Part shown: one piece after another, positions 1-64,000 of the stretch
Layout: each line of letters starts with the position of its first letter
How positions within the stretch are numbered: the stretch's first letter is position 1
NCBI GenBank assembly: GCA_965637545.1
Contig: OZ281495.1
Span: 2,666,001-2,730,000 of the forward strand
Source of the DNA: Phallusia mammillata
Lineage: Eukaryota
Direction: 5' to 3'
Length of the DNA stretch: 64,000 nucleotides
The notes under the pieces: generated by a model
Databases searched by the model: none
What the model saw: the letters and a program-made list of their open reading frames with translations, nothing else
Told to the model about the DNA's origin: nothing
Translations under genes and position numbers: made by a program

Positions 1-537
1 ACGTTAAGAAATCAGGATTGGGAAATATAGTTTATTTTATTGATTATTATCTATATTTTCCCCTATCGTTTGCATGTTATTAAAAAAACAAAATTTTGTT
101 TTGATTTAAAAAGGTAACAAAAATGTCAATAGAAATGGCGCGTGGCTCTGGTGAGAAAAAATGACAAATTTATTTTACTGGGAAAAATAATTTTGTTTAA
201 AATCAGTTACCAGGTTGGAGAAAAAAATCCTCCATGCAAAATAAACAAACGAGCAACTGTAGAAATAGCACAATTATGTCGTCACAAACTGGTAATTACG
301 TCATATAGACTAACATCAGAGTACTTTTAGATTCTAATTTTAACACGTGGTCGTCTTTATCGGTAATATATCAAAAAATAATTAATAAACCAAAATAGGC
401 ATTTAACATTAACAAACACATATTTATCTCCAAAAAAGTATTGCTTTACATGAACCAGTGTCAAAATTTAATTATTTGGTTTTATTTATTTTTTATTTCA
501 TGAAACTTGAAAAACATCATTTTTTATTTTCCTGCAG

Positions 538-1298
538 ATCAAACTGACGAATTCAATCAACACATTCAAAATTACGTTGATTCATTAAATACAAAAAAGT
601 ATGACGAAGCAAAAATGACAAAACAACAACTCTCAAGGTCAATCACAGGTCAACCAGGGGTCACTGCAAAAAACCTGGAAGAAAAAGCCACGAAATTTAG
701 AGATGACGGAAAATATTTGGAAGCCATTTTGTTTTTTAGCATTGCCGCAGATTTCTATCTGAAGAAAAATCCCGACTCCGCTGTAGCGAAAAGTGTAGCT
801 CTGTGTGCGATGAGAATTCAAAGCACAATCAAACTTTTGATGAAAAATTCTGATTCATCTTCGAAGTCGAGAAACATAGAAATCGTGCGCGATCATGTGA
901 TCCCACTGATGCGTGACATGATTCAGCAAATCCGCGACCTTCAAATAAACGAAGAAATTCGATGTGAATGGGAGGTTTGGTGTTTGGGTCACATTGAAGT
1001 GTGTCAACGTCTCATAGGGGATTTGAAATCGAGCGAAACAACAATAAAACTTGGACTTGAACTTATGGAAACAAAGTTCGGGAATGAAAGTTCAAAGTAT
1101 CAGATCTACGGTGGCTTGTTGAACAATCTTGGTGGTGTTTACGGTGAAACTTCACGATTCAAACAAGCAATCGAATGTTACACAAAAGCAATCGAAGTTT
1201 ACAAAACAGCGGAGGATTTAACTGAGAAACAACGAGGAGACGAGATTGCAATAAGTGAAAGGGGTTTGCAAATATGCAAAGCGAAGTTGATCAAGTGA
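538..1298 (+). CDS. U0: terminal TPR-domain exon of a kinase-linker-TPR paralog (5' part lies upstream of the window)
   Basis: Acceptor tttcctgcAG at 536-537, phase 1. Open to TGA 1296-1298. TPR motif YGGLLNNLGGVYGETSRFKQAIECYTKAIEVYK. Same length (761 nt) and acceptor context as the U1 terminal exon 25698-26458. The ORF-track start at 507 is intron sequence. Confidence 0.85.
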
Positions 1299-2433
1299 TT
1301 AAGTTTGTTGCAAAACAACGAAAGTTTTGTCAGTAACAGAATTATTGTGAAAGAAGTTTACTTTTTTACTGTAAATAAAATTACTGTTTCGTTTTCTCAT
1401 CTTTGTGCACAATTGCTGTATTTTAGTGACGATTTTTTGGTACAAATGTAAAAATAAAACTTACTTTTCAAAAAATTGATAAGAATTCAAAAATTTCAGG
1501 AGATATTTCACAGAACATCATTTTCCAGGTAAAATCTAAAAAAACAAAGAATTTTTGGTAAGAAAGTTGCAGGTTTGACAATTTTTTTTTAATAATTAAA
1601 AACTCAAAAAAGCATTTGTTGAAGTGATGAGGCTTGGGGGTAAAAATAAAAATGTATTCTCCAAATGAACTGGGTTGCAAGTGTATTTATATTAGTTTTC
1701 AAAACTTATTATGTATTTTTAACTTTGCCATTAGGACTGCCGTTCAGGATTAAGATAATTTTTAGTTAATATCAAGAAACAACACACCTTTATAAGTTGC
1801 ATCGGACCAAACACAACAATCTGTGCATTTTCACAAACCAACGAATTTCCACAAGTAAACTGCAACTCTATGTTGATTATTAGATGCTCGGATATAATCA
1901 CATTTGTCATCAATCTCAACCATGGATCCTGAAAAAGTAAATTTAGGATTTATCCTACTAGGAGAACAAGAAAGTAAAAGGATAAATATCTTGCGAGCAA
2001 AAAAACAATTTCTATAAACATGGTTAGAAATGAGTGCAAGTGAGTTTTTAACATTTTATTATACAAACACAAGTAATTGAACCAATCAAGGGTCGCAAAC
2101 CTTTAATGCTAAAAAATACATTTCTTAAATGCATCAATATGCTTGTCTTAAATGGAAAGGTATTTTCTTTAGTGCTTGGAGGTGTACATGTGTGGGGATA
2201 CCTTATCATATTGATATTTGCTTGAGATCATTCCTTGTGTTTCAATTTGTTTTTTGTCGATGTTTAGTAAATAGCTGTTTAGTAAACCTTACTCATTGTG
2301 AAAGTGATTTTAGTTTGTCAAAATTGAGTTCACTAGCATTAACAACACAAGGTTCAGTTGAAAAACCTCAATAAGAAAGGAAATTATTTGACCTTGAGGC
2401 CGAATATTCGGTTTCGGCCCGAACCTTTTTAGG

Positions 2434-2833
2434 GGGTGACACTAAAACGCTGAATGGGCGGGACGGGCGGGACGTCGCGGGAGATGGCGGGACGTCCTGA
2501 AAACCGTTAAATATCGGGTTCAATTGCAGACGGTTAGAGCTATTAAGGTTGGGATAAGGTTTTATAATAGAAAATCATTAAAAAAAAAAATTCCGCCGGA
2601 CACTACATTTCGCGCCTGAAACGTCCCGCCATCTCTCGCAATGTCCCGCCATAGCATTTTTGCCTAATGTCAGGAAATAGTTGAATAAGTTTTAGGCAGG
2701 GACATTTTTTGATTCATATACTATTATAAAACCTCAAGCTCAACCCAACCCTAATAGCACTAACCGTCAGCAATTAACCCGATATTTAGCGGTTTCCGCG
2801 ACGTCCCGCCCATTCAGCGTTTTAGTGTCACCC
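2434..2833. mobile_element. ~400-bp non-autonomous TIR element (MITE)
   Basis: ~32-bp TIR GGGTGACACTAAAA(A)CGCTGAATGGGCGGGACG. Flanking direct repeat TTTTTAGG at 2426-2433 and 2834-2841 (9 bp if the adjacent C is counted). Inserted in a relic of the family seen at 26880-27345. Confidence 0.85.
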
Positions 2834-3563
2834 TTTTTAGGCTGGTTCGGTACATCACTAGCTGTAACCACAGATTTTATATTCCTCTAGTTTAGATCAT
2901 CTTCAATATAACTCTGTTTAAAAAATATATTTTAAACAAGGTCACTGTGACCAGAAAAATAACGCACACAGAAAAAAGTGAGCTTTTAATATTTGTTTGC
3001 ACTTAAAGTATGACGTCACAATCATACAGTAAATACTTGTGACATCACAACACAATTACCCAATCAGACCGAAAATCTTACCTTACTGGATTTTGATATC
3101 TTATTAAGGTCAGTTGTAGCTTCGTTTGTGGATTGACAGTTCCTGAAAACACATTTCAATCCATGACCAACAAACACATTTTTTGTTTCAGGGGCTAGCC
3201 TGGGTGTAATCATGATCACGTGATACCCCTGATGCATAACGGTAAGCACTTAATGTAAAGCGGCAGGTCCTGAGTTACAAAAATAACAATCAAAATGGAA
3301 CGCGCTTATGACGTCATAACCACACTCCCGCACTACTTGTTTAAGCTATTTGCTACTTGTTGCACAGGGTAAATGATGCGGTATAAACATTTTTTGCTAT
3401 ATGTTTCAATATTTTTAGTGATTTTTTTAAAGAAAATATTAGTATATAGATGTAAAACAAGGATAAATGAAAAAGATAGTCGCTGTCGGACTTTAAAGTT
3501 AAATAATTAATTAGGCTTTTAAGTGTTTGACATTACACAAAAAATTATTTTAATTGGCACCAA

Positions 3564-3939
3564 GAGTACCGGATTAAGGGTCTGCTGGCCTGTAGGCACT
3601 TTTTATATGTGGCCCGAAAATCAGGGTTGCCAACTAATAAATTAGAATTATCAGTTTTGCCACATCATTGTCACAAAGATCGTCGTTGCAACTATAACTC
3701 AGGGTACCGTGCAAAAACTTGGTCATATGCCTAACTAAATTACAACTTTGCGCGTTTTTGCGATTGAAAACGCGTTAACTAGTTTTTGGAGGTCAATCTT
3801 ACCGAGTAGATCACTTTCAATACACAAAATAATTATTTTGAAAACATGACTAAATTTCTAATGATTGTAAAGTGGCCTGGATTTTTGACTAGCCTGTATA
3901 GGCACGATCCTACTTTGCCTAATGGTTAATCCGGCACTG
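3564..3939. mobile_element. hAT-type MITE, 376 bp
   Basis: TIR GAGTACCGGATTAA vs CAGTGCCGGATTAA (12/14). 8-bp TSD GGCACCAA at 3556-3563 and 3940-3947. Confidence 0.8.
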
Positions 3940-5424
3940 GGCACCAATGTTGGTTCTTAGCCACAATACAAATTTCTAATCATATACCCAATGTGGAGTT
4001 TATCCAGTAAAATTGCACACAACATTTTTTGCATTTTGGCTGCATAAAATGTTAATATTTGTTATAGCTTGTGTGAGCTTTTTACTGGTTACTTTTAACT
4101 TGTATGGCAATGTTACATAAAGAACTGTTGCATTAATTTTATTTTGCAACAAATTAAGATGCAGTACATAGTTGTTAAAAACGTCATGCACAAATTTAAA
4201 TTACAGTATAAAACACAGCAGAACCAAAAACCTGTTTAAGATAAAATAATGTCTTTCATTTTGCAAATAAGAACATTTGTTCTCCAGGGATGCTGAAGGG
4301 ATACAACCACATGCACACTATTTTGCAATTTACTGTTTGCCAAACACAAAGAAAATAATGCAGAAAGTTTGAAAATTCATTTTCATTGTTGCTTTACTTT
4401 TAAAGTTGGTTTTAAATTTCTCAATTAATATGATGTTATAGTCTTATAATAGTAGTCAAATTTTGTAGATTGTTTACTTTTGTTAAGCTTTCTCTTTTTT
4501 TTTCAATTCACCATAGTATGCCTGTCATAAAATGTTTAGTTGGGTTGGCTTGTACCGATTTTTTAGTTTGGGTAAAATAGTGGTAGAGCTAGAACATATT
4601 TGTAGTTCTTGGGTCACATGCAAACAGCAAGCATCCTGACAATGACAAAAAAGAAAAGAAACATTTCAAAGTAAAACTGATGTAAAATACTGCAAAGTTT
4701 GACTGGAACTGTACTTGTCACACTTTTATCTTCAAACTTGTGTGTTTGGAGCAACTTGGAGGTTCATCTGAATTGCCGGAATATTTCAATTTGGGAGTTT
4801 TTTGTTTTAAAGTAACAAGTTTGCATTTCAAAACCATATAATAAACCGATTTTAGATGTCCTTTATCACTGACTTTGGTGTTTGGAAAAAAGTGCTTTTC
4901 CTTGTGAAGATTTGATAAGGTTTGGCTATGACAGTTCAGTTGGTTGGCATCCAGCAGGTATATGAGATAATAGATTGATCGTAAATAGAAAGTATCTGTT
5001 CTCCCAGTAAATCTCTTATTTATTTATCTAAAAAATAAAAAAAATAGGCGGTGGCATGTATTATTAGGAATTAGGATATGACTGGCATGCATTAGCTTTT
5101 ATAAAATTGGGCTATACTGTACACAAACTTACCACAAGTATACTTGTATCATATATGATGACATAGTTGGCGCAGAAGTCACAGGACACAACAGGTTTAC
5201 TTAACAACAGCGCTCCTGTATGTACAGATAACAGATAAGTCTAAAAACCAGACATTTTTACTTAATAATGATGCAATAATCACAAAAACATTACTTGTTA
5301 CTTACCACTAGCAGGCTACAACTGAAAATTGTAGAATCGACTACTGTTCGGTGTAACTAGGCGTATCACAGCATTTAACAAAATGGACTATATATTGTCG
5401 TATGATTTCCACGTCTCAAAAAAC

Positions 5425-8400
5425 TTAGATGTGATCGGATATATTTTGAAACCAGTCGCTGAATGCTGTATCGCATTCATGTACTGTCCGATATCCACCT
5501 TGTAACTTGGTTGTGGGGCATTTTAGGACAAGATGGTCTGTGTCTTGCTTATTTGCTCCACAGTGTGGGCATTCCGAACTCGTTCTTTCGCCCCAGCGTT
5601 GAAGCATGTGGGCAGTGCGAGCGTGTTTTGATCGCACTCGGTTCGCTGCTACCCAGTGACGTCTATGTGCTAAGTCGAAACCTGGCAGTGGAGTTGTTGG
5701 GTCGTCTACTAGCTCTCCTCCAGCGGGCATGTTATTAAACCAATATTGTTTCCATTCTTCAGTCATATCGAAAGTGTTGTCAGTCTCTAAGTTGTAGATT
5801 GGATGCCTGGATTTTAGTCTACGTGTTTTTGGTGCTTGTCTTATAATTTTGGTGAGGGGAATTTCCTCTGGAAGTGTTTGAAGATTCTGTATCATCTTCA
5901 TAGCTGATGCTCTGCGTCGTAAGTGTGGGGGAGGTATTGCACTCATTGTTGGTAGCCAAGTAATAGGGGTGGATTTTAGAGTTCCTGATATTATTCGCAT
6001 TGTTCTGTTCAGTTGGATGTCCAATTTTTTAGTGTGAGTACTACGCTCCCATGTTGAAGCACAGTATTCTGCAGCGCTATAACACAAAGCCAAGGCAGAT
6101 GTTCTCAGGACTGATTGACTTGCTCCCCATCTAGTGGCTGCTAGTTTGTTGATCAGTGAGTTTCTAGTTTTTATCTTGTTTGATAGTTTCTGCAAATGTT
6201 GTCTATAATTTAAAGTTCTGTCTAATGTTATTCCAAGATACTTCGGATTGGGGTCCGTTGGCAGTTGCTTTCCATCGATTATAATATTGAGTTGTTGGTT
6301 TGCGCGGTGATTGTCCAGGTGGAAAAGAGTTGTCACTGTTTTAGTGGTGTTCATTTGTAGATACCATGTCGTGAAGTATTCCTGGAGAGTGGTGAGATCA
6401 GCTGTGAGTTGGTTTTGAATCGTTGTTAGACAATTTCCTTGATAAGTTAGTGCCCAGTCATCCGCATAGCCGAATTTAAGACATTTGGTTTTAGGCATGT
6501 CTCTGATGTATATGTTGAATAGTGTAGGGGACAGTACGGAGCCCTGAGGTACCCCGTTTTTTATTTTAAAAGTTTTGCTGGTGTCGGAACCTACACATGT
6601 GTAGAAGCGACGAGTACCTGTCATTTTTGATATGATTCGCAGCATGGTTCTGCATTTTATTATTTTGGCTAGTTTTAGTAGAAGACCATCATGCCATACT
6701 GTATCGTAGGCAGCTGATAAATCTACGAATATGGCTCCAGTTGTGTTTTTTAGTTCATATCCTGTTTCAATGTGTGATGTTAAAGCAAGGACGTGTTCAC
6801 TGGTGCAACGATGTTTTCTAAACCCAGATTGTTCAGAGGGTAAGAATGGTTCGACTAGTGGCGTTATTCTGGCAAGTATGATTCTTTCCAAAACTTTGTA
6901 GGTGCAGCATAGAAGAGAAATTGGCCTGTAACTGCTTGGGTTGGTTGGATCTTTTCCTGGTTTCAAAATTGCTATCACTTTTGCTATTTTCCAATCTTTG
7001 GGAAGTTGTCCAGTTTGAATAATGTCTGTCAATGCGGTCCTCAGCCATTGAAGACTGTTATTTCCTAGATGTTTCAGCATTTCTGGGTAAATTCCATCTA
7101 TTCCAGCAGCTTTGCTCGCTTTTGTTTGCTTTAGCGCCTCTTTTAATTCTGACATTAGTATATGTGATGACAGGTTGGAATCTTCCGTGTATGTGCGGTA
7201 TAGTTGTTGATATTCTTTTCTTACAGATTTTTCAAAAGTGTGGTTTGGTTTATGGTGTCCTCGTTGTTTAATTTCCTTTGCGATTTGGTTTGCACTTATC
7301 GGAGCTGCAGTTTTGGGCTTTGATGTTGAATTAAGGTCCAGTTTATGTAGAAGTGCCCATGCTTTACGGCTTGAGTGTTTGAAGTCGAGATTTTCAACTG
7401 TACTGATCCATCTGTTTCTCCTGTCTTTATTAAGCGATGATAATAGTTGGTCTGCTGTATTATTGTCATTTGTTTCTTCGTAAGCTTTGAACAAGGCCTC
7501 ACTTTCTTTTGACCAGCAGGGAACATACCTTTTTCGTCTACCTCTTGGAATGTAGCGTCTTGCACTTTTTAAAACTAGTTTGTGAAATCTAGGTATTGTT
7601 TGAGCTGATGGAGGAATATGGATGCATGTCTGGTCCACGGCTTTAGCAAAGTTTTCCCAATCAGCTTGTTCGAAGTTCCATCTGTTTTTTGGAAGGGAGT
7701 TGATGATAGGAATTTTTAATCCAACTGTAGTTATTATGGGCCGATGTTGGCTATGTGGAAAGGAGGGCAGAATTTCTGTAGTTGCTGGCAATGGATCAAG
7801 GTTATCGTTTTTTGATACGAGGCATAGATCTGTTGAATAATCTTTGTTCCATCTTGAGGAATGAAAGGTACCCTGGGTTTTGGGGTCGTATAGTAGATGA
7901 AGATTTGTGTCATTTATCCATTGTCCTAATTGTTCGCCTGCTTTGTCGTTTTCATTATATCCCCAGTCGGTGTTGTGGCTGTTAAAGTCCCCAATGTAAA
8001 CAGTGGGGCGAGGAAAGGGTTGGAGAGGAGGATTCGGCCATTCTTTGTTTGGTGGTTTGTACAAGTTAACAACCGTTAGTTCTTTGATTTTTACTGCTGA
8101 TCTGTGAGTGTTGTTGGATGTTAAGACTGATTGCAATTCTGTCACTTCAGAAGGGTTTTTGGCATAGGTGCATATCCCGTATTTGTCATGGCAGATTTTT
8201 GAAATAAGAGTGTATCCTGGTATTCGGGTCTTTGATTCCGGTGATGTTGCTGTAGCGTGGGTTTCTTGGAGTAATGCGATGTCCACTCTGTGTTGGTGGA
8301 GGATTTTCCCAAGATATTCGCATTTGGGCATTGAACTTCCCTCGATGTTAAGTGAAAGGATCTTAGTCTGGTTACAGAGTTCAATGGAGCCTAACTTATT

Positions 8401-8505
8401 TTTCGAACCTGCTGGGCTCTGTGGGTTGTCAGCAGGAACGCGAACGTTTTTATTCTGGGCCACGTTCGATCCAGCATTTTGTTTCATTTCTTTGTAAAGC
8501 ATCAT
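5425..8505 (-). CDS. APE endonuclease + reverse transcriptase + C-terminal CCHC finger (LINE polyprotein, uninterrupted)
   Basis: APE motifs LSLNIEG, LLQETH, GDFNSH, DLCL, SQHRPI. RT motifs YRPISLL, QSGFR, FVDLSAAYDTV, GVPQGSVLSPTLFNIY, YADD, YLGITLD. Zinc finger CPHCG..DTDHLVLKC. Confidence 0.97.
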   Translation of the reverse strand: MMLYKEMKQNAGSNVAQNKNVRVPADNPQSPAGSKNKLGSIELCNQTKILSLNIEGSSMPKCEYLGKILHQHRVDIALLQETHATATSPESKTRIPGYTLISKICHDKYGICTYAKNPSEVTELQSVLTSNNTHRSAVKIKELTVVNLYKPPNKEWPNPPLQPFPRPTVYIGDFNSHNTDWGYNENDKAGEQLGQWINDTNLHLLYDPKTQGTFHSSRWNKDYSTDLCLVSKNDNLDPLPATTEILPSFPHSQHRPIITTVGLKIPIINSLPKNRWNFEQADWENFAKAVDQTCIHIPPSAQTIPRFHKLVLKSARRYIPRGRRKRYVPCWSKESEALFKAYEETNDNNTADQLLSSLNKDRRNRWISTVENLDFKHSSRKAWALLHKLDLNSTSKPKTAAPISANQIAKEIKQRGHHKPNHTFEKSVRKEYQQLYRTYTEDSNLSSHILMSELKEALKQTKASKAAGIDGIYPEMLKHLGNNSLQWLRTALTDIIQTGQLPKDWKIAKVIAILKPGKDPTNPSSYRPISLLCCTYKVLERIILARITPLVEPFLPSEQSGFRKHRCTSEHVLALTSHIETGYELKNTTGAIFVDLSAAYDTVWHDGLLLKLAKIIKCRTMLRIISKMTGTRRFYTCVGSDTSKTFKIKNGVPQGSVLSPTLFNIYIRDMPKTKCLKFGYADDWALTYQGNCLTTIQNQLTADLTTLQEYFTTWYLQMNTTKTVTTLFHLDNHRANQQLNIIIDGKQLPTDPNPKYLGITLDRTLNYRQHLQKLSNKIKTRNSLINKLAATRWGASQSVLRTSALALCYSAAEYCASTWERSTHTKKLDIQLNRTMRIISGTLKSTPITWLPTMSAIPPPHLRRRASAMKMIQNLQTLPEEIPLTKIIRQAPKTRRLKSRHPIYNLETDNTFDMTEEWKQYWFNNMPAGGELVDDPTTPLPGFDLAHRRHWVAANRVRSKHARTAHMLQRWGERTSSECPHCGANKQDTDHLVLKCPTTKLQGGYRTVHECDTAFSDWFQNISDHI

Positions 8506-8571
8506 AGTAGGTAAGGTAGTTATTCAGAGATGTGTACCCAGGATGGCGCATTGCCGTTTGGGTACCGGGTT

Positions 8572-8636
8572 GGACTCGATCTTAGTGATTGTAAGCCCCT
8601 ACACCAACGACAAGGTGTCGAGTCCCTTCGTAGGGG
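8572..8636 (-). ncRNA. HDV-like self-cleaving ribozyme at the LINE 5' end
   Basis: CCCCUAC GAAG GGACUCGAC ACC UUGUCGUU GGU GUAGGGG CU UACAAUCA CUAAG A UCGAGUCC. P1 7 bp, P2 8 bp (+C-G), P3 ACC/GGU, 8-nt L3, single G-C P1.1, minimal P4, J4/2 CUAA with candidate catalytic C at 8585. Nucleotide +1 coincides with the TSD-defined 5' end. Confidence 0.85.
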
Positions 8637-8923
8637 ACAAAATGGACTGCGATGTTTTAAGCCTAAAAACCGAAAACCCCTCGCAAAAAGGATTTGCTGA
8701 CTTTTCAAAAATAACTTATCGGTCGTTGCAGTACATTTACCTCCAATTTGCTACAGCGCATAACCTCGATAGGGGTCACGCACAAAAAGGACGGTGTCTT
8801 TTAACTCACCTAATTGACTATTTTCGCTCAACAACTAATTTAAGAGTTGAACTGGGCTTAAAACACCATTTTTAGTATTTCGCGCCAAATTTGCTAATTC
8901 CTTCTTGACAACCGTAACTCAGG

Positions 8924-9217
8924 GGTAGAGCTACTAACACCATACGTTTCGCCCGATCCAAAAGTGCCTAATTTTCGATAGGTGACGTAAAGAGCTGAAT
9001 TATTTATTTAGCGGCTATAAATGGGTTGGTTTGGGAAATATTTACATGAAACTTTTACATTAGTAACTAATTTTTTGGGTTAGTTTTATTGAATTTTAAG
9101 TGCTAATACCTTACCCCAACCCTAATAGCCCTAACCGTTAGCATTTTTTTAGATATATCGTTTTGAAAATTCAGCACTTTTGGATCAGGCGAAACGTATG
9201 GTGTTAGTAGCTCTGCC
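8924..9217. mobile_element. 294-bp MITE with 44-bp TIRs and 9-bp TSD
   Basis: TIR GG(T/C)AGAGCTACTAACACCATACGTTTCGCC(C/T)GATCCAAAAGTGC. TSD TAACTCAGG at 8915-8923 and 9218-9226, inside the right TIR of the 3241-9254 element. Confidence 0.9.
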
Positions 9218-9612
9218 TAACTCAGGACCTGCCGCTTTACATTAAGTGCTTACCGATGCATAACATTACTTATGAAATTACTGATGCGTAACAATGTTTT
9301 TAGTGCACTTATAAGCGACGTGTTGGTGTTATTATATTTTAGAATTCGCTGTGTTAGACCATCTTACATCCACAACCTTTTGCTGTGTTTAGCCACTAGA
9401 CTAGTGGTTCCTTAAAAGTGGAACACAAAAGATTTTCATGTGGCACACAAGGTGAGTATACTCGGCAAAAATATCGAAATATCTTATCAGAGACTACTTG
9501 CACACAAGCTTACTGTAGTTAGCAAAAGAATATTGAAATTTCTAATCATTAAAACAAAAATCGTGTAACTAGTTCATACTTGTTAAATATAAAAAAACTG
9601 CGCATTCTAGAT

Positions 9613-10410
9613 CAGTGGTCGTCAACCTATGGGTCGCGACCCCAAGTGGGGTCGCCTAAACTTTTTCTGGGGTCGCAATAAGTCGCTTTAATTTATTGCA
9701 TTTTAAAATTGATTACAGAAAATAAAACTAATATTATGTTCTTTTAGATCGCAACTTTTGGTCTTGTTTTGTGGTACAGCTTGCTACCTCCTGTTGCAAT
9801 TAAATCGTGGTAGTGAAAAACACAAAATGCCTTTATCGCGTAACAATGGGTTTGGACAACGTGTATTATGACTCAACACTATAAGTTTGTAATATTTAAG
9901 GTGACACCAGAACGAGTGAATAGTTATTTATGTAACGTACCCAACTATGTCAAATTTTTCTAATCCCGTTTTCAACCACGTGGCTGTGTGAAGCAGGATT
10001 TAGTGCCACGAGTGTATTAGAAACGAAACATTGTAATCGATTGGAAGTGGAGCATGACATGCGGTTAAGCTTGTGCAAAGTCAAGCCGCGGCTTCAAAAA
10101 CTTGTGTATACCATCTCACTAACAGTGCAAACTAAATGTTGAACAATTTGACAAATTTGTGTTCCGAAAATTGGGTTTATGTCTTAAATGAAACGGCTTA
10201 AAAACTTTTTTCGCAATACTTTTGGACAGCCATTTTTTCGGAATACTTTTGTATCGCCATATTTCTTTGTAATTATGTATAGTTTGTGCACTTGTTTCAG
10301 CATTACTTAAAACATTTTTCTCAGAGTTGATAAAAATGGGGTCGCATGCAAATTCTGATTTCATTTTCCCTTAAATTGGGGTCGCCTATAAAAAAGGTTG
10401 AAGACCACTG
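9613..10410. mobile_element. hAT/Charlie-type MITE, 798 bp
   Basis: TIR CAGTGGTC(G/T)TCAACCT (15/16). TSD TTCTAGAT at 9605-9612 and 10411-10418, matching the NTCTAGAN target preference of Charlie elements. Confidence 0.9.
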
Positions 10411-13400
10411 TTCTAGATTACTTCCACTCGCATTGAAGGTATTTATGATGCAACAAACAGAATTGTCACGAGGTTGGTTGTTCTTGTGGAGATTACTTTT
10501 TGGGAATGGAAATGCGAATACTGGACAAGATCATCAAGTGGTACGCCAGTAGAAAACGTTGGTGAAACAGGCGTTTTGCTTTTTCCTTGGCCGTTTTGCG
10601 AAAGCAACAATCGATAAGCGTTACTATCAGTCAGAACTGGCTCCCATAACTCATTTTAACAAAGCTTTTGGCATGTCAGGCCATTTCCGCAGCGCGTTCC
10701 GCAGTGAATGACTCGATGAGACATTTGTGGACTTCGTGACGTTGCACACAGGAACATACGATGAGAATGAACATACTTAACCTGCTGTAGGAACCTGCAT
10801 AAGTCTACAATTAGCGACTGCCCTAAAGGTTGGGATTGGGCTAAGCATGTGTCGACTTCTATTTAAAATCTTGTTGTACTCGAAACAATAATCCTGTTAA
10901 TTTTTTTTTACCTTTTCACTTTATTGGTGAGTTGAGTTCATTTCGCTTGGTGAAAGACAACATAGCAACACAATAATTGCACTAAACTAAAACAATAACC
11001 AAGCCAAACGTTGAAATGTTGGAGCGCAAAAACAGAGAAGAGTACAATTTGTGAATCATGACCGAATGAGCTGCAACTACACCTTATTATAAGGCGTTAT
11101 GTGACGGAAGCTCACAAGAAAGTGAGTGTGGCGCGCAATGAGTATAACTCGACTGGGGGAAGCGTTGGTATGACCAGTCGAGGGGCCCTAAAACTAACCG
11201 CCCGTGTTAGGGAAAGAGGGTAGGGTTCGACAGGAAAAGAAACCACTGAAAGAAACCACCGAAAGAAACCCTGTCGGATAGTTTCAAGCGACGGAAGAAC
11301 AAACCACAAATCCCTAGTCTGCAATAGTAGTTAACTTTTGACATATATGCAGTTTGTATTGTCGATAAAAGTGTTTGGGGCGCTGATAAGGTCGACTTAT
11401 AGTAAATAAGGGTGCTAGTTACATAAGTCACTTTAATGAATTAAACACAGACAAGAATGCATGAACATTAAATAAAAAAATAAAACAATGTACAATACTA
11501 CACCACTCTAACAGAAAATGCTGTTTTCATAAAAAAAAACTGTGAGAGAATACATAAGAACACTGCAAGCTTGTGGGTGAGAGTCGTTTAACTTGAACAA
11601 AACTGTACAAAAGGTGACAATCGTAAAACATAAGGACTTGTGTTACAGCGCAGTGCCATACCCGATTCAGCAAATGGTGCAAAAGTAAAGCAATATAACG
11701 TGCAATTAATGCGGCAACAGGTAAATATAAACGCAATATTATTCGTTTCGTGGTGGGAATAATATCGTTTGTGTATGTGAGTGTGCAAAACAAAATGCAA
11801 TTAAAAAACTTAATAAGATATTATGTGTTCAAAACTCGTGCAAACAAAACGCAGTGACGTTTGTGATAGAGTTTGCATTCCTAAGTTGGCCGGGGATTTC
11901 ACTCCATGGTTTTGGACCAATATATTGCTGATTGATGAAAGTGCCATAATAAGGTTTAAAGAAGTTTGATTTGGCACGTGTGAAAATATTTGCTCAGAAG
12001 AAAAAGCAGAAACATAAGCGGTTGCGCGGTGTTGGGTGGATATACAAGCATCCACATTAGCCTGAAATCACAACAGTTAAAATTGAACGTTATAAGAAAA
12101 ATTCTTCCGGCAAATGCAAGCACAACATCACACATTGTAACTCTGGTACATCACCTAGCGGAATAAAATATGAGGGTATGAGTGTTTTTAGAAAACGGAG
12201 GACTAAGAGGTGACGTTTTGTAAATATAAGACCAGTGCTTTAAAACAAGGCTGGTTATCCCGCGATATACAACCCAGGGGAAAAGTAACTTCTGAACATC
12301 CAGAAAATAATCTCACAACTTTAAACAAGTTCTTTGGACACTTCGAATTCGCATCTTTTGCAAGTTTAAATTTTCTCCCATGTTACATACTCATCGATTT
12401 TGGGTGGAAACGCTTTGTTAAATTTATACATGATGTGCACGTTTACTTTGTGGTCGAGGCAAACAAGTTAATTATGTGACGCATTGTTTACTGGCGAATC
12501 TGAAATACAAACATCTTTGGAATGCGATTTTGTCTGTGTGAAGTTGGACACGCTGGATGAAGCAGTCGTGCCAAACTCACTCACAGCGTGAGACAGAATG
12601 TCAGCGACCACTGAGTTGATTGTCGTGTTGATGAAAATTCCGTTTAGTCCCGGAGTCAGATTTGCACTGGAATAAACACTGGCTCCAGTTGTCGTTGTAA
12701 GACGTCCCTCGTCCCAGTCGGATATTCCCGTCCCAGTCGGATTCAGCTTGCTGCTTAATAGAGAATATCAATTGATTTGATGACGTCACACCGAGAGCAT
12801 TAACCACGAACATTTAACTACTTGTGACGTCATAAAACAACAAAGAGAGAGTATATTCAAACAAAAATTTACTTACGGGCTGTTTAGATACGGACATTGT
12901 ATTTCCACATATTTAATACGCCCAGTCAGGGTTTTATTAAGGTTTGGTTTGGGTGACCGCTAAGTAGTTTGAGGAGACCGCAAGTGTTTCATTTAAATAC
13001 CGAAAAATAGCCATATTTGCTTAAACGAAATTTTGGGAAACCGCTGGATAAATTACCGAAACGGTCCCCCAAAACACCTTAAAAAAACACTGCGCCCAGT
13101 GTTGCACACTGTGGCAGATAAATGTTGTGTTATTTGCCGGCGTCGATCACAAGTCAAGTAGAAGCGGCGAACAAGATCCACCAGTGGTCGCTGTTGTTTC
13201 ACGATTGCATCGAAACAAACACTTAATACAAAAAAATGTTAGTTACGTCATATCCATGTACCATAACGCCGATGCGTCAGTTTCAAAAAAATGGTGACGT
13301 CATTCCGAACTTACACGATAAACGTATTGTCAATATATAACTTGTTTATACATTTGATACGCCCGACGTTTCCCCTCTTTCGAATCACCCAATGTTACGT

Positions 13401-16400
13401 ACCTTTGTGGGTTGTGAACTTATAAGTCTGTGGTATTTGCTGGCATCAGTGGCAAGTCGATTCGCGACAGCAAATCCGCCAGTGGGCGCTGTTGATTCAC
13501 GATTTACATTCGGTCGGGGATTTCCCTTCGGTTGTTCGGCTGCACAATTTGCCATTTCATGAATTCATCACATTCCTCTGTGAAGAGCAAATGTGGTCTC
13601 GCTACAGTGATTCCTCCGAGGTAGGACTGCAAGGAAAACGAAACATTGCTAAGCAAACATTAAAATATCCACCAAGTAAACTATTTATGTAATTCCATGC
13701 ACATAATGAGAATTAAAATTAACACAACATTAAGTTACAAAAGATACAAACAATAAAATTAAAGTCGGAATGAATCCCTTCACAGACTATTATGAATCAA
13801 ATGTAATAAATAAACAAGTAGCAGACAAAATAGGTCTTTTTAAACATCAGTGACTCAAATCAATGTCATAATAACTACTATGTATATTCAATTTAAGGTT
13901 ATTCTAAACAAACTTTCTGGATCAACAAAACATGAACTGTAGCATGTACAAAATACAACATGGCATATAAAGTTTTGACATTGAAGTGTTAAGTGAATAT
14001 CGCTTGCAAATTGCATTTTTGCAAAAGTCGGAGTGAAAAAAAGTGAAATGCAAACCTGCAAACAGACATGATGACTTTTTATCCTAATCCAATCTTGCAA
14101 ATCAGTGATTATTATCACAACAGCATATCCACTCTGGTCATCAGCAGTCAAATCTTTTTGAGAAGTTGTTGATCCTATATCAGAGAAGAAATCTTGCATA
14201 AAATAGACATACTCTACATATTCAACCTACTATGATCCAAAATTAAATGCAGAATTCTATAACTGACTAAGATTATGTAAAACCAATATAAAAGTGTCAT
14301 TTATAAAGAATAAACTTAATAACAAAATTACCACCGCTAAAATTGAAAAACTTAACACAAAAAAGACCAACTGCAGTTTACAGTAACATTTTATCCAAAC
14401 ATTTTTATCCAAAAGTCATTTAGGATCTTCTTCTCATCCAATAAGAGTTTATTTGCCCAATTTTTGCTTTCTAGCAGATTTCATTAAAACTAGCCAACGT
14501 TTCGATGTCTGAATATAAAAGTGTTATTTGGAAAGGATAGGCTCGTTACAAGATATAAATCAACATTTAATATCAGCACAATATAACTTTTAAAAAACAA
14601 ACCTCAGCCAAGAGTCATTTTTACAGAGGAATATTGATTGCAATATGTGGGATGTGGACAATTCAAACCTTATATGTTTAGGCAGAAACTTGTAAAGCAT
14701 GAAAACGACATCAAGATTTTGTCTGGAAATGGATCAGCTAATCAAATTCCTTGCACAGTTACATAACATCTTTGCATTTTTCCATGTTGTAACAATCTGG
14801 AAAATAAACAGTCTTAATTTTCAAACTTTTAAGAATCAGGTTTGAAACAACACACAAGGAATCAAACCAAACTAAACAACACAGCTGAAAACATACCAAG
14901 TATCAGAATAGCTGTTGATGAAAATGCAAGAAAAATGTTGGATAAATTAAACTGAAAAATGCCTAGGCTTAAATCATTGTTGAAATTCGCACGCACTTTG
15001 TCTGCACTGTAAGTATGACACCATTTTAACACAGTGCTTATTTGTGACATCATAATGGAATAACTGAACATTGAAGCATCAGCTGTTCATTGAGTAATAT
15101 GCTAGTTTTTATTTCATGGGTTGTGGCTGCAATCGTGAAATTTTTATTACCTGTCAACATAAATAAGTACCTTAATAACACATCCACAAAAGATTTTTTT
15201 TCCTGATTGCTTTTAGTTATTTTTTGGTCATGCAAAAGTAATACTTTCGTTTGGTCTTCTTCTTTGCCAGTGCAAACATCCCATGAGGGAATAAGTAAAG
15301 TTACGAAGTTAAACTGAAGGGATGTATTTCGAATTTTTTAGTGTTTTTAAAGTTGCTTGGTTCTTTCATTAGGTTTACATAAACAATAGACTTCCCTTTC
15401 CACGAAATAAAATAAACAAGTAGAAAGGTACTGATAGCATAAAATCTAGAAGTTGGTCTTATCCCGTAAAGGACTCATATTTGTATATTTGTAGTCAACC
15501 CAATTAATCTAACATCATAAATATTGCTCACATCTGAAGTGGCTTGTAGTGCGCAATATTTTTACGTGAAACGATAGGATTATTTAGCCACGCAAACACC
15601 GTCTGGTACAACCTAACAACGGTATAACTGGGACAACGGTTGTAGCGATTTCCACACGGTCGCTGCCTGTCTGGACGACACGGGTGGCGTAAACACGGCC
15701 AAGCTGGCGTAGACGATAATAATCTATATTGGTGACTGCCTCCTGGCCTCCAATCCGTTAAAATTCCTTCCACTTGGCTTCGAATATATTTCCATAGGCC
15801 TCGCGGGTTTGATGCTGGTGTTTTTAGGGCTCGTTCCAGTAAAAATACTGGGCCGAATTGAGCTCTCCCGAGAAGGGATGTTCAGCTCGGGACTGTATGA
15901 ACTCGTCGCTTACTGCAGCCGGGCGCGTATGCTCGATATCCAATATACGCAGGATACTGATAAATCCGTTTGAGGCACCTTTCTTGGATGATACAATACT
16001 TCCCTCGTGACCGGCTCCTGTGCGATCAGGCGAAATTGCGTCGTCCAGGTCGCGATAAGTCCGGACTGGGGAAACAGTTTCCTTGTTTCGGGAGTCGACT
16101 GACGCCGACGCGCATGCAATAAGTGAATTAGGTTGTTTAAACACTTGTCTAAAGTGAACTGGTCTTCTGAAGACAGCTCAGCATAACTAGCTAGAATTGC
16201 ATCCACATCCAATAATCATAAGGTTGAGGGTCAACGTATATATTTGATAAATCCGAGTGCGAAATAGCATTTGCCACAACACTCATCGTTGGCAGACAGT
16301 GATGCAGAAATGGAAGCGCTGCGCTAGTGCCCACGCAGTAAGACACTGTCCTATCTATGTTTGTTTAACCGATGAACTATTCTGTTTTCCCTTTTGCCTC

Positions 16401-19266
16401 TAGCTTCGGGCGCTTGCCCATTCCGCTATATGGTCGCGTGCTGAACTCGTTTCCCTCATTTTTTATAAGTTCTGTTTCTGGTTATATGTTTATTTGTACA
16501 CTTCTCAAATCGGCTAAAAAGCCAACGCGGGCTGGTCGACTATAGTTGCCCCAGTTAACCGAAGGCGCTATATACATCAATCTTTTGACCTGGTTGCAAA
16601 GTTTTTTATGTCCTAACGTCTTTGATTAGAACAAAACTGTTTGTCGTTTTTCGAGTGTTCGATAAACTTTGTAAGTCCCGGCGCTTCAAGTTTACCCCAA
16701 ACACTTCGTCAGTTTTCGAGCCTAATCTGAACTGACGCAGGTTAGCCTTTTCTTTAGCTCCTGCCTATCCAAACGTTAACATAAAAATGGCATTTTTTAC
16801 CAAAATCGCGGTTTATACGGACATGTGTGAGAGGATTTCCCACCAATATAAGCGGTCAAGAGGACATTCATTGGTCAGGAGGAATTCGGCGCCTTTTATG
16901 GAGCGCGATGTATATTGTGTGACGCTTTTCAGCTCGTTCGCAGCTAAGTTACGGCTTTGATATATACATATGAGTCTGCCCTACGTTATAAATTATTGCA
17001 TAGAACCGCTACATCCGTTACCACCAGTCGTTTATGTTGCGTGTTCTTGTAATCTATGGTTGACGCGTAAGAAAAATTATGATTGAAAGTTGCCTTATTT
17101 TAAATTGTTCGTTCATTTTTATCTCTCCATTTTAGCGTTGACAGTTTGATTAAATTTGCCATTGCTACAGGTCCAAGCAACAGTAGCGTTTCTTGTTTAG
17201 AAAAACAAAACCGTTGGATGGTGTAATCTATATTCCTGCGAGCACTTCGTAGTCGCGCCGAACATTGGGGCTTTGTAACCTTGCGCCCAACCGTCGTAAC
17301 CGGAACAAAACGACGAGCTTTTGTTCAATGGTGGGAAATATGTGAGATGCCGACGCCGCACTCGTAGGTTAAATAGAAGGGCATCATTATGTGTGGGTTT
17401 ATTTCGGCAGATTTAGAATCGAGTGTGTAGTGTAAGCTCAGTTGTATCCAGGATTATAAGTTTATTTCAAGTTATGTTGTTTCATCGATTATGATGCATA
17501 ACCTGCTGGATAAGTGTTATACCGTATTTATTCGGTTGCAAGACGCCTTTTATTATATAAGCTGCAAGGTGTGGTGTTACCAGACGTACGGAATTAGGAC
17601 GTAAAATCTGTGTCCAGAATTAACGTTAAAACACTCGTAATGTCCGAAATTCTAGAGTCAGGTAGCCTTAAGTTCTAACTTGCAATAGTTTTTACAATTC
17701 TTTTCCAGAGGGTCTCACAGGTATGCGTTATAACTATTATCTGTATTGTTTTTGATGCACGATGCTACCTGCATTCAGTAAAACAACAAACAAAATATCA
17801 GTATGAATTCTCGAAGCCTAACAAAAATCTGGTATATTGACTGTATGAAATAATGTTGTTAACCGTAATGTTTATTTTCGGCTACAACCAAACAGACTCT
17901 ATTTTGACAATTTGCAAAACAAATAAAAAAATTTGGCATGTAAGAAAATGACGCACAAACGGAAGGGTAAAAAACTTTATAAACGGCGGCTTACAATGGA
18001 TAAAATACGATAGTGGAAGTTAGTTTACTTGTTTACTTTAGTATTTGTTTTGTTAATTCAGATCTTGTTTTTGTTATACTGCGCTGGTAGAGTAAGTAGA
18101 AATACTTTAGTTTGTTATGTGCAGGTTCATTTCAGCATAATTCTCTAGGTTTTGTGTTGTAAGCGAATTAGCTTGAAATTCAAAAATGTTATACTTTAGT
18201 AAGAAATATCACCTAAAATAACATATTACGCCATGCCTATTGAAGGTGTCTAACCGAACCAAGCCGGTCTACAAAGCATTCCCACACGGCGTTAACCTAA
18301 AACGAAGCTGACATGTGCACCGCGCGGTGCTTTTAGCGGGCTTACACCGCCAGATAAAGCGTCAGCCCCGGATCCGCTGTATCGTAGTTGTGGAAATTGC
18401 CACCGAAATTGGTGGTCCACAAAATTCACAGCGGGTTGGTTTAGCTTCCCGCAGTAAAATAAAATGAAGCGAAGGTTCCACCCATGAATACCACCACTGC
18501 TGGTGTAAAGGTGGTTATTCATATTTCCTTAGTGGCCACTTATTTACTCTTGTACCTCAAATGGCTCTTCTGTCATAATTTTTTATCTTCAAAATGATTC
18601 TTAAATAAGTCAAAGAAATGAATGTTGGAGAATGTAGACTTTGGACGGCCGACCTACAAGACTGAACTTTGCCCCGTGGAAACACCCCGCATTTTCCCAC
18701 GCAAATCACACTTCACTGATCTTGTGTAATTACTCACAGTCTTACACAATCCGGAGCGGCACTGGGACGGAGACGGTTTTCTAACCAAGAAAACCAGACA
18801 CACTGACATAAGTCAACGCACAAAAAAATATCAATGGCCCACTCACCAACTATTTTGCGACGCAGGCCAAAAAGTATAGAACACTTACTTACAGTTGCAA
18901 GACGATGAAACAATCGCTACAAGCACTATAGGAAAATACAGCATGCCATAAGTCACACATAAAGACATGAATTAATTTAGGTCACAAGTCAAAATTAACA
19001 CTTACCAAAAATCACGGGAAACAGCGTTTACTTGTTTAATTAGTCAGTCGTCACAAACATTTAATTTAGCCTTATTCGTCTCTGAAAAGACAACACAAAC
19101 GAATTTACTGATGTAGTAATAAAGTCACCTCACTCGACCACGTTGTACAGTACAATAAACCAATCATTGCAACATGCAGACAATAACGTTCCAATTTTAC
19201 TGTTACGCACATGGCGATTGTAACGTCTTAGCAGGTGTAACAGTAGGAAAAGTTAGTCATGTAAAA

Positions 19267-19960
19267 CTAACCGCGGAGGTGTAACACAATATATAACCCG
19301 ACCACCAACTCGAAGCACGAGTCAAAAACAGTTGGATTCAATTTGAACACGTGACGTTTCACAAATGTTTGCGAAAAATGGCCTTTTTCCAACGCAGCAA
19401 ATTTAAAGCTAACATACTTTTGCTGCACATATTTGTTCAATTTCAGTTCGGCAGCATTTAATTCTTGGTACGGTAATCCACGATTCTCCACCACAGCCTT
19501 GTCACGCCGAACACGCGACATTAAAAAATTCTTATATCGAAGCAGCCAGGCGATACTCTTTTTCAAACGATGAAACGAAGAGTGCCGATGGATGATCCTC
19601 TCAACAATGGACTGCTTCTCTACGACCATATGTATGAAGAACCCTGCGTTTTTACGGGAACTCAGCTGGTAGGTCGGGTAAAACAATCGGACTTACATGT
19701 CGGTGATCCTGAGACTCCACCAAAAACTGCGGACCGCGCAACCATCGCCCAGGCGTTACTAACGCTTTCGACGTTAACCTCCCAACTTTGCACATCGCCA
19801 AAATCGTCCGGCATAAAACAACGAGGAAGACACAGGTCATGAAGCTTCGGTAAACGCCCAAACCATTCTCTCCACTGTGTTGCTTCCAAAATGGGGCATC
19901 CTAGCCAGTGGAGGGATGCACATTTTTTGTCAGACGGTTCTATCAAAAAGTCATGTTTTT
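19267..19960 (-). mobile_element. BEL/Pao LTR-retrotransposon pol fragment (degenerate)
   Basis: Frameshifted pieces LHWLGCPI..TQWREWFGRLPKL..LCLPRCF, RWLRGPQFL, SSFHRLKKSIAWLLRY..ELNAAELKL..YVQ..FKLNP. These match Pao RT/RNaseH-to-integrase linker motifs. Confidence 0.75.
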
Positions 19961-20549
19961 TTCAGCCGGTTCTGTTACAAAAAGTCCATTGACGGTAACC
20001 AGTAATTCTAACCGGTTCGCTGATCTCATAATTATGTGATCTCACCACTGATCCTAGCCAATTCCACGCTTGCGCAGACCCTGGAGTAGAAGTTTAGCTT
20101 TATGCGTTTAAGATGAAACAAATCGTATATGGGCAGCCGAATATTTGTGTTCTATAAATTCTACGGTTAAAAACAAAAAATGTTGGTCTGCAGGCGTCTT
20201 CGCCTGATAAAAAATGGCCTTCATAAAAAACTGACATGTAACATTGTGATAAATGTCAATGTTTTAAAACATGTTTGTCCCTTTTTTACTCCAGGTACAC
20301 TTTTTGTCGTTTCGACCAAGCGTTGCTTTCAATAGAATTATGTACAAATTACAATTCAAATCTCTTACATTTCTACTGCTGGCTTGTCTTCATATATATT
20401 TCTTTGGCTGAGCGCAAAAAAAACCGAAAACTAATATGTTCAAAACACAATAAGCAAGCTATTTCTGTTCTTACCAGCTTCAAGTGAACGGGGGACAATT
20501 TTGTTGTTGAAAAGTGCATTTTGCGCCCGATTGCTCATCCCTATCCTAA

Positions 20550-20700
20550 TAAGGACTGAGGGTGGGTATTGACTTCGAAACTTAGGACAATTACAGTGTA
20601 GGATCGTGGGTTCAAGTCTCAGCGGAGGCCAGATTTTTTTCATCCTATGCCTCGTGATGTGGGAATGCTTGGTACCCCTGCTTGGTATAACGACTTTAAT
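20550..20700 (+). mobile_element. Possible degenerate tRNA-derived SINE
   Basis: B-box-like GGGTTCAAGTCTCAGCGGAGGC near 20609-20630. No clear A box, cloverleaf or TSD. Confidence 0.3.
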
Positions 20701-20850
20701 AGGTCATGTATAAAATGGTTTCTGTGTACAGTAATTGTGTCATGATTGTTGGTCTGTATAAACGCTCCAGGGTTTATTCCAGTAACGTATATGTGTTTAT
20801 TTGTGTAGTGAAAACTTTAGTTAAGATTTGCCTACCTGAACAAAACAAGA

Positions 20851-23800
20851 ATGACATCAACAAATGAGGTAAGTAAATGCTGAGGATATTTGTTGCTTTC
20901 TCAGTGAATATTTGGCTAAAAGCGTGGGAATTTATCTTGATATGTCCGATATGGTTTGCATTCAAGTGATTTATTTGAAAAAGCTATGAAAACAAACGAG
21001 CCAAATCCAATTAGAAAGCCACTGACACCGTAAATCACATTAGATAAAAGTTTACTGCATGCCCATAGATGGCGTAAAGAGCAGTTAATAACAGCGTATT
21101 GTTAAGTTTTTCATTTACTTATAATGTAATCATTAATACGCAACGTCACTCAGTCAAAGCAGCCTTAACTGTTTCGTAGAATTTTTTTTTAAACCAGGTA
21201 TTTATAAAGTGCTCTTTGTGCAAACTTTGTCTGCTGTGAGTGATAATGTTTGTAAATTTTCCTGTTATCATGTAAATCTCTTGTGCGCAGTTAAGGGAAT
21301 TGGACTGTGGTGACATCACTTGTAACCTTGACGATTTCATGGCCGGTTCAGGAGGTTTCGGGGATGTTATATTTGGATACCACAATGGGTTAAAGCAACA
21401 AGTTGCCATCAAAGTATTTAAGTTGGCTGGTGGAGCCCAGGAAAAGACACAAGCCACAAAAACGTAAGTTATAAGAATTCCTACACAACACAATAAAATC
21501 GCCACAGGCACTTTATTCAAAATATGTTCTTCAGAATTAAAGAAGAAATGGAACACTTGCTGAAAGCAGATCATGAAAATGTCGTTCGAATTTTTGGCTA
21601 CGTCCAATGGTCTTTTGCAATGGGAATTGTGATGGAATACTGCAAGGGGGGAAATTTAGAAACACTACTAATCGATACATCCAAAGAACTGGGCATTGCC
21701 GTACGCGTTCGTATTTTATACGAAATAGCATCAGCAATGGCTTTCTGTCATAATTTGCCCGATAAACGTTTAATTCATCAGGACTTAAAACCTGGAAATA
21801 TTTTGCTCACTAAAGCACTAAGCTGTAAATTGGCTGATTTTGGAAGCGCCGAACTGGCAACTTATAGTATTTCGGCAACTAGGAATCCTTTGGCACGAAC
21901 CAAGAAAGAAAAGCCTCAATACACTCCCTACTACACCGCTCCTGAAAAACTAAAGGATCTTCTCACAAAACCTAACAAGGAACATGACGTTTACGCATTT
22001 GCTATGATATTATACTGGGTTCTTGCTTGTAAAGCCCCGTATCCACGTCTGGCAGAAGAAGAGCGAAGAGAGTTGTTAGAGGAAATTAAGAGAGGAAAAA
22101 GACCAAACTGCCAACAAATACGGGATTGGATGCAAACTTTGGTCGGTGAAGACAAAGAAATCGCAGAGCAACTCCAACTACTGATGAAGCGATGCTGGGA
22201 TCAAGATCCCACAAAACGTCCCACAATGACTGAAATAAAAAAAGAATTGAAAACGCGTTTGGATAAGCAACAAACCACCAAGCTACTTTCTCAAGTTTTG
22301 ACGACTTTGACTCAAATGAATTTGGACGAGCAACCGCAAGTCATCGAAGGTCGACGCGTTCCTCTTCACTATTTTTCAACCTGGTCCGGAAGTTTTCATG
22401 GTAAAATAGTAATAGAACAATAGAAAATTATTTTAACAAACGATAACTCCCACCCATAACAGAATACATTACCCAGGTTGGAGATAATTTGTCTCGTAGA
22501 AACTTATTTTATCCTAATAATGTTGTTGGTTAAGATGTTGCCATTTCTTGTGTGGCAATTTTAACTGTGGTAGTAAAATCTTTCTTATTTTTAGTTCCTT
22601 CCACATCAGTTGACACCGATAGACAACCATCGGGACCGACAGAGGGGGCACTAGAGCAAGTGCAATCTTCTTCCCAACAAGGCAAAGCTTCTACATCCAG
22701 CAGAAAACAGCAGAAGGGTACAAGATCTATTGAATGGAATTTCGCTCAACTGATAATGTCAACAGTTACATTTATGACACTTTTTAGCTGTTTTGAGTGT
22801 AGAGCAATATCAAACAAACGTTTTGTGTAAATTTTTAATTGATTTAGATCCCACTAGTCACGGTACCGCGGAAAGCTCCACTACACCAGTACAAAAGTTA
22901 ATTGCTCGTTTCAACAGCATATCAGCACAGCAATCTGGAGGTATAACCATCACAAATTCACACTTTGCACAAATTGGTCCGTGTTTTGATTTTCGTGCAC
23001 TTGACGTTACAAAAGCTAAGTATATGATAAGACGTGAAAAAGAATAGGAAGAAATAACCATTTACAAGCAACAATCCAGCACCAGTTTGATAAAAAATAA
23101 ATTTTACTAGTTCTAAACCACGGGGCAATGGACTCAAAAGAAAGAAAATATGTTTTCGTGGGTCCAGAACCTTTAATCTGTTTTGATAATGACACGTTTT
23201 ATTGCGCTAGTTAATGGTTGGTATAAAGCACAACCATTTCGAGAACAGAAAAGGTTAAGAATCACTGGCAACTGACACAGTTTCACCTGAACGTTTTAAC
23301 TTTTAACGGAAAGTTTTTAAATGATAACTTGACAGTTGTTGGGAATTATTTAGGAAAAACAAAACATAATCAGAAAGGAAAACACAAACTAATCTTGCAA
23401 CATAAATTAAATAGTGTATATTTGTAAAACATGTTTTTAGAGCCATCCACTTCCGATGACGCAAAGAAACGTTCTATCAAACCAGCGGGGGGCGCACCAA
23501 AGCAATCACAATCCCGTTTTTCTCAACAAGAAGAAATTCCCACCACCAGCAAACCACAGGAACCTGGTATGAGATGCATTAACTCGGGAACTTAGAGATA
23601 ATTAAACATGTTGATTGAATTTATTACATTTGATTACTCTGTGACAAACGTATTTGCAAACATTTTTTTTGAAAATCATCTTGTTCGAATTTATAATCTT
23701 TAGATCCTATCATACACGATGATGAGAAAATGCCCATTGCACCACGAGAGGAAATCGCTCATTCCAGCAGCACATCACCACAGGAACCTGCAGGTAAACC

Positions 23801-26458
23801 AACAACAAAGTCATAGTTTCTACAATAGCCCGAACATGGATGTTTGTAAAGCCGTCAATGAAAATTTATTTGCAACAAGCCACAACCAGTTTAATGGAAA
23901 ATTAATATTTATCTAGTTCTAAACACCGAGTCAATGGACTCAAATAAGGAAAATCAACTGTAGAGTTTGTGTGTGCCAGGTCTACCCCACGGCGTGCAAA
24001 ATATGTTTTTCTTCAATCTGGTTTCATAAGTACACATTTTTTATTGCGTACCATAATGGTGAATGTGAGATTTTTAGTTCCATCCACTTCAGATGACAAT
24101 AAGGAACGTTCTGATGCACCAACAAGGGGCGCACAAGGGTCATCATAATTTTAACGATTTGTTTGCATTGGATGAATGATTTTTCTAAAATACTATTTTA
24201 TTCTTAATCTATGTTTTTTAGATCCGTTTAGAGACGGTGACGAGAAAAGACTAATGCCACCACGTGAGGAATTCGCTCATTCCAGCAGCACGTCACCACA
24301 GCAACCTGCAGGTAAACCAACAAACAGTTGCTAAGAGTTGCAAATGCACCTTTTCAAAACAAAAGAAAAAAGTACAATCACCAACAGAAATATTGTCTAT
24401 ATGTCGTCAAAGAAATATTTATCGTTTAAAATTCTATTTTTCTGTAGATCCTATCAGACAAAATTCCAAGAAACGCTCGACAACATTCTTACAAAAGATA
24501 TTCCCCCGTTTTGGCAAAACATCACCAAAGCAACCTGTAGGTAAAGTGGATTTGATCTTGTGTAGCCTACTGGCATCCAAAAGCTGCAAATATAACGTTT
24601 TTTGTTGTCCGTATTTTTTTCCGAACTTAACAGCCAACCAGTTTTGGTATGGGAGCTTATCCTGTTAACGGTTATGTTTTAACGAGTAAAAAAGCGTTTC
24701 CGAATTTGTAAACGGTCAATTGTCAATTTACCATTTTTTTAGATCGTATCAGTCACGACAGAAACTTTAGATCTTGCAAACACTAATTTAACTTTGTTTA
24801 AACCTTACCGTTGTTAATGATGCCGATTGCAGCACCTTTTTTGCTGTCAATCAAAAATTAAATCGAAATTGTCGTAATAAACTTCGTGAATCCTATAATA
24901 TGAGTTTGACGTCATAAATTTGTTTTTATTTATTTTCGTCACAAAACATGAAGCAGTGGAACTTTTAGGTGCAGCGGGCGTGAAACAGCAAAAATGTTTC
25001 CAACGAAATTCGAAATTTTGTCAGAGCGTTCTTAAAAATTATTGATTAAAGACGGGCCTACGTGATATCAATGAGTGGGTTAAAGCAAAATTGTTAACAT
25101 ATTGGAGAAGAGATGTTACGCCCAAAAGTGTGATTTAGCCTACGTCTGTTTATATCTTATCTTAAATTATCCAAAAATTAAACCACTAATTTTGCCTAAA
25201 TGCAACTATTTTCCAAAGTAACTATAGGGTATTTTGATCCATAAATTGTTTTAAACTTACACCACGTTAGAATTTTATCATTGGGAAATAATATATTCGT
25301 ATTATTCCTGATACTAGGCCTGCTTTTAAAACAACAAAATTCCTGTTTGTATCTTAGAATGTGACAAACATGTCAATAGCTCTGGCTCTAGTGGGAGACA
25401 AAACTGACAAGCTGATTTCGTACAAAAAATAATTTTGTTTAAACTTTTTTACTAAATTGGAGACAAAATGTCACACTGCAAAAAACCAAATATTTAGCAT
25501 TATGTCGTCAAAACCTTGTTATTATGTCAGGGTTATTTAAAAGTTAAATTTAAAATTTTTTGGTATTTAACACTAAAACACATTTATTACTATAAAATGG
25601 CTTTACATGAACCGGTGTCAAATTACGATCAGTTTTTTTTTTTTGTTTTTTATTTCTTGAAACTAAAATAAAAACATCTTTTTTTATTTCCCTGCAGACC
25701 AAACCGACGAATTCAATCAACGCATTCAAAATTATGTTGATTTATTAAAAACAAAAAAACTCGACGATGCAAAAACGACAAAACAACAACTTTTATGGTC
25801 AATCACAGGTCAACCGGGAGCCACTGCAGAAAATCTGGAAGAAAAAGCCACGAAATTTAGAAATAAAGGCCAATATTTGGAAACCATTTTGGTTTTTAGT
25901 ATTGCCGCAGATTTCTATGTGAAGAAATTTTCCGACTTTACTGTAGCGAAAAGTGTAGTTGTGTGTGCGCTGGAAATTCGAGAAACAATCAAACTTTTGA
26001 TGAAAACTTCTGATTCATCTTCGAAGCCGAGAAACACAGAAATTGTGCGTGTTCACGTGATCCCACTGATGCGTAAAATGACTCAGCAAATCCGCGACCT
26101 TCAAATAAACGAAAAAATTCGATGTTATTGTGAGGTTCGGTGTTTGCATAACATTGAACTGAGTCAATATTACATCGGGGATTTATCATCGAGGGAAACA
26201 ACTATAAAACTTGGACTTGAATTTATGGAAACAAAGTTCGGGGATGAAAGTTCAAAGTATTCTATCTACGGCTCTTTGTTGAACAATCTTGGTGATGCTT
26301 TTGAGAAAACTTTACGATTAAACGAAGCAATCGAATATTACACAAAAGCAATCGAAGTTTACAAAACAGCGGAGGATTTAACTGAGGAACAGCGAGGAGA
26401 ATATATTGCGACAAGTGAGGTTGGTTTGCAAGAAACCAAAGCAAAGTTGAACAAGTGA
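20851..26458 (+). CDS. U1: RIPK-like Ser/Thr kinase + repetitive linker + TPR domain, 10 coding exons, 810 aa
   Basis: Exons 20851-20868 (MTSTNE), 21291-21463, 21535-22400, 22595-22717, 22848-22940, 23441-23566, 23704-23793, 24222-24311, 24448-24540, 25698-26458. All introns GT-AG with compatible phases; total 2433 nt, no internal stop. Motifs GSGGFGDV, VAIK, EEMEHL, IHQDLKPGNIL, ADFG, YTAPE, CWDQDP.KRP. Confidence 0.85.
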
Positions 26459-26879
26459 TTAACGTTGCTACAAAACAACTAAAGTGTTTGTCTGTGATAA
26501 AATTATTGCGAAACAAATTGATACCGTAAATTAATTTTATGTTTAATATTATGCTTTTTTGTGCAAAATTGCTTTATATTAGTGACGATTTTTTGTACTA
26601 ATGTAAAAATTATACTTACTTTTCAAAAAATTGATGAAAAATGTTTTGGGGAGATATTTTACTTTATAGAATATAGCAGCTTGAGAATATAAGTTTTGTA
26701 AGTATGTTTACGGCACACAGATCACATATAATGAGGAAGCGCAAAACATGTTTTTACATCACAGCAGGTATGATTAAACCCAACCTGAAGTTTTTGCATA
26801 ACCCTTTCTATCTGTCGCTCAATTTCGGCTTAAATGATTCCAAGTGTTTCAATTTGTTTTTATCGCTGTGGACCAAAAG

Positions 26880-27345
26880 TGGTGATATACCGAATCGGCT
26901 AAAATTTCGATTCGTCCGAAACCGAATATTCGGCTAATCATTTATGACGTCACGCGCAGTCGTCAGTACGCGTTTGTCATGAAAACATAAGTTCATCTAC
27001 CAGGCAATTAGTGCAAAATGGTTGCATTTTTTCATCATTTTACTTCTGTTGGGTGTAAAATTGCCTCAAGCATGATTACTAACCTGGCAAAGAATTACTG
27101 ATTTTTTGTCTACACTAGGAAAAACGAAAATGTGTTAAAAACTAGAAAAGTTTTCGTTATGGTGTAGTTTGAAAGATTGCGTGGTACCTTACTGAGCAGA
27201 AAAGACACGTTCAGCGATTTAAATGTAAGTTCGCGATTCGGTTTCGGCCCAATCGCAACGAATTATTCGGCCGAAACTGAATCTTTGCAAAAATGGCCGA
27301 TTCGGCAGAATACATCCGGCAAACCGAATGTTCGGTACATCTCAA
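26880..27345. mobile_element. hAT-like MITE, 466 bp (older)
   Basis: Imperfect TIR TGGTGATATACCGAA / TTGAGATGTACCGAA. TSD ACCAAAAG (26872-26879) vs ATCAAAAG (27346-27353). Absent from the paralogous site near 47485. Confidence 0.65.
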
Positions 27346-29239
27346 ATCAAAAGGTACTGATCACTGTGTCATGCGAAATGAAACACATGACAAACAACAT
27401 TGGAACATTCCAGCAAACAATACATTAACCACTAAAGTGTTCCCGGGCTGACATCTGGCGGACAACAGCTAAATGTCTGATTGCAAAGCAAGTCGCCATA
27501 TGGGGTTGCGATGCCCTTACGGGTGAAATATATATCGTTAAATAACATTTGTTGACTAATTTTGATTAGAAAGCGCTGTTGCTTCATCAATTATTCTTAC
27601 AGATGATTCACTATTTAATCCGTGATCGTCGACAGAAGATGCCTACTATTTACGGGAAAGATTCTGTAATAAACACTAAATGCCATTTTACATTAAATAA
27701 ACCAAGTAATATACTTTTAAATATTGATAAAGCGATTCATGGCACGAAACAGAAAACTTTCGACTCTATTAAAAAATATCCAAGTAAATATTTAGGCACC
27801 CAAGCAGAAAAAACTCTCTGACCAAATGTTCCCACGTCCCCGGAAGTGTTGCTAACAACAACCATTGATTTCCCAGTTGCCAGTTGTATGAGTAAATTTT
27901 TGTTTGTTAACAAATCCTAAAAAGGCTAATTGTTTGAACATTAGGTTAGCTTAATTTATGTCTATTTTACAGTGCACAGAACAAGCATTTTTACAGCCTA
28001 CTTTATAACAGGCAATCGATGCGAACTAATAAAGCGTACGAAAGTGCTGACGGTAATAGGGCTAACAACATTGTAGCGAGGTGTTTGTTCGAGATACATG
28101 AAAATAGATGAACACAACGTACGAATACGTAGCATAAGACGAGAGTAAAAGAAAGAAAGCAATCTGTCCGGTTCGCTGTAGGATGCGAGACACGATAATC
28201 GTAGCGAGAGAAACAAAATGTTTACCGAGTTCACTCATTTCCTCACGTTTTGTTGTCGTACAATATCCCCAAGCTGTAGATGAAATATTGAACCTGATTT
28301 TGTTAAAGCTAAATGTGTAAGTTACTGATGTAATATTGCAATACAAAACCCAGTATAACATGCGTTTTTTGTTGTAAATTTGGTGATTTGTTTTGTTTAT
28401 TCCTCCTTTTGTTCTTTAAATAGGCTACCTATAACAGGAAAAGTGCATTTGGCTTAGCGATGGCATTTCTTGTGTAAAAGATTAGGCGTTTTTGCATGTT
28501 GCCTAGGATTTCGCTTAACTGTACTTGCACCGGTTATTATCTGGAATCTTACGCACATTAGTTTGATGGAAAGTCAATATTTGTTAAGCGCCAACTGACA
28601 CTTCAAACAAAACCAATAGGCAACGGGACACAAGGTTAGCAAATACCCTCTGTGTGGTAATGATAATTTCTCACGAAAAAATAAACTAAATAAGTTATAG
28701 TCATTCTCGGTATTGAATAGTTTTGTTTTGATCGTTTTAGTTTCCTTAGAACCTGGTTTCATAAATTGTCAGTGCCGAATAAAGATAAGAGTCTTAATGA
28801 ATTTAAGTAACAGATGAGTTATATCGGATATGAGTATAGCAAATGGTGTATGAGGTATACTGATTAAATAAGAAGTAGAATATACAAGTTAGCAATATAT
28901 AGAAAATGGGCCTTTCTAGTTAGTCATTGTGTTTACCGTACCTTGAAGTTTAAGCTAACCCTCTGTGCTAAGAGCGTGACTTTCGCTGCTCAGCCGTTGA
29001 ATATCAACTGATGACGTCACTTCTCACGTGACCGTATCAGGTAACCCCAACAAGAACTCGACTCGCCAGCCGATTTGTGTGATCAGTGTAGCGTAAAGTT
29101 GTAGCAGCTCAATGAAAATTAGGCTTCTGTTGTTAATTTGAAGGAGCGCTAATATTTGTTTAATTCCCGCTGATATCAGCTGTTTTCACAGCAACAGGTT
29201 GTCAGGCTGAATTTTGTGTAAAACTTTAATGATGTTACG

Positions 29240-32200
29240 ATGGCTACAACGAAACAAGTAAAAGAGAAACCTTACGAGTTTAGTCGTTTTAGTTGCAAAG
29301 TTATTTGATTAACTTGACATCATTGTAACCTCAAATTCGTGGCCGGTTTAGGAGGTTTCGTGGATGTTTAATTGAAGACCAGAACAAGTAAAAATACCAG
29401 ATCGAGTTTAAGCAGGACCACTAAGCTAATTTCAATCTTTGACGAATTTAACTCAAATAGATTTGATTAACCGCAAGTAAGCGAAAATTAACCGGTTACT
29501 ATGAACAGATCGCCACCCAGAACCAAGAGATTTCAAGGTAAAATAACAAAAAAAAATGTTTTCTTGTAAATAGATTAACTTTAAGTAGAAATAGATTACA
29601 GCACTTGTATACAGGATCAATTGAACTGTAAGAACATACAGTTGTCCTAATAAAGGTTAAATTTATTAAACGTATCTGTATTGAAATCGAGGGTGGCTGA
29701 TAAGGTGACCTTAGGGTCTTTCGCCACTCTGCCGCTAAAACAGCACAAAAATAAACTTACTATTTTTCCTAAGAAACTGCAACAACATTACGAACTTAAA
29801 CTAACTTAAAATGGTTTTAGGAAAACTGAGGCAGAAGACGGACTGTTTTTGTAATTATTATGCCAAAATTAAAATTTGTTCAGATCCCATTACACATGAT
29901 GCGGAGAAACGCTTTACCGCATCACTGCAACAATTAACCGCCCGTTTCAACAGCAAATCACCACAGCAAACCACAGGTAAACTAGCCACACAGCAACAGC
30001 GGACTTTTTTTAGATCATAACGCATTCAGACGTTGCTCGCCCGCTGAGGAAGAAATAAAACAAACATTCAAACAATTAAATGACAAATATAAGTTAGTCC
30101 GCTTTATATTGGAAATTGTGACTGAATTATTACCTCTCATCACACGTTGCGGATCTGTAAAGTATATTGTAAAACAAAATTAAAATCGTTGTTGTAAATT
30201 AGAAAATAAGGTTAAAACAGCAACCGTGCTCTGCAAGTTTGATAAGAAGTCAATGTTAGCTGCACCAAGTTTTCAAAAACAACCAGTATTTTTGTCTTGC
30301 ACTACACCAGTATAATTACAAGTATGTTAAATAGTGGAATTTTTTTGTTCAGTATTAGCGGTTTGTTCAGTATTAGCGGCAACGCCAGCAACTAACACCT
30401 CAACAATTTTAATTCGTAACGATGAAACATTTGGGTAGTGGCAATTAAAAATAGATTTTTAAGAATTAGGTTATGATAACTGAAAATAATTCTAGTGCAA
30501 TCAGCCTACGCGACGGGCAACAAAACCCGCGTTAAAACCCTCAGAGTCAGCTAGGGATAAAACGAAACCATCGACTGACCCTATGTGCAGAACGGTACCT
30601 GGCACATCTGCATGAGTTGTGTTGCTGCTTGCACGGATGACTGAGTTTTTCATGTTTTTCAGGAGATCTTCATAGATCCAATCAAACATCTAATAATCAA
30701 AGCCAACCAAAAACAAAAACCAAACCTTCCTTGCCCCCGAAACCCTCACTTTTAAACCAGAGCCTGAGCCCCATTAGTTCCTCGGCCCCGACTAAACGCC
30801 AAGTTTACACCAATAATGGAAAGCAGATTTTTCATTTGATCAATTTGCGAATAGAGTTGTTACAAGCAACCTCTAGTTTCCCTGTGAGCAGTAAGCAAGG
30901 TGAAAGTGTCACTTCATTGCCTAAAGGTATTTTGTTTCTGTGTAACTTAATGTAACGTTGTCTATACAGACAAATTCTTTTAAGAACGATATATTAACGC
31001 CGCACTCAGATGTTTATGCTAGGCAACATTATACTTAATTACACAGATTTAACTCACAGTTACTTAAACTGATTTGTCATTTCCAAAGCATGTAAATAAG
31101 CTCGGATGCCGATAAAAATTCCAGCCAAGCAGGCTTTGTTTGTGCATCCAAATAGCATGTGTATTTGAAAGCCCTCCACAATTGGTGGCACCATAAATCA
31201 ATCAAGTAAACCATTAGATGCCACATAAGAGTGATAACTCCCACCACCAGTAAAACACGGTACTCGGATATGAAATACATTAGTAGGTTAAAATTTGTAG
31301 TTGTTTTGTACATGTGTTTTAAAAGTAAAGTAATTTCGAAATTATCTTTATTTAGATTCAACCAGTAAAGGTGGCGAAAAACGCCCCCCACGAGAGGAAA
31401 TTGACCATTCCAGGAGTACATCACCACTGCAACCTGCTGGTAAGTTTATTTTTTGCCAATTAAATCACAAATTTATGTTATTTATTAGAAGTTGAAAATA
31501 AATTACGATATTATGTTCTATCACAGGCTTTGGAGCTACAAAGCATTTTTTTAAAGCAAATTTAAAATCATTGTTATAATCGTGTCACGGAAAGTTTGTT
31601 ATTGGACCGCAACCTGTTATAAGATAAATTTGTAACTTTGAATTCGTAGTTATCGGGAAAGCTTAAAGCTACATTAAGATTTTCAGATTTTTGGGTAAAG
31701 TAATTAATTTAGTGTCATTTATGTTTAGATCCAATCGTCACCAAGAAGCGTTCCATCACATCACTACAACAGTTTATCGCTCGTTTCGACAGTACATCAC
31801 CACAGCAACCTGCAGATAAACCAATTACAAAGCAGCACGTTGCGAAAAGTAATAATTCGTCTGTTAACTTTAAAGCGTTTGACCTTGCAAACCCAAAGCT
31901 TCGGTTATCAACTATACTTTAATGGAAGTCCAACGGTTCTTAAATTGTTCAAAATTAATAAAGCATAAGTATGTTGTAAGTAGGCATAACAACGCCTTGT
32001 CTCTGTCAATCAATTCAATACTTGCAGCGGATTTGCCTAATAGACTTAATAGTATCAGGAAACTAATTTTACTCTTAAGCTGAAAATTCTAAGTACTTGG
32101 TTTGGCGAAATAACATTTAACACCACGCGTTGCTTAACTGCAAATCGTACACTGCTGGTGGAAAGTCAACATTTTTCCAACGAAACCTAAAACCATTTCA

Positions 32201-33569
32201 CTCGGTAACGGGACAGTTTAGCTGAATGCATTTTGTCATTATACAAGAAAAATTAACAGTGCATTGACTTTTATCAAACTTATTGTCTTGTGAACCAACA
32301 ATTTTTTTAGTGCCCTCCACATCAGGTGAGAAACAATCCACTAAGCCAACAAAAGGCGCACGTAAGCTCGTAAAGACACGAGAGGAATTTCCCACCTTCA
32401 AAACACAACAACAGCAACCTGGTATAAGATGTATTGAAACGTTGGAAAGTAGTTATCGTTTAAAATATATAACTGGCAACGCTAAAAAATCAGTGTTTTT
32501 AAACAACATTTTTGAACGAAACATTTGATCAAAATTAATATTTGTTTAGATCCAATCGAACACGATGACGAGGTACGCTCCATCGCATCATTAAAACTAA
32601 TTGCCAGTTTCAGTAGCACATCTCCACAGCAACCCACAGGTAAACTAATCACAAAGCGACGCGGTATAAAAAGTATTACCTCGTCTACTGACTTTTAAGT
32701 GCTTGACCTTGTAAACAGAATATTTGTATTAGTATTTTCTTGACACCTGCAATGCAGTTAAAACAGCACTCTCATTTTTCTCAGATGGAAATGTCGACTT
32801 CAACCAACGCATACACAGTTATTTTGAGTTATTAATATCTGGAAACGCTGGAAAAGCAGAAAAGATTAAAAAACAACTTTTAAAATCAATCGAAGGACTA
32901 CCAGGGCTCACCGCGGATAACTTAATCAGAAAAGCTAAAAAACTTCGATATGACGGCAAATATTTGAAAGCCATTTTGTTTTTTCGCATTGCCGCAGATT
33001 TCTATGCGAAGAAAAATCCTCACCTTACTGTAGCGAGAAGTGTAACTGTCCGTGCATTTGAAATTCGAGATACAATAGAACTTCTGATGGAAAAATCTGA
33101 TTCAACTTTTAAGTCAAAAAACAAAAAAATTGTGCGCAATCACGTGATTCCACTGATGCACGACATGACTCGGCAAATAAGCGATCTTCTAATTAACCAA
33201 AAAATTCGATGCGAATGGGAGGTTCGCTGTTTGGGTTGTATTGCCTGGAGTCAATATTACATCAGGGATTGGACATCGAGCGAAACAACAATAAAACGTG
33301 GACTTGAACTTATGGAAACAAAATTTGGCAATGAATGTTCGAAGTATCGAATCTATGGTACCTTGTTGAACTATCTTGGTTTTGTTTGCGAGGAAACTTC
33401 ACGACTCGAAGAAGCAGACGCAAATTACACAAAAGCAATCGAAGTTTATAGATCAGTGAGAGATTTAACCGAGGAAGATAAAGAAGAAAGAATTGCAAAA
33501 GGTGAAAGGTATTTAAAATCCAACAAAGCAAAGTTGGACAAAATTACAAATTTGCTGCAAAAACAGTGA
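29240..33569 (+). CDS. U2: kinase-deleted paralog; putative linker+TPR protein (~399 aa from ATG 29501) or pseudogene
   Basis: Exon-1 homologue ATGGCTACAACGAAACAA|GT (29240-29257). Decayed exon-2 relic ~29310-29390 abutting the decayed end of exon 3 (~29405-29537, donor kept). Open phase-1 exons 29884-29976, 31356-31439, 32311-32421, 32550-32639 and TPR exon 32785-33569. 29501-29537 plus these exons = 1200 nt in frame. Confidence 0.6.
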
Positions 33570-34159
33570 AAGTTTTGGTTCGTAACAAAGCTTTTGTGAA
33601 ACAAATTCACATTTATGTGTGTAAATAATTTCATGTTTGATTTTTTCACATTAGAAGCTCGTATATTTTCACATTTGTCAAGAATTTCCATCATGGATCC
33701 TGCATTTAATATTTACACCAATAGGGGAACAAGAGATTTATAGAACAACTGTCCCATGCATGCAAAAATGTAGATTTAATGCTATACAAATGGTTCTAAG
33801 TGATTTTTGTGGAAAATTTTATCCTACTTTATCCTCATATTTGTGGAAAATTTTATCCCAATTTTAGTTTGGTCGTTATTCAAATCTATAGTTCCCCCCT
33901 TCAAATTCAGCTTGCTAAAATATCGTTTACATTAACATTTCAATGTAATTCTTAGAACAGAAATTCTCTCGATTATAACTTCTATACTAGTCTATAGCCT
34001 TTAATATTCCTGTGTGTACCTCTTTGTACTACATATTCAGTGTGAATTATTATTTTTAGCTCATGCATGATAATTGCAGCAATAACACATAGCACGAACT
34101 ACCAGTAAGAGATTGATATTGTAACACAAATTCCCCCTCTACAAATTACAAAATTCCTC

Positions 34160-35520
34160 TCTAGTGGGGAATCCCCTCGCCTGGTTGAGAACCACAAGCA
34201 TGAGAATTGTAAAACCATTACATAGCAAAACTTTTGCCAGTTTTGGCCTGTCCCTAACCTTTCGAAAGATATGCACAGCTGCACCTGGAAAAGAATTGGA
34301 GTTCCTCGACGTTCTCCATGTTACGTCCGACACCACCGCAACAGGTTTTACAACTAAAGATTACGTTAAACCTACGGCTGTATCCCGTCGTTTTTTAAAT
34401 GGATTTTCGCACCATCCTCCTTGCCTATTCAAATCAATTGTTTTTTCGGAAGCAGTACGCATGCGCCGCCTGAATGAAAATGATGCCGACTTCATCCACA
34501 GCCTTAAGAGGTTGCAGCCAAAATGTATACTTTCTTGCTTTCCTAAGAAAATGACTTCGGACATAATCACACTAGCTTCCACCTGGAAACAACGGTTTGG
34601 ACCTAATACTATGCCGCAGGAGCCACACAAAAGAGTTGTCTGGGCTACAAATTTTCCACGCATCCTTCACCTGACAGGCAAAGAAAAAGCGCTGAAACCC
34701 GGGGCTTGCATTACGTTCAAACGTCCCAAAACACTGGGCGCAATACTATCAAAAAAGCACGTACTGGATATGTCGAGTCAACAGGCTGGTGGATATTCAC
34801 GACCATGCGGCAAATGCGCATTGTGTGGTTGTAGAAAGGGGTTCAAAGCTATGGTTCCTTCCGTTTCCTATGTCACCACCCCTTCCAACCACTCTATTCC
34901 TCTAAGGCAACAACTGACATGCAAAAATTATGGCATATACGTGGCCACCTGCACCACATGCAAAGAACAATACGTGGGGCAAACGAAAAACCGTTTGAGC
35001 ACAAGATGGAACGCACACAGATCAACGTGGCGAACAGGGGACGTAACAGACAGCAAGAGCAAACAAACCGGACATATCAAGTTGGTTTTCGGTAATATTT
35101 GTTGAAGAGCCGCCTATGAGCCGGTTAGATATTTGTGAGGACAAATGGTTGAACGACCTAAAGGCGACCATAAACATACAACCAATGATTTTGCCACAGG
35201 TAAAATAATCAGCTTTCTGACACCTTGTACGCACGACCCCTTATCACTTAATGACGTCATCACCTTCTTACATGTGTTAGTTTTTTCGTTTGCTACCGGC
35301 CCCTTTATTGCCACCCCCCATTTTAGCAGTCAGTCAGCTTTGGTGTTATTTGCAGACCTTCTCCATTGTTTTTCATCGCTTTGGTCTGAATTTGCGGCTG
35401 TTACTTGCTTAGTATTTTACCGTTTTAGCTTTTATGTGTTTTTATCGTTCTTTTCTTTTTAGACGGAAACTGACGATGCCAAAATAGGCGAAATTAATAT
35501 TTCTGTTTTTCAAAAATAAA
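34160..35520 (+). mobile_element. 5'-truncated Penelope-like element (RT C-terminus + GIY-YIG), frameshifted
   Basis: FLDV..GFTTKDYVKPTA..FLNGFSHHP..KSIVFSEAVRMRRL; CGKCALC linker; GIYVATCTTCKEQYVGQT..RWNAH. After a frameshift near 35080: FVEEPP..LDICEDKWL..INIQPMILPQVK*. AATAAA at ~35515. Confidence 0.92.
35461..35508 (+). ncRNA. Minimal type I hammerhead ribozyme in the PLE 3' repeat
   Basis: AGACGGAAA CUGACGA U GCC AAAAUA GGC GAAA UUAAU A UUUCUGUUU. Stem I 9 bp (2 G-U), core CUGANGA/GAAA, stem II GCC/GGC, palindromic helix III AUUAAU, predicted cleavage after A35499 (AUA). Confidence 0.8.
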
Positions 35521-38214
35521 ACGTTACACTGACGCTGATCGTCTGCTGCTCTTTTTGAGTACATTTTGTACATGTTTTTTGATTGATTTTTTGATTTTGT
35601 GGTTCTGCAAAAGTAAATATATTTCTTTCGTTTTTTTTTAAAATTTTCAGTGCAAACATCCCATGAGGGAACGGGTAAGTCACGTAGTTTCACTGAAGGC
35701 CAGGGACGGATTTTTGTATTTTTTGCATTGTTTCCGTTATGGTTTAAATACACAATAGCCTTCCCTTTCCACAAAATAACATAAATAAAGTAGTAGGGCT
35801 AATATTTTTACTAGTACCAGAAAACCTAGAACGTTGGCCTGATTCTATAAAGGGCTCGGTAAAATATTTGTAGCCAACCCAGTAAATGTAATATCATGAT
35901 TTTTGCTTACATCGGATACCGCTTGTGCGAAATATACCAAATGTACGCCACATTATTTACACAAGCACCAGTCAAGCGCGTTGGAACAGCTTTGCGCTCA
36001 ACACAAAGAGTACAAATCGTGGTAAATCCGACCTAAAGCCCGTTTACACTATGCTTAGTGACGTCGAACCCAACCTTAGCTTGTAACCCCTTCCGTTTAC
36101 ACTGCGATTTTCGGTGCATACCTAAGTTTATTAAATAACATGCTCGACGTCATTTATAGCTATAATAACAACTGTCGATGACCATTAATATATTGTTACC
36201 TGTTTTAGATTCGAATAAGGTTTGTAGGGATCTAATGACATTTTGTTAGTAATCATTTTGCATCTTGGTAATCATACAGGGGTTGTTTAGGATGTTGATG
36301 GTGTATAGATTGGTGGCATTTTTTTCTTACTTTCGTGTTTTACAGCATGTAGTCCTTGTTCTGGGTAGCTACATTTTAAATGCACTTAACTACTTGTAAT
36401 ATTCAAACACGAAAAGCACAACATGCAATCATAACAATGTGATATGTAAATCAGTTTGAGGCAAATAGAGTACCATCATTTATTTTTGGATAATAACTAA
36501 ATATTTTTGAATCAGAAACCCACACATAGCGACAACACAAACCGTTTGCGCAGGTTGAAGATGCTTGACGTTAATACGCAGAAACACTCGCTCAGTTATA
36601 CCAGTTTGAGCTCCCAAAATCAGTCAAGCGCGAAACCAGACAGTAAACCTGAAATAAACAAACTTAAGATTGGAAATATATTTTGCATGTTTCAACGCGT
36701 TTCGCAACTCGAACCTATTCGTATTTTGTGTGTGATATTAGGATGCAATTGTGTGTTTGGCAATATTTTCCACAAACACGCAAATGACAAGTTTAGACTT
36801 TATTCTGTAAATAACGCACCCAAAGTTGATTTAACATGTTGTAGTGTTTATTGTTAGGCTGCCGTTTATACAAAAAACATTTGTCTTTTATATAACCAAT
36901 GTTGGATATTGCAACGCTTATTCTTTTTATTGAAGATCTATACTAGACCAACATACAGCCTTGAAGTTTTACAAACCACACTCTCCTTGCTCAAGTTGTT
37001 AAGTTTGACACAAGACCAAGTTTTAACGCAACAACAATTCTTGTTTTCGAGCAAGTTTGTAGTTTTTTTTCACCGGCAAAAACGTTTTACCTTCATCCCC
37101 TTCTTTCTTACGGTCTGATGGCGGTGGTCTCGGCGAGCTTGTGAAAAACACGGTTCCTCTTTTCAGCTGCTGTAAATAAATCGCAGTCGTGTTGACGGAC
37201 CAACCTTTATTTAGGCGACTGCACTTGCGCAGTACACACAGAGTAGGCCTAAAATTGTGTTTTGCGAAATAAATGGTATTATTCCCGAAACGTACATTAC
37301 GAAAGGAATTGGTGACGAGCGATAACACTTTTAAAATAGCTTGTTTTCTCACTGGCTTGACGTTTTTAGTCTTTCGTGTGGGTCAGTGGTAGCGACCAAA
37401 CAAACGAATGTATAAAAAGTTCAATGAATGGGTGGAGGCGATGAAAGTGACGATGACAGTGAAATATTTATATCTGACACAGAACAGTTACTTGAGCATA
37501 GTGCTACATAAGGTTGTGTGCTTGACAAGCCCGGCGAGTCTAATGGGTTTAAATACAGCATCTCAACGACAGCAAATTTTCGGCAGAAAAGCCAAAGAAA
37601 AGAAACCGCGTTAGAATTGTCCGAATAATTGTTCAGTTTACCATTCCACGCTGTTGTAATCAAGTTGACAACACAGACATTTTTCTCGCTGAATATACCA
37701 AGCACAACGTGACAAATTATAACTCTGGTGCATCGCCTAGCGGAATAGCCTAAGCGCTCAACCACCATATAATGTTTTTTCTTTCTTTGTGTACTTTACT
37801 AAATGCTGAGCCATAATGAATTTGTGGCAGTACCGTGTTTTCGTTCTATACATCTTGTCGTTAAAGTGCTATGAAAAGCTTTTGCCTTAAACTGCATTGC
37901 TTAATTAAGCCCTTGATGGGTCTCGTGCATCACATTTTAAAACCACTGTCGTGTTGCATTTTAAACGTCAGGTTTAAGCCAACAGCGTAGATGAGAGGTA
38001 GGACATGGATGAGAGGTAGGAAGGATTTTTAGAGCAGTAAAACATTCACTCGCGCGCAAACTCGATGAAGTAATCAGCTAACAGTTGCTTACACCTCTGA
38101 ATGTGTTATAATATCTGATCTGAATGAATGCTTCAAGGGCTAATCTCAACAATGTACATGTGTTTATTTGTGTAGTGAAAACAGTCAGGACTTGCCTATC
38201 TGAACAAAACAAAA

Positions 38215-41200
38215 ATGACGTCAGCGAACGAGGTAAATATTTGCTTATGTGTTGAGGTTATTATGTTATGTTTGAGGTTAACATATGTTGAGGTTATTTT
38301 TTTTTGTTTTTTGGGGAGCAAGATTTTGGCCAAATGGCCCGGCGCGCCTTACCCATTTTCAGACATAAATAACCCTGATCGCGATTCGTACCTGGGAGTG
38401 TCCTGGGTTCGAAACCCGTCAAAAAAGAACTGTGATCGGTAGAGATTGGGGATTTGAGCTAAAATTGCTTTTTTCTGTTCCTTTGTATGTTGTTGATACG
38501 AAACATCACCTGCGAAGCTGCATCACCCCTAGATATTTTTACCTGATATTTCTACTACAATATACAGCAGTACTACTTAAATAGTTCATATAGAAAGAGT
38601 AAAGATTACCAAAGGTCCGGTCACTTTTGTCAGAAATGCAACTGGGCACTAAACATGAATTTACTTTCTCCCTTCCCCCGCTTTGTTAATTGTATAGTGG
38701 AAATGTCGACCATTTTTGTCACAGTTGGGCAAATCAGATTTTGGAAAGACTTATACTACGTTTCCATGTCGCGAGTTTGGGCCAAGTATTTGGGCCATGT
38801 GACCATATTTGGAAGTGAAAAACATGACGCAGCAAAATTACTTGGCCCAAACCGAATTTTTTTAGGCCATCTAATTCAAGTGGTTTAAACTCAGTTTAGG
38901 CCATGTATGTTTTGGGCCATGTTTTTGTTGTGAACCGTTTACATGTATTGCAAGCTTGAAAGTGCCGAACAGCGCAGTTATATTCGAAAGTTGAGTTAAA
39001 ACATTATATCAGAGCTTAATTTGGAATTGAGAAGTACTTTTGCCAACGGATGTATATTGCTAGCATTCAGTATAGTGATTTGAAAGGCATTACAGTAGAT
39101 GTATGCATGTAAATATGAACAGAATTGAATAATAAGTTGTGCAACCTGTACGCCATGAATTATTTCAGGACAAGATTCAGCACTACAAAATCACGTTTCG
39201 TTTTTGTTGGCAATGTCAGGAAAAGCTGATGATACTTAATTTTATAAGATACAGGTGAGTTAAAATCCTCAAAACATTTTATGAACTACATTTAAATCTT
39301 AGTTATTATGTGAAACAAGTTCCATCACTTTTGCTATTTCAACATAGTTTGCATAAAATGCCCTGGCAGGCAACATGAAGCAACTTAATCTAAATCAGTC
39401 AATTGGCTTTGTTGCAATACCTAATTGTTGATTATTTTGTATATGGTCATGTGTTTACTGAAGGAACAGCCATTTCTTCAATGATTTGGGTGATGCTGAC
39501 CCAGTCCACTCAATACTTACTTTACAAGATCATACTTAGTAGCAACAGGGTAGTACTTAAAACTATCATTGAAAATACTTCCGAAAGGTTGTGGTGATAT
39601 GAATTTTGTAAATTGTGATATGTACATCTTCTGTCTATTTTTCTTGTTCTGGTGCATCAATTATTGGTGACTACTTTATTGAAAACTGTTTTTAGCGTTT
39701 TAATTATATTCTATCATTTCTGTGCATTGACTGTGTAATAAAATCACCAATGGTAGTTTAAAAATTGTTCAAATTTTTGTATTGCAAATTGAAAACAGAC
39801 AAAATAGAGTCACAGTATTAACACAATCACTTCATTCGCATACATAGAGAGAATCATTAACTGGTTTGCTGGAAAAACAGCTTGAGTTCTTGCAAGTGAT
39901 TGAGTAGTTCTTGGTTGTCAAGCCTAAAAGCAAAAATTAATTTAGTAAATAACTGTTTTCTGTTAAGTGTAAAGAAACAACAGTTAGATTGTTGCCTTTA
40001 TTAAACAAGAAAAGAATGTGTAGAAGCACACATAAATGTTTAAACACCAATAACACATAACTGTGCAAGGTTGAAATAAGTCATTAAAAAATGATTACTA
40101 ACACAAAATAAGCAAGTCTTACCAAGCACAGTGCATCTGGTCCTTCTTTGATAAAGGTTGTTCTTACTTTAAAACTTCCTATTACTTTGTTTATCTCCAA
40201 AAACTCTAATACATCAAACTAGTTTCTTAGTAATAGACCTGCTCATTTTAGATAACAGCAGTATCAACTCTCTATCTGTAGAAGCTAATTTTCGTAGTTT
40301 TTTCAAATCCTAATTCACTCAAGTCAGCTTACGATGAAGAAGTTAATTTGTAGGCAGCACAGTTTGTTGTTTTTATTACATTCCAAAGCCTGTTTACCAT
40401 ATTTCGTTTTAGTTTCGAATCCCGCGAGGCAGGCAACAGATCGCTGTACCACGTTACGCTTGACTGCGTTAGCGACATGGAAACACGACTCGTTTTTGGC
40501 GCTAAATTCAAAACATGGACATAACAGTTTGGGCTAAGCCAAAACGCGACATGGAAACATAGTATTAGACTCCTCAAAGTCCCTCGATCAAATGCTATGC
40601 GAACCTCAGTTTAAAAACTATCGCTAAATAGCAATGATCAAGTAATTAACACACAAATAATTGTCTATATGTTGCCGTAACCAAATGACCGTCAAACGCC
40701 TCAAAGGTCCGGATATGGACCGGGGTCCGCCATTTGAGAAGCCCTGCTATATCGAGATAACAATCATACATAAAATTTCTTATGCATTTCCCTACTTACT
40801 TCAAAGGCACAAAATTACCTGTAAACTTTGAAAAATGATGCACTGGCACTGTTTGCATCAGAAAATATTGTTTTAATTATAATTTTGAAATCAAGAAGAA
40901 AATTGTTAATGCCCAAATTATTGTGTTTGGTTTGTCGCCGTGCAAGTAAACAAAATACACAAATGATACGGTCTGTTGTTTACACTCATGTGCATTAAGG
41001 CGTGACGAAAACACGTCACAAAGTAGCTGCAAGTTCAAGCGTGTATTATTTTTTTTTTTAAAACTGGGAGCAGCACCCCCAACAATTTTAAGCACGAGTC
41101 GCCTTTGCCAAATAGCCTAAACCAGTGGTTCTTAACCTTTTTATAACGGCCGAACCCTTACGATATTCTTCAGCCTTTGGTCGAACCCCAAAGTTACATC

Positions 41201-44200
41201 CCAGGTTTTTGCCCCATTTTCTTTGGTGGGTCATAATTAGTTTTTGTTCAATCGTAATGGCAACAGTTACTGTTTGTCATTTTGTTCAATTCTGACATAA
41301 TACAGTAATACAAGCCACTTGTTTCATAAGTGCTTTAATACCGGCAATTTTTTGCTTTACCAAAATAAAGCATTGTATCTTTAGCATCTGTACACAAACA
41401 TGAAAAAGATGAAGAAATAAGTTTTTGCTGTCAACAAAATTTCGTTGTGTTTCTGCTTAGGAACAACGCGAACAATGCTCTTTGTTACGTCAAAAAAGAA
41501 ATTAAAACCTTAGTGCAGGGGTGCACCTGCATCGCAGATTCTTATTTCACCAACGACCGCCTGCTTATTTTTGTTTTGTTGATATTATGTATTTACCATC
41601 TAATAGCGCCCAAAAAGCCCAAATTAATTTCTAGCTCGGTACACAGATTGGCTGCACAGCGAGGAGATCACTTAAGTGTTTATTATGTCATAATCTATAT
41701 TGTGATGCTTGTGGTACCTGTTTTGTTCGCATTGTTGGCACACAATAGGCGTACAAAACGTCTGATACATATAGTTATTAGGCTGGTAATACTCTTTTTA
41801 GTGCCACAAAAACTGTTTCGAGATGTTTAAAACAGCCCTGCCTAAGTTTAACCTTCCAGGGTTTTGATACACTAAAGTCAAAAACGAGTATTTGTATTGC
41901 ACTTCAAAAATACGTTCGATCGAACCCCAGGGGTTCGGCAACGCCGAATCCCGGTTAAGAACCACTGGCCTAAACCGTTTCACAGAAATTTCTTTTGAAA
42001 GAGGTATTAGTGCTCTTTGCGTTTTATACCTATTTTTTTACCAAACTTTGTCTCATGTGAGTGCTACCATTTGTATATTCTCATCTCTTCTGTACAGTTA
42101 CGGGAATTGGACTGTAGTGACATCACGTGCAACCTTGATGACTTTGTGGCCGGTTCAGGAGGTTTCGGGGATGTTCTATTTGGATACCACAATGGGTTAA
42201 AGAAGGAAGTTGCCATCAAAGTATTTGAGGTAGCTGGTGGAAAAAAGAAAAAATCACTCGCTGTGAAAATGTAAGATTTGTCACATACAAAACCACCTTA
42301 GCAAAATTGATTGAAATATTCTTTAGGATAGAGGAAGAAATGGAACACTTGCTGAAAGCAGATCATGAAAATGTCGTTAAGATTTTCGGCTACGTTCAAT
42401 GGTCTTTCTCAATGGGAATTGTGATGGAATACTGCAAAGGTGGAGATTTAGAAACACTACTAATGGATACATCCATAGAACTGGACCTTGCTGTGCGCCT
42501 TCGCATTTTATACGAAATAGCATCAGCATTGACTTTCTGTCACAACTTGTCAGACAAACGTTTAATTCACCAGGACCTAAAACCTGGAAACGTTTTGCTT
42601 ACCAAAGAACTAAGCTGTAGATTGGCTGATTTTGGTTCCGCCGAACTGGCAACATATAGTATTTCGGCAACTGTGAATCCTTTGGCACGAACCAAGAAAG
42701 AAAGACCACAATATACTCCCTACTACACCGCTCCGGAAAAATTGAAGGATCCCACCATGAAACCAAGGAAGCAGCATGACGTGTATGCATTCAGTATGTT
42801 ATTGTATTGGGTCTTGGCTCGTAAAGCACCTTATCCACGTCTGGCAGAAGAAGAGCGAAGGGGGTTATTGGAATTAATTAAGAGAGAAAAAAGACCAGAC
42901 TGTCGAGAAATACAGGATTGGATGCAAACTTTGGTCGGTGAAGACAGAGAAATCGCAGAGCAACTCCAACTACTGATGAAGCGATGCTGGGATCAAGATC
43001 CCACAAAACGTCCCACAATGAATAAAATAAAAAAAGAATTAAAAAAGTATTTAGACAAACAGAAAACCAAGCTACTTTCTCAAGTTTTGACAACTTTGAC
43101 TCAAATGGATTTGGACGAGCAACCGCAAGTTATCGAAGGTCGACGCGTTTTTCTTCATTATTTTTCAACCAAGTCCAGAAGTTTTCATGGTAAAATATTA
43201 AACACACAATAGCGGTAACTTCCGCGAGAAACAGAATACTTTACCCAAGTTGGAGATAGTTTGTCTCGCGGAAACTTATTTTATCCTAATAAAGTTGATG
43301 AATAAGATGTTGCCAATTGTTGTGTGGGGATTTTTTATTATGTTCTGTGGTAGAAAAGTCTTTAATATTTTTTAGTTCCCTCCACATCAGGTGACACCGA
43401 TGGACAATCATCTAGACCGACAAAAGGCACACGAGAGCAAGTACAATCTCCTTCCTATCAAGACAAGGTGTCTCCATCCAGCAGACAAAAGAGGGAGGGT
43501 ATGAGATATATTGAATTGAATTTCGTTCAACAGATATTGCCAACAGTTACATGTGTGACACTTCTATCTGTTTGTGTTGCTGAACATTTTCAAACAAACG
43601 TTTTGTGCAAATTTTAATTGATTAGATTCCACCAGTCACGTTGCTGCAAGACGCTCCTCGACGTCAGTACGAAAGTTAAACACTTTGGGGTGTATCGTGT
43701 AATTGTGCACTTGACGTTACACAAGCTAAGTTCATAATGACATAGCGTGAAAAATAATAAGAAAACATAAAAATTTATACGCAACAATCCAGCACTAGTA
43801 ATCTTATTAACTTTTAGTAATCTTATTTAATTGACAATAGCTGAATATTCGGTGACAAACGATTTGTTTGCATTGGATAAGTGATTATTTTAAACTATTA
43901 TTTTATTCTTAATTGATGTTCTTCAGATCCAGTTGGACACGGTGATGAGAAACGCCCCACTGTACCACAAGAGGAAATCGCTCATTCCAGCAGCACATCA
44001 CCACAGCAACCTGCAGGTAAACCAACAAGCAGTTGCTAAGAGTGGCAAATGCACCTTTTCAAAACAAAAGAAAAAAGTACAATCAGCAACAGAAATACTG
44101 TCTATATGTCGTCAAAGAAATATTTATCGTTTAAATTTTTTTTTTGTATATCCTATCAGCCAAAATTCCAAGAAACGCTCGACAACATTCTTGAAAAAAA

Positions 44201-46278
44201 TATTCCCCCGTTTTGGCAAAACATCACCAAAGCAACCTGTAGGTAAAAATGTTTGATCTTGTGTGCTGGCATCCAAAAGCTGCAAACATAACGTTTTTTG
44301 TTGTCCGTATTTTTTGTCCGTGCTTAACAGCCAACCAGTTTTGCAATTATTATGGTTCAAGCAACGAAATAGTTGATTAGTTTGTTGTCAATCACATATT
44401 GCAACACATTGCCAACTGTCAATTAATTTAATAATTGTAACTAATTTGCTGTGGGGATCTTAATGTAATTCCACATGTTTGTTGACGTCGATACTAATAT
44501 CTACTCTTAACTACCAATTAAATTGTTGTAAAAAAATCTTTTTTGAGATTTTTGTGTCTTTGCCAGTTTATTCCGTGAAAAAACAATCCAACAATCCAAC
44601 AAAGGGCGCACATGAGGCAGTACAAACTTAATTTTAACAAATGGTAATTCCCAGAAGCAGCTATCTGGTATGACTGCAATGACTTGTTCGAACTCATCCT
44701 GTTAACAGTTATGTTATAACCACCGACTAACGAGTAAAAAAAACGTTTTCGGCATTATAAACGGTCAATTGTCAATTTACTATTTCCTCAGATCGTATCA
44801 GTCACGACCCAAACGCTCGATCTTGCAAACACTAATTTAACGATGTTTTTACCTTAACCAGGGTTGCCATTGACATGGATCCCAAAATAAGGACACCCGA
44901 AAAATTAAATTTTAGACAAAATGAAGCCAACGTTTTAAACAATCTTTACACTGCTATGAGCCATGACATATTACATGCCATATATGTTACCAGAAATAAT
45001 CCATTTAAGCAACTCTTTGTTCGTAGAAAATACGAGTATCTTACGAGTTACGACAGCTCCGGTCTAGGTTTACTTTTACTTTAAGCAGGAATCTGATTGT
45101 TATTTCGGTACAAAATAAGGAATCAGATCAAAAACAAGGGCATTTCTATAAATAAGCACAATAAATTTTACTAAAACATTGCCCTTCGAAATAAAGCCGA
45201 TGGCAACATCTTTTCCACTGTCAATCAAATCATTAATTAAAGCGAATCGCGGTAACAAACTTCGTGGAAATCCTAAAATATGAATTGACGCCATTAATGC
45301 CCCTGGTGCGTGATGTACACTGCGTGGAATTTATCTTGTCTTTGTCATATATTGCATAAGATAAAACCTCTAAGTTTCCTTTTTTATTTATTTGCATCAC
45401 AAAAACATAAAGCAGTGGAACGTGTGGTCGCAGCTCAAGTTTAGTAGGCGAAAAACGTCTACAAATTTATTATTTATTTCTTATTTTTTGGAACTAAAGG
45501 AAAAAATATTTACTTTTTTGCAGACGGCGAATTCAACCAACGCATTCAAAACTATATTGATTTATTAAAAACAGAAAAGTATGACAAAGCAAAAACAACA
45601 AAACAACGACTTTCAAGGTCAATCACAGGTCAACCAGGGGTCACTGCAGAAAACCTGGAAAAAAAAGCCACAAAATTTAAAAATGACAGCAAATATTTGC
45701 AAGCAATTCTATTTTTCAGCATTGCCGCAGATTTCCATGTTAAGAAAAATCCCGGCTTTGCAGTAGCGAAAAGTGTAGCGATATGTGCAGAGGGAATTCG
45801 CGACACAATCAAACTTTTGATGAAAAATTCTGATTCATCTTTAAAGACGAGAAACAAAGACATCGTGCGCGATCACGTGATCTCACTAATGCGTGACATG
45901 ACTCAGCAAATCCGTTGCCTTCAAATAAACGGAAAAATTCGAAGTGAAATGGAGGTTTGGTGTTTGCATTCCATTGAACTGAGTCAATATTACATCGGGG
46001 ATTTGGCATCGAGGGAAACAACAATAAAACTAGGACTTGAACTTATGGAAACAAAGTTTGGGAATGAAAGTTTAAAGTATTCAATCTACGGTTACTTGTT
46101 GAGCAATCTTGGTGTTGTTTGCGGTAACACTTCACAATTCAAAGAAGCAATCGAATATTTCACAAAAGCAATCGAAGCCTACAAAACAGCGGAGGATTTA
46201 ACTGAGGAACAACGAGGAGAAGAGATTGCAAAAATTAAGAGGGGTTTGCAAATATGCAAGGCAAAGTTGAACAAGTAA
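38215..46278 (+). CDS. U3: RIPK-like kinase + short linker + TPR domain, ~673 aa
   Basis: Exons 38215-38232 (MTSANE), 42098-42270, 42327-43189, 43376-43498, 43927-44016, 45524-46278; GT-AG, 2022 nt in frame. Linker exons at 43626, 44150 and ~44567 are damaged and presumed skipped. Confidence 0.8.
41123..41967. mobile_element. hAT/Charlie-type MITE, 845 bp, in U3 intron 1
   Basis: Perfect 15-bp TIR CAGTGGTTCTTAACC. 8-bp TSD GCCTAAAC at 41115-41122 and 41968-41975. Confidence 0.92.
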
Positions 46279-47690
46279 TTAAGTTTGCTGCAAAACAACT
46301 AAAGTTTTGTCTGTGACACAATTATTGTGAAAGAAATTCACATTGTAAATATATTTTATGTTTAATTTTTTGCTTTTGTGCAAAATTGCTGCATTTAGTG
46401 ACGATTTTTTGTACAAATGTAAAAATAAAACTTACTCTTCATAAATTTGATAAAAATTCAATGTTTTGAAGAGACTTTTCATAGAACATCATTTCCAGGT
46501 AAAATTAAAAAAAAAGAATTTGACGTAAATGCAGAGTTAACTAGTTGTATATAATTGCAGGTTTCTTTAAACATAGCGCATTTGTTTTAGTGATAAGGCT
46601 TTGGTGTAAATATAAAATGTTTTTCCAGACGTAGTGAAATTCAATTGTATTTGTATTAGTTTTTTTTAAAAAAATTGTCATGTATTTTTAACTTCGCCAT
46701 TAGAAACGCCATTAAAAATCACGATAGTTTTTAGTTAATATAAAGAGAACAACAAACTTTGGTTTAAAAGTAAAATGATTTGGCAGTTTTTGCATCTGAC
46801 CAACCACAGTTTTGGTTAGTATCGAGAAACAACAAACCTTTATAAGTTGTATCGGACCAAATACAACCATCTGCGCCTTTTTAACACCAACAAGTTTCCA
46901 CAAGAAAATTTCAACTGTTATTTGGTTGTCAGAAGCTCCTATATAAGCATTTTTGTCACCAGTTTTCACCACGTTTCCTGCAAAAGTTAAACTTATAATA
47001 AAATCACTAGGTAAACAAGAGAGTAAAGGGACAAATGTTGTTTGCTCTAAAAATTTGAAACTAAATTCTATAAACATGGTCACGAGTGAGTTTTTAGTTT
47101 TGTGTATTTTTTTTTCATACAAACACAAGTAATTGAGCCAACCAAGGGTCACCATAACCCTTGAAACTAGAAGAGACATTTGTTTATACTTTCACTATCT
47201 TTGATTTAAAAGGAAAGGGTTTTGTATAGTGCTTGGAGGCGTACATGTGTGAGGAAACAGGTGTAACAATTCTCAGAAACATCTAAAAACACAATTCGTC
47301 TGTCTGTTTTTCGTCACACAGATCACGTATAATGATGAATCGAAAAGCACAAAACAAGTCTTTCTTACTTCACAGCAGTTGTAATCAAACCCAACCTGGA
47401 TTTGAGTTCTTGCTTTGACTCTTTCTGTTAATTTTATTTTTGCTTTAGATGATCCCAAGTGTTTCAATTTGTTTTTATCGCTGCTGATCAAGAGCCTCAT
47501 CATACCACTGTATGAAGCAAAGTAAAACATTGAGGAAAAATCAATAACTTTTTTTAATGTTTTTTTTTTAACTTTTAATGTTTGCATGCAATTAAAGTAT
47601 GACATCACAATGAAAGAGTACATACTTGTGACATCACAAAACAATTACTTAATCAGTTCCACGACAGTTTCTTATCTTTTCCGAGTAGGT

Positions 47691-47815
47691 GATCACGTGA
47701 TCGCACTGATGCGTAACATGGTCCAATAAATTCGCAACTTACAAATAAAAGAAGAAATGCGATGTAAATGGGAGGTTTGGTGTTTGCATTACTATGAAAT
47801 GAGTCAAGGCAACAT
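47691..47815 (+). pseudogene. Relic of a further TPR exon
   Basis: Translates DHVIALMRNMVQ*IRNLQIKEEMRCKWEVWCLHYYEMSQ, homologous to DHVIPLMRDMIQQIRDLQINEEIRCEWEVWCL, with an in-frame stop. Its counterpart at ~3214-3240 (DHVIPLMHN) is interrupted by the 6-kb TIR element. Confidence 0.8.
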
Positions 47816-48069
47816 CAATTGTGACGTCATTGTGTTTTTGTTGCGCAGAATTCGCTGTGAGCGAGCAAAACCATCTTACACCTACAACCTGTCGCTGTGT
47901 TTAGCCACTTGACCAGTGGTTCCCTAATTGTGGTACACAAAGGGTTTTCATGTGGCACGCAGGCTTACTACATGGTTGGCAAAAAATCTCGAAAAGCGTA
48001 TTATTAAAAATTATAAAGACATAATTTGTTTAAACTGATTAAATATAATCTGCACATTCTTGTCAAGAT

Positions 48070-51000
48070 TTTATTATTATTATTGTAGAGGCCCCTCCGC
48101 GCCTCAACATGTGACGACCGGCCGATAATAAAATTACCTTGTCGCCTCCATAAAAAAGGGCATGTTTATCCCTCCAAAATAACTAAAACGGTACGAAAAA
48201 AAAACTTAGTGCAAGGCAGGGCGATACAGTACATTTTATCCTTCATTTCAAAGCGGAAGTAAATGAGAGGGGGTGTTCAAACATAGACACGATAATTCAG
48301 CAAATATTACTAAACACAGGTTTTAGGTACAGTTGACATAAGTTATTATTTCATAAACGTAGAGTGACAACACATGGTACAATTACACATAAGATTTGTA
48401 TTACAATATACACAATAGTATGTATAGCGAAAGCGTAATAAATAAGGAGCGGTAGTTCTGTTCTTTACGTGGCTGCGTAAAAGTAGTCCGTGCCTAAACC
48501 GAATTTCACTTCAATATAATTGTCGCCGTATTTTTTAACAAAGGTTTGTATTCCTGTTTTGAAGGTAGTGAAAATTTTGGCGGCCATTTTGTTTGCAAAA
48601 GAGTTTGTATTATGCAGATGCTTAAGCAAATCTAGTTTTTGCCATTTTTTGATGATTTTAGATCGCCTAATTGCAATTATTTTAATTTGCCAGAGGGGTG
48701 TTTCCAAATTGTAATCATTTTAGCAAAGTTTGCTATTTGAGATTAAGTTACTAATAGGACACTTCGTTAGAAGGTGTTCTATGTTATCGTTTCTATCCTT
48801 ACAGAATTTGCATCGATTAATTTTGATTGAACCATCCCTCATTATAAATCGATTTTTGGAGCGATCAAAATCACCCCATTTAAACGCTTTGTGTATGGTT
48901 AGAAACGTTATTTGTCGCTCCATGTTGCTGAAAAAAGGACCTTATTCCCTGTTGGAGAAATACTGCCCGTTTCCAACTGTAATCATCGATGGTTGTTGGT
49001 GTACAATCGACTTCTTTTTTTCTTTATTAGCTCATAATAAAAATGGCGTAATTTGGCTTTTTTCCAATTGAATTCTTCATTTTCATCAATTAAAAGTAAA
49101 TAGGTTTCATAAATTTGGGTCCAGCTTCTATTTGGTTTCCAGGCTTTGGGTGTGGTATTATCGAAAAGCGAGGGTTTTATCTGTTTTAATTTCGTGCCGA
49201 GATTATATATTGCCCAGCGCTGCCAGATTTCACAAATATTTTAGGAATTAATAAATTCTTGTAGTTTTTCAAGCTTTAACGCATTTATTTTTGTTTCCAA
49301 ATCTGGGAGTTTTAACCCGCCTTTATTTTTTTGCGATATTAGTTTCTTTCGGGCCATTTGCTCAATTTTTCCTGGAAACCAAAAAAAATTCATAGTTAAT
49401 TTCTTTGATATGGGTTTGGGTTGGGTTTACAACTGTAGCCACAAAAAGTATCTTGGGGAGAATAAGTGTATTGATTATCGCGATTTTACCGATAAAGGAT
49501 AGTTTGCGTCGTGCGAAGGTTGTTGTTATATATATATGCTTTGCATGCCGTATAATGGGAACACAATTTTCTCGCGTGTCTTTTGCATTTTAGTCCAAGT
49601 AGTAAGTTTTATGAAGTCAGGGTATAGTATACCTAATTCGTCATGTAAAAATTGGGATATTGGGAGTATTTCTGTTTTATTTTGATTAATCTTTGTCCAG
49701 ATGCTTGATGATACAAATTCATAATGATAAAAATTTCTAATAGGGATTGTTTATTGGAAACGAGAAATGTCGAGTCATCCGCATATTGTTCGATTTTCGC
49801 TTCTATTTTACCAATTTTTATTCCGTTTATTTGTTGGTTATTGTTTACTGCTTGTATTAGCACTTGGCATACAGTCACGTAAAGAATCATCGATAAGCCA
49901 CACCCTTGGCGGACTCCTCGTTTTATAGATATTTTATTTGTTTTTCTTCCGTTTACATTGACTGTTCTCGTGATATCTTTGTGTAAAATTTTGATCCAAT
50001 TTCCGGTGTATATGTTAACGTTTAAAACTTCCAGAATTTTGTTCACAAAATCATGATCCACGGTGTCGAATGCTTTTTCTATGTCAATTTGAATTAAGGC
50101 CAAAGGGGTTTGTTTTTGATAACTATATTCGATTGCGGTTTGGATATTATAATGAATGTCCTGGATGTAGCTTTTGTTTAGTCCACATTTTTGCTCGATG
50201 CTAATTTTGTTATTAAGTTCATTTTAACGTCTTTTCGCTACTGTTTTACTAATTATTTTATAATCTACATTAAGTAAGGAAATTGGTCGCTAGTTTTTTA
50301 TTAGAGTTTTATCTTGCTTTTTAGGAATGAGTTTAACGCTTGCATTTTTCTTGCAACTTCAATTGTTATTGGTGAGTCTATTGGTTCTTCTGGAAACGTA
50401 GTAATTTGGGAAAGAAAATAATTTGCGCCGATACATTTCTCGTGTTTTCCGTTTGCCAAAGGCTTTTATAGTAGTGTTGGACTTACTGTGTGAGTTTATC
50501 TTCATCGGTAGTTATTTGGTCGTCTATTTTTAGGGATCTGATACTCGAGTTTTCCTGTTTTATTTGTTCTGTGTTAAAGAAAGACTTATCAGGTTTCTCT
50601 TCATTACAGAAATCTTTGATTCGGTATTTTTTTATATGTAAGAAAAGTATGCTTAGAGTAGATTCCCCAGTCTAACTTCTCAGCTGCGCAAATTGCTTTG
50701 TGCCGAACTCTGCCGGTACAGGGAACAGAGTGAGGCGTGTCAATGGCTTAGGAGGGTAAAAGCTCTTCAAGATTAGAGTGTAATGGGTATGTGTATCATC
50801 ATGATAGCGGAAACCGTTTTTGAATTTCCTGTGAATCTGTGAGAGCTCATGTGTGCATTCCTCAGCGAAAGTAATCTTAAAGATTGACTGGCGTCGGTTT
50901 GCACACCGGCAAGCGACCAACATCTTCTTGTATGCATACAAAGGTAGTCCCTCTAGATAAAACATCGCCATAAATTCTTCAAAACGGCAGTTCTGCTTCG

Positions 51001-51110
51001 TCGTTATCTGGATATGGAGCGACCTAAACTCGTCAAAGAAGTGTTTAAGACCCATAGTAAGAGTTTAAAGATGACTCCGAGATATTGGGGGAGAGAAGAG
51101 AAGAGCCCTA
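48070..51110 (-). mobile_element. Degenerate L1/Tx1-clade LINE with internal deletion
   Basis: ORF1 start 51055-50672 joined to a post-endonuclease region. RT motifs RPISLLNVDYKI, DIEKAFDTVDH, GVRQGCGLS, QYADD. CCHC finger CKFC..NIEHLLTKC. Multiple stops and frameshifts; (AAT)n tail near 48070-48084. Boundaries approximate. Confidence 0.85.
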
Positions 51111-54100
51111 TAAGGGCTACAACTTTTTACAAACTTTTGCCATGTTCAACCACGTGATGGCGCGTTGAGTTACCCCAAAATTTATTTGTAGACTTCGCGA
51201 CGTTGTACGACAGAACATACATAAAGACAGAAAATACTTAACCTACTGTAGCGTAAATCTACGATTGACGACTGCCATAAACGTTGGGCTTAGTATCAAC
51301 ACATGTGTCTCGTTGCACTCGAAAGTTCGAAACAATAATCCTGTTTATTATATTTTTACCTTTTTCACTTGATTCGGGAGTTGAGTAAATTTCGCTTGGT
51401 GAAAGAAAAAAACAAACATAGCAACACAATAATTGCACTAAACTAAAACAAACACCAATAAAGGTGCTCAGGGCGTTCATAAGGTCATGAACAATAAATA
51501 ACAAAAATGAAACAATGTACAAGACTACACCACCATAAACACAAAATGCTGTGTTCATTTGAAAAATAAAAAACAACACCAATTAAATTAAACAACTATG
51601 AGGGAATAAATAAGAACACTGCAAGCTTGTTGGTGAGAGTTGTTTATCTTAAACAAAACTGTACAAAAAGTGACAATCGTAAAACATAAAGACTTGTGTT
51701 ACAGCGCAGTGTCACACCCGAGTCAGCAAACGGTGCTAAAGTTAAACAATATAACGTGAACTAATGCGGCAATAGTACAATATAAACGCTGTATTATTTG
51801 TTTCGTGATGAAAATAATATCATTTGTGTATGTGAGCGTGCAAAACAGAATGCAAGTAAAAAACTTAATTGGATAATAGGTGCTCAAAACTTGTGCAAAC
51901 AAAACGCAGCGACGTTTGTGATAGAGTTTGCTTTCCTTAGTAACATATTGGTCCAAAAGCTTGGAATGACATCCCCGACCAACTAAGGCAATATGTTGCA
52001 TTGGTTGCTGATTGACACTAAAGCCATAATAAGGTTTAAAGGAGTTTAATTTAACACGTGTGGTAATTTTAGCACAGAAGAATGAAGCAGAAACATGACA
52101 TGCTTACAAGCATATTTAATTTTTTTTTGTGCGGAGGGGGGGGGGGGATGTAGTGCGGATATACAAGCATTCACATTCCTAAAAAAACAAAACAGTAAGA
52201 ATTGAAGTTTGTTAAATGTTTTCTTTCGGTGATTGCAAGCACAACATCACACATTATAACCTTGGTGCACCACCTAGCGGAAAAAATGTAAGGGTATGAA
52301 TATTTTAAAAATCAACAACGCAGGACTAAGAGGTGACGTAAATTGGTAAATATAAGAACGGTGCTTTAATACAAGGGTGGTTATCCCGCGATATACAACC
52401 CAGTAGAAAAGTAACTTCTGTATATCCAGAACAAAATCTCAACACTTCAAACATGTTCTTTGGACACTTCGAGTTCGCATCTTCTGCCAGTTTAAATTTT
52501 TTCCCATGTCACATATTCATCGATTTTGGACACGAGTTTCTGCCCGTAAAAATGGCCAGGTAATAAAAACCCCATAGTTCAAAGACCCTGTGGAAACGCT
52601 TAATTGAATTTATACATGATGTGCATGTTTACTTTATGGTCGAGGCAAACAAGTCATTGTTTACTGGCGGATCTAAAAAATAACAAACATCTGATGGAAG
52701 GCGATGCCGTCTCTGTGAAGATGGACACGCTGGATGAAGCAGTCGTGCCAAAATCACTCACAGCGTGAGACAGAATGTCAGCGACACTCAGTTGATTGTC
52801 GTGTTGACGAAAATTCCTTGTGGTCCAGGAGTCAGATTTGCACTGGAATAAACACTGGCCCCGGTTGTCGTTGCAAGGCGTCACTCGTCCAAGACGGGAC
52901 ATTTTGTGCCGCTTTATTCTAAAGATTCTAAAGAGAAAAATGTGTTTCGTGACGTCATATCGATGTACCATGATGCGATAGCCAATTTTCAAATCGTCGC
53001 GTGTTCTAACCGGGAACAACTTGCCGCTTGGTGGAGTAATGCGCAGTAAGTTGCCTAAATAAAGGAGTTTTTTATTTAGTGACGTCATTCCGAGAAACTT
53101 TTACAATGAAGATTATTTGTTTGTGACGTGAGATCTTACGACGGTTCAGGTTGGTCGTACGAGACAATATATTATCACAGGGGTGTCCAACAGGTGGCAT
53201 GCGACGTATTTGAAAATGCCACGCAAGTCAACGTTAGGTCTAATAATCGTCACAATTGCGACAATCGACAATGAATTCTGACCCAAATTTTGTTTTGTGA
53301 AGCATTAGTGTCAAGGGGTCATTAAACGTTTTGAGAGCGGGCCGTATAAATCTGGTAGTGGTGCGCGAGGGACAAATAGTTTTACAAATCTTACAGACCG
53401 CAAAAGTTTGTAGATATTCTGCCGTCTTATTAGAAGTCGGTTGGCGCGACTAGTAAATTGCAAAATTGTGTGGAATATATACGAGTCACTTCTACCGAGT
53501 AATGCTTCTTTATTCAGTTACAGGTAACAAATTACAAATGTTTCCGGACAACTATGATTCGTTATTTTTCTTTGCGTTGTAACAAATGGTGGTAATTCTG
53601 CGAAACTAGTTGAATGCAACCCTACATGTGGTTGCGGCAATACCTTTGCATGGAGGAAATTAAGTTTTAATATTTATGTCAATCTTTATTAGATACATTT
53701 AATCGGAAATGCTCGAAAGGGACCACTAAATACAATGAACGTTTGTACAGAATGGAACATAGAAATTGGCACAGCAGTTTGTACGAGTTCGATACCCCTA
53801 GGTGATCAGGTTTGAATAGTGGCGTAAAACCGACAAGTATTTTTGTTATTGTAAAATACACACCCTTACGTCCGACAATTACCACACGAATCTACCAATG
53901 TGACGTACCTTCATGAGTGGTGAATTCAGTGGCACGTCGGGGCGCGTTAACAAATCCGCCAGTGGGCGCTATTGATTTAAGATTTAGTCTCAGTAGGGAA
54001 TTTCCCGTTGGTTGTTCGCGAAATAAATTTGTCCTGGGCCCATTTATTAAGTGCCGTCCCACTTAAGTGATTTCTCATAGTTGGTAGTTGTATAGGAAGG

Positions 54101-55079
54101 TAGGGCTGTAGGGGAAATGAAATCACAATATAAGTTGTTAAGTAAACATTCCACTAAGTAAACGGTCACACATTAAGAATTGAAATTGCACAGCCTTAAG
54201 TTAAAATAGACAAAAACAATTCAATTAAACTTAGAGCGAATCCCTTCACAGACTAATATGAATTAAATGTATTAAATAAACAAGAGGTGTACAAAATAGG
54301 TAATTGCTAAATAAAAAAATACACAATACTACATCTATAAAAAAAATAAGACAGTATATGCAGATTTGGCATTGGAAATGTTATGTAAATATTGCTTGTA
54401 ATTTATACTTTTGCACAAGTCGAAGTAAAAAAATTAAATGCAAACCTGCCATGATGACTTTTAGTGTCCGAATCAATCTTGCAAATCAGTGATTATTATC
54501 GCAACAGCATGTCCACTCTGGTCATCAGCAGTCAAACCTTTTTGAGAAGTTAGCAGTCCAGCTCTCTAGTCTGACACTGAAATTCAAAAGTTTTAAATAA
54601 TTTTACAAATTAACAAAAGTATCAATGCAAAACAACAAAAACATTAACCTACTTCTGTCAACAGTAAAGATTTCATCCATAAATTTGTATCCAAAATGGT
54701 CATTTGGAATCTTGTTCTCTTCCAATAATAATTCATTTCACCAATCCATGCATTTTCTGCTCTTTAGTGAATGGGTCATTGTCATATAATCAATGATCTG
54801 TACTGTTACATCACTGAGTGGTAATGTAGTTGGTCCTATATAAGAGAAGAAATATTATATAGAGTAGACATACTTATATTCAAGCTGCAATGTTCCAAAA
54901 TTAAATGCAGAAAGCCCCAAAAAAGTTAAACAAATGAAAAAGTGTCATTTAGAAAGGATATGTTTAGCACAAGATACAAAATAATATCTATTATCAGCAT
55001 AATATAACTGTTGAAGAACAAACCTCAGCCAAAAGTCTCTTCTTAAAACAGGAATTTAGAAAAAATAGATCCCAATTTA

Positions 55080-55660
55080 TTTGTATCTTGAATAGACACC
55101 ACTAGACACCACTACGCTATCGCACACAGCGACATATTTGAAGAACATTTAGACATCGCTCAATGTTTTTTTGTGCAGTTCGTACAAAAACCACCGGTTC
55201 ATTTATTGGACATTTACGAGGACAAATGGCTAAACAAAAGTGGTGCAAGCATAAACATCCAAAAAATGGTTCTTCCTAGAGTAAAATAACGTCCTTCGCC
55301 TTCCCCTCCAGTTTGTTTGTGTTTATATCGCCTTATCTCGTCAACCAGCGTGTTTTCTCTGCCTGTGGATTTTTATCGGACGATAATATACAAGTTGCCT
55401 TGTTTCCTCCCTCCGGCCGCGCACCTGTAATGTATTTTTTCTTTTTCTTGTCTGTTCGCTTGTTTGATGCGGTAGTGGTTCACTCGGTGCGTTGGTTGCC
55501 GCTGCAGCTTGAGTAACGTTTTTTAACGTTTTTTACACTTTTATTAGTAGGCCTTTTATGCATACTGTTTTCATTAATTTTTTATGAATCTTTCTGCTTG
55601 TTCGTAGATACTGACGATGCTGTAATAGCGAAATATATATATCTTTAAAACCAAAGGGTG
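55080..55660 (+). mobile_element. 3'-end relic of a second, divergent Penelope-like element
   Basis: Translates ...FVQKPPVHLLDIYEDKWLNKSGASINIQKMVLPRVK*, homologous to the 35100-35206 C-terminus, followed by a 3' UTR with a hammerhead. Confidence 0.8.
55606..55644 (+). ncRNA. Minimal type I hammerhead ribozyme (second PLE)
   Basis: AGAUA CUGACGA U GCU GUAAU AGC GAAA UAUAU A UAUCU. Stem I 5 bp, stem II GCU/AGC, palindromic helix III AUAUAU, cleavage after A55639 (AUA). Covaries with the 35461 copy. Confidence 0.78.
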
Positions 55661-56599
55661 AACGACTAAGTGATTTGTCGGAACTTACATCTATTGCTAT
55701 AAGGATTTTTAGTCTTCACCCACCAAGCAACGGACTGGGTGATTCGAGCTTTAAGTTTCAATTACGAGTATCACAAGTTATACCCCGAGCATTTCTGATT
55801 GCGTTTTAATTATTTTGTAGTTCTGCAAAAATAGTTTTATTTATTTTACTATTTTGCAACTTTTCAGTGCATCGTGAAAACATCCCATGAGGGAACGGGT
55901 AAAGTCACAAAGTTGGACTAAAGATTGTAGTGTCGGATTTTGTATTTTTTGCATTGCTTGGTGCTTTCGTTTGATTTGTTTATTAGTTTTACATACACAA
56001 TAGACTTCCCTTTCCAAAAATTAACATCAACCAAGCAGAAGGGTTGGTATTTTTACTGGGACGAGAAAAGCCAGAAGTTGGATATCCCAGAAAAAGTTCG
56101 AAGTATTTGTAGTGAACCCAGTGAATCTAATCTCATGACCTTTGCTCACATCAGATACCGCTTGTACGAAATATACCGAGTATACGCCCCAAATTGCACA
56201 AGCACCAGTCCAGCGTATCGGAAAAGCTATCATCCCAATTCGCACAAAACACACAAAAAATTGCAAAAAACACCTTTGTTTCCTTCCACAATTGGTTGAT
56301 TTTTGCAGCTGTGTGAAGTGTTTTTCGAGCCAAATTACCTATGATATCTTATACTTTGTTTTCCTTGCTGACGTACGTGCAAACAAAATACAATACAACC
56401 CACAAAATATCGACAACGTTTAGTTTTTTTACTCATTGGTATGTTGCTTGGCAACAAAATGTAGTTGTAGCTTACAAATTACAATCACAAAGATTAGCAA
56501 TATGCAAAAAAGTAATAACCTGTAGAACGCGTTTCCGCAGAACGATTAATTAAGGTTTGGGTATAAAAATCACCGATCTACAATTGTTGAGTTGTGTTT

Positions 56600-59140
56600 G
56601 CAGCAGTCAGCACCACAGAATCACTTAGATTCATACAAACAAATGCGCCATGTGAATAATTGCGTTTCGATCGTTGTGATGATAGTTTAGCCCGAATGTT
56701 GGTTACCTGTCACGCCTCAGTGACGTTCTACCCCAACCCACCAGCTTTATTGTTACAAAGTGGCGTGGCAAGACTCGACTGAAAGCTTTTTTATGCCTCC
56801 ACATCTATTTTTAACCTTTAGTTTTGAACAAAAATGCCGATAGCTTTTGTTTACGATTTACACGTTGCTAACACTGCAAATATGAGAAACGTTGCTTTGC
56901 ATGCTTGGGATACGTTACGAAAAAGAGTCTGATAAACGAACGTGGCAAGGTTGGTAACACGCTCAAAAAAGAAATACATAAGATGTTTGTTTAAAAGCGT
57001 TTTTAAAATTTTGAAACAACTCATGATTTTTTTACTAATGAACGTTGTATTTTCACAGCAGCACAGCATAGTGTTGTCATAATGGTGTTTTACAACTCAC
57101 CCATAACATATTCGAAATTTAAGTCGTTTAGTTTAAGACACAAGGCCAAGTTTCAACGCAACCACAATCGTCTTCAGCCCTTCCCTTGTGCGGTCTGGTG
57201 ACAACTAATAACGCGGCGGTCACGTCGAGTTTCGATCGTTGTGAGACGACCCTACATTGGTTACCCGTCACCCCTCAGTGACGTTCTACCCCAACCCATC
57301 AGCTTTATTGTAGCAAAGGCACGTGACGAGACTTGACTATAAGCTGATTTATGCCTCCGCGCCTAACTTTAGCCTTTAGTTCAATATCATTTAAATCTGC
57401 CGGTAGACTTTTGTTTTCGACTTACACGTTGCCCAAAAATTTTAGAAACGTGGCTTTGTATGCTTGAGATACCTTACGTGGCAAAGCTTGATAAACGAAT
57501 GTGGCAAAGTTAAGTAATGCTGCTGTTCTCACTATGGATTATGCTTAGCAGATATAAATATCATTCTTAAGGCGTTTGGTATTTAAACTATTTCGTTATG
57601 TGTTTGCCAATAGTTACCACACAAACCCAGCTGACCAGTTTGGACTTTAGTGCAGGGGTAGGCAACCTTTTAGGCGACGCGTGCCAATTACTTGTTGCTT
57701 CTGTGTGTTAATGACCCCGCGTGCCAGCGTTTCTCTAAATAATAGTTGATCGTGCCAGCAGATATCAATAATAAGAAAAAAGCAGTGTTTTGTGCATGTA
57801 AATCTGAATAAAAACTATAAACAAGCAGTGTAACAGGTTAAATTGTTCCTTCAATATAAACACGCAAATCGGTTGGCGTGCCATGAAAAACCACCTCGTG
57901 CCAGAGGTTGCCGACCCATGCTTTAGTGTATTATTAACGCATCCAAGATTAATTAAACGTGTTCTCCTGTTTATTGGTGTGGTGACGTCTATAAATAATA
58001 TTGGTATCTTTTATAACCAATGTATGTTGGATATTGCAACGCTTATACTTATTATTGAGTAACTTCCTTAGCCCAACACAGCCATGAAGTTTAACTAACC
58101 ACACTTTCTAGGTTTAAGTTGTTCGGTTTGACTCAAGGCCAAGTTTCAACGCAACAACAATTGTTCTTGTATTTGTCGTTTTTTTCACCGGCAAAAACTT
58201 TTTACCATCAGCCCCTACCCTTGTACGGTCTGGTGACAACTAAGAACGTGGCAGTCACGGCGAGTACGTGAAAAAACACCGTTCCTCTATTCAGCTGCTG
58301 TAAATAAGTCGCATTCATTCATACGAGTCGTGTTGTCGGTCCAACCTTTATTTAGGCGACTGCTCTTACGAAGTAGAAATAGAGCAGGTCTGAATTTGTA
58401 GTGTTTTGCGCATTAGATTTTGTTATGTACAAAACGTATATTACGAAAGGAGTCAGTGACGAGCGGCAATACTTTTAAAAAAGCTATAGTCCTCTCACTA
58501 GTTTGAGGTTTTAAGTCTTTTGTCTGGGCCAACCAACAGAATCACATAGATTGATACAAACAGCGCCATGTGAATAATCGAGTTTCAATCGTTGTGAGAC
58601 GATACCTGAGACCCAAAGTTGGTTACCCGTTACGCCTTAGTGGCGTTCTACCCCAACCCACCAGCCTTATTGTTGGCGAGACTCGACTAAAGCTCTGTTT
58701 GCCTCCACATCTATTTTTAACCTTGGTTCAGTACCAATTAAATTTGCCGTTAATAGTTTTTGACTTATACGTTGAATTACAATATGGAAAACGCCGCACA
58801 TCCTATATGTTTGGCAACATTTAAAACACGAACTCAAACAACAATTTTGAAATTTATTCGATTTTTAAACAACTAAGATTGATAAAAACGAGTTACTCTG
58901 TTTGTTGGTGCGGGAGGACCTCAATAAAATGTATATGTATTGCCTGTTGTCCCACATTTGAGTAGAAGCTGTCGAAACAATGGTATTTCCACAGAAATAA
59001 AAAAAAACAATAAAACAAGAAACAAAACCGTTTATACGCAAACACAATCGATGTTTTCAAAGAGGCGCTTTTTTGCTTTAAACCTCAGGCCCTACCCTTA
59101 ATGGTCTGGTGACAACTAATAACCGGCGGTCTCGGTACGT
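56600..59140 (+). repeat. Locally triplicated modules upstream of U4
   Basis: Module AGTG(A/G)CGTTCTACCCCAACCCA at ~56719, ~57276, ~58639. Module GGTCTGGTGACAACTAA at ~57192, ~58227, ~59103. Single diverged counterparts upstream of U3 (~36058, ~37113). Confidence 0.75.
57653..57920. mobile_element. hAT/Charlie-type MITE, 268 bp
   Basis: TIR CAGGGGTAGGCAACCT vs CATGGGTCGGCAACCT (14/16). TSD CTTTAGTG at 57645-57652 and 57921-57928. Confidence 0.88.
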
Positions 59141-59752
59141 AAGTGTAAAGCACCTTTTATCTTTTCCGAGTGCAGTCAATAAATCACATGATTTATATGA
59201 GTTGTATTGGTTTAAACAGTCACATGTAGTTGCGATCTAGTTTGATTAAATGAAAGCCGTGAAATAGAAAAGAAAGCGTTTTGGTCATCAGAGTTTGCTT
59301 GCTATTCAAAAAAATTGTCACTTGAGAAACGTGTATTGCGAAGGATTGGAGTCGGAGATGCAGAAACTTGTTTCAGTCAGTGACAAGATAAATGTGTGGC
59401 TGTCAGCAGGGGTCAAGAGTCAAAAAGTAATAAAACAAATTTGCTGGTGCGATACATTGTTTGGTCCCCGTTGGAACCTATATGTAGCCAAAAAAATGTA
59501 TCGAAAGTTGGAGATCTTACACGTATATTCGACAAGGGTAATATTTCATAGCAACAATAGAATATTGATGCTTATTTGCTAAAGAATCTTTAAGTATGAT
59601 ATTTATTGGCACTGGTGTTGCGACTGCAGACCTAACTTGTAGGGCGAGGTTATCAACAAACACATAAAAAACATCAATTTGTTTTTATGCAGCAAGAGCT
59701 TCTGCAGTTAGATTCATTCTTTGCTAAAATATTTTTTAAAACTGCCTGAAAC

Positions 59753-62700
59753 ATGACTTCGCCGAAAGAGGTAAGCAACTTCTACAAATTTTTTTCTTTT
59801 GTTTGTTTGTTCATTACACTAAACAGGTTTTATTTGTCCACCGTATGAAAAAGTATAGTTTCAAATTAGACTACCGGGATTCAAATAAATTTGTTTTAAA
59901 TTTTTCTTTTAATCCTAAAGTATTTTCGTTCCTTCCTATTTTGGGAGGATCTACTAACACAGAAACTCACACCACAAAAAGTTTCTTAAATACCGATCGA
60001 TGGTGAAAAGAGCGCAGTTATTCAAATTACAATTGCGTCTGGGGTAGGGTTAAATGAATGAATTTAACATAAACTGGGTTTTTGGGCTGATTTCAGTGTT
60101 ATTGTGAAACCTCAGACCAACCCCCATAGCCCTAACCGTCAGCATTTTTTTTACAAAGTGCATTTAAGATTTTTGAGTGCGCTCTCTGCCGGAATTATTT
60201 TTGAGTGCGCACTTTACTGGAAATTAGTAGGCCTGTGATGTAAGGTCCTGTGTTAGTAGCTCTAAGGCCCTTTTGTGCTTTCTAGTGACTGATAATGTTT
60301 AGCTAAGAGTTAAGTTTAGGAGGACTTACTGACATAATCCGCTTTCTTTTTCTATATAAACCATTTTAACACTCTGAAACTAGTCGATAACTATGTTTTA
60401 CTCAACTCGCTCTGACTTGTCTGATAAACCTAAATTTGTAGCAGAGAATTTGTTTCAAAAACAAATCTTGCAATGTAAAAAACTGGGTTTTAAATTACTC
60501 AGCAATTACTAAAGCCCAACGGGATTTGAATCAAAAACTTTTCGTTTGCAAACCGGTTGAACAAAGTTTTGAATAACATTGGTTAAGTTAGTTGTATGGC
60601 TTGGTTGGACCTCAATGAAATATACGTTGGACATCAGGGGTAAAAACATAATCTTTCTGTGTCACAGTTACGGGAATTGGATTGTGGTGACATCACATGT
60701 AACCTTGACAAATTCGTGGCCGGTTCAGGAGGCTTCGGGGATGTTATATTCGGATACCACAATGGGTTAAAGCAAGAAGTTGCCATCAAAGTGTTTGAAG
60801 TATCTGGTGGAACCCAAGAAAAGGCGCGGCTTGAAAAAACGTAAGTTATACGATTTGTTATATAGAGCGGTGCAAATCTATCGCAAATATGGAAGAAACG
60901 TACTATTTAAGATTAATTTTGTGTTGATGACTTCACAACAATTTGTAAAATATGATAATGAGGTAACAAATCGAAATTAAATTTTAAAAAATGGCAATTT
61001 TGAAAACATTTGCTAATTTTATATATTGTGCTGGTGTATCTGGTATATGTGTGGACTTACAAAACTAGTTATACCTCAAAAGCTTCGTCCAGCGGCATTA
61101 ATTCCATGGACTACACGATAATGACAAACTACTGCGCAATCTTAGATGAATTAACCAGCAAAGCGCGCCAGCCATCGTGACTACTAATCTTGGTTGGCCT
61201 GCTTGATTTCCTGATGTGTGGTGCGAGATGCGACATTTTTAATCATTGCTAAAAACCGAAGATTAAAAAGCGAGGAATGCGGGTTGTGTGACGTTTGATA
61301 AATTGTTTTCAATCATTTTGTTGAGGGGACATACCACCTCACCTGTCCTACCGAGATCTTTGCTTTGCGTTATTACATGCACAAAACGTAACATGCAGCT
61401 GAAAAAAAAACTCTCTTTTTAGAATCAAAGAAGAAATGGAACACTTGCAGAAAGCAGATCATGAAAATGTCGTTCGGGTTTTTGGCTATGTCAAATGGAC
61501 TTTCGCAATAGGAATTGTGATGGCATATTACAAAGGCGGGAATCTCAAAGAGCTACTACAGGATACATCAAAAGAACTGGGCCTTGCTTTGCGTGTTCGT
61601 ATTTTATACGAAGTAGCATCAGCAATGGCTTTCTGTCACAATTTACCTGATAAACGTTTAATTCATCAGGACTTAAAACCCGAAAATGTTATGTTTTCTA
61701 AAGAGCTCCATTGCAAAATAATCGATTTTGGCGGGGCCGAACTGGCAACTTACAGTATTTCGGCAAATGTGAATCCTTTGGCACGAACCAAGAAAGAAAG
61801 GCCTCAATTCACTCCCTATTACACAGCTCCTGAAAAACTGAAGGACCTCAGCATGAAGCCTAGGAAGCAACATGATGTTTACGCATTTTCAATGATCATC
61901 CACTGGGCACTAAATCGTAAAGCTCCGTATCCACGTCTGACTCAGGAAGAGCGAAGAGAGTTATTAGAGGAAATCAAGAAAGGAAAAAGACCAGACTGCC
62001 AGGAAATACAGGATTGGATACAAACTTTGGTCGGTGAAGACAAAGAAATCGCAGAGCAACTCCAACTACTGATGAAGCGATGCTGGGATCAAGATCCAAC
62101 AAAACGTCCTACAATGACTGAAATAAAAGAAGAATTGAAAACGCGTTTGGATAAGCAACAAACTACCAAGCTACTTTCTCAAGTTTTGACAACTCTGACT
62201 CAAATGGATTTAGACGAGCAACCGCAAGTCAGCGAAAGTCGACGCGTCCCTCTTCACCATTTTTCACCCCGGTCCGGAAGTTTTCACGGTAAATTAATCG
62301 GTCAATACATATAAATTTATTATAATAAGAAGTAACCCCGAGTAGAAGCAGATTTCCTTGCCCGAGACGCTTTGGAACTGGTAGTCAAAACAATTAAGTT
62401 GAGAGATAATGTGACAATGTGATCTGTTATATTTCTTGGCGGTTCAGAAGTTACACAGTAACATAAAAAAATCTAAAGGTATTAAGTCGTTTTGTCATAT
62501 CACCCATCTATATTTCAGTGCCCTTCACATCGGGTGGAACCGAAGGACGGTTAAGCGAAACAGCGGAGGGCGTACAAGAGTTGCCTTCTTCTCAGCAAGG
62601 TAAAAAATCCTCCCAGAGTAAAAAAAAAATAGTAGGATTTAACAATGTCAATTGTTTTTTCGTATAAAACCTTCAGCATCCCCGTACTAGAACTAGGGTG

Positions 62701-64000
62701 AGATGCTCAGTTTATGAAGCCACCTGACTACTCGCGAGGCCGCACTAACAATTTTGTGTAATGTAATCCCAAGGTTTGGTTCTTACAACGGCAAAACTAT
62801 ACAGAGCGCACTTTTAGAGCTAAATGTCCGCAGGTCTTCCATTTCCGATCTGATCAATCAAAACTATTTTTCATTGATTAAACTTTGTTTTATTTGTCGT
62901 AACATTGCTGTTTGTTCGATCGTTTTTTAAAACTTTTGAGATTTAAAAAAGGTCAATATAAAGCCGTAACAGCCCTCTGCCAGTTTGTTGTAAAGTCAAT
63001 ATTCGTCTTTTGGCAACCGAACGTCAAACAATTTCACTCGGTGCACAGACGATGTTTCAAATAAATCTTGGTTTTATTTCTCTCGGAAAGCAAGGCAAAT
63101 GTCTTCACTAAATAAAGATATCTATAAGCAATCAACTTTCAGGCCCCTCTACAACAAGTGCGGCCATAAAAAAGACAATTAAACCGATATATGAAGCACA
63201 AGTGGTACGGTCACCATCTTCTTCTCAACAAGGGGAAACTCCTACATCCAGGAAACCGCAGCAACTAGGTATGGGGTGGACAAAACGATAATGGAAATTC
63301 CGATAATTTAGAAAATCATTATAAATTTACCAGTTTTTGTTTTACCTACTTTAAGTCGCGGAACACTTGGCGCATATTAAAATCAATGTCACACTCAACC
63401 AATTGATAACGGACCCACGCAATTATATTTTTAATATTTCACGACGAATCTGTTTGTTACACAAAAATAAATGATGTAAATCACGAAGAAACATTCAAAC
63501 TGGTGATAGCGGAGAATTACTTTTATGAAAGAAAAGCTATTTCTGCCATTTGTGTTAAACTTTGAAAATCACTGCCTTAAACGACAGCAAACATGCGTTG
63601 CCAGTATGGTGGAAAGTCAATATTGGTTTAGCGGCAACTCGTATAACTTTACGAGGAAATAGGTCCGAAAATAAGTTATATATTTATTAAAATATGTATA
63701 GGCGAAAACAAAAATCATTGTAGGTAACACAATAGCACCAATACTTAACCAACAATGATTTATTGTCATTAGCATCAGCCGGCACCTCACAGAAAAACAA
63801 ACAATTGCCTTCTTATGAACAAGAAGAAACTCCAACTAGCAGCAATGCACAGCAATCGGGTATGAGATACGTTGGCTCGTAGGAACTTCTAGTTATTGAT
63901 AAACGTATTGTTACCAAGAATACTTATAGGCAGTGAGAAAAAAAACACATTTCACCCATTTGTTTGTTCAGACGCCATTAGAAACGATGACGAAAAATTC
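59753..64000 (+). CDS. U4: RIPK-like kinase + linker, 3' end (TPR expected) beyond the window
   Basis: Exons 59753-59770 (MTSPKE), 60668-60840, 61423-62288, 62519-62599, 63143-63268, 63773-63859, 63972->end (DAIRNDDEKF..). GT-AG, phases compatible. Motifs GSGGFGDV, VAIK, IHQDLKPENV, IDFG. Confidence 0.8.
59947..60263. mobile_element. Diverged MITE related to the 8924-9217 family, in U4 intron 1
   Basis: Inverted CTACTAACACAG / CTGTGTTAGTAG ends and the shared internal motif ATAGCCCTAACCGT(C/T)AGCATTTTTT. No clean TSD. Confidence 0.5.

Follow-up and report, generated by a model that had tools for sequence, protein, structure and literature searches.

A tandem array of RIPK-like kinase genes in Phallusia mammillata, an ascidian, contains four intact copies of a 252-residue terminal exon, all within the 64,000-nucleotide stretch of contig OZ281495.1 (positions 2,666,001 to 2,730,000) that was analysed here and is called the window below. 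The domain that they encode has a TPR- and 14-3-3-like anatomy, its variation falls on alternate helices, and the two classes of helix differ in their rate of replacement. From this pattern we infer a groove faced by the variable stripes, a ligand bound in it and positive selection as the source of the excess rate. We regard it as likely but unproven, with a probability of about 0.55, that this binding groove has diversified, each paralog having been selected for a different partner. Copy-specific partner binding fits the four copies, which support it and cannot prove it.

The kinase gene array and its terminal exons

The DNA of the window is eukaryotic and AT-rich, and contains both introns and retroelements. 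The terminal exons and the kinase exons found in it are:

538-1298, plus strand: terminal exon c1, encoding the 252-residue TPR-like/14-3-3-like domain, with an AG acceptor at 536-537 and a frame open to the stop
25698-26458, plus strand: terminal exon c2, with an aligned acceptor, an open frame and 74% protein identity to c1
32785-33569, plus strand: terminal exon c3, the most divergent copy, with 59% protein identity to c1
45524-46278, plus strand: terminal exon c4, with an aligned acceptor and an open frame
47526-47807, plus strand: degenerate fragment of a fifth TPR-type exon (tblastn: 41 residues at 61-66% identity, and a longer, weaker match of 116 residues)
21524-22423, plus strand: kinase-domain open reading frame belonging to the c2 gene and serving as the control exon (Pfam Pkinase, 6e-38)
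42307-43212, plus strand: sister kinase exon of the c4 gene (Pfam Pkinase)
61436-62314, plus strand: another sister kinase exon (Pfam Pkinase)

All four terminal exons are in phase 1, with aligned acceptors and frames uninterrupted over 250-260 codons; in c1 the first full codon begins at 540 and the stop lies at 1296-1298. Copies c1, c2 and c4 align without gaps from residue 4 to the stop, c4 carrying an in-frame 6-base deletion at its 5' end. The exon DNA of these three copies (84-86% identity) is about as similar as their flanks (70-85%), and all four frames are open despite this near-neutral overall divergence, even that of c3, whose branch measures about 0.7-0.9 substitutions per codon. 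The fragment of a fifth exon sits 1.2 kb downstream of c4.

Kinase open reading frames lie about 4 kb upstream of c2 and of c4, with another at 61436, and the three match Pfam Pkinase at 1e-35 to 6e-38. Their nearest solved chains are RIPK1 (1.5e-30 for the c2 kinase), RIPK4, RIPK2 and RIPK3. The kinase exons of c1 lie upstream, beyond the edge of the window, and no kinase open reading frame of at least 100 residues was found upstream of c3 within the window. The kinase, linker and terminal exons were searched separately rather than as one joined spliced protein; the product of a public Phallusia mRNA, P0157, matches in order the tail of the kinase exon, the linker exon and the terminal exon, and kinase and tail therefore belong to one transcript in at least one paralog. 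The window holds at least two complete units joining a RIPK-like kinase to a C-terminal eleven-helix cup.

Several mobile-element-like sequences accompany these genes. A non-LTR retrotransposon is suggested by an intact 1026-residue open reading frame on the minus strand between the first and second gene units (5425-8505), which contains endonuclease- and reverse-transcriptase-like sequence. A long inverted repeat at about 2420-2835, whose arms of roughly 150-190 bases are rich in GGCGGGACG motifs, looks like a foldback or MITE-type element. Just 3' of the kinase-less c3, a 313-residue open reading frame on the plus strand (34164-35105) ends in a GIY-YIG-like motif, read by eye, as in Penelope-type elements.

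The nearest public proteins are uncharacterized and come from P. mammillata itself (66-76% identity), five Phallusia proteins in total having been retrieved by word searches for close paralogs, and remoter relatives occur in Ciona, Styela and Clavelina. Metagenome and Logan contigs 1-47 kb long supply many other family members (the P0158, P0014, P0015 and P0020 clusters among them), so that its range may be wider than the four ascidians named here. Literature searches yielded no description of an ascidian kinase-TPR family. The Phallusia protein P0152 (590 residues, in the same 90% cluster as P0004) has N-terminal Cys-rich sushi-like repeats and a hydrophobic membrane-spanning segment. Since it carries the TPR-like domain without a kinase, the domain is a module common to kinases and a putative membrane receptor; kinase-less proteins with this domain are also present in Ciona and Styela. 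P0001, P0002 and P0157 are identical over one block (domain residues ~100-142) and diverge sharply after it, a mosaic that points to gene conversion between paralogs or to a chimeric assembly of transcripts. In Ciona intestinalis (AP043569.1, 11337-21570), several duplicated exons for the N-terminal half of the domain lie beside two full-domain exons, so that half-domain exons are found there and a single terminal exon in Phallusia. This locus was dropped as an independent codon replicate: it offers two full-domain exons only, its exon structure is different, and at 45-70% protein identity to the queries its silent sites would be saturated.

Anatomy of the domain and placement of its variation

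The AlphaFold2 model of c1, a confident one (pLDDT 90.9, pTM 0.87), consists of eleven helices in hairpins, namely H1 (residues 2-17), H2 (21-35), H3 (43-55), H4 (59-76), H5 (80-103), H6 (106-132), H7 (138-158), H8 (162-179), H9 (183-201), H10 (204-222) and H11 (229-251). Sequence models detect one TPR motif per exon only:

1110-1211, plus strand: sole canonical 34-residue TPR motif (Pfam TPR_1), helices H9 and H10, residues 191-224

It scores 29.8 bits in c1 against a cut-off of 27.8, with profile positions 4-31 aligned, and 27.2, 25.9 and 14.3 bits in c2, c4 and c3, all under that cut-off. The helix pairs within one copy are thus dissimilar, because only one of them matches TPR models. Foldseek searches with the c1 model retrieved the TPR domains of KLC and LGN (E 5e-5 to 1e-3) at a TM of only 0.4-0.5, and Pfam 14-3-3 gave no match at E up to 1 in any of the four copies. 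As modelled, the terminal domain is a TPR-like cup that globally most resembles 14-3-3. The groove of 14-3-3 proteins is formed by helices C, E, G and I. If the nine helices H3-H11 are colinear with 14-3-3 helices A-I, then H5, H7, H9 and H11 would correspond to C, E, G and I, and by this analogy the variable stripes of these four helices would line the inner groove, their facing being deduced from TPR/14-3-3 topology rather than from model coordinates. The codons and patches in question are:

1113-1115, plus strand: codon X, c1 residue 192, TPR position 2 (paralogous codons at 26273, 33360 and 46093)
1134-1136, plus strand: codon Z, c1 residue 199, TPR position 9 (paralogous codons at 26294, 33381 and 46114)
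804-824, plus strand: hot patch on H5, residues 89-95, in which residue 91 has 6 states in 6 paralogs
984-1013, plus strand: hot patch on H7, residues 149-158, with a variable stripe at 144, 147, 150/151, 154 and 157
1230-1277, plus strand: variable residues 231, 235, 238, 245 and 246, forming a stripe on the final helix, H11

The original prediction had placed two hypervariable codons, X and Z, in a TPR helix among near-identical neighbours. They do lie in such a helix, at positions 2 and 9 of the exon's sole canonical TPR motif; all eight codons that it quoted stand where it put them and read as it gave them, and the two further hot patches that it named match the sequence. Near-identity describes the structural residues that flank X and Z and does not extend to the exons overall, which share 74-86% of their DNA and 59-76% of their protein sequence among the four copies. 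The silent-site identity of the flanking TTG TTG and CTT GGT codons, to which it had also drawn attention, is within chance, since the four copies are identical at 80 of the 250 codons (32%), and it was for the same reason rejected as a sign of conversion.

X reads G, S, T and Y in the four copies and takes six states among eight paralogs (a non-redundant set of the four window copies and four public Phallusia proteins); Z reads G, D, F and V and is a different residue in each of the eight. At least five base changes are needed at X, against a mean of 1.21 per codon, and substitutions cluster within codons beyond position-wise shuffling. Although X and Z belong to the only five of the 250 aligned columns in which every copy has its own residue, this count was set aside as uninformative alone, about 3.7 such columns being expected under uniform rates by a hand estimate. 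The hot positions overall are residues 91, 144, 151, 154, 188, 192, 199, 238 and 245. In TPRs, positions 2 and 9 are known to be concave, ligand-contacting and most variable, and the variable ligand-facing positions of helix A are 2, 5, 9, 12 and 13 (Magliery and Regan 2005, PMC1261162).

Among the eight paralogs, the columns with at least five residue states (n=8) all lie on H3, H5, H7, H9 and H11, and H4 and H8 are the most conserved helices. The scatter over the convex face and loops that the original prediction had linked with relaxed constraint was thus not found, the high-state columns being all on alternate helices. Structurally tolerant positions were defined on a set of 78 distant relatives without use of the window copies; across these family members the entropy is 3.7 bits at X and at Z, between residues of 0.6-1.9 bits. 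The A helices are the alternate helices from H1 to H11 (mostly H5-H11) and the B helices are the others. At tolerant positions, the entropy among close paralogs is 1.54 bits on A helices versus 0.85 on B helices (p=0.002), and 14 of 16 candidate selected sites fall on A helices, with 2 on B (Fisher p=0.007), their concave facing again following from topology.

An earlier set of 24 groove sites, built around a small conserved residue of each A helix, was replaced by this distant-relative partition; its register is partly post hoc, because the helix ends give an H7/H9 offset of about 41-43 residues rather than 48. On that partly post hoc set, P0004 and P0152 have three of their six differences on the stripes, and P0001 and P0002, each compared with P0157, differ at 12 of 18 stripe positions. 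Hypervariable and conserved codons alternate every 3-4 codons, an interleaving that excludes regional mutation rate and conversion tracts as the cause.

Replacement rates and competing explanations

Codon-level tests were run on the four window copies only, which form a star-like tree, with purpose-written code rather than PAML or HyPhy. Pairwise NG86 omega is 0.52-0.86 in the terminal exon, and the kinase exon of these genes has 0.23-0.30. In the terminal exon, the standard site models favour a class with omega above 1 (2dlnL of 25.4 for M1a vs M2a, 25.6 for M7 vs M8 and 25.2 for M8a vs M8), placing ~7% of codons in a class with omega near 9 and leaving about 65% that fit omega=1. Codon X ranks top, with a per-site likelihood ratio against omega=1 of 13.3-16.7 and an NEB posterior of 0.99; at Z the ratio is ~5, nominally significant only (p=0.02-0.03), and the posterior 0.57-0.60. 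The M1a vs M2a statistic falls to 9.5 when double and triple hits are allowed (p=0.009), to 7.6 with gamma-distributed site rates (p=0.02) and to 4.4 with both together (p=0.11). The sites with dN/dS>1 that had been anticipated are accordingly significant in all three standard comparisons and cease to be so once multiple hits and rate variation are both accommodated. Multi-base changes, which had been read as a mark of selection, are the very feature that inflates such tests and a known cause of false positives. In the kinase control exon, the same M1a vs M2a comparison yields 11.8 (p=0.003), partly from serine codon-family switches.

A partition by helix class, in which the exon-wide silent rate is common to the partitions, gives a sharper contrast. 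Tolerant A-helix sites (n=28) have an omega of 2.55, or 2.18 with multiple hits, and differ from 1 at p=6e-6 and 6e-4, respectively; tolerant B-helix sites (n=21) have 0.88, or 0.81 with multiple hits, and do not differ from 1. A and B differ from each other at p=7e-5 (3e-4 with multiple hits), and the result is the same without c3 (p=2e-4). With a looser tolerance threshold and multiple hits, omega for the A helices is 1.39 (p=0.10), and NG86 pN/pS at tolerant A-helix sites, when compared with their own silent sites, is only ~1.15. Groove codons given a partition-specific rate have an omega of ~2 that is not significant (p=0.13-0.25, on the partly post hoc 24-site set). A dN/dS above 1 on the A helices (2.2-2.6) is supported under the common silent rate at the stricter tolerance threshold, and the excess is not significant for groove codons that are free to have their own rate. 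For the original claim of diversifying selection on a ligand groove, the placement of X and Z at TPR positions 2 and 9 and the A-versus-B contrast speak in favour, and the significant result in the kinase control speaks against.

The four frames are the terminal exons of ascidian genes duplicated in tandem. In their cup the structural residues and most outer helices (H4, H8, H10) are held constant, and the solvent-exposed stripes of H5, H7, H9 and H11 appear to be replaced faster than the silent sites of the exon. X and Z occupy positions 2 and 9, the classic ligand-contacting ones, in H9, the helix of the canonical TPR. We hypothesize that each paralog has been selected for a different peptide or protein partner in the putative groove, and that the conserved outer face would keep an interface common to all copies, perhaps with the kinase or with an adaptor that they share.

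It is possible, though in our judgement rather unlikely, that relaxed constraint suffices, the exposed A-helix positions (TPR 2, 5, 9, 12 and 13 and their equivalents) drifting about neutrally after duplication and multi-nucleotide mutations mimicking an excess. The large share of codons at omega=1, the similar identity of exons and flanks in c1, c2 and c4, the loss of significance under multiple hits with rate variation or with a partition-specific rate, and the similar, false-looking signal of the kinase control would all agree with it. So would the generic variability of TPR positions 2 and 9 (PMC1261162): these are the least constrained positions in any TPR, and high variability is to be expected there even without selection. 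However, sites that are equally tolerant evolve at ~0.9 on B helices and 2.2-2.6 on A helices, a contrast that withstands multiple hits and the removal of c3 and argues against plain relaxed constraint on all exposed surfaces. The eight residues of Z in eight paralogs, and the share of stripe differences between the near-identical public sequences P0004 and P0152, also run counter to drift.

Diversification for different partners would equally not be needed if the groove clamped the protein's own linker or kinase in an autoinhibitory manner, the hypervariable residues tracking that segment instead of an external ligand. Plant BSK kinases, in which a kinase is joined to a regulatory C-terminal TPR, offer a precedent, although Pfam TPR_BSK1_C reaches only E=0.28 here. 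We consider this improbable: the domain also stands behind the Cys-rich, membrane-spanning part of P0152 and in the kinase-less proteins of Ciona and Styela, and a clamp specific to the kinase would not explain such varied N-terminal parts. An artefact of misaligned codons, paralog mixing or gene conversion that misled the codon models is more improbable still. The three topologies of the four copies are almost equally likely, with informative sites within the exon split 8/8/7, the public mosaic of P0001, P0002 and P0157 shows a sharp break, and one flagged site, residue 1, adjoins the c4 indel. Yet the c1/c2/c4 alignment is free of gaps beyond that point, the hot codons are single and lie between invariant residues, the protein-level pattern recurs in independent public sequences, and a periodicity of 3-4 codons is beyond the reach of conversion tracts. 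Diversification of the groove for different partners is thus the reading that we prefer.

Relation to known repeat receptors and significance

As in TPR1 and TPR2A of Hop, conserved positions 4, 7, 8, 11, 20, 24 and 27 flank hypervariable positions 2 and 9, and X and Z fall at exactly 2 and 9 (PMC1261162). In contrast to generic TPRs, a single 34-residue pair is recognizable here, the other repeats being longer, with offsets of ~42-58 residues, and the open array of such proteins is replaced by a fixed unit of 11 helices. The TPR, ANK and WD repeats of fungal NLRs likewise have few hypervariable positions within conserved helical repeats, on the concave side, and belong to expanded, clustered families whose members join them to a signalling module (Dyrka et al. 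2014, PMC4986451); in the Phallusia domain, the concave side is deduced. In the fungal proteins, however, variation occurs among near-identical repeats within a gene, with repeat-number polymorphism and concerted evolution, whereas here it lies among paralogous genes at homologous positions, and the partner module is a NOD/STAND ATPase there and a RIPK-like kinase here. The NB-ARC-TPR and ROCO-LRR candidate receptors of Ectocarpus, which have been proposed as ligand sensors, are similarly lineage-specific and physically clustered, with TPR or LRR modules that evolve fast (Zambounis et al. 2012, PMC3341825). They differ in using the shuffling of single-repeat exons, where the ascidian genes have one whole-domain terminal exon and point substitution.

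Hypervariability of the concave face is thus a known rule, both for TPRs generally (PMC1261162) and for immune-type receptors of fungi (PMC4986451) and brown algae (PMC3341825), and the pattern alone repeats it, which is useful for annotating the family and not surprising. More speculatively, and in our view unlikely as a whole, ascidians may hold a large undescribed intracellular repertoire in which a 14-3-3/TPR-like cup, fused to RIPK-like kinases or membrane receptors and with its groove under true diversifying selection, provides germline-encoded recognition; it would then play the role that LRR or TPR sensors play in other lineages. If the groove is under diversifying selection, these proteins would be candidate specificity sensors or adaptors on a RIPK-like kinase in a chordate without adaptive immunity, and the hot positions would be the residues to swap when testing specificity.

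What the first reader, a model, noticed from the sequence alone, without database searches (positions are those of the whole stretch)
8572..8636. HDV-like ribozyme starting exactly at nucleotide +1 of the LINE
A complete nested double pseudoknot in only 65 nt. L3 UUGUCGUU parallels HDV UCCUCGCU with a compensatory P1.1 swap (G-C instead of C-G). The first pair is C-G rather than G-U and P4 is nearly absent. P3 ACC/GGU and J4/2 CUAAG match my recollection of the trypanosome L1Tc Pr77 ribozyme. Such ribozymes are known to process non-LTR 5' ends; this very small variant may be undescribed. A competing hairpin CUUA-CAAUCAC-UAAG could sequester the catalytic C and modulate activity.
Basis: partly seen in the sequence, partly recalled or inferred. 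Interest (0 to 1): 0.72.

Follow-up and report, generated by a model that had tools for sequence, protein, structure and literature searches.

The report
Small HDV-like ribozyme heading a LINE
The first 65 bases of a recently active sea-squirt jumping gene (a LINE) fold like a hepatitis-delta-type self-cutting RNA. Related copies elsewhere in the genome keep the fold through matched base changes, so this is very probably a real ribozyme of a kind already known to trim the front ends of such elements.

Summary
On the minus strand, 8636->8572 draws as a nested double pseudoknot, and 8636 is exactly nucleotide +1 of a 3.25-kb LINE with one APE+RT ORF. The LINE has 12-bp target-site duplications, the empty site is seen in nine other copies of the host repeat, and 16 insertions with unrelated flanks start at the same base.

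Rfam finds nothing here. The same core occurs at least 140 times in this genome in several sequence subfamilies. These keep P1, P2 and an extra 20-56 pair through compensatory changes: 99.5% of cells paired, against 23-44% when partners are slid. They also hold the catalytic-site nucleotides invariant (L3 U..CG, J4/2 C-N-A-A). A covariance model built without this LINE family finds 8574-8636 as its only hit in the window.

A second LINE family in the genome starts with a canonical CPEB3/HDV-like ribozyme.

The deviations are a C1-G first pair, a one-pair swapped P1.1, and CUAAG in J4/2. All match the experimentally active L1Tc ribozyme of trypanosomes.

Cleavage itself is untested; the RNA runs gave only contigs. 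Verdict: a new member of a known kind.

The scan noted other copies of this family, and the related chromosome-end class, on other DNA before.

The parts
8572..8636 (-). Whole HDV-like ribozyme, 65 nt. The predicted cleavage is between 8637 and 8636.
   Evidence: Sequence. Descriptor hit. Covariance model R1, built without this family, matches 8574-8636 at 36.4 bits and is the only hit in the window.
8630..8636 (-). P1 5' strand CCCCUAC (nt 1-7)
   Evidence: Pairs with 8596-8602. Four of the 7 P1 pairs show changes on both sides across the class, with 99.4% of cells paired.
8626..8629 (-). J1/2 GAAG (nt 8-11)
   Evidence: Varies in length (0-4 nt) and sequence among subfamilies.
8617..8625 (-). 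P2 5' strand GGACUCGA plus C20 (nt 12-20)
   Evidence: Pairs with 8572-8579 and 8581. P2 was not part of the model's structure, yet 99.2% of its cells pair and 4 of the 5 testable pairs covary. Pair 20-56 is C-G, A-U or U-A in different subfamilies.
8614..8616 (-). P3 5' strand ACC (nt 21-23)
   Evidence: Pairs with GGU at 8603-8605. Invariant in all 25 aligned members, so there is no covariation either way.
8606..8613 (-). L3 UUGUCGUU (nt 24-31). U24, C28 and G29 correspond to HDV U20, C24 and G25. G26 is the L3 partner in P1.1.
   Evidence: U24, G26, C28 and G29 are invariant. The standard descriptor fixes U, C and G at these L3 positions (PMC6326823).
8603..8605 (-). P3 3' strand GGU (nt 32-34)
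8596..8602 (-). P1 3' strand GUAGGGG (nt 35-41)
8595..8595 (-). C42, the P1.1 partner of G26
   Evidence: G-C in 25 of 25 sequences. The orientation is swapped relative to HDV C-G.
8586..8594 (-). Linker UUACAAUCA (nt 43-51), in the place of P4
   Evidence: Runs from 2 to 11 nt with no conserved stem among subfamilies, and is only GU in the A2 relatives.
8582..8585 (-). J4/2 CUAA (nt 52-55). C52 at 8585 is the predicted catalytic cytosine.
   Evidence: C52, A54 and A55 are invariant across all subfamilies. This fits the C-N-R-A / C-R-R-A descriptor.
8572..8581 (-). G56 (pairs with C20), bulged A57, and P2 3' strand UCGAGUCC (nt 58-65)
5390..8636 (-). Host LINE, about 3,247 bp
   Evidence: Bounded by the target-site duplications and by the empty site in other copies. 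Copy ends agree.
5425..8505 (-). Intact ORF of 1026 aa: AP endonuclease, reverse transcriptase and C-terminal zf-RVT
   Evidence: Other copies have open frames of 1056 aa at 95-96% identity.
8637..8648 (-). Upstream target-site duplication AGTCCATTTTGT
5378..5389 (-). Downstream target-site duplication AGTCCATTTTGT

Best explanation
The first 65 nt of this LINE's RNA form a small, P4-less HDV-like (delta-like) self-cleaving ribozyme.

Inferred mechanism. The element is transcribed by read-through from whatever lies upstream. The nested double pseudoknot then folds (P1, P2 with the extra 20-56 pair, P3, and a one-pair P1.1). C52 (8585) in J4/2 acts as the general acid, and the chain is cut just 5' of C1 (8636). 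This releases a LINE RNA with a 5'-OH that starts at +1. That RNA is translated and reverse-transcribed at new sites, so every full-length copy begins at the same base whatever its flank.

What is shown: the fold, its conservation by compensatory change in relatives, the invariant core bases, and the exact 5' ends of the copies. What is inferred from the family: catalysis, the 5'-OH end, and co-transcription. The compact fold may also protect the uncapped 5' end or help translation start, as proposed for R2 and L1Tc.
For: (1) Exact +1. There are 12-bp target-site duplications and the empty site is seen in nine other copies. Sixteen loci with unrelated upstream DNA start at CC(C/U)(C/U)UAC. Several copies have intact ORFs of 1026-1056 aa.

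(2) Covariation. On 25 class members including this one, 99.5% of cells pair (shuffled 88.1%, 0 of 500 shuffles reach it; slid controls 23-44%). Eight of 16 pairs change on both sides, and the covariation score is 0.431 against 0.199. The result is the same without family A. P2 was not in the model's structure, so its support does not come from fitting.

(3) Core bases. L3 U24, C28 and G29, and J4/2 C52, A54 and A55, are invariant. They match the fixed positions of the standard descriptor (PMC6326823).

(4) Model detection. A model built only from other subfamilies finds 8574-8636 as its only hit in 64 kb, starting at model position 1 = 8636.

(5) Close relatives. In family A2, P1 changes from C4-G to G4-C, P2 from C17-G60 to U17-A60 with U-G seen as the intermediate, and the linker is lost while CUAAGA is kept.

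(6) Second LINE family. Another LINE family in the same genome starts exactly at a canonical G1-U HDV-like ribozyme, which scores 31.9 bits, E 1.2e-5, on Rfam CPEB3_ribozyme.

(7) Precedent. HDV-like ribozymes process R2, RTE, Baggins and L1Tc 5' ends (PMC6765202; PMC3774820). L1TcRz, with a C1 start, a one-pair P1.1 and CUAAG, cleaves in vitro at +1 leaving a 5'-OH (PMC3185411).
Against: No cleavage assay and no RNA 5'-end data exist. The only public runs were Logan contigs, whose ends at 8635/8637 simply mark the repeat boundary.

No Rfam family matches, even at E<=10.

The first pair is C-G, not the G-U wobble that binds the catalytic metal in HDV. P1.1 is one pair, in swapped orientation, and never varies. 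P3 never varies either.

Nested alternative folds of -18.4 kcal/mol compete, and the 65-mer is no more stable than its shuffles (z -0.75).

Within family A the ribozyme is nearly invariant, so the covariation comes from relatives that sit in other genomic contexts (inside or at the 3' end of non-coding repeats). The fold's job there may differ.
Confidence: 0.8

Rival explanations
1. The conserved pseudoknot is a structural RNA signal rather than a catalyst. It could be a binding site for the element's reverse transcriptase or endonuclease, a shield against 5' exonucleases, or an IRES-like start module. The precise 5' end would then come from something else.
For: In at least 120 other class members the same core is not at a 5' end. 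It lies inside a conserved module at the 3' end of non-coding repeats, where self-removal looks pointless but recognition by a reverse transcriptase would make sense. R2 protein is reported to bind its 5' pseudoknot RNA, and the fold is reported to protect or help translate R2 and L1Tc RNA.
Against: The invariant positions are exactly the catalytic ones of HDV-like ribozymes: the J4/2 C, the A-A, and the L3 U..CG. P1 begins exactly at +1. The two roles do not exclude each other in R2 or L1Tc.
Confidence: 0.12
2. The first about 65 bp act as an internal DNA promoter of the Pr77 or initiator type, which starts transcription at 8636. The RNA fold would be secondary.
For: L1Tc's first 77 nt are both promoter and ribozyme. 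Many LINEs owe precise 5' ends to internal promoters.
Against: Compensatory changes preserve RNA pairing, not DNA sequence. The G-U pairs in relatives are strand-specific. The same core works in contexts with conserved upstream leaders, where it cannot mark a start site. Nothing excludes an additional promoter.
Confidence: 0.06
3. The fold is a chance set of complementarities in a GC-balanced 5' UTR.
For: Loose descriptors do hit background sequence, with 7 other starts in 128 kb. The nested fold is not unusually stable.
Against: The position is exactly +1. All 18 helix pairs of P1, P2 and P3 are Watson-Crick. A core pattern gives 134 genome hits against 0 for its reversed control. Covariation and detection by an independent model also argue against chance.
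Confidence: 0.01

Closest known systems
L1TcRz, the HDV-like ribozyme in the first 77 nt (Pr77) of the Trypanosoma cruzi L1Tc/NARTc LINEs (ingi clade)
   Same: It sits at +1 of an APE-type LINE and is cleaved 5' of C1. P1 starts CCC... and pairs with ...GGG, the reverse GC orientation to HDV. The P3 3' strand is GGU. P1.1 is a single pair. J4/2 reads CUAAG followed by 1-2 nt before the P2 3' strand. The target-site duplication is 12 bp. Sources: PMC3185411; PMC4035085; PMC6765202.
   Different: L1TcRz is 77 nt with a 5-bp P4 (UCUAG/CUAGA), whereas here the P4 place holds a 9-nt linker. L1Tc has RNase H and a poly(A) tail and lives in a protist. Its Pr77 is also a proven promoter. I could not read nt 8-26 of Pr77, so L3 and the P2 5' strand were not compared. 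The clade of this LINE (RTE-like or Vingi/Ingi-like) is unresolved.
HDV-like ribozymes at the 5' ends of RTE and Baggins elements of insects (Ruminski et al. 2011, as summarised in PMC6765202 and PMC3774820)
   Same: The host architecture is the same: a compact, promoter-less, single-ORF APE+RT element of about 3.2 kb. The proposed job is the same: release from a read-through transcript at +1.
   Different: The primary paper is not in the library, so sequences were not compared. The Rfam drz-Agam models do not match this element.
R2 retrotransposon ribozymes
   Same: The double pseudoknot has few invariant bases (the catalytic C and the L3 G). P4 is absent in some lineages. P1 is 6-7 bp and P2 at least 5 bp. 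They process the 5' end (PMC3774820).
   Different: R2 is site-specific in 28S rDNA, uses a restriction-like endonuclease, often cuts upstream in the 28S sequence, and mostly keeps G1 and HDV-like P1.1.
Minimal HDV-like ribozymes (drz-Mtgn, theta ribozymes of gut phages)
   Same: They lack P4, are about 50-60 nt, and have the catalytic C as the first base of J4/2 (PMC10879173; PMC6326823).
   Different: They are found in metagenomes and phages next to tRNAs. Their descriptor keeps G1-Y and the C-G P1.1 pairs. They have no link to retrotransposons.
CPEB3 and HDV ribozymes (Rfam RF00622, RF00094)
   Same: The overall topology is the same, as are the L3 U..CG and the C-N-R-A of J4/2.
   Different: No Rfam score is obtained here. 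The differences are a C1-G first pair, a swapped one-pair P1.1 and no P4. By contrast, the second LINE family of this genome (L064:571-665, L065 from 567) does score on both models.

Membership tests
HDV-like (delta-like) self-cleaving ribozymes | Nested double pseudoknot: P1 and P2 cross, and P3 lies inside both | tested here: met
   P1 is 7 bp, P2 is 8+1 bp and P3 is 3 bp in the sequence. P1 and P2 are kept by changes on both sides in relatives; 99.5% of cells pair against 23-44% when partners are slid. P3 is invariant, so it is complementary but untested by covariation.
HDV-like (delta-like) self-cleaving ribozymes | Catalytic cytosine as the first base of J4/2, in a C-N/R-R-A context just before the P2 3' strand | tested here: met
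   C52-U-A-A at 8585-8582. C, A and A are invariant in all subfamilies (CUAA, CCAA, CAAA, CGAA).
HDV-like (delta-like) self-cleaving ribozymes | L3 with conserved U (position 1) and C-G (positions 5-6); U and G form the reverse wobble | tested here: met
   L3 is UUGUCGUU. U24, C28 and G29 are invariant in 25 of 25 sequences. The requirement is stated in PMC6326823 and PMC3774820.
HDV-like (delta-like) self-cleaving ribozymes | P1.1 pairing between L3 and the bases after the P1 3' strand (two C-G pairs in HDV; one pair in L1TcRz) | tested here: inconclusive
   G26-C42 is complementary in 25 of 25 sequences but never varies. It is a single pair in swapped orientation, and the second position is U-U. 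An accepted active member, L1TcRz, also has a single pair.
HDV-like (delta-like) self-cleaving ribozymes | G1-U (G1-Y) wobble at the cleavage site | tested here: not met
   The pair is C1-G41 here and in every class member. The feature is fixed in the standard descriptor but is not universal. L1TcRz is cleaved at C1, and the L1Tc/ingi ribozymes have reversed GC pairs in P1, which led their authors to call the descriptor too restrictive. I therefore do not treat it as defining.
HDV-like (delta-like) self-cleaving ribozymes | Self-cleavage immediately 5' of P1, giving 5'-OH and 2',3'-cyclic phosphate, dependent on divalent metal and on the catalytic C | not testable with these tools
   Only indirect evidence: 16 independent full-length copies start exactly at P1 nt 1. 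The RNA runs were contigs only.
L1TcRz / Pr77-type subgroup | C1 start with CCC.../...GGG P1, P3 3' strand GGU, J4/2 CUAAG, one-pair P1.1 | tested here: met
   Compared with Pr77 nt 1-5 and 27-77, rebuilt from the primers printed in PMC3185411, and with the text on P1.1. Nt 6-26 of Pr77 were not available.
L1TcRz / Pr77-type subgroup | Host element of the ingi/L1Tc (or sister Vingi) clade; the first 77 nt also act as a promoter | not tested
   Pfam gives only APE + RT + zf-RVT with no RNase H. No phylogeny was made. An earlier first-stage note calls another copy 'Ingi/Vingi-like', unchecked.
RTE-clade LINE (host element) | About 3.2-3.3 kb, a single ORF of about 1000 aa with APE then RT, and a very short AT-rich 3' UTR without a poly(A) tail | tested here: met
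   The element is 3,247 bp with a 1026-aa ORF, and its 35-nt 3' UTR ends in ATATAT. These criteria come from my own knowledge of RTE. Vingi elements are also compact and single-ORF, so this does not settle the clade.
RTE-clade LINE (host element) | Placement of the RT domain inside the RTE clade in a phylogeny | not tested
   No reference LINE proteins were at hand. The large protein search was not spent on this.

The most novel reading that the evidence does not exclude
The element may be one face of a distinct, mobile subclass of minimal HDV-like ribozymes. The subclass features are a C1-G first pair, a swapped one-pair P1.1, no P4, and a ninth P2 pair with a bulge. It may share ancestry with the L1Tc/ingi Pr77 ribozyme of trypanosomes. 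In this chordate the subclass has been deployed in at least three ways: at +1 of an autonomous LINE; at the 3' end of non-coding repeats that point toward chromosome ends, with a leader hairpin whose loop pairs with the ribozyme's tail; and beside a 186-bp satellite. If the 3'-terminal copies are used as reverse-transcriptase recognition or end-forming modules, that would be a use of HDV-like ribozymes not described so far.
Probability: 0.3. Interest if true: 0.7.

Novelty: new member of a known kind. Interest (0 to 1): 0.45.

Why it matters
This extends ribozyme-defined LINE 5' ends to a tunicate, a chordate, using a 65-nt core that Rfam and the classic G1-U descriptor both miss. Such elements are therefore probably under-counted in animal genomes.

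The natural set of subfamilies gives a ready-made covariation series for a minimal HDV-like core that shares its odd features with the L1Tc ribozyme. [quoted passage not shown]

According to earlier scan notes, the same genome also has LINEs headed by a canonical HDV-like ribozyme and by a twister ribozyme. That would make it a good place to compare how different ribozymes serve the same job.

Tried and rejected
- Rfam at gathering and at E<=10 gave nothing at the locus.
Laying them showed contig breaks at 8635/8637, which any repeat boundary produces, so they say nothing about RNA ends or expression.
- Covariation within family A: the copies are 91-100% identical in the ribozyme and the variants are decayed copies, so this was uninformative.
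- MAFFT alignments that included family A misplaced its longer J1/2 (A1 and A3). I replaced them with a model-guided alignment (A5).
- Minimum-energy folding cannot see the pseudoknot and gave an unremarkable z-score.
- I looked for reverse-transcriptase coding capacity next to the non-LINE class members. tblastn with this LINE's protein and Pfam on their ORFs found none.
- I considered that the conserved leader upstream of the C-type copies was a spliced-leader or Sm-class small RNA gene. I dropped the idea because the U-run lies in a hairpin loop, the putative exon is not conserved, and Rfam is blank.
The 5' ends of the B-F repeats and more upstream context could therefore not be read.
- The primary papers Webb & Luptak 2011 and Ruminski 2011 are not in the library.
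- The LINE's clade (RTE or Vingi) was left open rather than spending the costly protein search on it.

Full report
**What is in the sequence**

On the minus strand, 8636->8572 reads CCCCUAC GAAG GGACUCGA C ACC UUGUCGUU GGU GUAGGGG C UUACAAUCA CUAA G A UCGAGUCC.
- P1: nt 1-7 with 35-41
- P2: nt 12-19 with 58-65
- P3: nt 21-23 with 32-34

P1 and P2 cross, which is the HDV-type nested double pseudoknot. G26 in L3 can pair with C42 (P1.1). Rfam finds nothing here, at gathering thresholds or at E<=10.

**The host element and its first base**

Downstream on the same strand is an intact 1026-aa ORF (8505-5425) with AP-endonuclease, reverse-transcriptase and zf-RVT domains. The element runs from 8636 to 5390, about 3,247 bp. 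Three lines of evidence fix these ends.
- The 12-nt AGTCCATTTTGT stands at 8648-8637 and again at 5389-5378.
- Nine other copies of the repeat into which the LINE inserted read ...AGTCCATTTTGT|TAAATGC... without interruption.
- In the whole genome, sixteen loci with unrelated upstream sequence begin at the same nucleotide.

Several copies have open frames of 1056 aa at 95-96% identity.

By architecture the element looks RTE-like: compact, one ORF, and a 35-nt AT-rich 3' UTR without a poly(A) tail. Vingi elements are also compact and single-ORF. I did not make a phylogeny, so the clade is open.

**Chance**

A deliberately loose descriptor was scanned over both strands of the window. It asked for a 7-bp P1 with up to one G-U, a P2 of at least 6 bp, a 3-bp P3, an L3 of 6-9 nt, and a C near P2'. 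It hits 8 start positions in 128 kb, and the candidate is the only one with all-Watson-Crick P1 and an 8-bp P2. That is a background near 5e-5 per position before requiring the +1 position or the conserved core bases. I did not run a larger simulation.

**Relatives and covariation**

Within the LINE family the ribozyme is almost invariant, so I looked further afield.

A close, decayed relative (family A2) is present as three copies in a local cluster on contig 7 (L061, L062, L069).
- It keeps the P3/L3 core and CUAAGA.
- It has lost the 9-nt linker.
- In P1, C4-G has become G4-C (G4-U in two copies).
- In P2, C17-G60 has become U17-A60, with U-G as the intermediate seen in L061.

A search for the core pattern then uncovered a large class: 134 hits against 0 for the reversed control. 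A covariance model finds at least 140 hits genome-wide.

The subfamilies differ in helix sequence but not in architecture.
- P1 is CCACUAC/GUAGUGG, CCACCGC/GCGGUGG, CCACUGC/GCAGUGG, CCAUUGC/GCAAUGG or CCAUCAC/GUGAUGG.
- P2 is GYCGG/CCGGC, GGGUUGG/CCAACUC, GGGUUGA/UCAACYC or AACUGG/CCAGUU.
- The base before P3 (nt 20) pairs with the fifth base after the catalytic C (nt 56) as C-G, A-U or U-A, with nt 57 bulged.

This last pair shows that J4/2 is the canonical four bases C-N-A-A and that P2 has a ninth pair.

| Measure | A2: 15 members, no family A | A5: 25 members incl. window, model-guided |
|---|---|---|
| Cells paired | 99.6% | 99.5% |
| Cells paired, shuffled mean | 90.0% | 88.1% |
| Cells paired, partners slid | 23-49% | 23-44% |
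| Pairs changed on both sides | 8 | 8 of 16 |
| Covariation score (shuffled mean) | 0.377 (0.184) | 0.431 (0.199) |
| Shuffles reaching the covariation score | 0 of 500 | 0 of 500 |

P2 was not in the model's structure, so its support is not an artefact of fitting. P3 and P1.1 never vary; they are complementary but untested. The model was built without the LINE family, yet it finds 8574-8636 at 36.4 bits as its only hit in the window, with model position 1 at 8636.

**Core bases**

These positions are invariant across all aligned members: L3 U24, G26, C28 and G29; C42; and J4/2 C52, A54 and A55. The standard HDV-like descriptor fixes U, C and G at the same L3 positions, because U and G form the reverse wobble needed for catalysis. 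It also fixes C-R-R-A in J4/2, with C as the general acid (PMC6326823; PMC3774820; PMC10879173). So the bases that never change are the catalytic ones.

**Deviations and their precedent**

Three features depart from HDV, CPEB3 and most R2 ribozymes:
- C1-G41 instead of G1-U
- a single P1.1 pair in swapped orientation
- no P4

All three have precedents. P4 is missing in silkmoth R2 ribozymes and in metagenomic minimal ribozymes.

The trypanosome L1Tc ribozyme is cleaved at C1 and has a one-pair P1.1. The L1Tc/ingi ribozymes are described as differing from HDV and R2 in the orientation of the GC pairs of P1 and in the size and composition of P1.1. Their authors conclude that the classic descriptor is too restrictive.

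From the primers printed in PMC3185411, Pr77 reads CCCUG... at its start. Its nt 27-77 read ...UGGU GCCAGGG UCUAG...CUAGA GAGGAAG CUAAG CG CCUGCUG. L1TcRz is active in vitro and leaves a 5'-OH at +1.

**Context in this genome**

A second LINE family is 33-36% identical in the endonuclease domain. Two copies with different flanks (L064 from 571, L065 from 567) start exactly at GGGAGGG. The 95 nt that follow form a canonical ribozyme with these features:
- G1-U first pair
- P2 AUGACAGCA/UGCUGUCAU
- P3 GCC/GGC
- L3 UACACGU
- a two-pair P1.1 and a long P4
- J4/2 CAGA

It scores 31.9 bits (E 1.2e-5) on Rfam CPEB3_ribozyme and 25 bits on HDV_ribozyme. Earlier notes of this scan report the same element, other copies of the present family, and a twister ribozyme at the 5' end of an RTE in what they call Phallusia. 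I verified only the first of these.

**How it most likely works**

HDV-like ribozymes at the 5' ends of R2, RTE, Baggins and L1Tc elements release the element's RNA from a read-through transcript (PMC6765202; PMC3774820). The same logic fits here. The element has no evident need of its own promoter. P1 starts at +1. Every full-length copy starts at that base, whatever lies upstream. The catalysis, the 5'-OH end and the co-transcription are inferred, not shown. A second role for the fold, in end protection or translation start, is possible.

**What I could not get**

The one run search returned only assembled contigs of runs guessed to be RNA. Their ends at 8635/8637 are what any repeat boundary gives, so there is no evidence on RNA ends or expression. 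Nested folding is blind to the pseudoknot and shows competing hairpins of -18.4 kcal/mol.

**The other class members**

Only in this LINE family is the core at a 5' terminus. Elsewhere it is embedded in a module of about 140 nt with three parts:
- a leader hairpin of about 72 nt that starts CCAGUSUS, whose stem itself covaries between subfamilies (CUCGCCC/GGGCGAG against CCUCGUCU/AGACGAGG)
- the ribozyme
- a tail, YGCAGAACC, complementary to the leader's loop GGUUCUGCR

In one subfamily the module ends a non-coding dispersed repeat of at least 3.4 kb. Another subfamily sits in a 5.2-kb tandem array. Another precedes a 186-bp satellite. The largest lies near contig ends, on the minus strand at low coordinates and mostly on the plus strand at high coordinates. 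That agrees with an earlier scan note. I found no reverse transcriptase next to any of them. What a 5'-cutting ribozyme does at the 3' end of an element is unexplained, and it keeps alive the rival that the fold also serves as a recognition structure.

**Verdict**

This is a new member of a known kind: a small, L1Tc-like, P4-less HDV-like ribozyme at +1 of a tunicate LINE. It is well supported by comparative evidence and untested at the bench.

Noticed in passing
L064:571-665 (G000:C1:35269270-35269364) and L065 from 567 (G000:C2:10327116): A second LINE family, 33-36% identical in the endonuclease domain and with ORFs of 959-1042 aa, starts exactly at a canonical 95-nt HDV-like ribozyme. That ribozyme has a G1-U first pair, a two-pair P1.1, a long P4 and J4/2 CAGA. 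It scores 31.9 bits on Rfam CPEB3_ribozyme, just under the gathering score of 35.
   Followed up: partly
e.g. L093:140-320, L125:60-200, L087:3903-4074; genome-wide list: At least 120 further copies of the same small ribozyme core sit inside a conserved module of about 140 nt. The module is a leader hairpin, then the ribozyme, then a tail YGCAGAACC that is complementary to the leader's loop. It ends non-coding repeats rather than heading them. Its function there is unexplained.
   Followed up: partly
G000 contig ends, e.g. C5:90785(-), C6:46786(-), C8:59645(-), C1:36326697(+), C4:31318263(+), C5:28131639(+): The CCAUUGC-type subfamily clusters within about 1 Mb of contig ends. Most copies are oriented toward the end, which suggests a subtelomeric repeat.
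   Followed up: partly
L048/L012 (G000:C2:28064xx), L053/L019 (C5:148790xx), L057 (C6:168595xx), L055 (C1:213222xx): Four copies of this LINE carry insertions of hAT-like miniature elements (ends CAGGGGTGGGCAAAC... or CAGTGGTTCTTAACC...). All are at the same 8-bp site, GTGTAGGG, inside the P1 3' strand, and the site is duplicated. This looks like an insertion hot spot.
   Followed up: no
window 8637-8800 and beyond; G000:C2:2806199-2807913: The LINE lies inside another dispersed repeat that has many copies at 85-95% identity. The whole repeat+LINE locus is duplicated about 132 kb away on the same contig, and that second copy also carries one of the MITE insertions.
   Followed up: partly
L061, L069, L062 (G000:C7:16820216, 16826102, 16829999): Three decayed copies of a related LINE (43-47% identical in protein, with stop codons) share their upstream flank, so they arose by local duplication. 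Their first 91 nt are 76-77% identical to the window's LINE, whereas the coding part aligns only at the protein level.
   Followed up: partly
L089:4257-5821, L090:4293-8001: A 186-bp satellite array starts about 35 nt downstream of the B-type ribozyme copies, and inverted arrays lie on the other side.
   Followed up: no
G000:C6:3302109-3325840 (L104): A C2-type ribozyme module recurs every 5,202 bp in a tandem array of at least five units. The units have no long ORF.
   Followed up: no

What the first reader, a model, noticed from the sequence alone, without database searches (positions are those of the whole stretch)
20851..26458. Candidate undescribed intracellular receptor kinase: RIPK-like kinase, modular disordered linker, variable TPR sensor
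Seen: the separate 'kinase' and 'TPR' ORFs join through phase-compatible GT-AG exons into one 810-aa frame, and the same exon order recurs in U3 and U4. Known: RIP kinases carry C-terminal DD, CARD, RHIM or ankyrin modules, and TPRs serve as sensor repeats in NLR-like proteins of fungi and bacteria. I know no characterised RIPK with a C-terminal TPR domain. Inference: a single-chain sensor-kinase family, with the TPR as diversified detector or autoinhibitor and the kinase as conserved output.
Basis: partly seen in the sequence, partly recalled or inferred. Interest (0 to 1): 0.88.

Follow-up and report, generated by a model that had tools for sequence, protein, structure and literature searches.

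The report
Sea-squirt RIPK-like kinase with variable TPR
This stretch is a real sea-squirt gene that joins an immune-type (RIPK1-like) protein kinase, through a flexible linker made of mini-exons, to a helical TPR domain whose binding groove varies sharply between its many sister genes; this fits an undescribed intracellular sensor-kinase family, but its function is untested.

Summary
Ten GT-AG exons (20851-26458, +) give one 810-aa frame, provided a 61-nt pseudo-exon (24078-24138) is skipped. The parts are a RIPK1-like kinase, a disordered linker of six phase-1/phase-1 cassette exons, and a 252-aa TPR-fold domain.

The genome is the ascidian Phallusia mammillata. Public transcript-derived proteins of paralogues carry the kinase tail, cassettes and TPR in one ORF (P0153, P0006). 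RNA contigs show the exon 1-2, 2-3 and 3-4 junctions in paralogues. No transcript of this copy itself links kinase to TPR.

The genome holds at least 146 TPR exons and at least 135 kinase exons. About 70 pairs sit kinase-then-TPR on one strand, including paralogues only 33-45% identical.

Selection differs between the two domains:
- **Kinase:** N/S 0.93, and HQD and DFG are kept.
- **TPR:** N/S 3.6. Twenty-seven hypervariable sites lie mostly on alternate helices, at the canonical concave ligand-binding positions.

So "conserved kinase, diversified TPR" is supported. The ligand, the activation mechanism and an immune role are inferred.

The TPR domain is tunicate-wide and uncharacterised. It also ends membrane proteins and stand-alone proteins, and the kinase can instead carry an SH3 domain. 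I found no paper describing the family.

The scan met this family before on other DNA of this genome (s1-399058, s1-364006), and those follow-ups agree.

The parts
20851..20868 (+). Exon 1: start codon and 6 codons (MTSTNE), donor GTAAGT
   Evidence: There is an in-frame TAG 33 nt upstream. The exon and about 110 nt upstream are conserved with U3 at 38215-38232. An RNA contig loose end and P0154 both read MASTNE joined to exon 2 in paralogues.
21291..21463 (+). Exon 2: kinase N-lobe start (GSGGFG glycine loop, VAIK lysine)
   Evidence: AG/GTAAGT boundaries. Weak Pfam Pkinase match, E 0.022. RNA contigs join it to exon 3 with exactly the 47 exonic letters expected between 21421 and 21540.
21535..22400 (+). 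Exon 3: rest of the kinase domain (HQD non-RD catalytic loop, DFG, APE) plus a conserved post-kinase tail ending PLHYFS..SFH. The donor leaves phase 1.
   Evidence: Pfam Pkinase 1e-37. RIPK1 is the best PDB match at 2e-30, and scores 150 bits with the family profile. An RNA loose end behind 22398 continues into a PSTS-type cassette.
22595..22717 (+). Linker cassette exon (VPSTSVDTDRQ... type), phase 1/1
   Evidence: Its homologue in U3 is 43376-43498. The same cassette type follows the kinase in P0153 and P0154.
22848..22940 (+). Linker cassette exon (DPTSHG...FNSISAQQSG), phase 1/1
   Evidence: The donor position is conserved in six paralogues. A related cassette occurs in P0154.
23441..23566 (+). 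Linker cassette exon (EPSTSDDAKK... type), phase 1/1
23704..23793 (+). Linker cassette exon (DPIIHDDEK...AHSSSTSPQEPA type), phase 1/1
   Evidence: Its U3 homologue is 43927-44016.
24078..24138 (+). Degenerate PSTS-type pseudo-exon: 61 nt, donor GTCATC, frame-breaking if included
   Evidence: It is left out of the 810-aa model.
24222..24311 (+). Linker cassette exon (DPFRDGDEK...AHSSSTSPQQPA type), phase 1/1
24448..24540 (+). Linker cassette exon (DPIRQNSKKRS...), phase 1/1
   Evidence: The U3 homologue at 44152-44247 has lost its acceptor, AG to AT.
25698..26458 (+). Last exon: 252-aa TPR-fold domain (11 helices) and TGA stop. It enters in phase 1. The first in-frame ATG lies about 100 codons in, so the domain cannot be translated whole on its own.
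   Evidence: AF2 pLDDT 95.6, pTM 0.92. Foldseek matches LGN/Pins, KLC and NASP TPR domains. One Pfam TPR_1 motif at residues 194-221. RNA contigs cover it. Hypervariable sites lie on helices 5, 7, 9 and 11.
38215..46278 (+). U3: paralogous gene with the same architecture, intact at 673 or 695 aa
60656..63859 (+). U4: exon 2, kinase exon (61424-62287) and three cassettes. The rest lies beyond the window.
   Evidence: Its kinase is 92% identical to the transcript-derived P0154.
531..1295 (+). U1: TPR exon of the upstream paralogue. Its kinase lies about 5.6 kb before the window start.

Best explanation
Window 20851-26458 is one protein-coding gene of the ascidian Phallusia mammillata. Ten GT-AG exons encode an 810-aa soluble protein with no signal peptide or membrane helix.

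**Anatomy**
- Residues 1-353 are a RIPK1-like Ser/Thr kinase. GSGGFG, VAIK, DFG and APE are intact, and the catalytic loop is non-RD (HQD).
- About 205 residues form a Ser/Thr/Pro-rich, presumably disordered linker built from six interchangeable phase-1/phase-1 cassette exons.
- The last 252 residues are a TPR solenoid of 11 helices (about 5.5 TPR-like repeats), encoded by one phase-1 terminal exon.

**Family**
The gene belongs to a tandemly arrayed family with at least about 70 kinase-then-TPR pairs. Within it the kinase is held by purifying selection. The TPR has accumulated replacement changes at a few positions on alternate helices, and these are the positions that line the concave ligand groove of a canonical TPR.

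**Most likely working**
The TPR groove of each paralogue binds a different short peptide or protein ligand. Occupancy then controls the tethered kinase by recruitment, clustering or release of inhibition. The kinase relays the signal as RIP kinases do.

**Shown:** gene structure, junctions in paralogue transcripts, kinase affinity, fold, family size and arrangement, and selection pattern.

**Inferred:** ligand binding, the activation step, the downstream pathway and an immune or non-self role.
For: **Gene model**
- The 810-aa frame is built entirely from GT-AG exons.
- Exon 1 is conserved with U3, and U3 is intact with the same architecture.
- Deep paralogues L002 and L003 keep the phase-1 donor, one cassette and the phase-1 TPR exon.

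**Transcripts**
- P0006 (Phallusia CAB3263277.1) equals my spliced L003 model residue for residue.
- P0153 carries the kinase tail, cassettes and TPR.
- P0154 carries MASTNE, the kinase, cassettes and SH3.
- RNA-type contigs lie only on exons. They show the exon 1-2, 2-3 and 3-4 junctions in paralogues that are 92-99% alike.

**Kinase**
- Pfam Pkinase 1e-37.
- Family profile against PDB: RIPK1 150 bits, RIPK4 118, RIPK2 113, RIPK3 98, Src 96, IRAK4 91.

**TPR**
- AF2 pLDDT 95.6.
- Foldseek hits are LGN, KLC, NASP, 14-3-3 and Rap, with TM 0.5-0.62.

**Family**
- At least 146 TPR hits and at least 135 kinase hits in the genome. They are paired on the same strand 0.4-14 kb apart (paired by eye, about 70 pairs).

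**Selection**
- Pairwise dN/dS is 0.20-0.27 for the kinase and 0.53-0.86 for the TPR.
- Parsimony counts for 23 kinase exons: N 463, S 497. HQD is kept in 21 of 23 and DFG in all 23.
- Parsimony counts for 26 TPR exons: N 782, S 217. Twenty-seven sites hold N 318 and S 5, and 23 of them lie on helices 5, 7, 9 and 11.
- In the one canonical repeat these sites are TPR positions 2, 9, 12 and 13. PMC1261162 identifies these as concave ligand-face positions.
Against: - No transcript of U2 itself spans kinase to TPR. The laid contigs are 50-350 nt, mostly from paralogues, and none lies on U2's linker exons.
- There are no expression, induction or biochemical data.
- The TPR domain occurs without any kinase in two Phallusia membrane-protein genes, in a disordered 856-aa ORF and in every named Ciona, Styela and Clavelina protein tested. 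Its basic role therefore cannot depend on this kinase.
- The kinase-TPR fusion was seen only in Phallusia.
- The codon test is a home-made parsimony count. It has no recombination control, the sites were chosen by their N count, and gene conversion among tandem copies is likely.
- I had no model coordinates. Mapping to the concave face is therefore inferred from helix alternation and from one Pfam-aligned repeat.
- At least one paralogue (L003) has lost the catalytic Asp and DFG, so kinase activity is not universal in the family.
Confidence: 0.6

Rival explanations
1. The TPR domain is a signalling connector rather than a sensor. It would be a docking module, playing the part that death or TIR domains play elsewhere. 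It would couple TPR-tailed membrane receptors and TPR-only adaptors to TPR-tailed kinases, and its variable face would set pairing specificity between family members.
For: The same domain ends Sushi-like single-pass membrane proteins (P0151, P0002; gene at C2:5.266-5.274 Mb). It also ends a disordered 856-aa ORF (L001) and short stand-alone proteins in Ciona. This spread across receptor tails, adaptors and kinases matches that of homotypic signalling domains.
Against: Only two membrane-TPR genes were found, against about 70 kinase-TPR genes. Strong diversification at canonical peptide-groove positions fits many different ligands better than a few partners. The self-association fold test gave no verdict, which is not evidence either way.
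Confidence: 0.2
2. The TPR domain is chiefly an intramolecular regulator of the kinase, as proposed for plant BSK kinases. Alternatively it is a 14-3-3-like reader of the kinase's own phosphorylated Ser/Thr-rich linker. On this view the family serves a non-immune purpose, and its variability reflects relaxed constraint after tandem duplication.
For: Kinase plus C-terminal TPR is a known regulatory layout. The linker is rich in Ser, Thr and Pro. The fold search also returned 14-3-3 proteins. Outside the hypervariable sites, N/S is 2.2, or omega about 0.7, which looks like relaxation.
Against: Relaxation alone would not give N 318 against S 5, concentrated on one face of alternate helices, while core residues and all reading frames stay intact in over 100 copies. 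The TPR domain is older and more widespread than the fusion, so it did not arise as a regulator of this kinase.
Confidence: 0.12
3. In this particular copy the kinase and TPR exons are not one functional gene. U2 is a silent or decaying duplicate, or it yields separate kinase-only and TPR-only transcripts, even though paralogues are true fusions.
For: No U2-specific contig covers its linker, and most laid contigs differ from U2 by 1-8%. U2 carries a frame-breaking pseudo-exon. An exact mirror copy exists at C2:2786434-2791691, so redundancy is high. P0154 shows that kinase transcripts can end before a TPR.
Against: All ten exons are open and all splice sites canonical. Catalytic motifs are intact, and kinase dN/dS against U3 and U4 is 0.23-0.27. 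A few contigs match U2 exons 3 and 10 without any difference (records 2, 8, 11, 26). The TPR exon has no start codon of its own.
Confidence: 0.08

Closest known systems
Vertebrate RIPK1 (and RIPK2-4)
   Same: The kinase domain is nearest to RIPK1 among all solved kinases, followed by RIPK4, RIPK2 and RIPK3. The catalytic loop is non-RD. A long disordered intermediate region is followed by a C-terminal protein-interaction module.
   Different: The C-terminal module is a TPR solenoid, not a death domain, CARD, RHIM or ankyrin repeat. No conserved RHIM is present. The family has dozens of tandem copies rather than a single gene. Orthology to any one RIPK was not tested.
Amphioxus RIPK-like expansion (PMC9573974)
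   Same: A lineage-specific tandem expansion of RIPK-like kinases in an invertebrate chordate, with shuffled accessory domains that include SH3. Phallusia P0154 likewise has a C-terminal SH3.
   Different: The amphioxus forms are reported with LRR, DEATH, SH3, ZU5 and Zalpha domains. No TPR is reported, and tunicates were not analysed in that paper.
Plant BSK kinases (RLCK-XII: kinase plus C-terminal TPR)
   Same: A cytoplasmic kinase of the RLK/Pelle-IRAK/RIPK-related group with a C-terminal TPR domain on the same chain (my own knowledge; the Pfam family TPR_BSK1_C exists).
   Different: There is no significant match to TPR_BSK1_C (best E 0.31, in U1 only). The kinase is nearest RIPK1, not the plant RLKs (CERK1 66 bits against RIPK1 109 bits). 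BSKs are few, conserved and membrane-anchored by a lipid (myristoylated), not a hypervariable array.
Bacterial Ser/Thr kinases with TPR_12 (for example the Acidobacteriota cluster in the ESM Atlas; mycobacterial PknG from my own knowledge)
   Same: Pkinase followed by TPR repeats in one chain. The TPR fold is similar, with TM 0.55 (row 10).
   Different: The kinase lineage is unrelated, and there is no cassette-exon linker and no paralogue diversification. The resemblance is one of architecture only.
TPR-sensor NLR/STAND proteins of fungi and bacteria, and plant kinase-fusion resistance proteins
   Same: A variable repeat or integrated domain serves as detector, coupled to a conserved signalling domain. 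The genes form large tandem families with diversifying selection on the repeat surface. This is a resemblance in logic, drawn from my own knowledge.
   Different: No NACHT or NB-ARC domain is present. The output here is a RIPK-like kinase, and the organism is an animal.

Membership tests
RIP kinase family (RIPK1-4 type, TKL group) | Kinase domain closer to RIPKs than to other kinase families | tested here: met
   With exon 3 alone, phmmer gives RIPK1 2e-30, RIPK4 7e-23, RIPK2 2e-20 and Src/RIPK3/CERK1 about 2-3e-17. With the 7-sequence family profile, RIPK1 scores 150 bits, RIPK4 118, RIPK2 113, RIPK3 98, Src 96 and IRAK4 91.
RIP kinase family (RIPK1-4 type, TKL group) | C-terminal death domain, CARD, RHIM or ankyrin module | tested here: not met
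   Pfam on the last exon and on P0153 and P0154 finds only TPR or SH3. A RHIM-like string just past the exon-5 donor is intronic and not conserved in six paralogues.
RIP kinase family (RIPK1-4 type, TKL group) | Placement inside the RIPK clade in a kinase phylogeny with IRAK, MLK and LRRK outgroups | not tested
   No reference kinase sequences were available to the script environment. Only ranked similarity to solved structures was obtained.
Catalytically competent protein kinase | Glycine loop, VAIK lysine, HxD catalytic loop, DFG and APE motifs | tested here: met
   GSGGFG, VAIK, HQDLKPGN, DFG and APE are read directly in the model. HQD is kept in 21 of 23 close paralogues and DFG in all 23. 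Activity itself cannot be tested here.
TPR superfamily | Sequence match to a Pfam TPR model above its curated threshold | tested here: inconclusive
   In U2, TPR_1 scores 27.3 bits against a cut-off of 27.8, at one motif (residues 194-221). In U1 it scores 29.8 bits and passes.
TPR superfamily | Right-handed solenoid of paired antiparallel helices | tested here: met
   The AF2 model has 11 helices, pLDDT 95.6 and pTM 0.92. The best structural matches are the LGN/Pins, KLC1/2 and NASP TPR domains, at E about 3e-4 and TM 0.5-0.62. Atlas matches are all TPR families.
Plant BSK kinases | BSK-type C-terminal TPR (Pfam TPR_BSK1_C) on an RLCK-XII kinase | tested here: not met
   TPR_BSK1_C reaches E 0.31 only in U1 and gives no hit in U2. 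The kinase is nearest RIPK1, not the plant RLKs.
NLR/STAND receptors | Central NACHT or NB-ARC NTPase | tested here: not met
   No such Pfam hit in the kinase exon, the TPR exon, or P0153 and P0154, which include linkers.

The most novel reading that the evidence does not exclude
Phallusia carries a germline-diversified family of cytosolic receptors in which a hypervariable TPR groove directly recognises foreign or altered-self peptides and switches on a covalently tethered RIPK1-like kinase. This would be an animal counterpart of plant kinase-fusion and NLR receptors. It would have been built by exon shuffling of phase-1 cassettes onto a tunicate-specific TPR domain.
Probability: 0.3. Interest if true: 0.9.

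Novelty: new variant of a known kind. Interest (0 to 1): 0.72.

Why it matters
RIP kinases are central switches of inflammation and cell death in vertebrates. Their pre-vertebrate history is poorly known, and tunicates, the closest relatives of vertebrates, were not covered in the comparative RIPK study I read (PMC9573974).

A family of about 70 or more RIPK1-like kinases, each tied to a TPR domain whose ligand groove is under diversifying pressure, would be a new way for an animal to couple recognition to RIPK-type signalling. It would also be a clear example of domain shuffling through symmetric phase-1 exons.

The hypothesis is directly testable in a tractable laboratory ascidian through expression after challenge, TPR ligand screens and kinase assays. 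Even if the immune reading fails, the tunicate-wide TPR domain is a large family of uncharacterised proteins that deserves a name.

Tried and rejected
1. **Direct RNA link for U2.** Two run searches and the one read-laying run gave only short Logan contigs. They cover exons 2, 3 and 10 and show junctions 1-2, 2-3 and 3-4 in paralogues. None reaches from the linker into the TPR exon.
2. **TPR self-association.** Complex prediction with two copies scored 0.02 and gave no verdict. It is not evidence either way.
3. **RHIM.** The string ITNSHFAQIG just after the exon-5 donor resembles the RIPK1 RHIM core. However, it is intronic in the model, and six paralogues keep the donor but not the motif or the frame. 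I rejected it as chance.
4. **The 61-nt piece at 24078-24138 as an exon.** It breaks the frame and has a poor donor, so I rejected it.
5. **Architecture search in public proteins.**
   - Two homologous-protein searches returned only Phallusia transcript ORFs.
   - The third was wasted by my too-strict E-value of 1e-30. It shows only that no protein of 422-1344 aa other than P0154 matches this kinase that strongly.
6. **Kinase next to TPR in other tunicates.** None was found at the Ciona locus L028 or on three metagenome contigs that look like tunicate DNA. Of the 20 long or mid-length TPR-domain proteins scanned with Pfam, none of the named ones from the other tunicate genera has a kinase. The only one with a kinase is P0073, from an unidentified contig. 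This does not prove absence.
7. **BSK membership.** Not supported.
8. **Genome-wide pairing of kinase and TPR hits.** I did this by eye, because the coordinate lists could not be passed to a script. The figure of about 70 pairs is approximate, and the kinase list is truncated (135 of 341 candidates scored).

Full report
**What is there.** ORF listing and direct reading of 20700-26600 show a 299-aa kinase ORF, a 193-aa ORF at the 3' end, and several short open pieces between them. Joining them at AG...GT boundaries gives ten exons:
- 20851-20868
- 21291-21463
- 21535-22400
- 22595-22717
- 22848-22940
- 23441-23566
- 23704-23793
- 24222-24311
- 24448-24540
- 25698-26458

Together they make 2433 nt, which is 810 codons plus TGA. 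All six linker exons start and end in phase 1. The kinase exon ends in phase 1 and the last exon starts in phase 1. An eleventh cassette-like piece (24078-24138) is 61 nt long with a GTCATC donor and would break the frame, so it is a decayed exon that must be skipped.

**Is the model real?**

*Conservation.* Exon 1 (MTSTNE, then GTAAGT) and about 110 nt upstream of it are conserved at 38215-38232, 4 kb upstream of the next paralogue U3. U3 assembles into an intact 673- or 695-aa protein of the same layout.

*Deep paralogues.* On other chromosome-scale contigs, copies that are only 33-42% identical (L002, L003) keep the same phase-1 donor at the end of the kinase exon. They also keep one phase-1/1 cassette and a phase-1 TPR exon, all in frame.

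*Public transcripts.* Transcript-derived proteins identify the genome as Phallusia mammillata and carry the junctions:
- P0006 (CAB3263277.1) is identical to my spliced L003 model, from the kinase tail through the cassette into the TPR domain.
- P0153 begins at an internal Met of kinase subdomain XI, as U2 would read there. It runs through PLHYFS..., then VPSTT... cassettes, into a TPR domain that is 65-69% identical to the window copies.
- P0154 reads ...MASTNE, then LQELD, the kinase, cassettes and an SH3 domain.

*RNA contigs.* Contigs from four RNA-type runs of one study lie only on exons 2, 3 and 10 and never on introns.
- One loose end reads ...ATGGCATCAACAAATGAA joined to TTACGA, which is the exon 1-2 junction.
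- One joint has exactly the 47 exonic letters expected across the exon 2-3 junction.
- One loose end runs from the kinase exon into a PSTS-type cassette.

Most of these contigs are 92-99% like U2 and so come from paralogues. What is missing is a read of U2 itself that spans kinase to TPR.

**The kinase.** Pfam Pkinase scores 1e-37. Among all solved structures RIPK1 is the best match (2e-30), followed by RIPK4 and RIPK2. Src, RIPK3 and CERK1 come next at about 2-3e-17. A profile of seven family members sharpens the ranking: RIPK1 150 bits, RIPK4 118, RIPK2 113, RIPK3 98, Src 96 and IRAK4 91. GSGGFG, VAIK, DFG and APE are present, and the catalytic loop is HQD, which is non-RD as in RIPK1, RIPK2 and RIPK4 (the RIPK comparison is from my own knowledge). 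HQD is kept in 21 of 23 close paralogues and DFG in all 23. One deep paralogue (L003) reads HSN and DIA and is probably a pseudokinase.

**The C-terminal domain.** Pfam sees a single TPR motif (residues 194-221 of the exon) at or just under threshold. With an alignment of 27 paralogues, AlphaFold2 gives an all-helical model of 11 helices with pLDDT 95.6 and pTM 0.92. Foldseek places it with the TPR domains of LGN/Pins, kinesin light chain and NASP, and more loosely with 14-3-3 and Rap proteins (E about 3e-4, TM 0.5-0.62). ESM Atlas neighbours are all TPR families, including a bacterial Pkinase plus TPR_12 cluster. So it is a divergent TPR solenoid.

**Family size and arrangement.** Searching the 240-Mb assembly gives at least 146 matches to the TPR exon and at least 135 to the kinase exon. 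Nearly all are open. They cluster on contig 2 (0.7-1.5, 2.6-4.0 and 5.3 Mb) and contig 1 (4, 6 and 33-36 Mb), with smaller groups elsewhere. Pairing the two lists by eye, about 70 TPR exons have a kinase exon 0.4-14 kb upstream on the same strand. These include copies with only 26-45% identity to U2.

**Modularity.** The domains are combined in several ways:
- The TPR domain also ends two Sushi-like single-pass membrane-protein genes (P0151, P0002).
- It ends an 856-aa disordered ORF (L001).
- It occurs on kinase-less copies such as 32760-33542 in this window.
- The kinase can instead be followed by SH3 exons. P0154 shows this, and in U4-type genes the SH3 exons lie between the kinase and the TPR.

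**Selection.** Pairwise Nei-Gojobori dN/dS is 0.20-0.27 for the kinase exons and 0.53-0.86 for the TPR exons of the window copies.

| Codon-parsimony count | Replacement (N) | Silent (S) | N/S | Sites with N of 8 or more |
|---|---|---|---|---|
| 23 kinase exons | 463 | 497 | 0.93 | 3 |
| 26 TPR exons | 782 | 217 | 3.6 | 27 |

The 27 TPR sites hold 318 replacement and 5 silent changes. Twenty-three of them lie on helices 5, 7, 9 and 11, spaced 3-4 residues apart, while helices 4, 6, 8 and 10 are quiet. In the one Pfam-aligned repeat, residue r corresponds to TPR position r minus 190. Its variable residues 192, 199, 202 and 203 are therefore TPR positions 2, 9, 12 and 13. Magliery and Regan found positions 2, 5, 9, 12, 13, 33 and 34 to be the variable, ligand-contacting positions of the concave face (PMC1261162).

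The caveats are that the method is crude, the sites were selected by N, there was no recombination control, and no 3-D mapping was done.

**Distribution and prior knowledge.** A full HMMER scan of 1.84 billion representatives with the TPR exon found whole-domain matches only in tunicates. The named genera are Phallusia, Ciona, Styela and Clavelina, and every hit is labelled "uncharacterized protein". Unnamed metagenome or Logan contigs also matched, and these look like tunicate DNA. Of 20 such proteins scanned with Pfam, none from the named tunicates has a kinase domain. The fusion may therefore be specific to Phallusia or its close relatives, but this is not proven. Five literature searches and a reading of the comparative RIPK paper found no description of a TPR-tailed RIPK-like kinase. 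That paper reports amphioxus RIPK-like genes with LRR, DEATH, SH3, ZU5 and Zalpha domains and does not cover tunicates. Two earlier notes of this scan describe the same family elsewhere in this genome, with follow-ups that agree.

**Reading.** The architecture and its evolutionary pattern fit a sensor-kinase: a conserved, probably active RIPK1-like kinase on a flexible leash to a TPR groove that differs between paralogues. I rate this 0.6. The gene structure itself is nearly certain, while the ligand and the role are inferred.

The main rival (0.2) treats the TPR as a connector between family members, prompted by its presence on membrane-receptor tails and adaptor-like proteins. An intramolecular regulatory role with mere relaxation (0.12) fits the site pattern poorly. 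U2 being a silent copy (0.08) cannot be excluded with the RNA at hand.

I class the finding as a new variant of a known kind. RIPK-like kinases with shuffled partner domains are known, and kinase-TPR chains are known in plants and bacteria. This combination, its scale and its groove diversification in an animal are not described.

Noticed in passing
G000:C2 about 2,606,000-2,876,000, centred near 2,739,445 (9.4 kb beyond the window end): The window lies in one arm of a large inverted duplication. U1-U4 kinase and TPR exons have exact mirror copies on the minus strand. For example, the U2 TPR at C2:2691700-2692455 is mirrored at 2786434-2787189. Only one TPR exon (2738021-2738776, minus) sits near the centre. 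This could be a real palindrome or an assembly artefact.
   Followed up: partly
window 24078-24138: A decayed PSTS-type cassette, 61 nt long with a GTCATC donor. It would shift the frame if spliced in.
   Followed up: yes
window 44152-44247: In U3, the homologue of the DPIRQNSKKRS cassette has its acceptor changed from AG to AT, so the cassette is probably skipped in that gene.
   Followed up: partly
L003 (G000:C1:13318000-13323000), kinase exon 1491-2327: This is a deep paralogue with HSN instead of HxD and DIA instead of DFG, so it is a likely pseudokinase. It is nevertheless transcribed and spliced to its TPR exon (P0006).
   Followed up: partly
G000:C2:5265925-5274169 and 5287183-5295105 (minus strand): Two genes encode a Sushi-like ectodomain, a membrane helix and a cytoplasmic TPR domain of this family (P0151, P0002). 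Related Sushi-like exons without a TPR extend over 5.4-5.8 Mb.
   Followed up: partly
G000:C2:2732218-2734087 (just past the window end) and many other family loci: SH3-encoding exons lie between the kinase and the TPR in U4-type genes. Transcript-derived P0154 ends after the SH3 domain without a TPR, which suggests alternative 3' ends.
   Followed up: partly
window 32760-33542 and 47526-47807: There is an intact but more divergent TPR exon with no kinase exon upstream within 6 kb, and further on a short TPR fragment.
   Followed up: no
L001 (G000:C1:23107000-23113000), ORF 2118-4688: A single 856-aa open frame has a long low-complexity N-terminal part and a TPR domain of this family at its end. 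It contains no kinase.
   Followed up: no
P0073 (unnamed Logan contig of 4175 nt): A 1186-aa protein with TPR_12 repeats, a protein-kinase-like domain and a Ribonuc_2-5A (KEN) domain. It resembles RNase L or IRE1 with TPR in place of ankyrin repeats. The organism is unknown.
   Followed up: no
window 22941-22990: The intron just after exon 5 would read ITNSHFAQIG in frame, which resembles the RIPK1 RHIM core. It is not conserved in six paralogues.
   Followed up: yes
TPR exons versus kinase exons of the C2 array: Silent changes per codon are about half as frequent in the TPR exons (0.86) as in the kinase exons (1.73). Replacement changes are more frequent in the TPR exons. This may reflect exchange of TPR exons among neighbours, or it may reflect the different gene sets sampled.
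   Followed up: no
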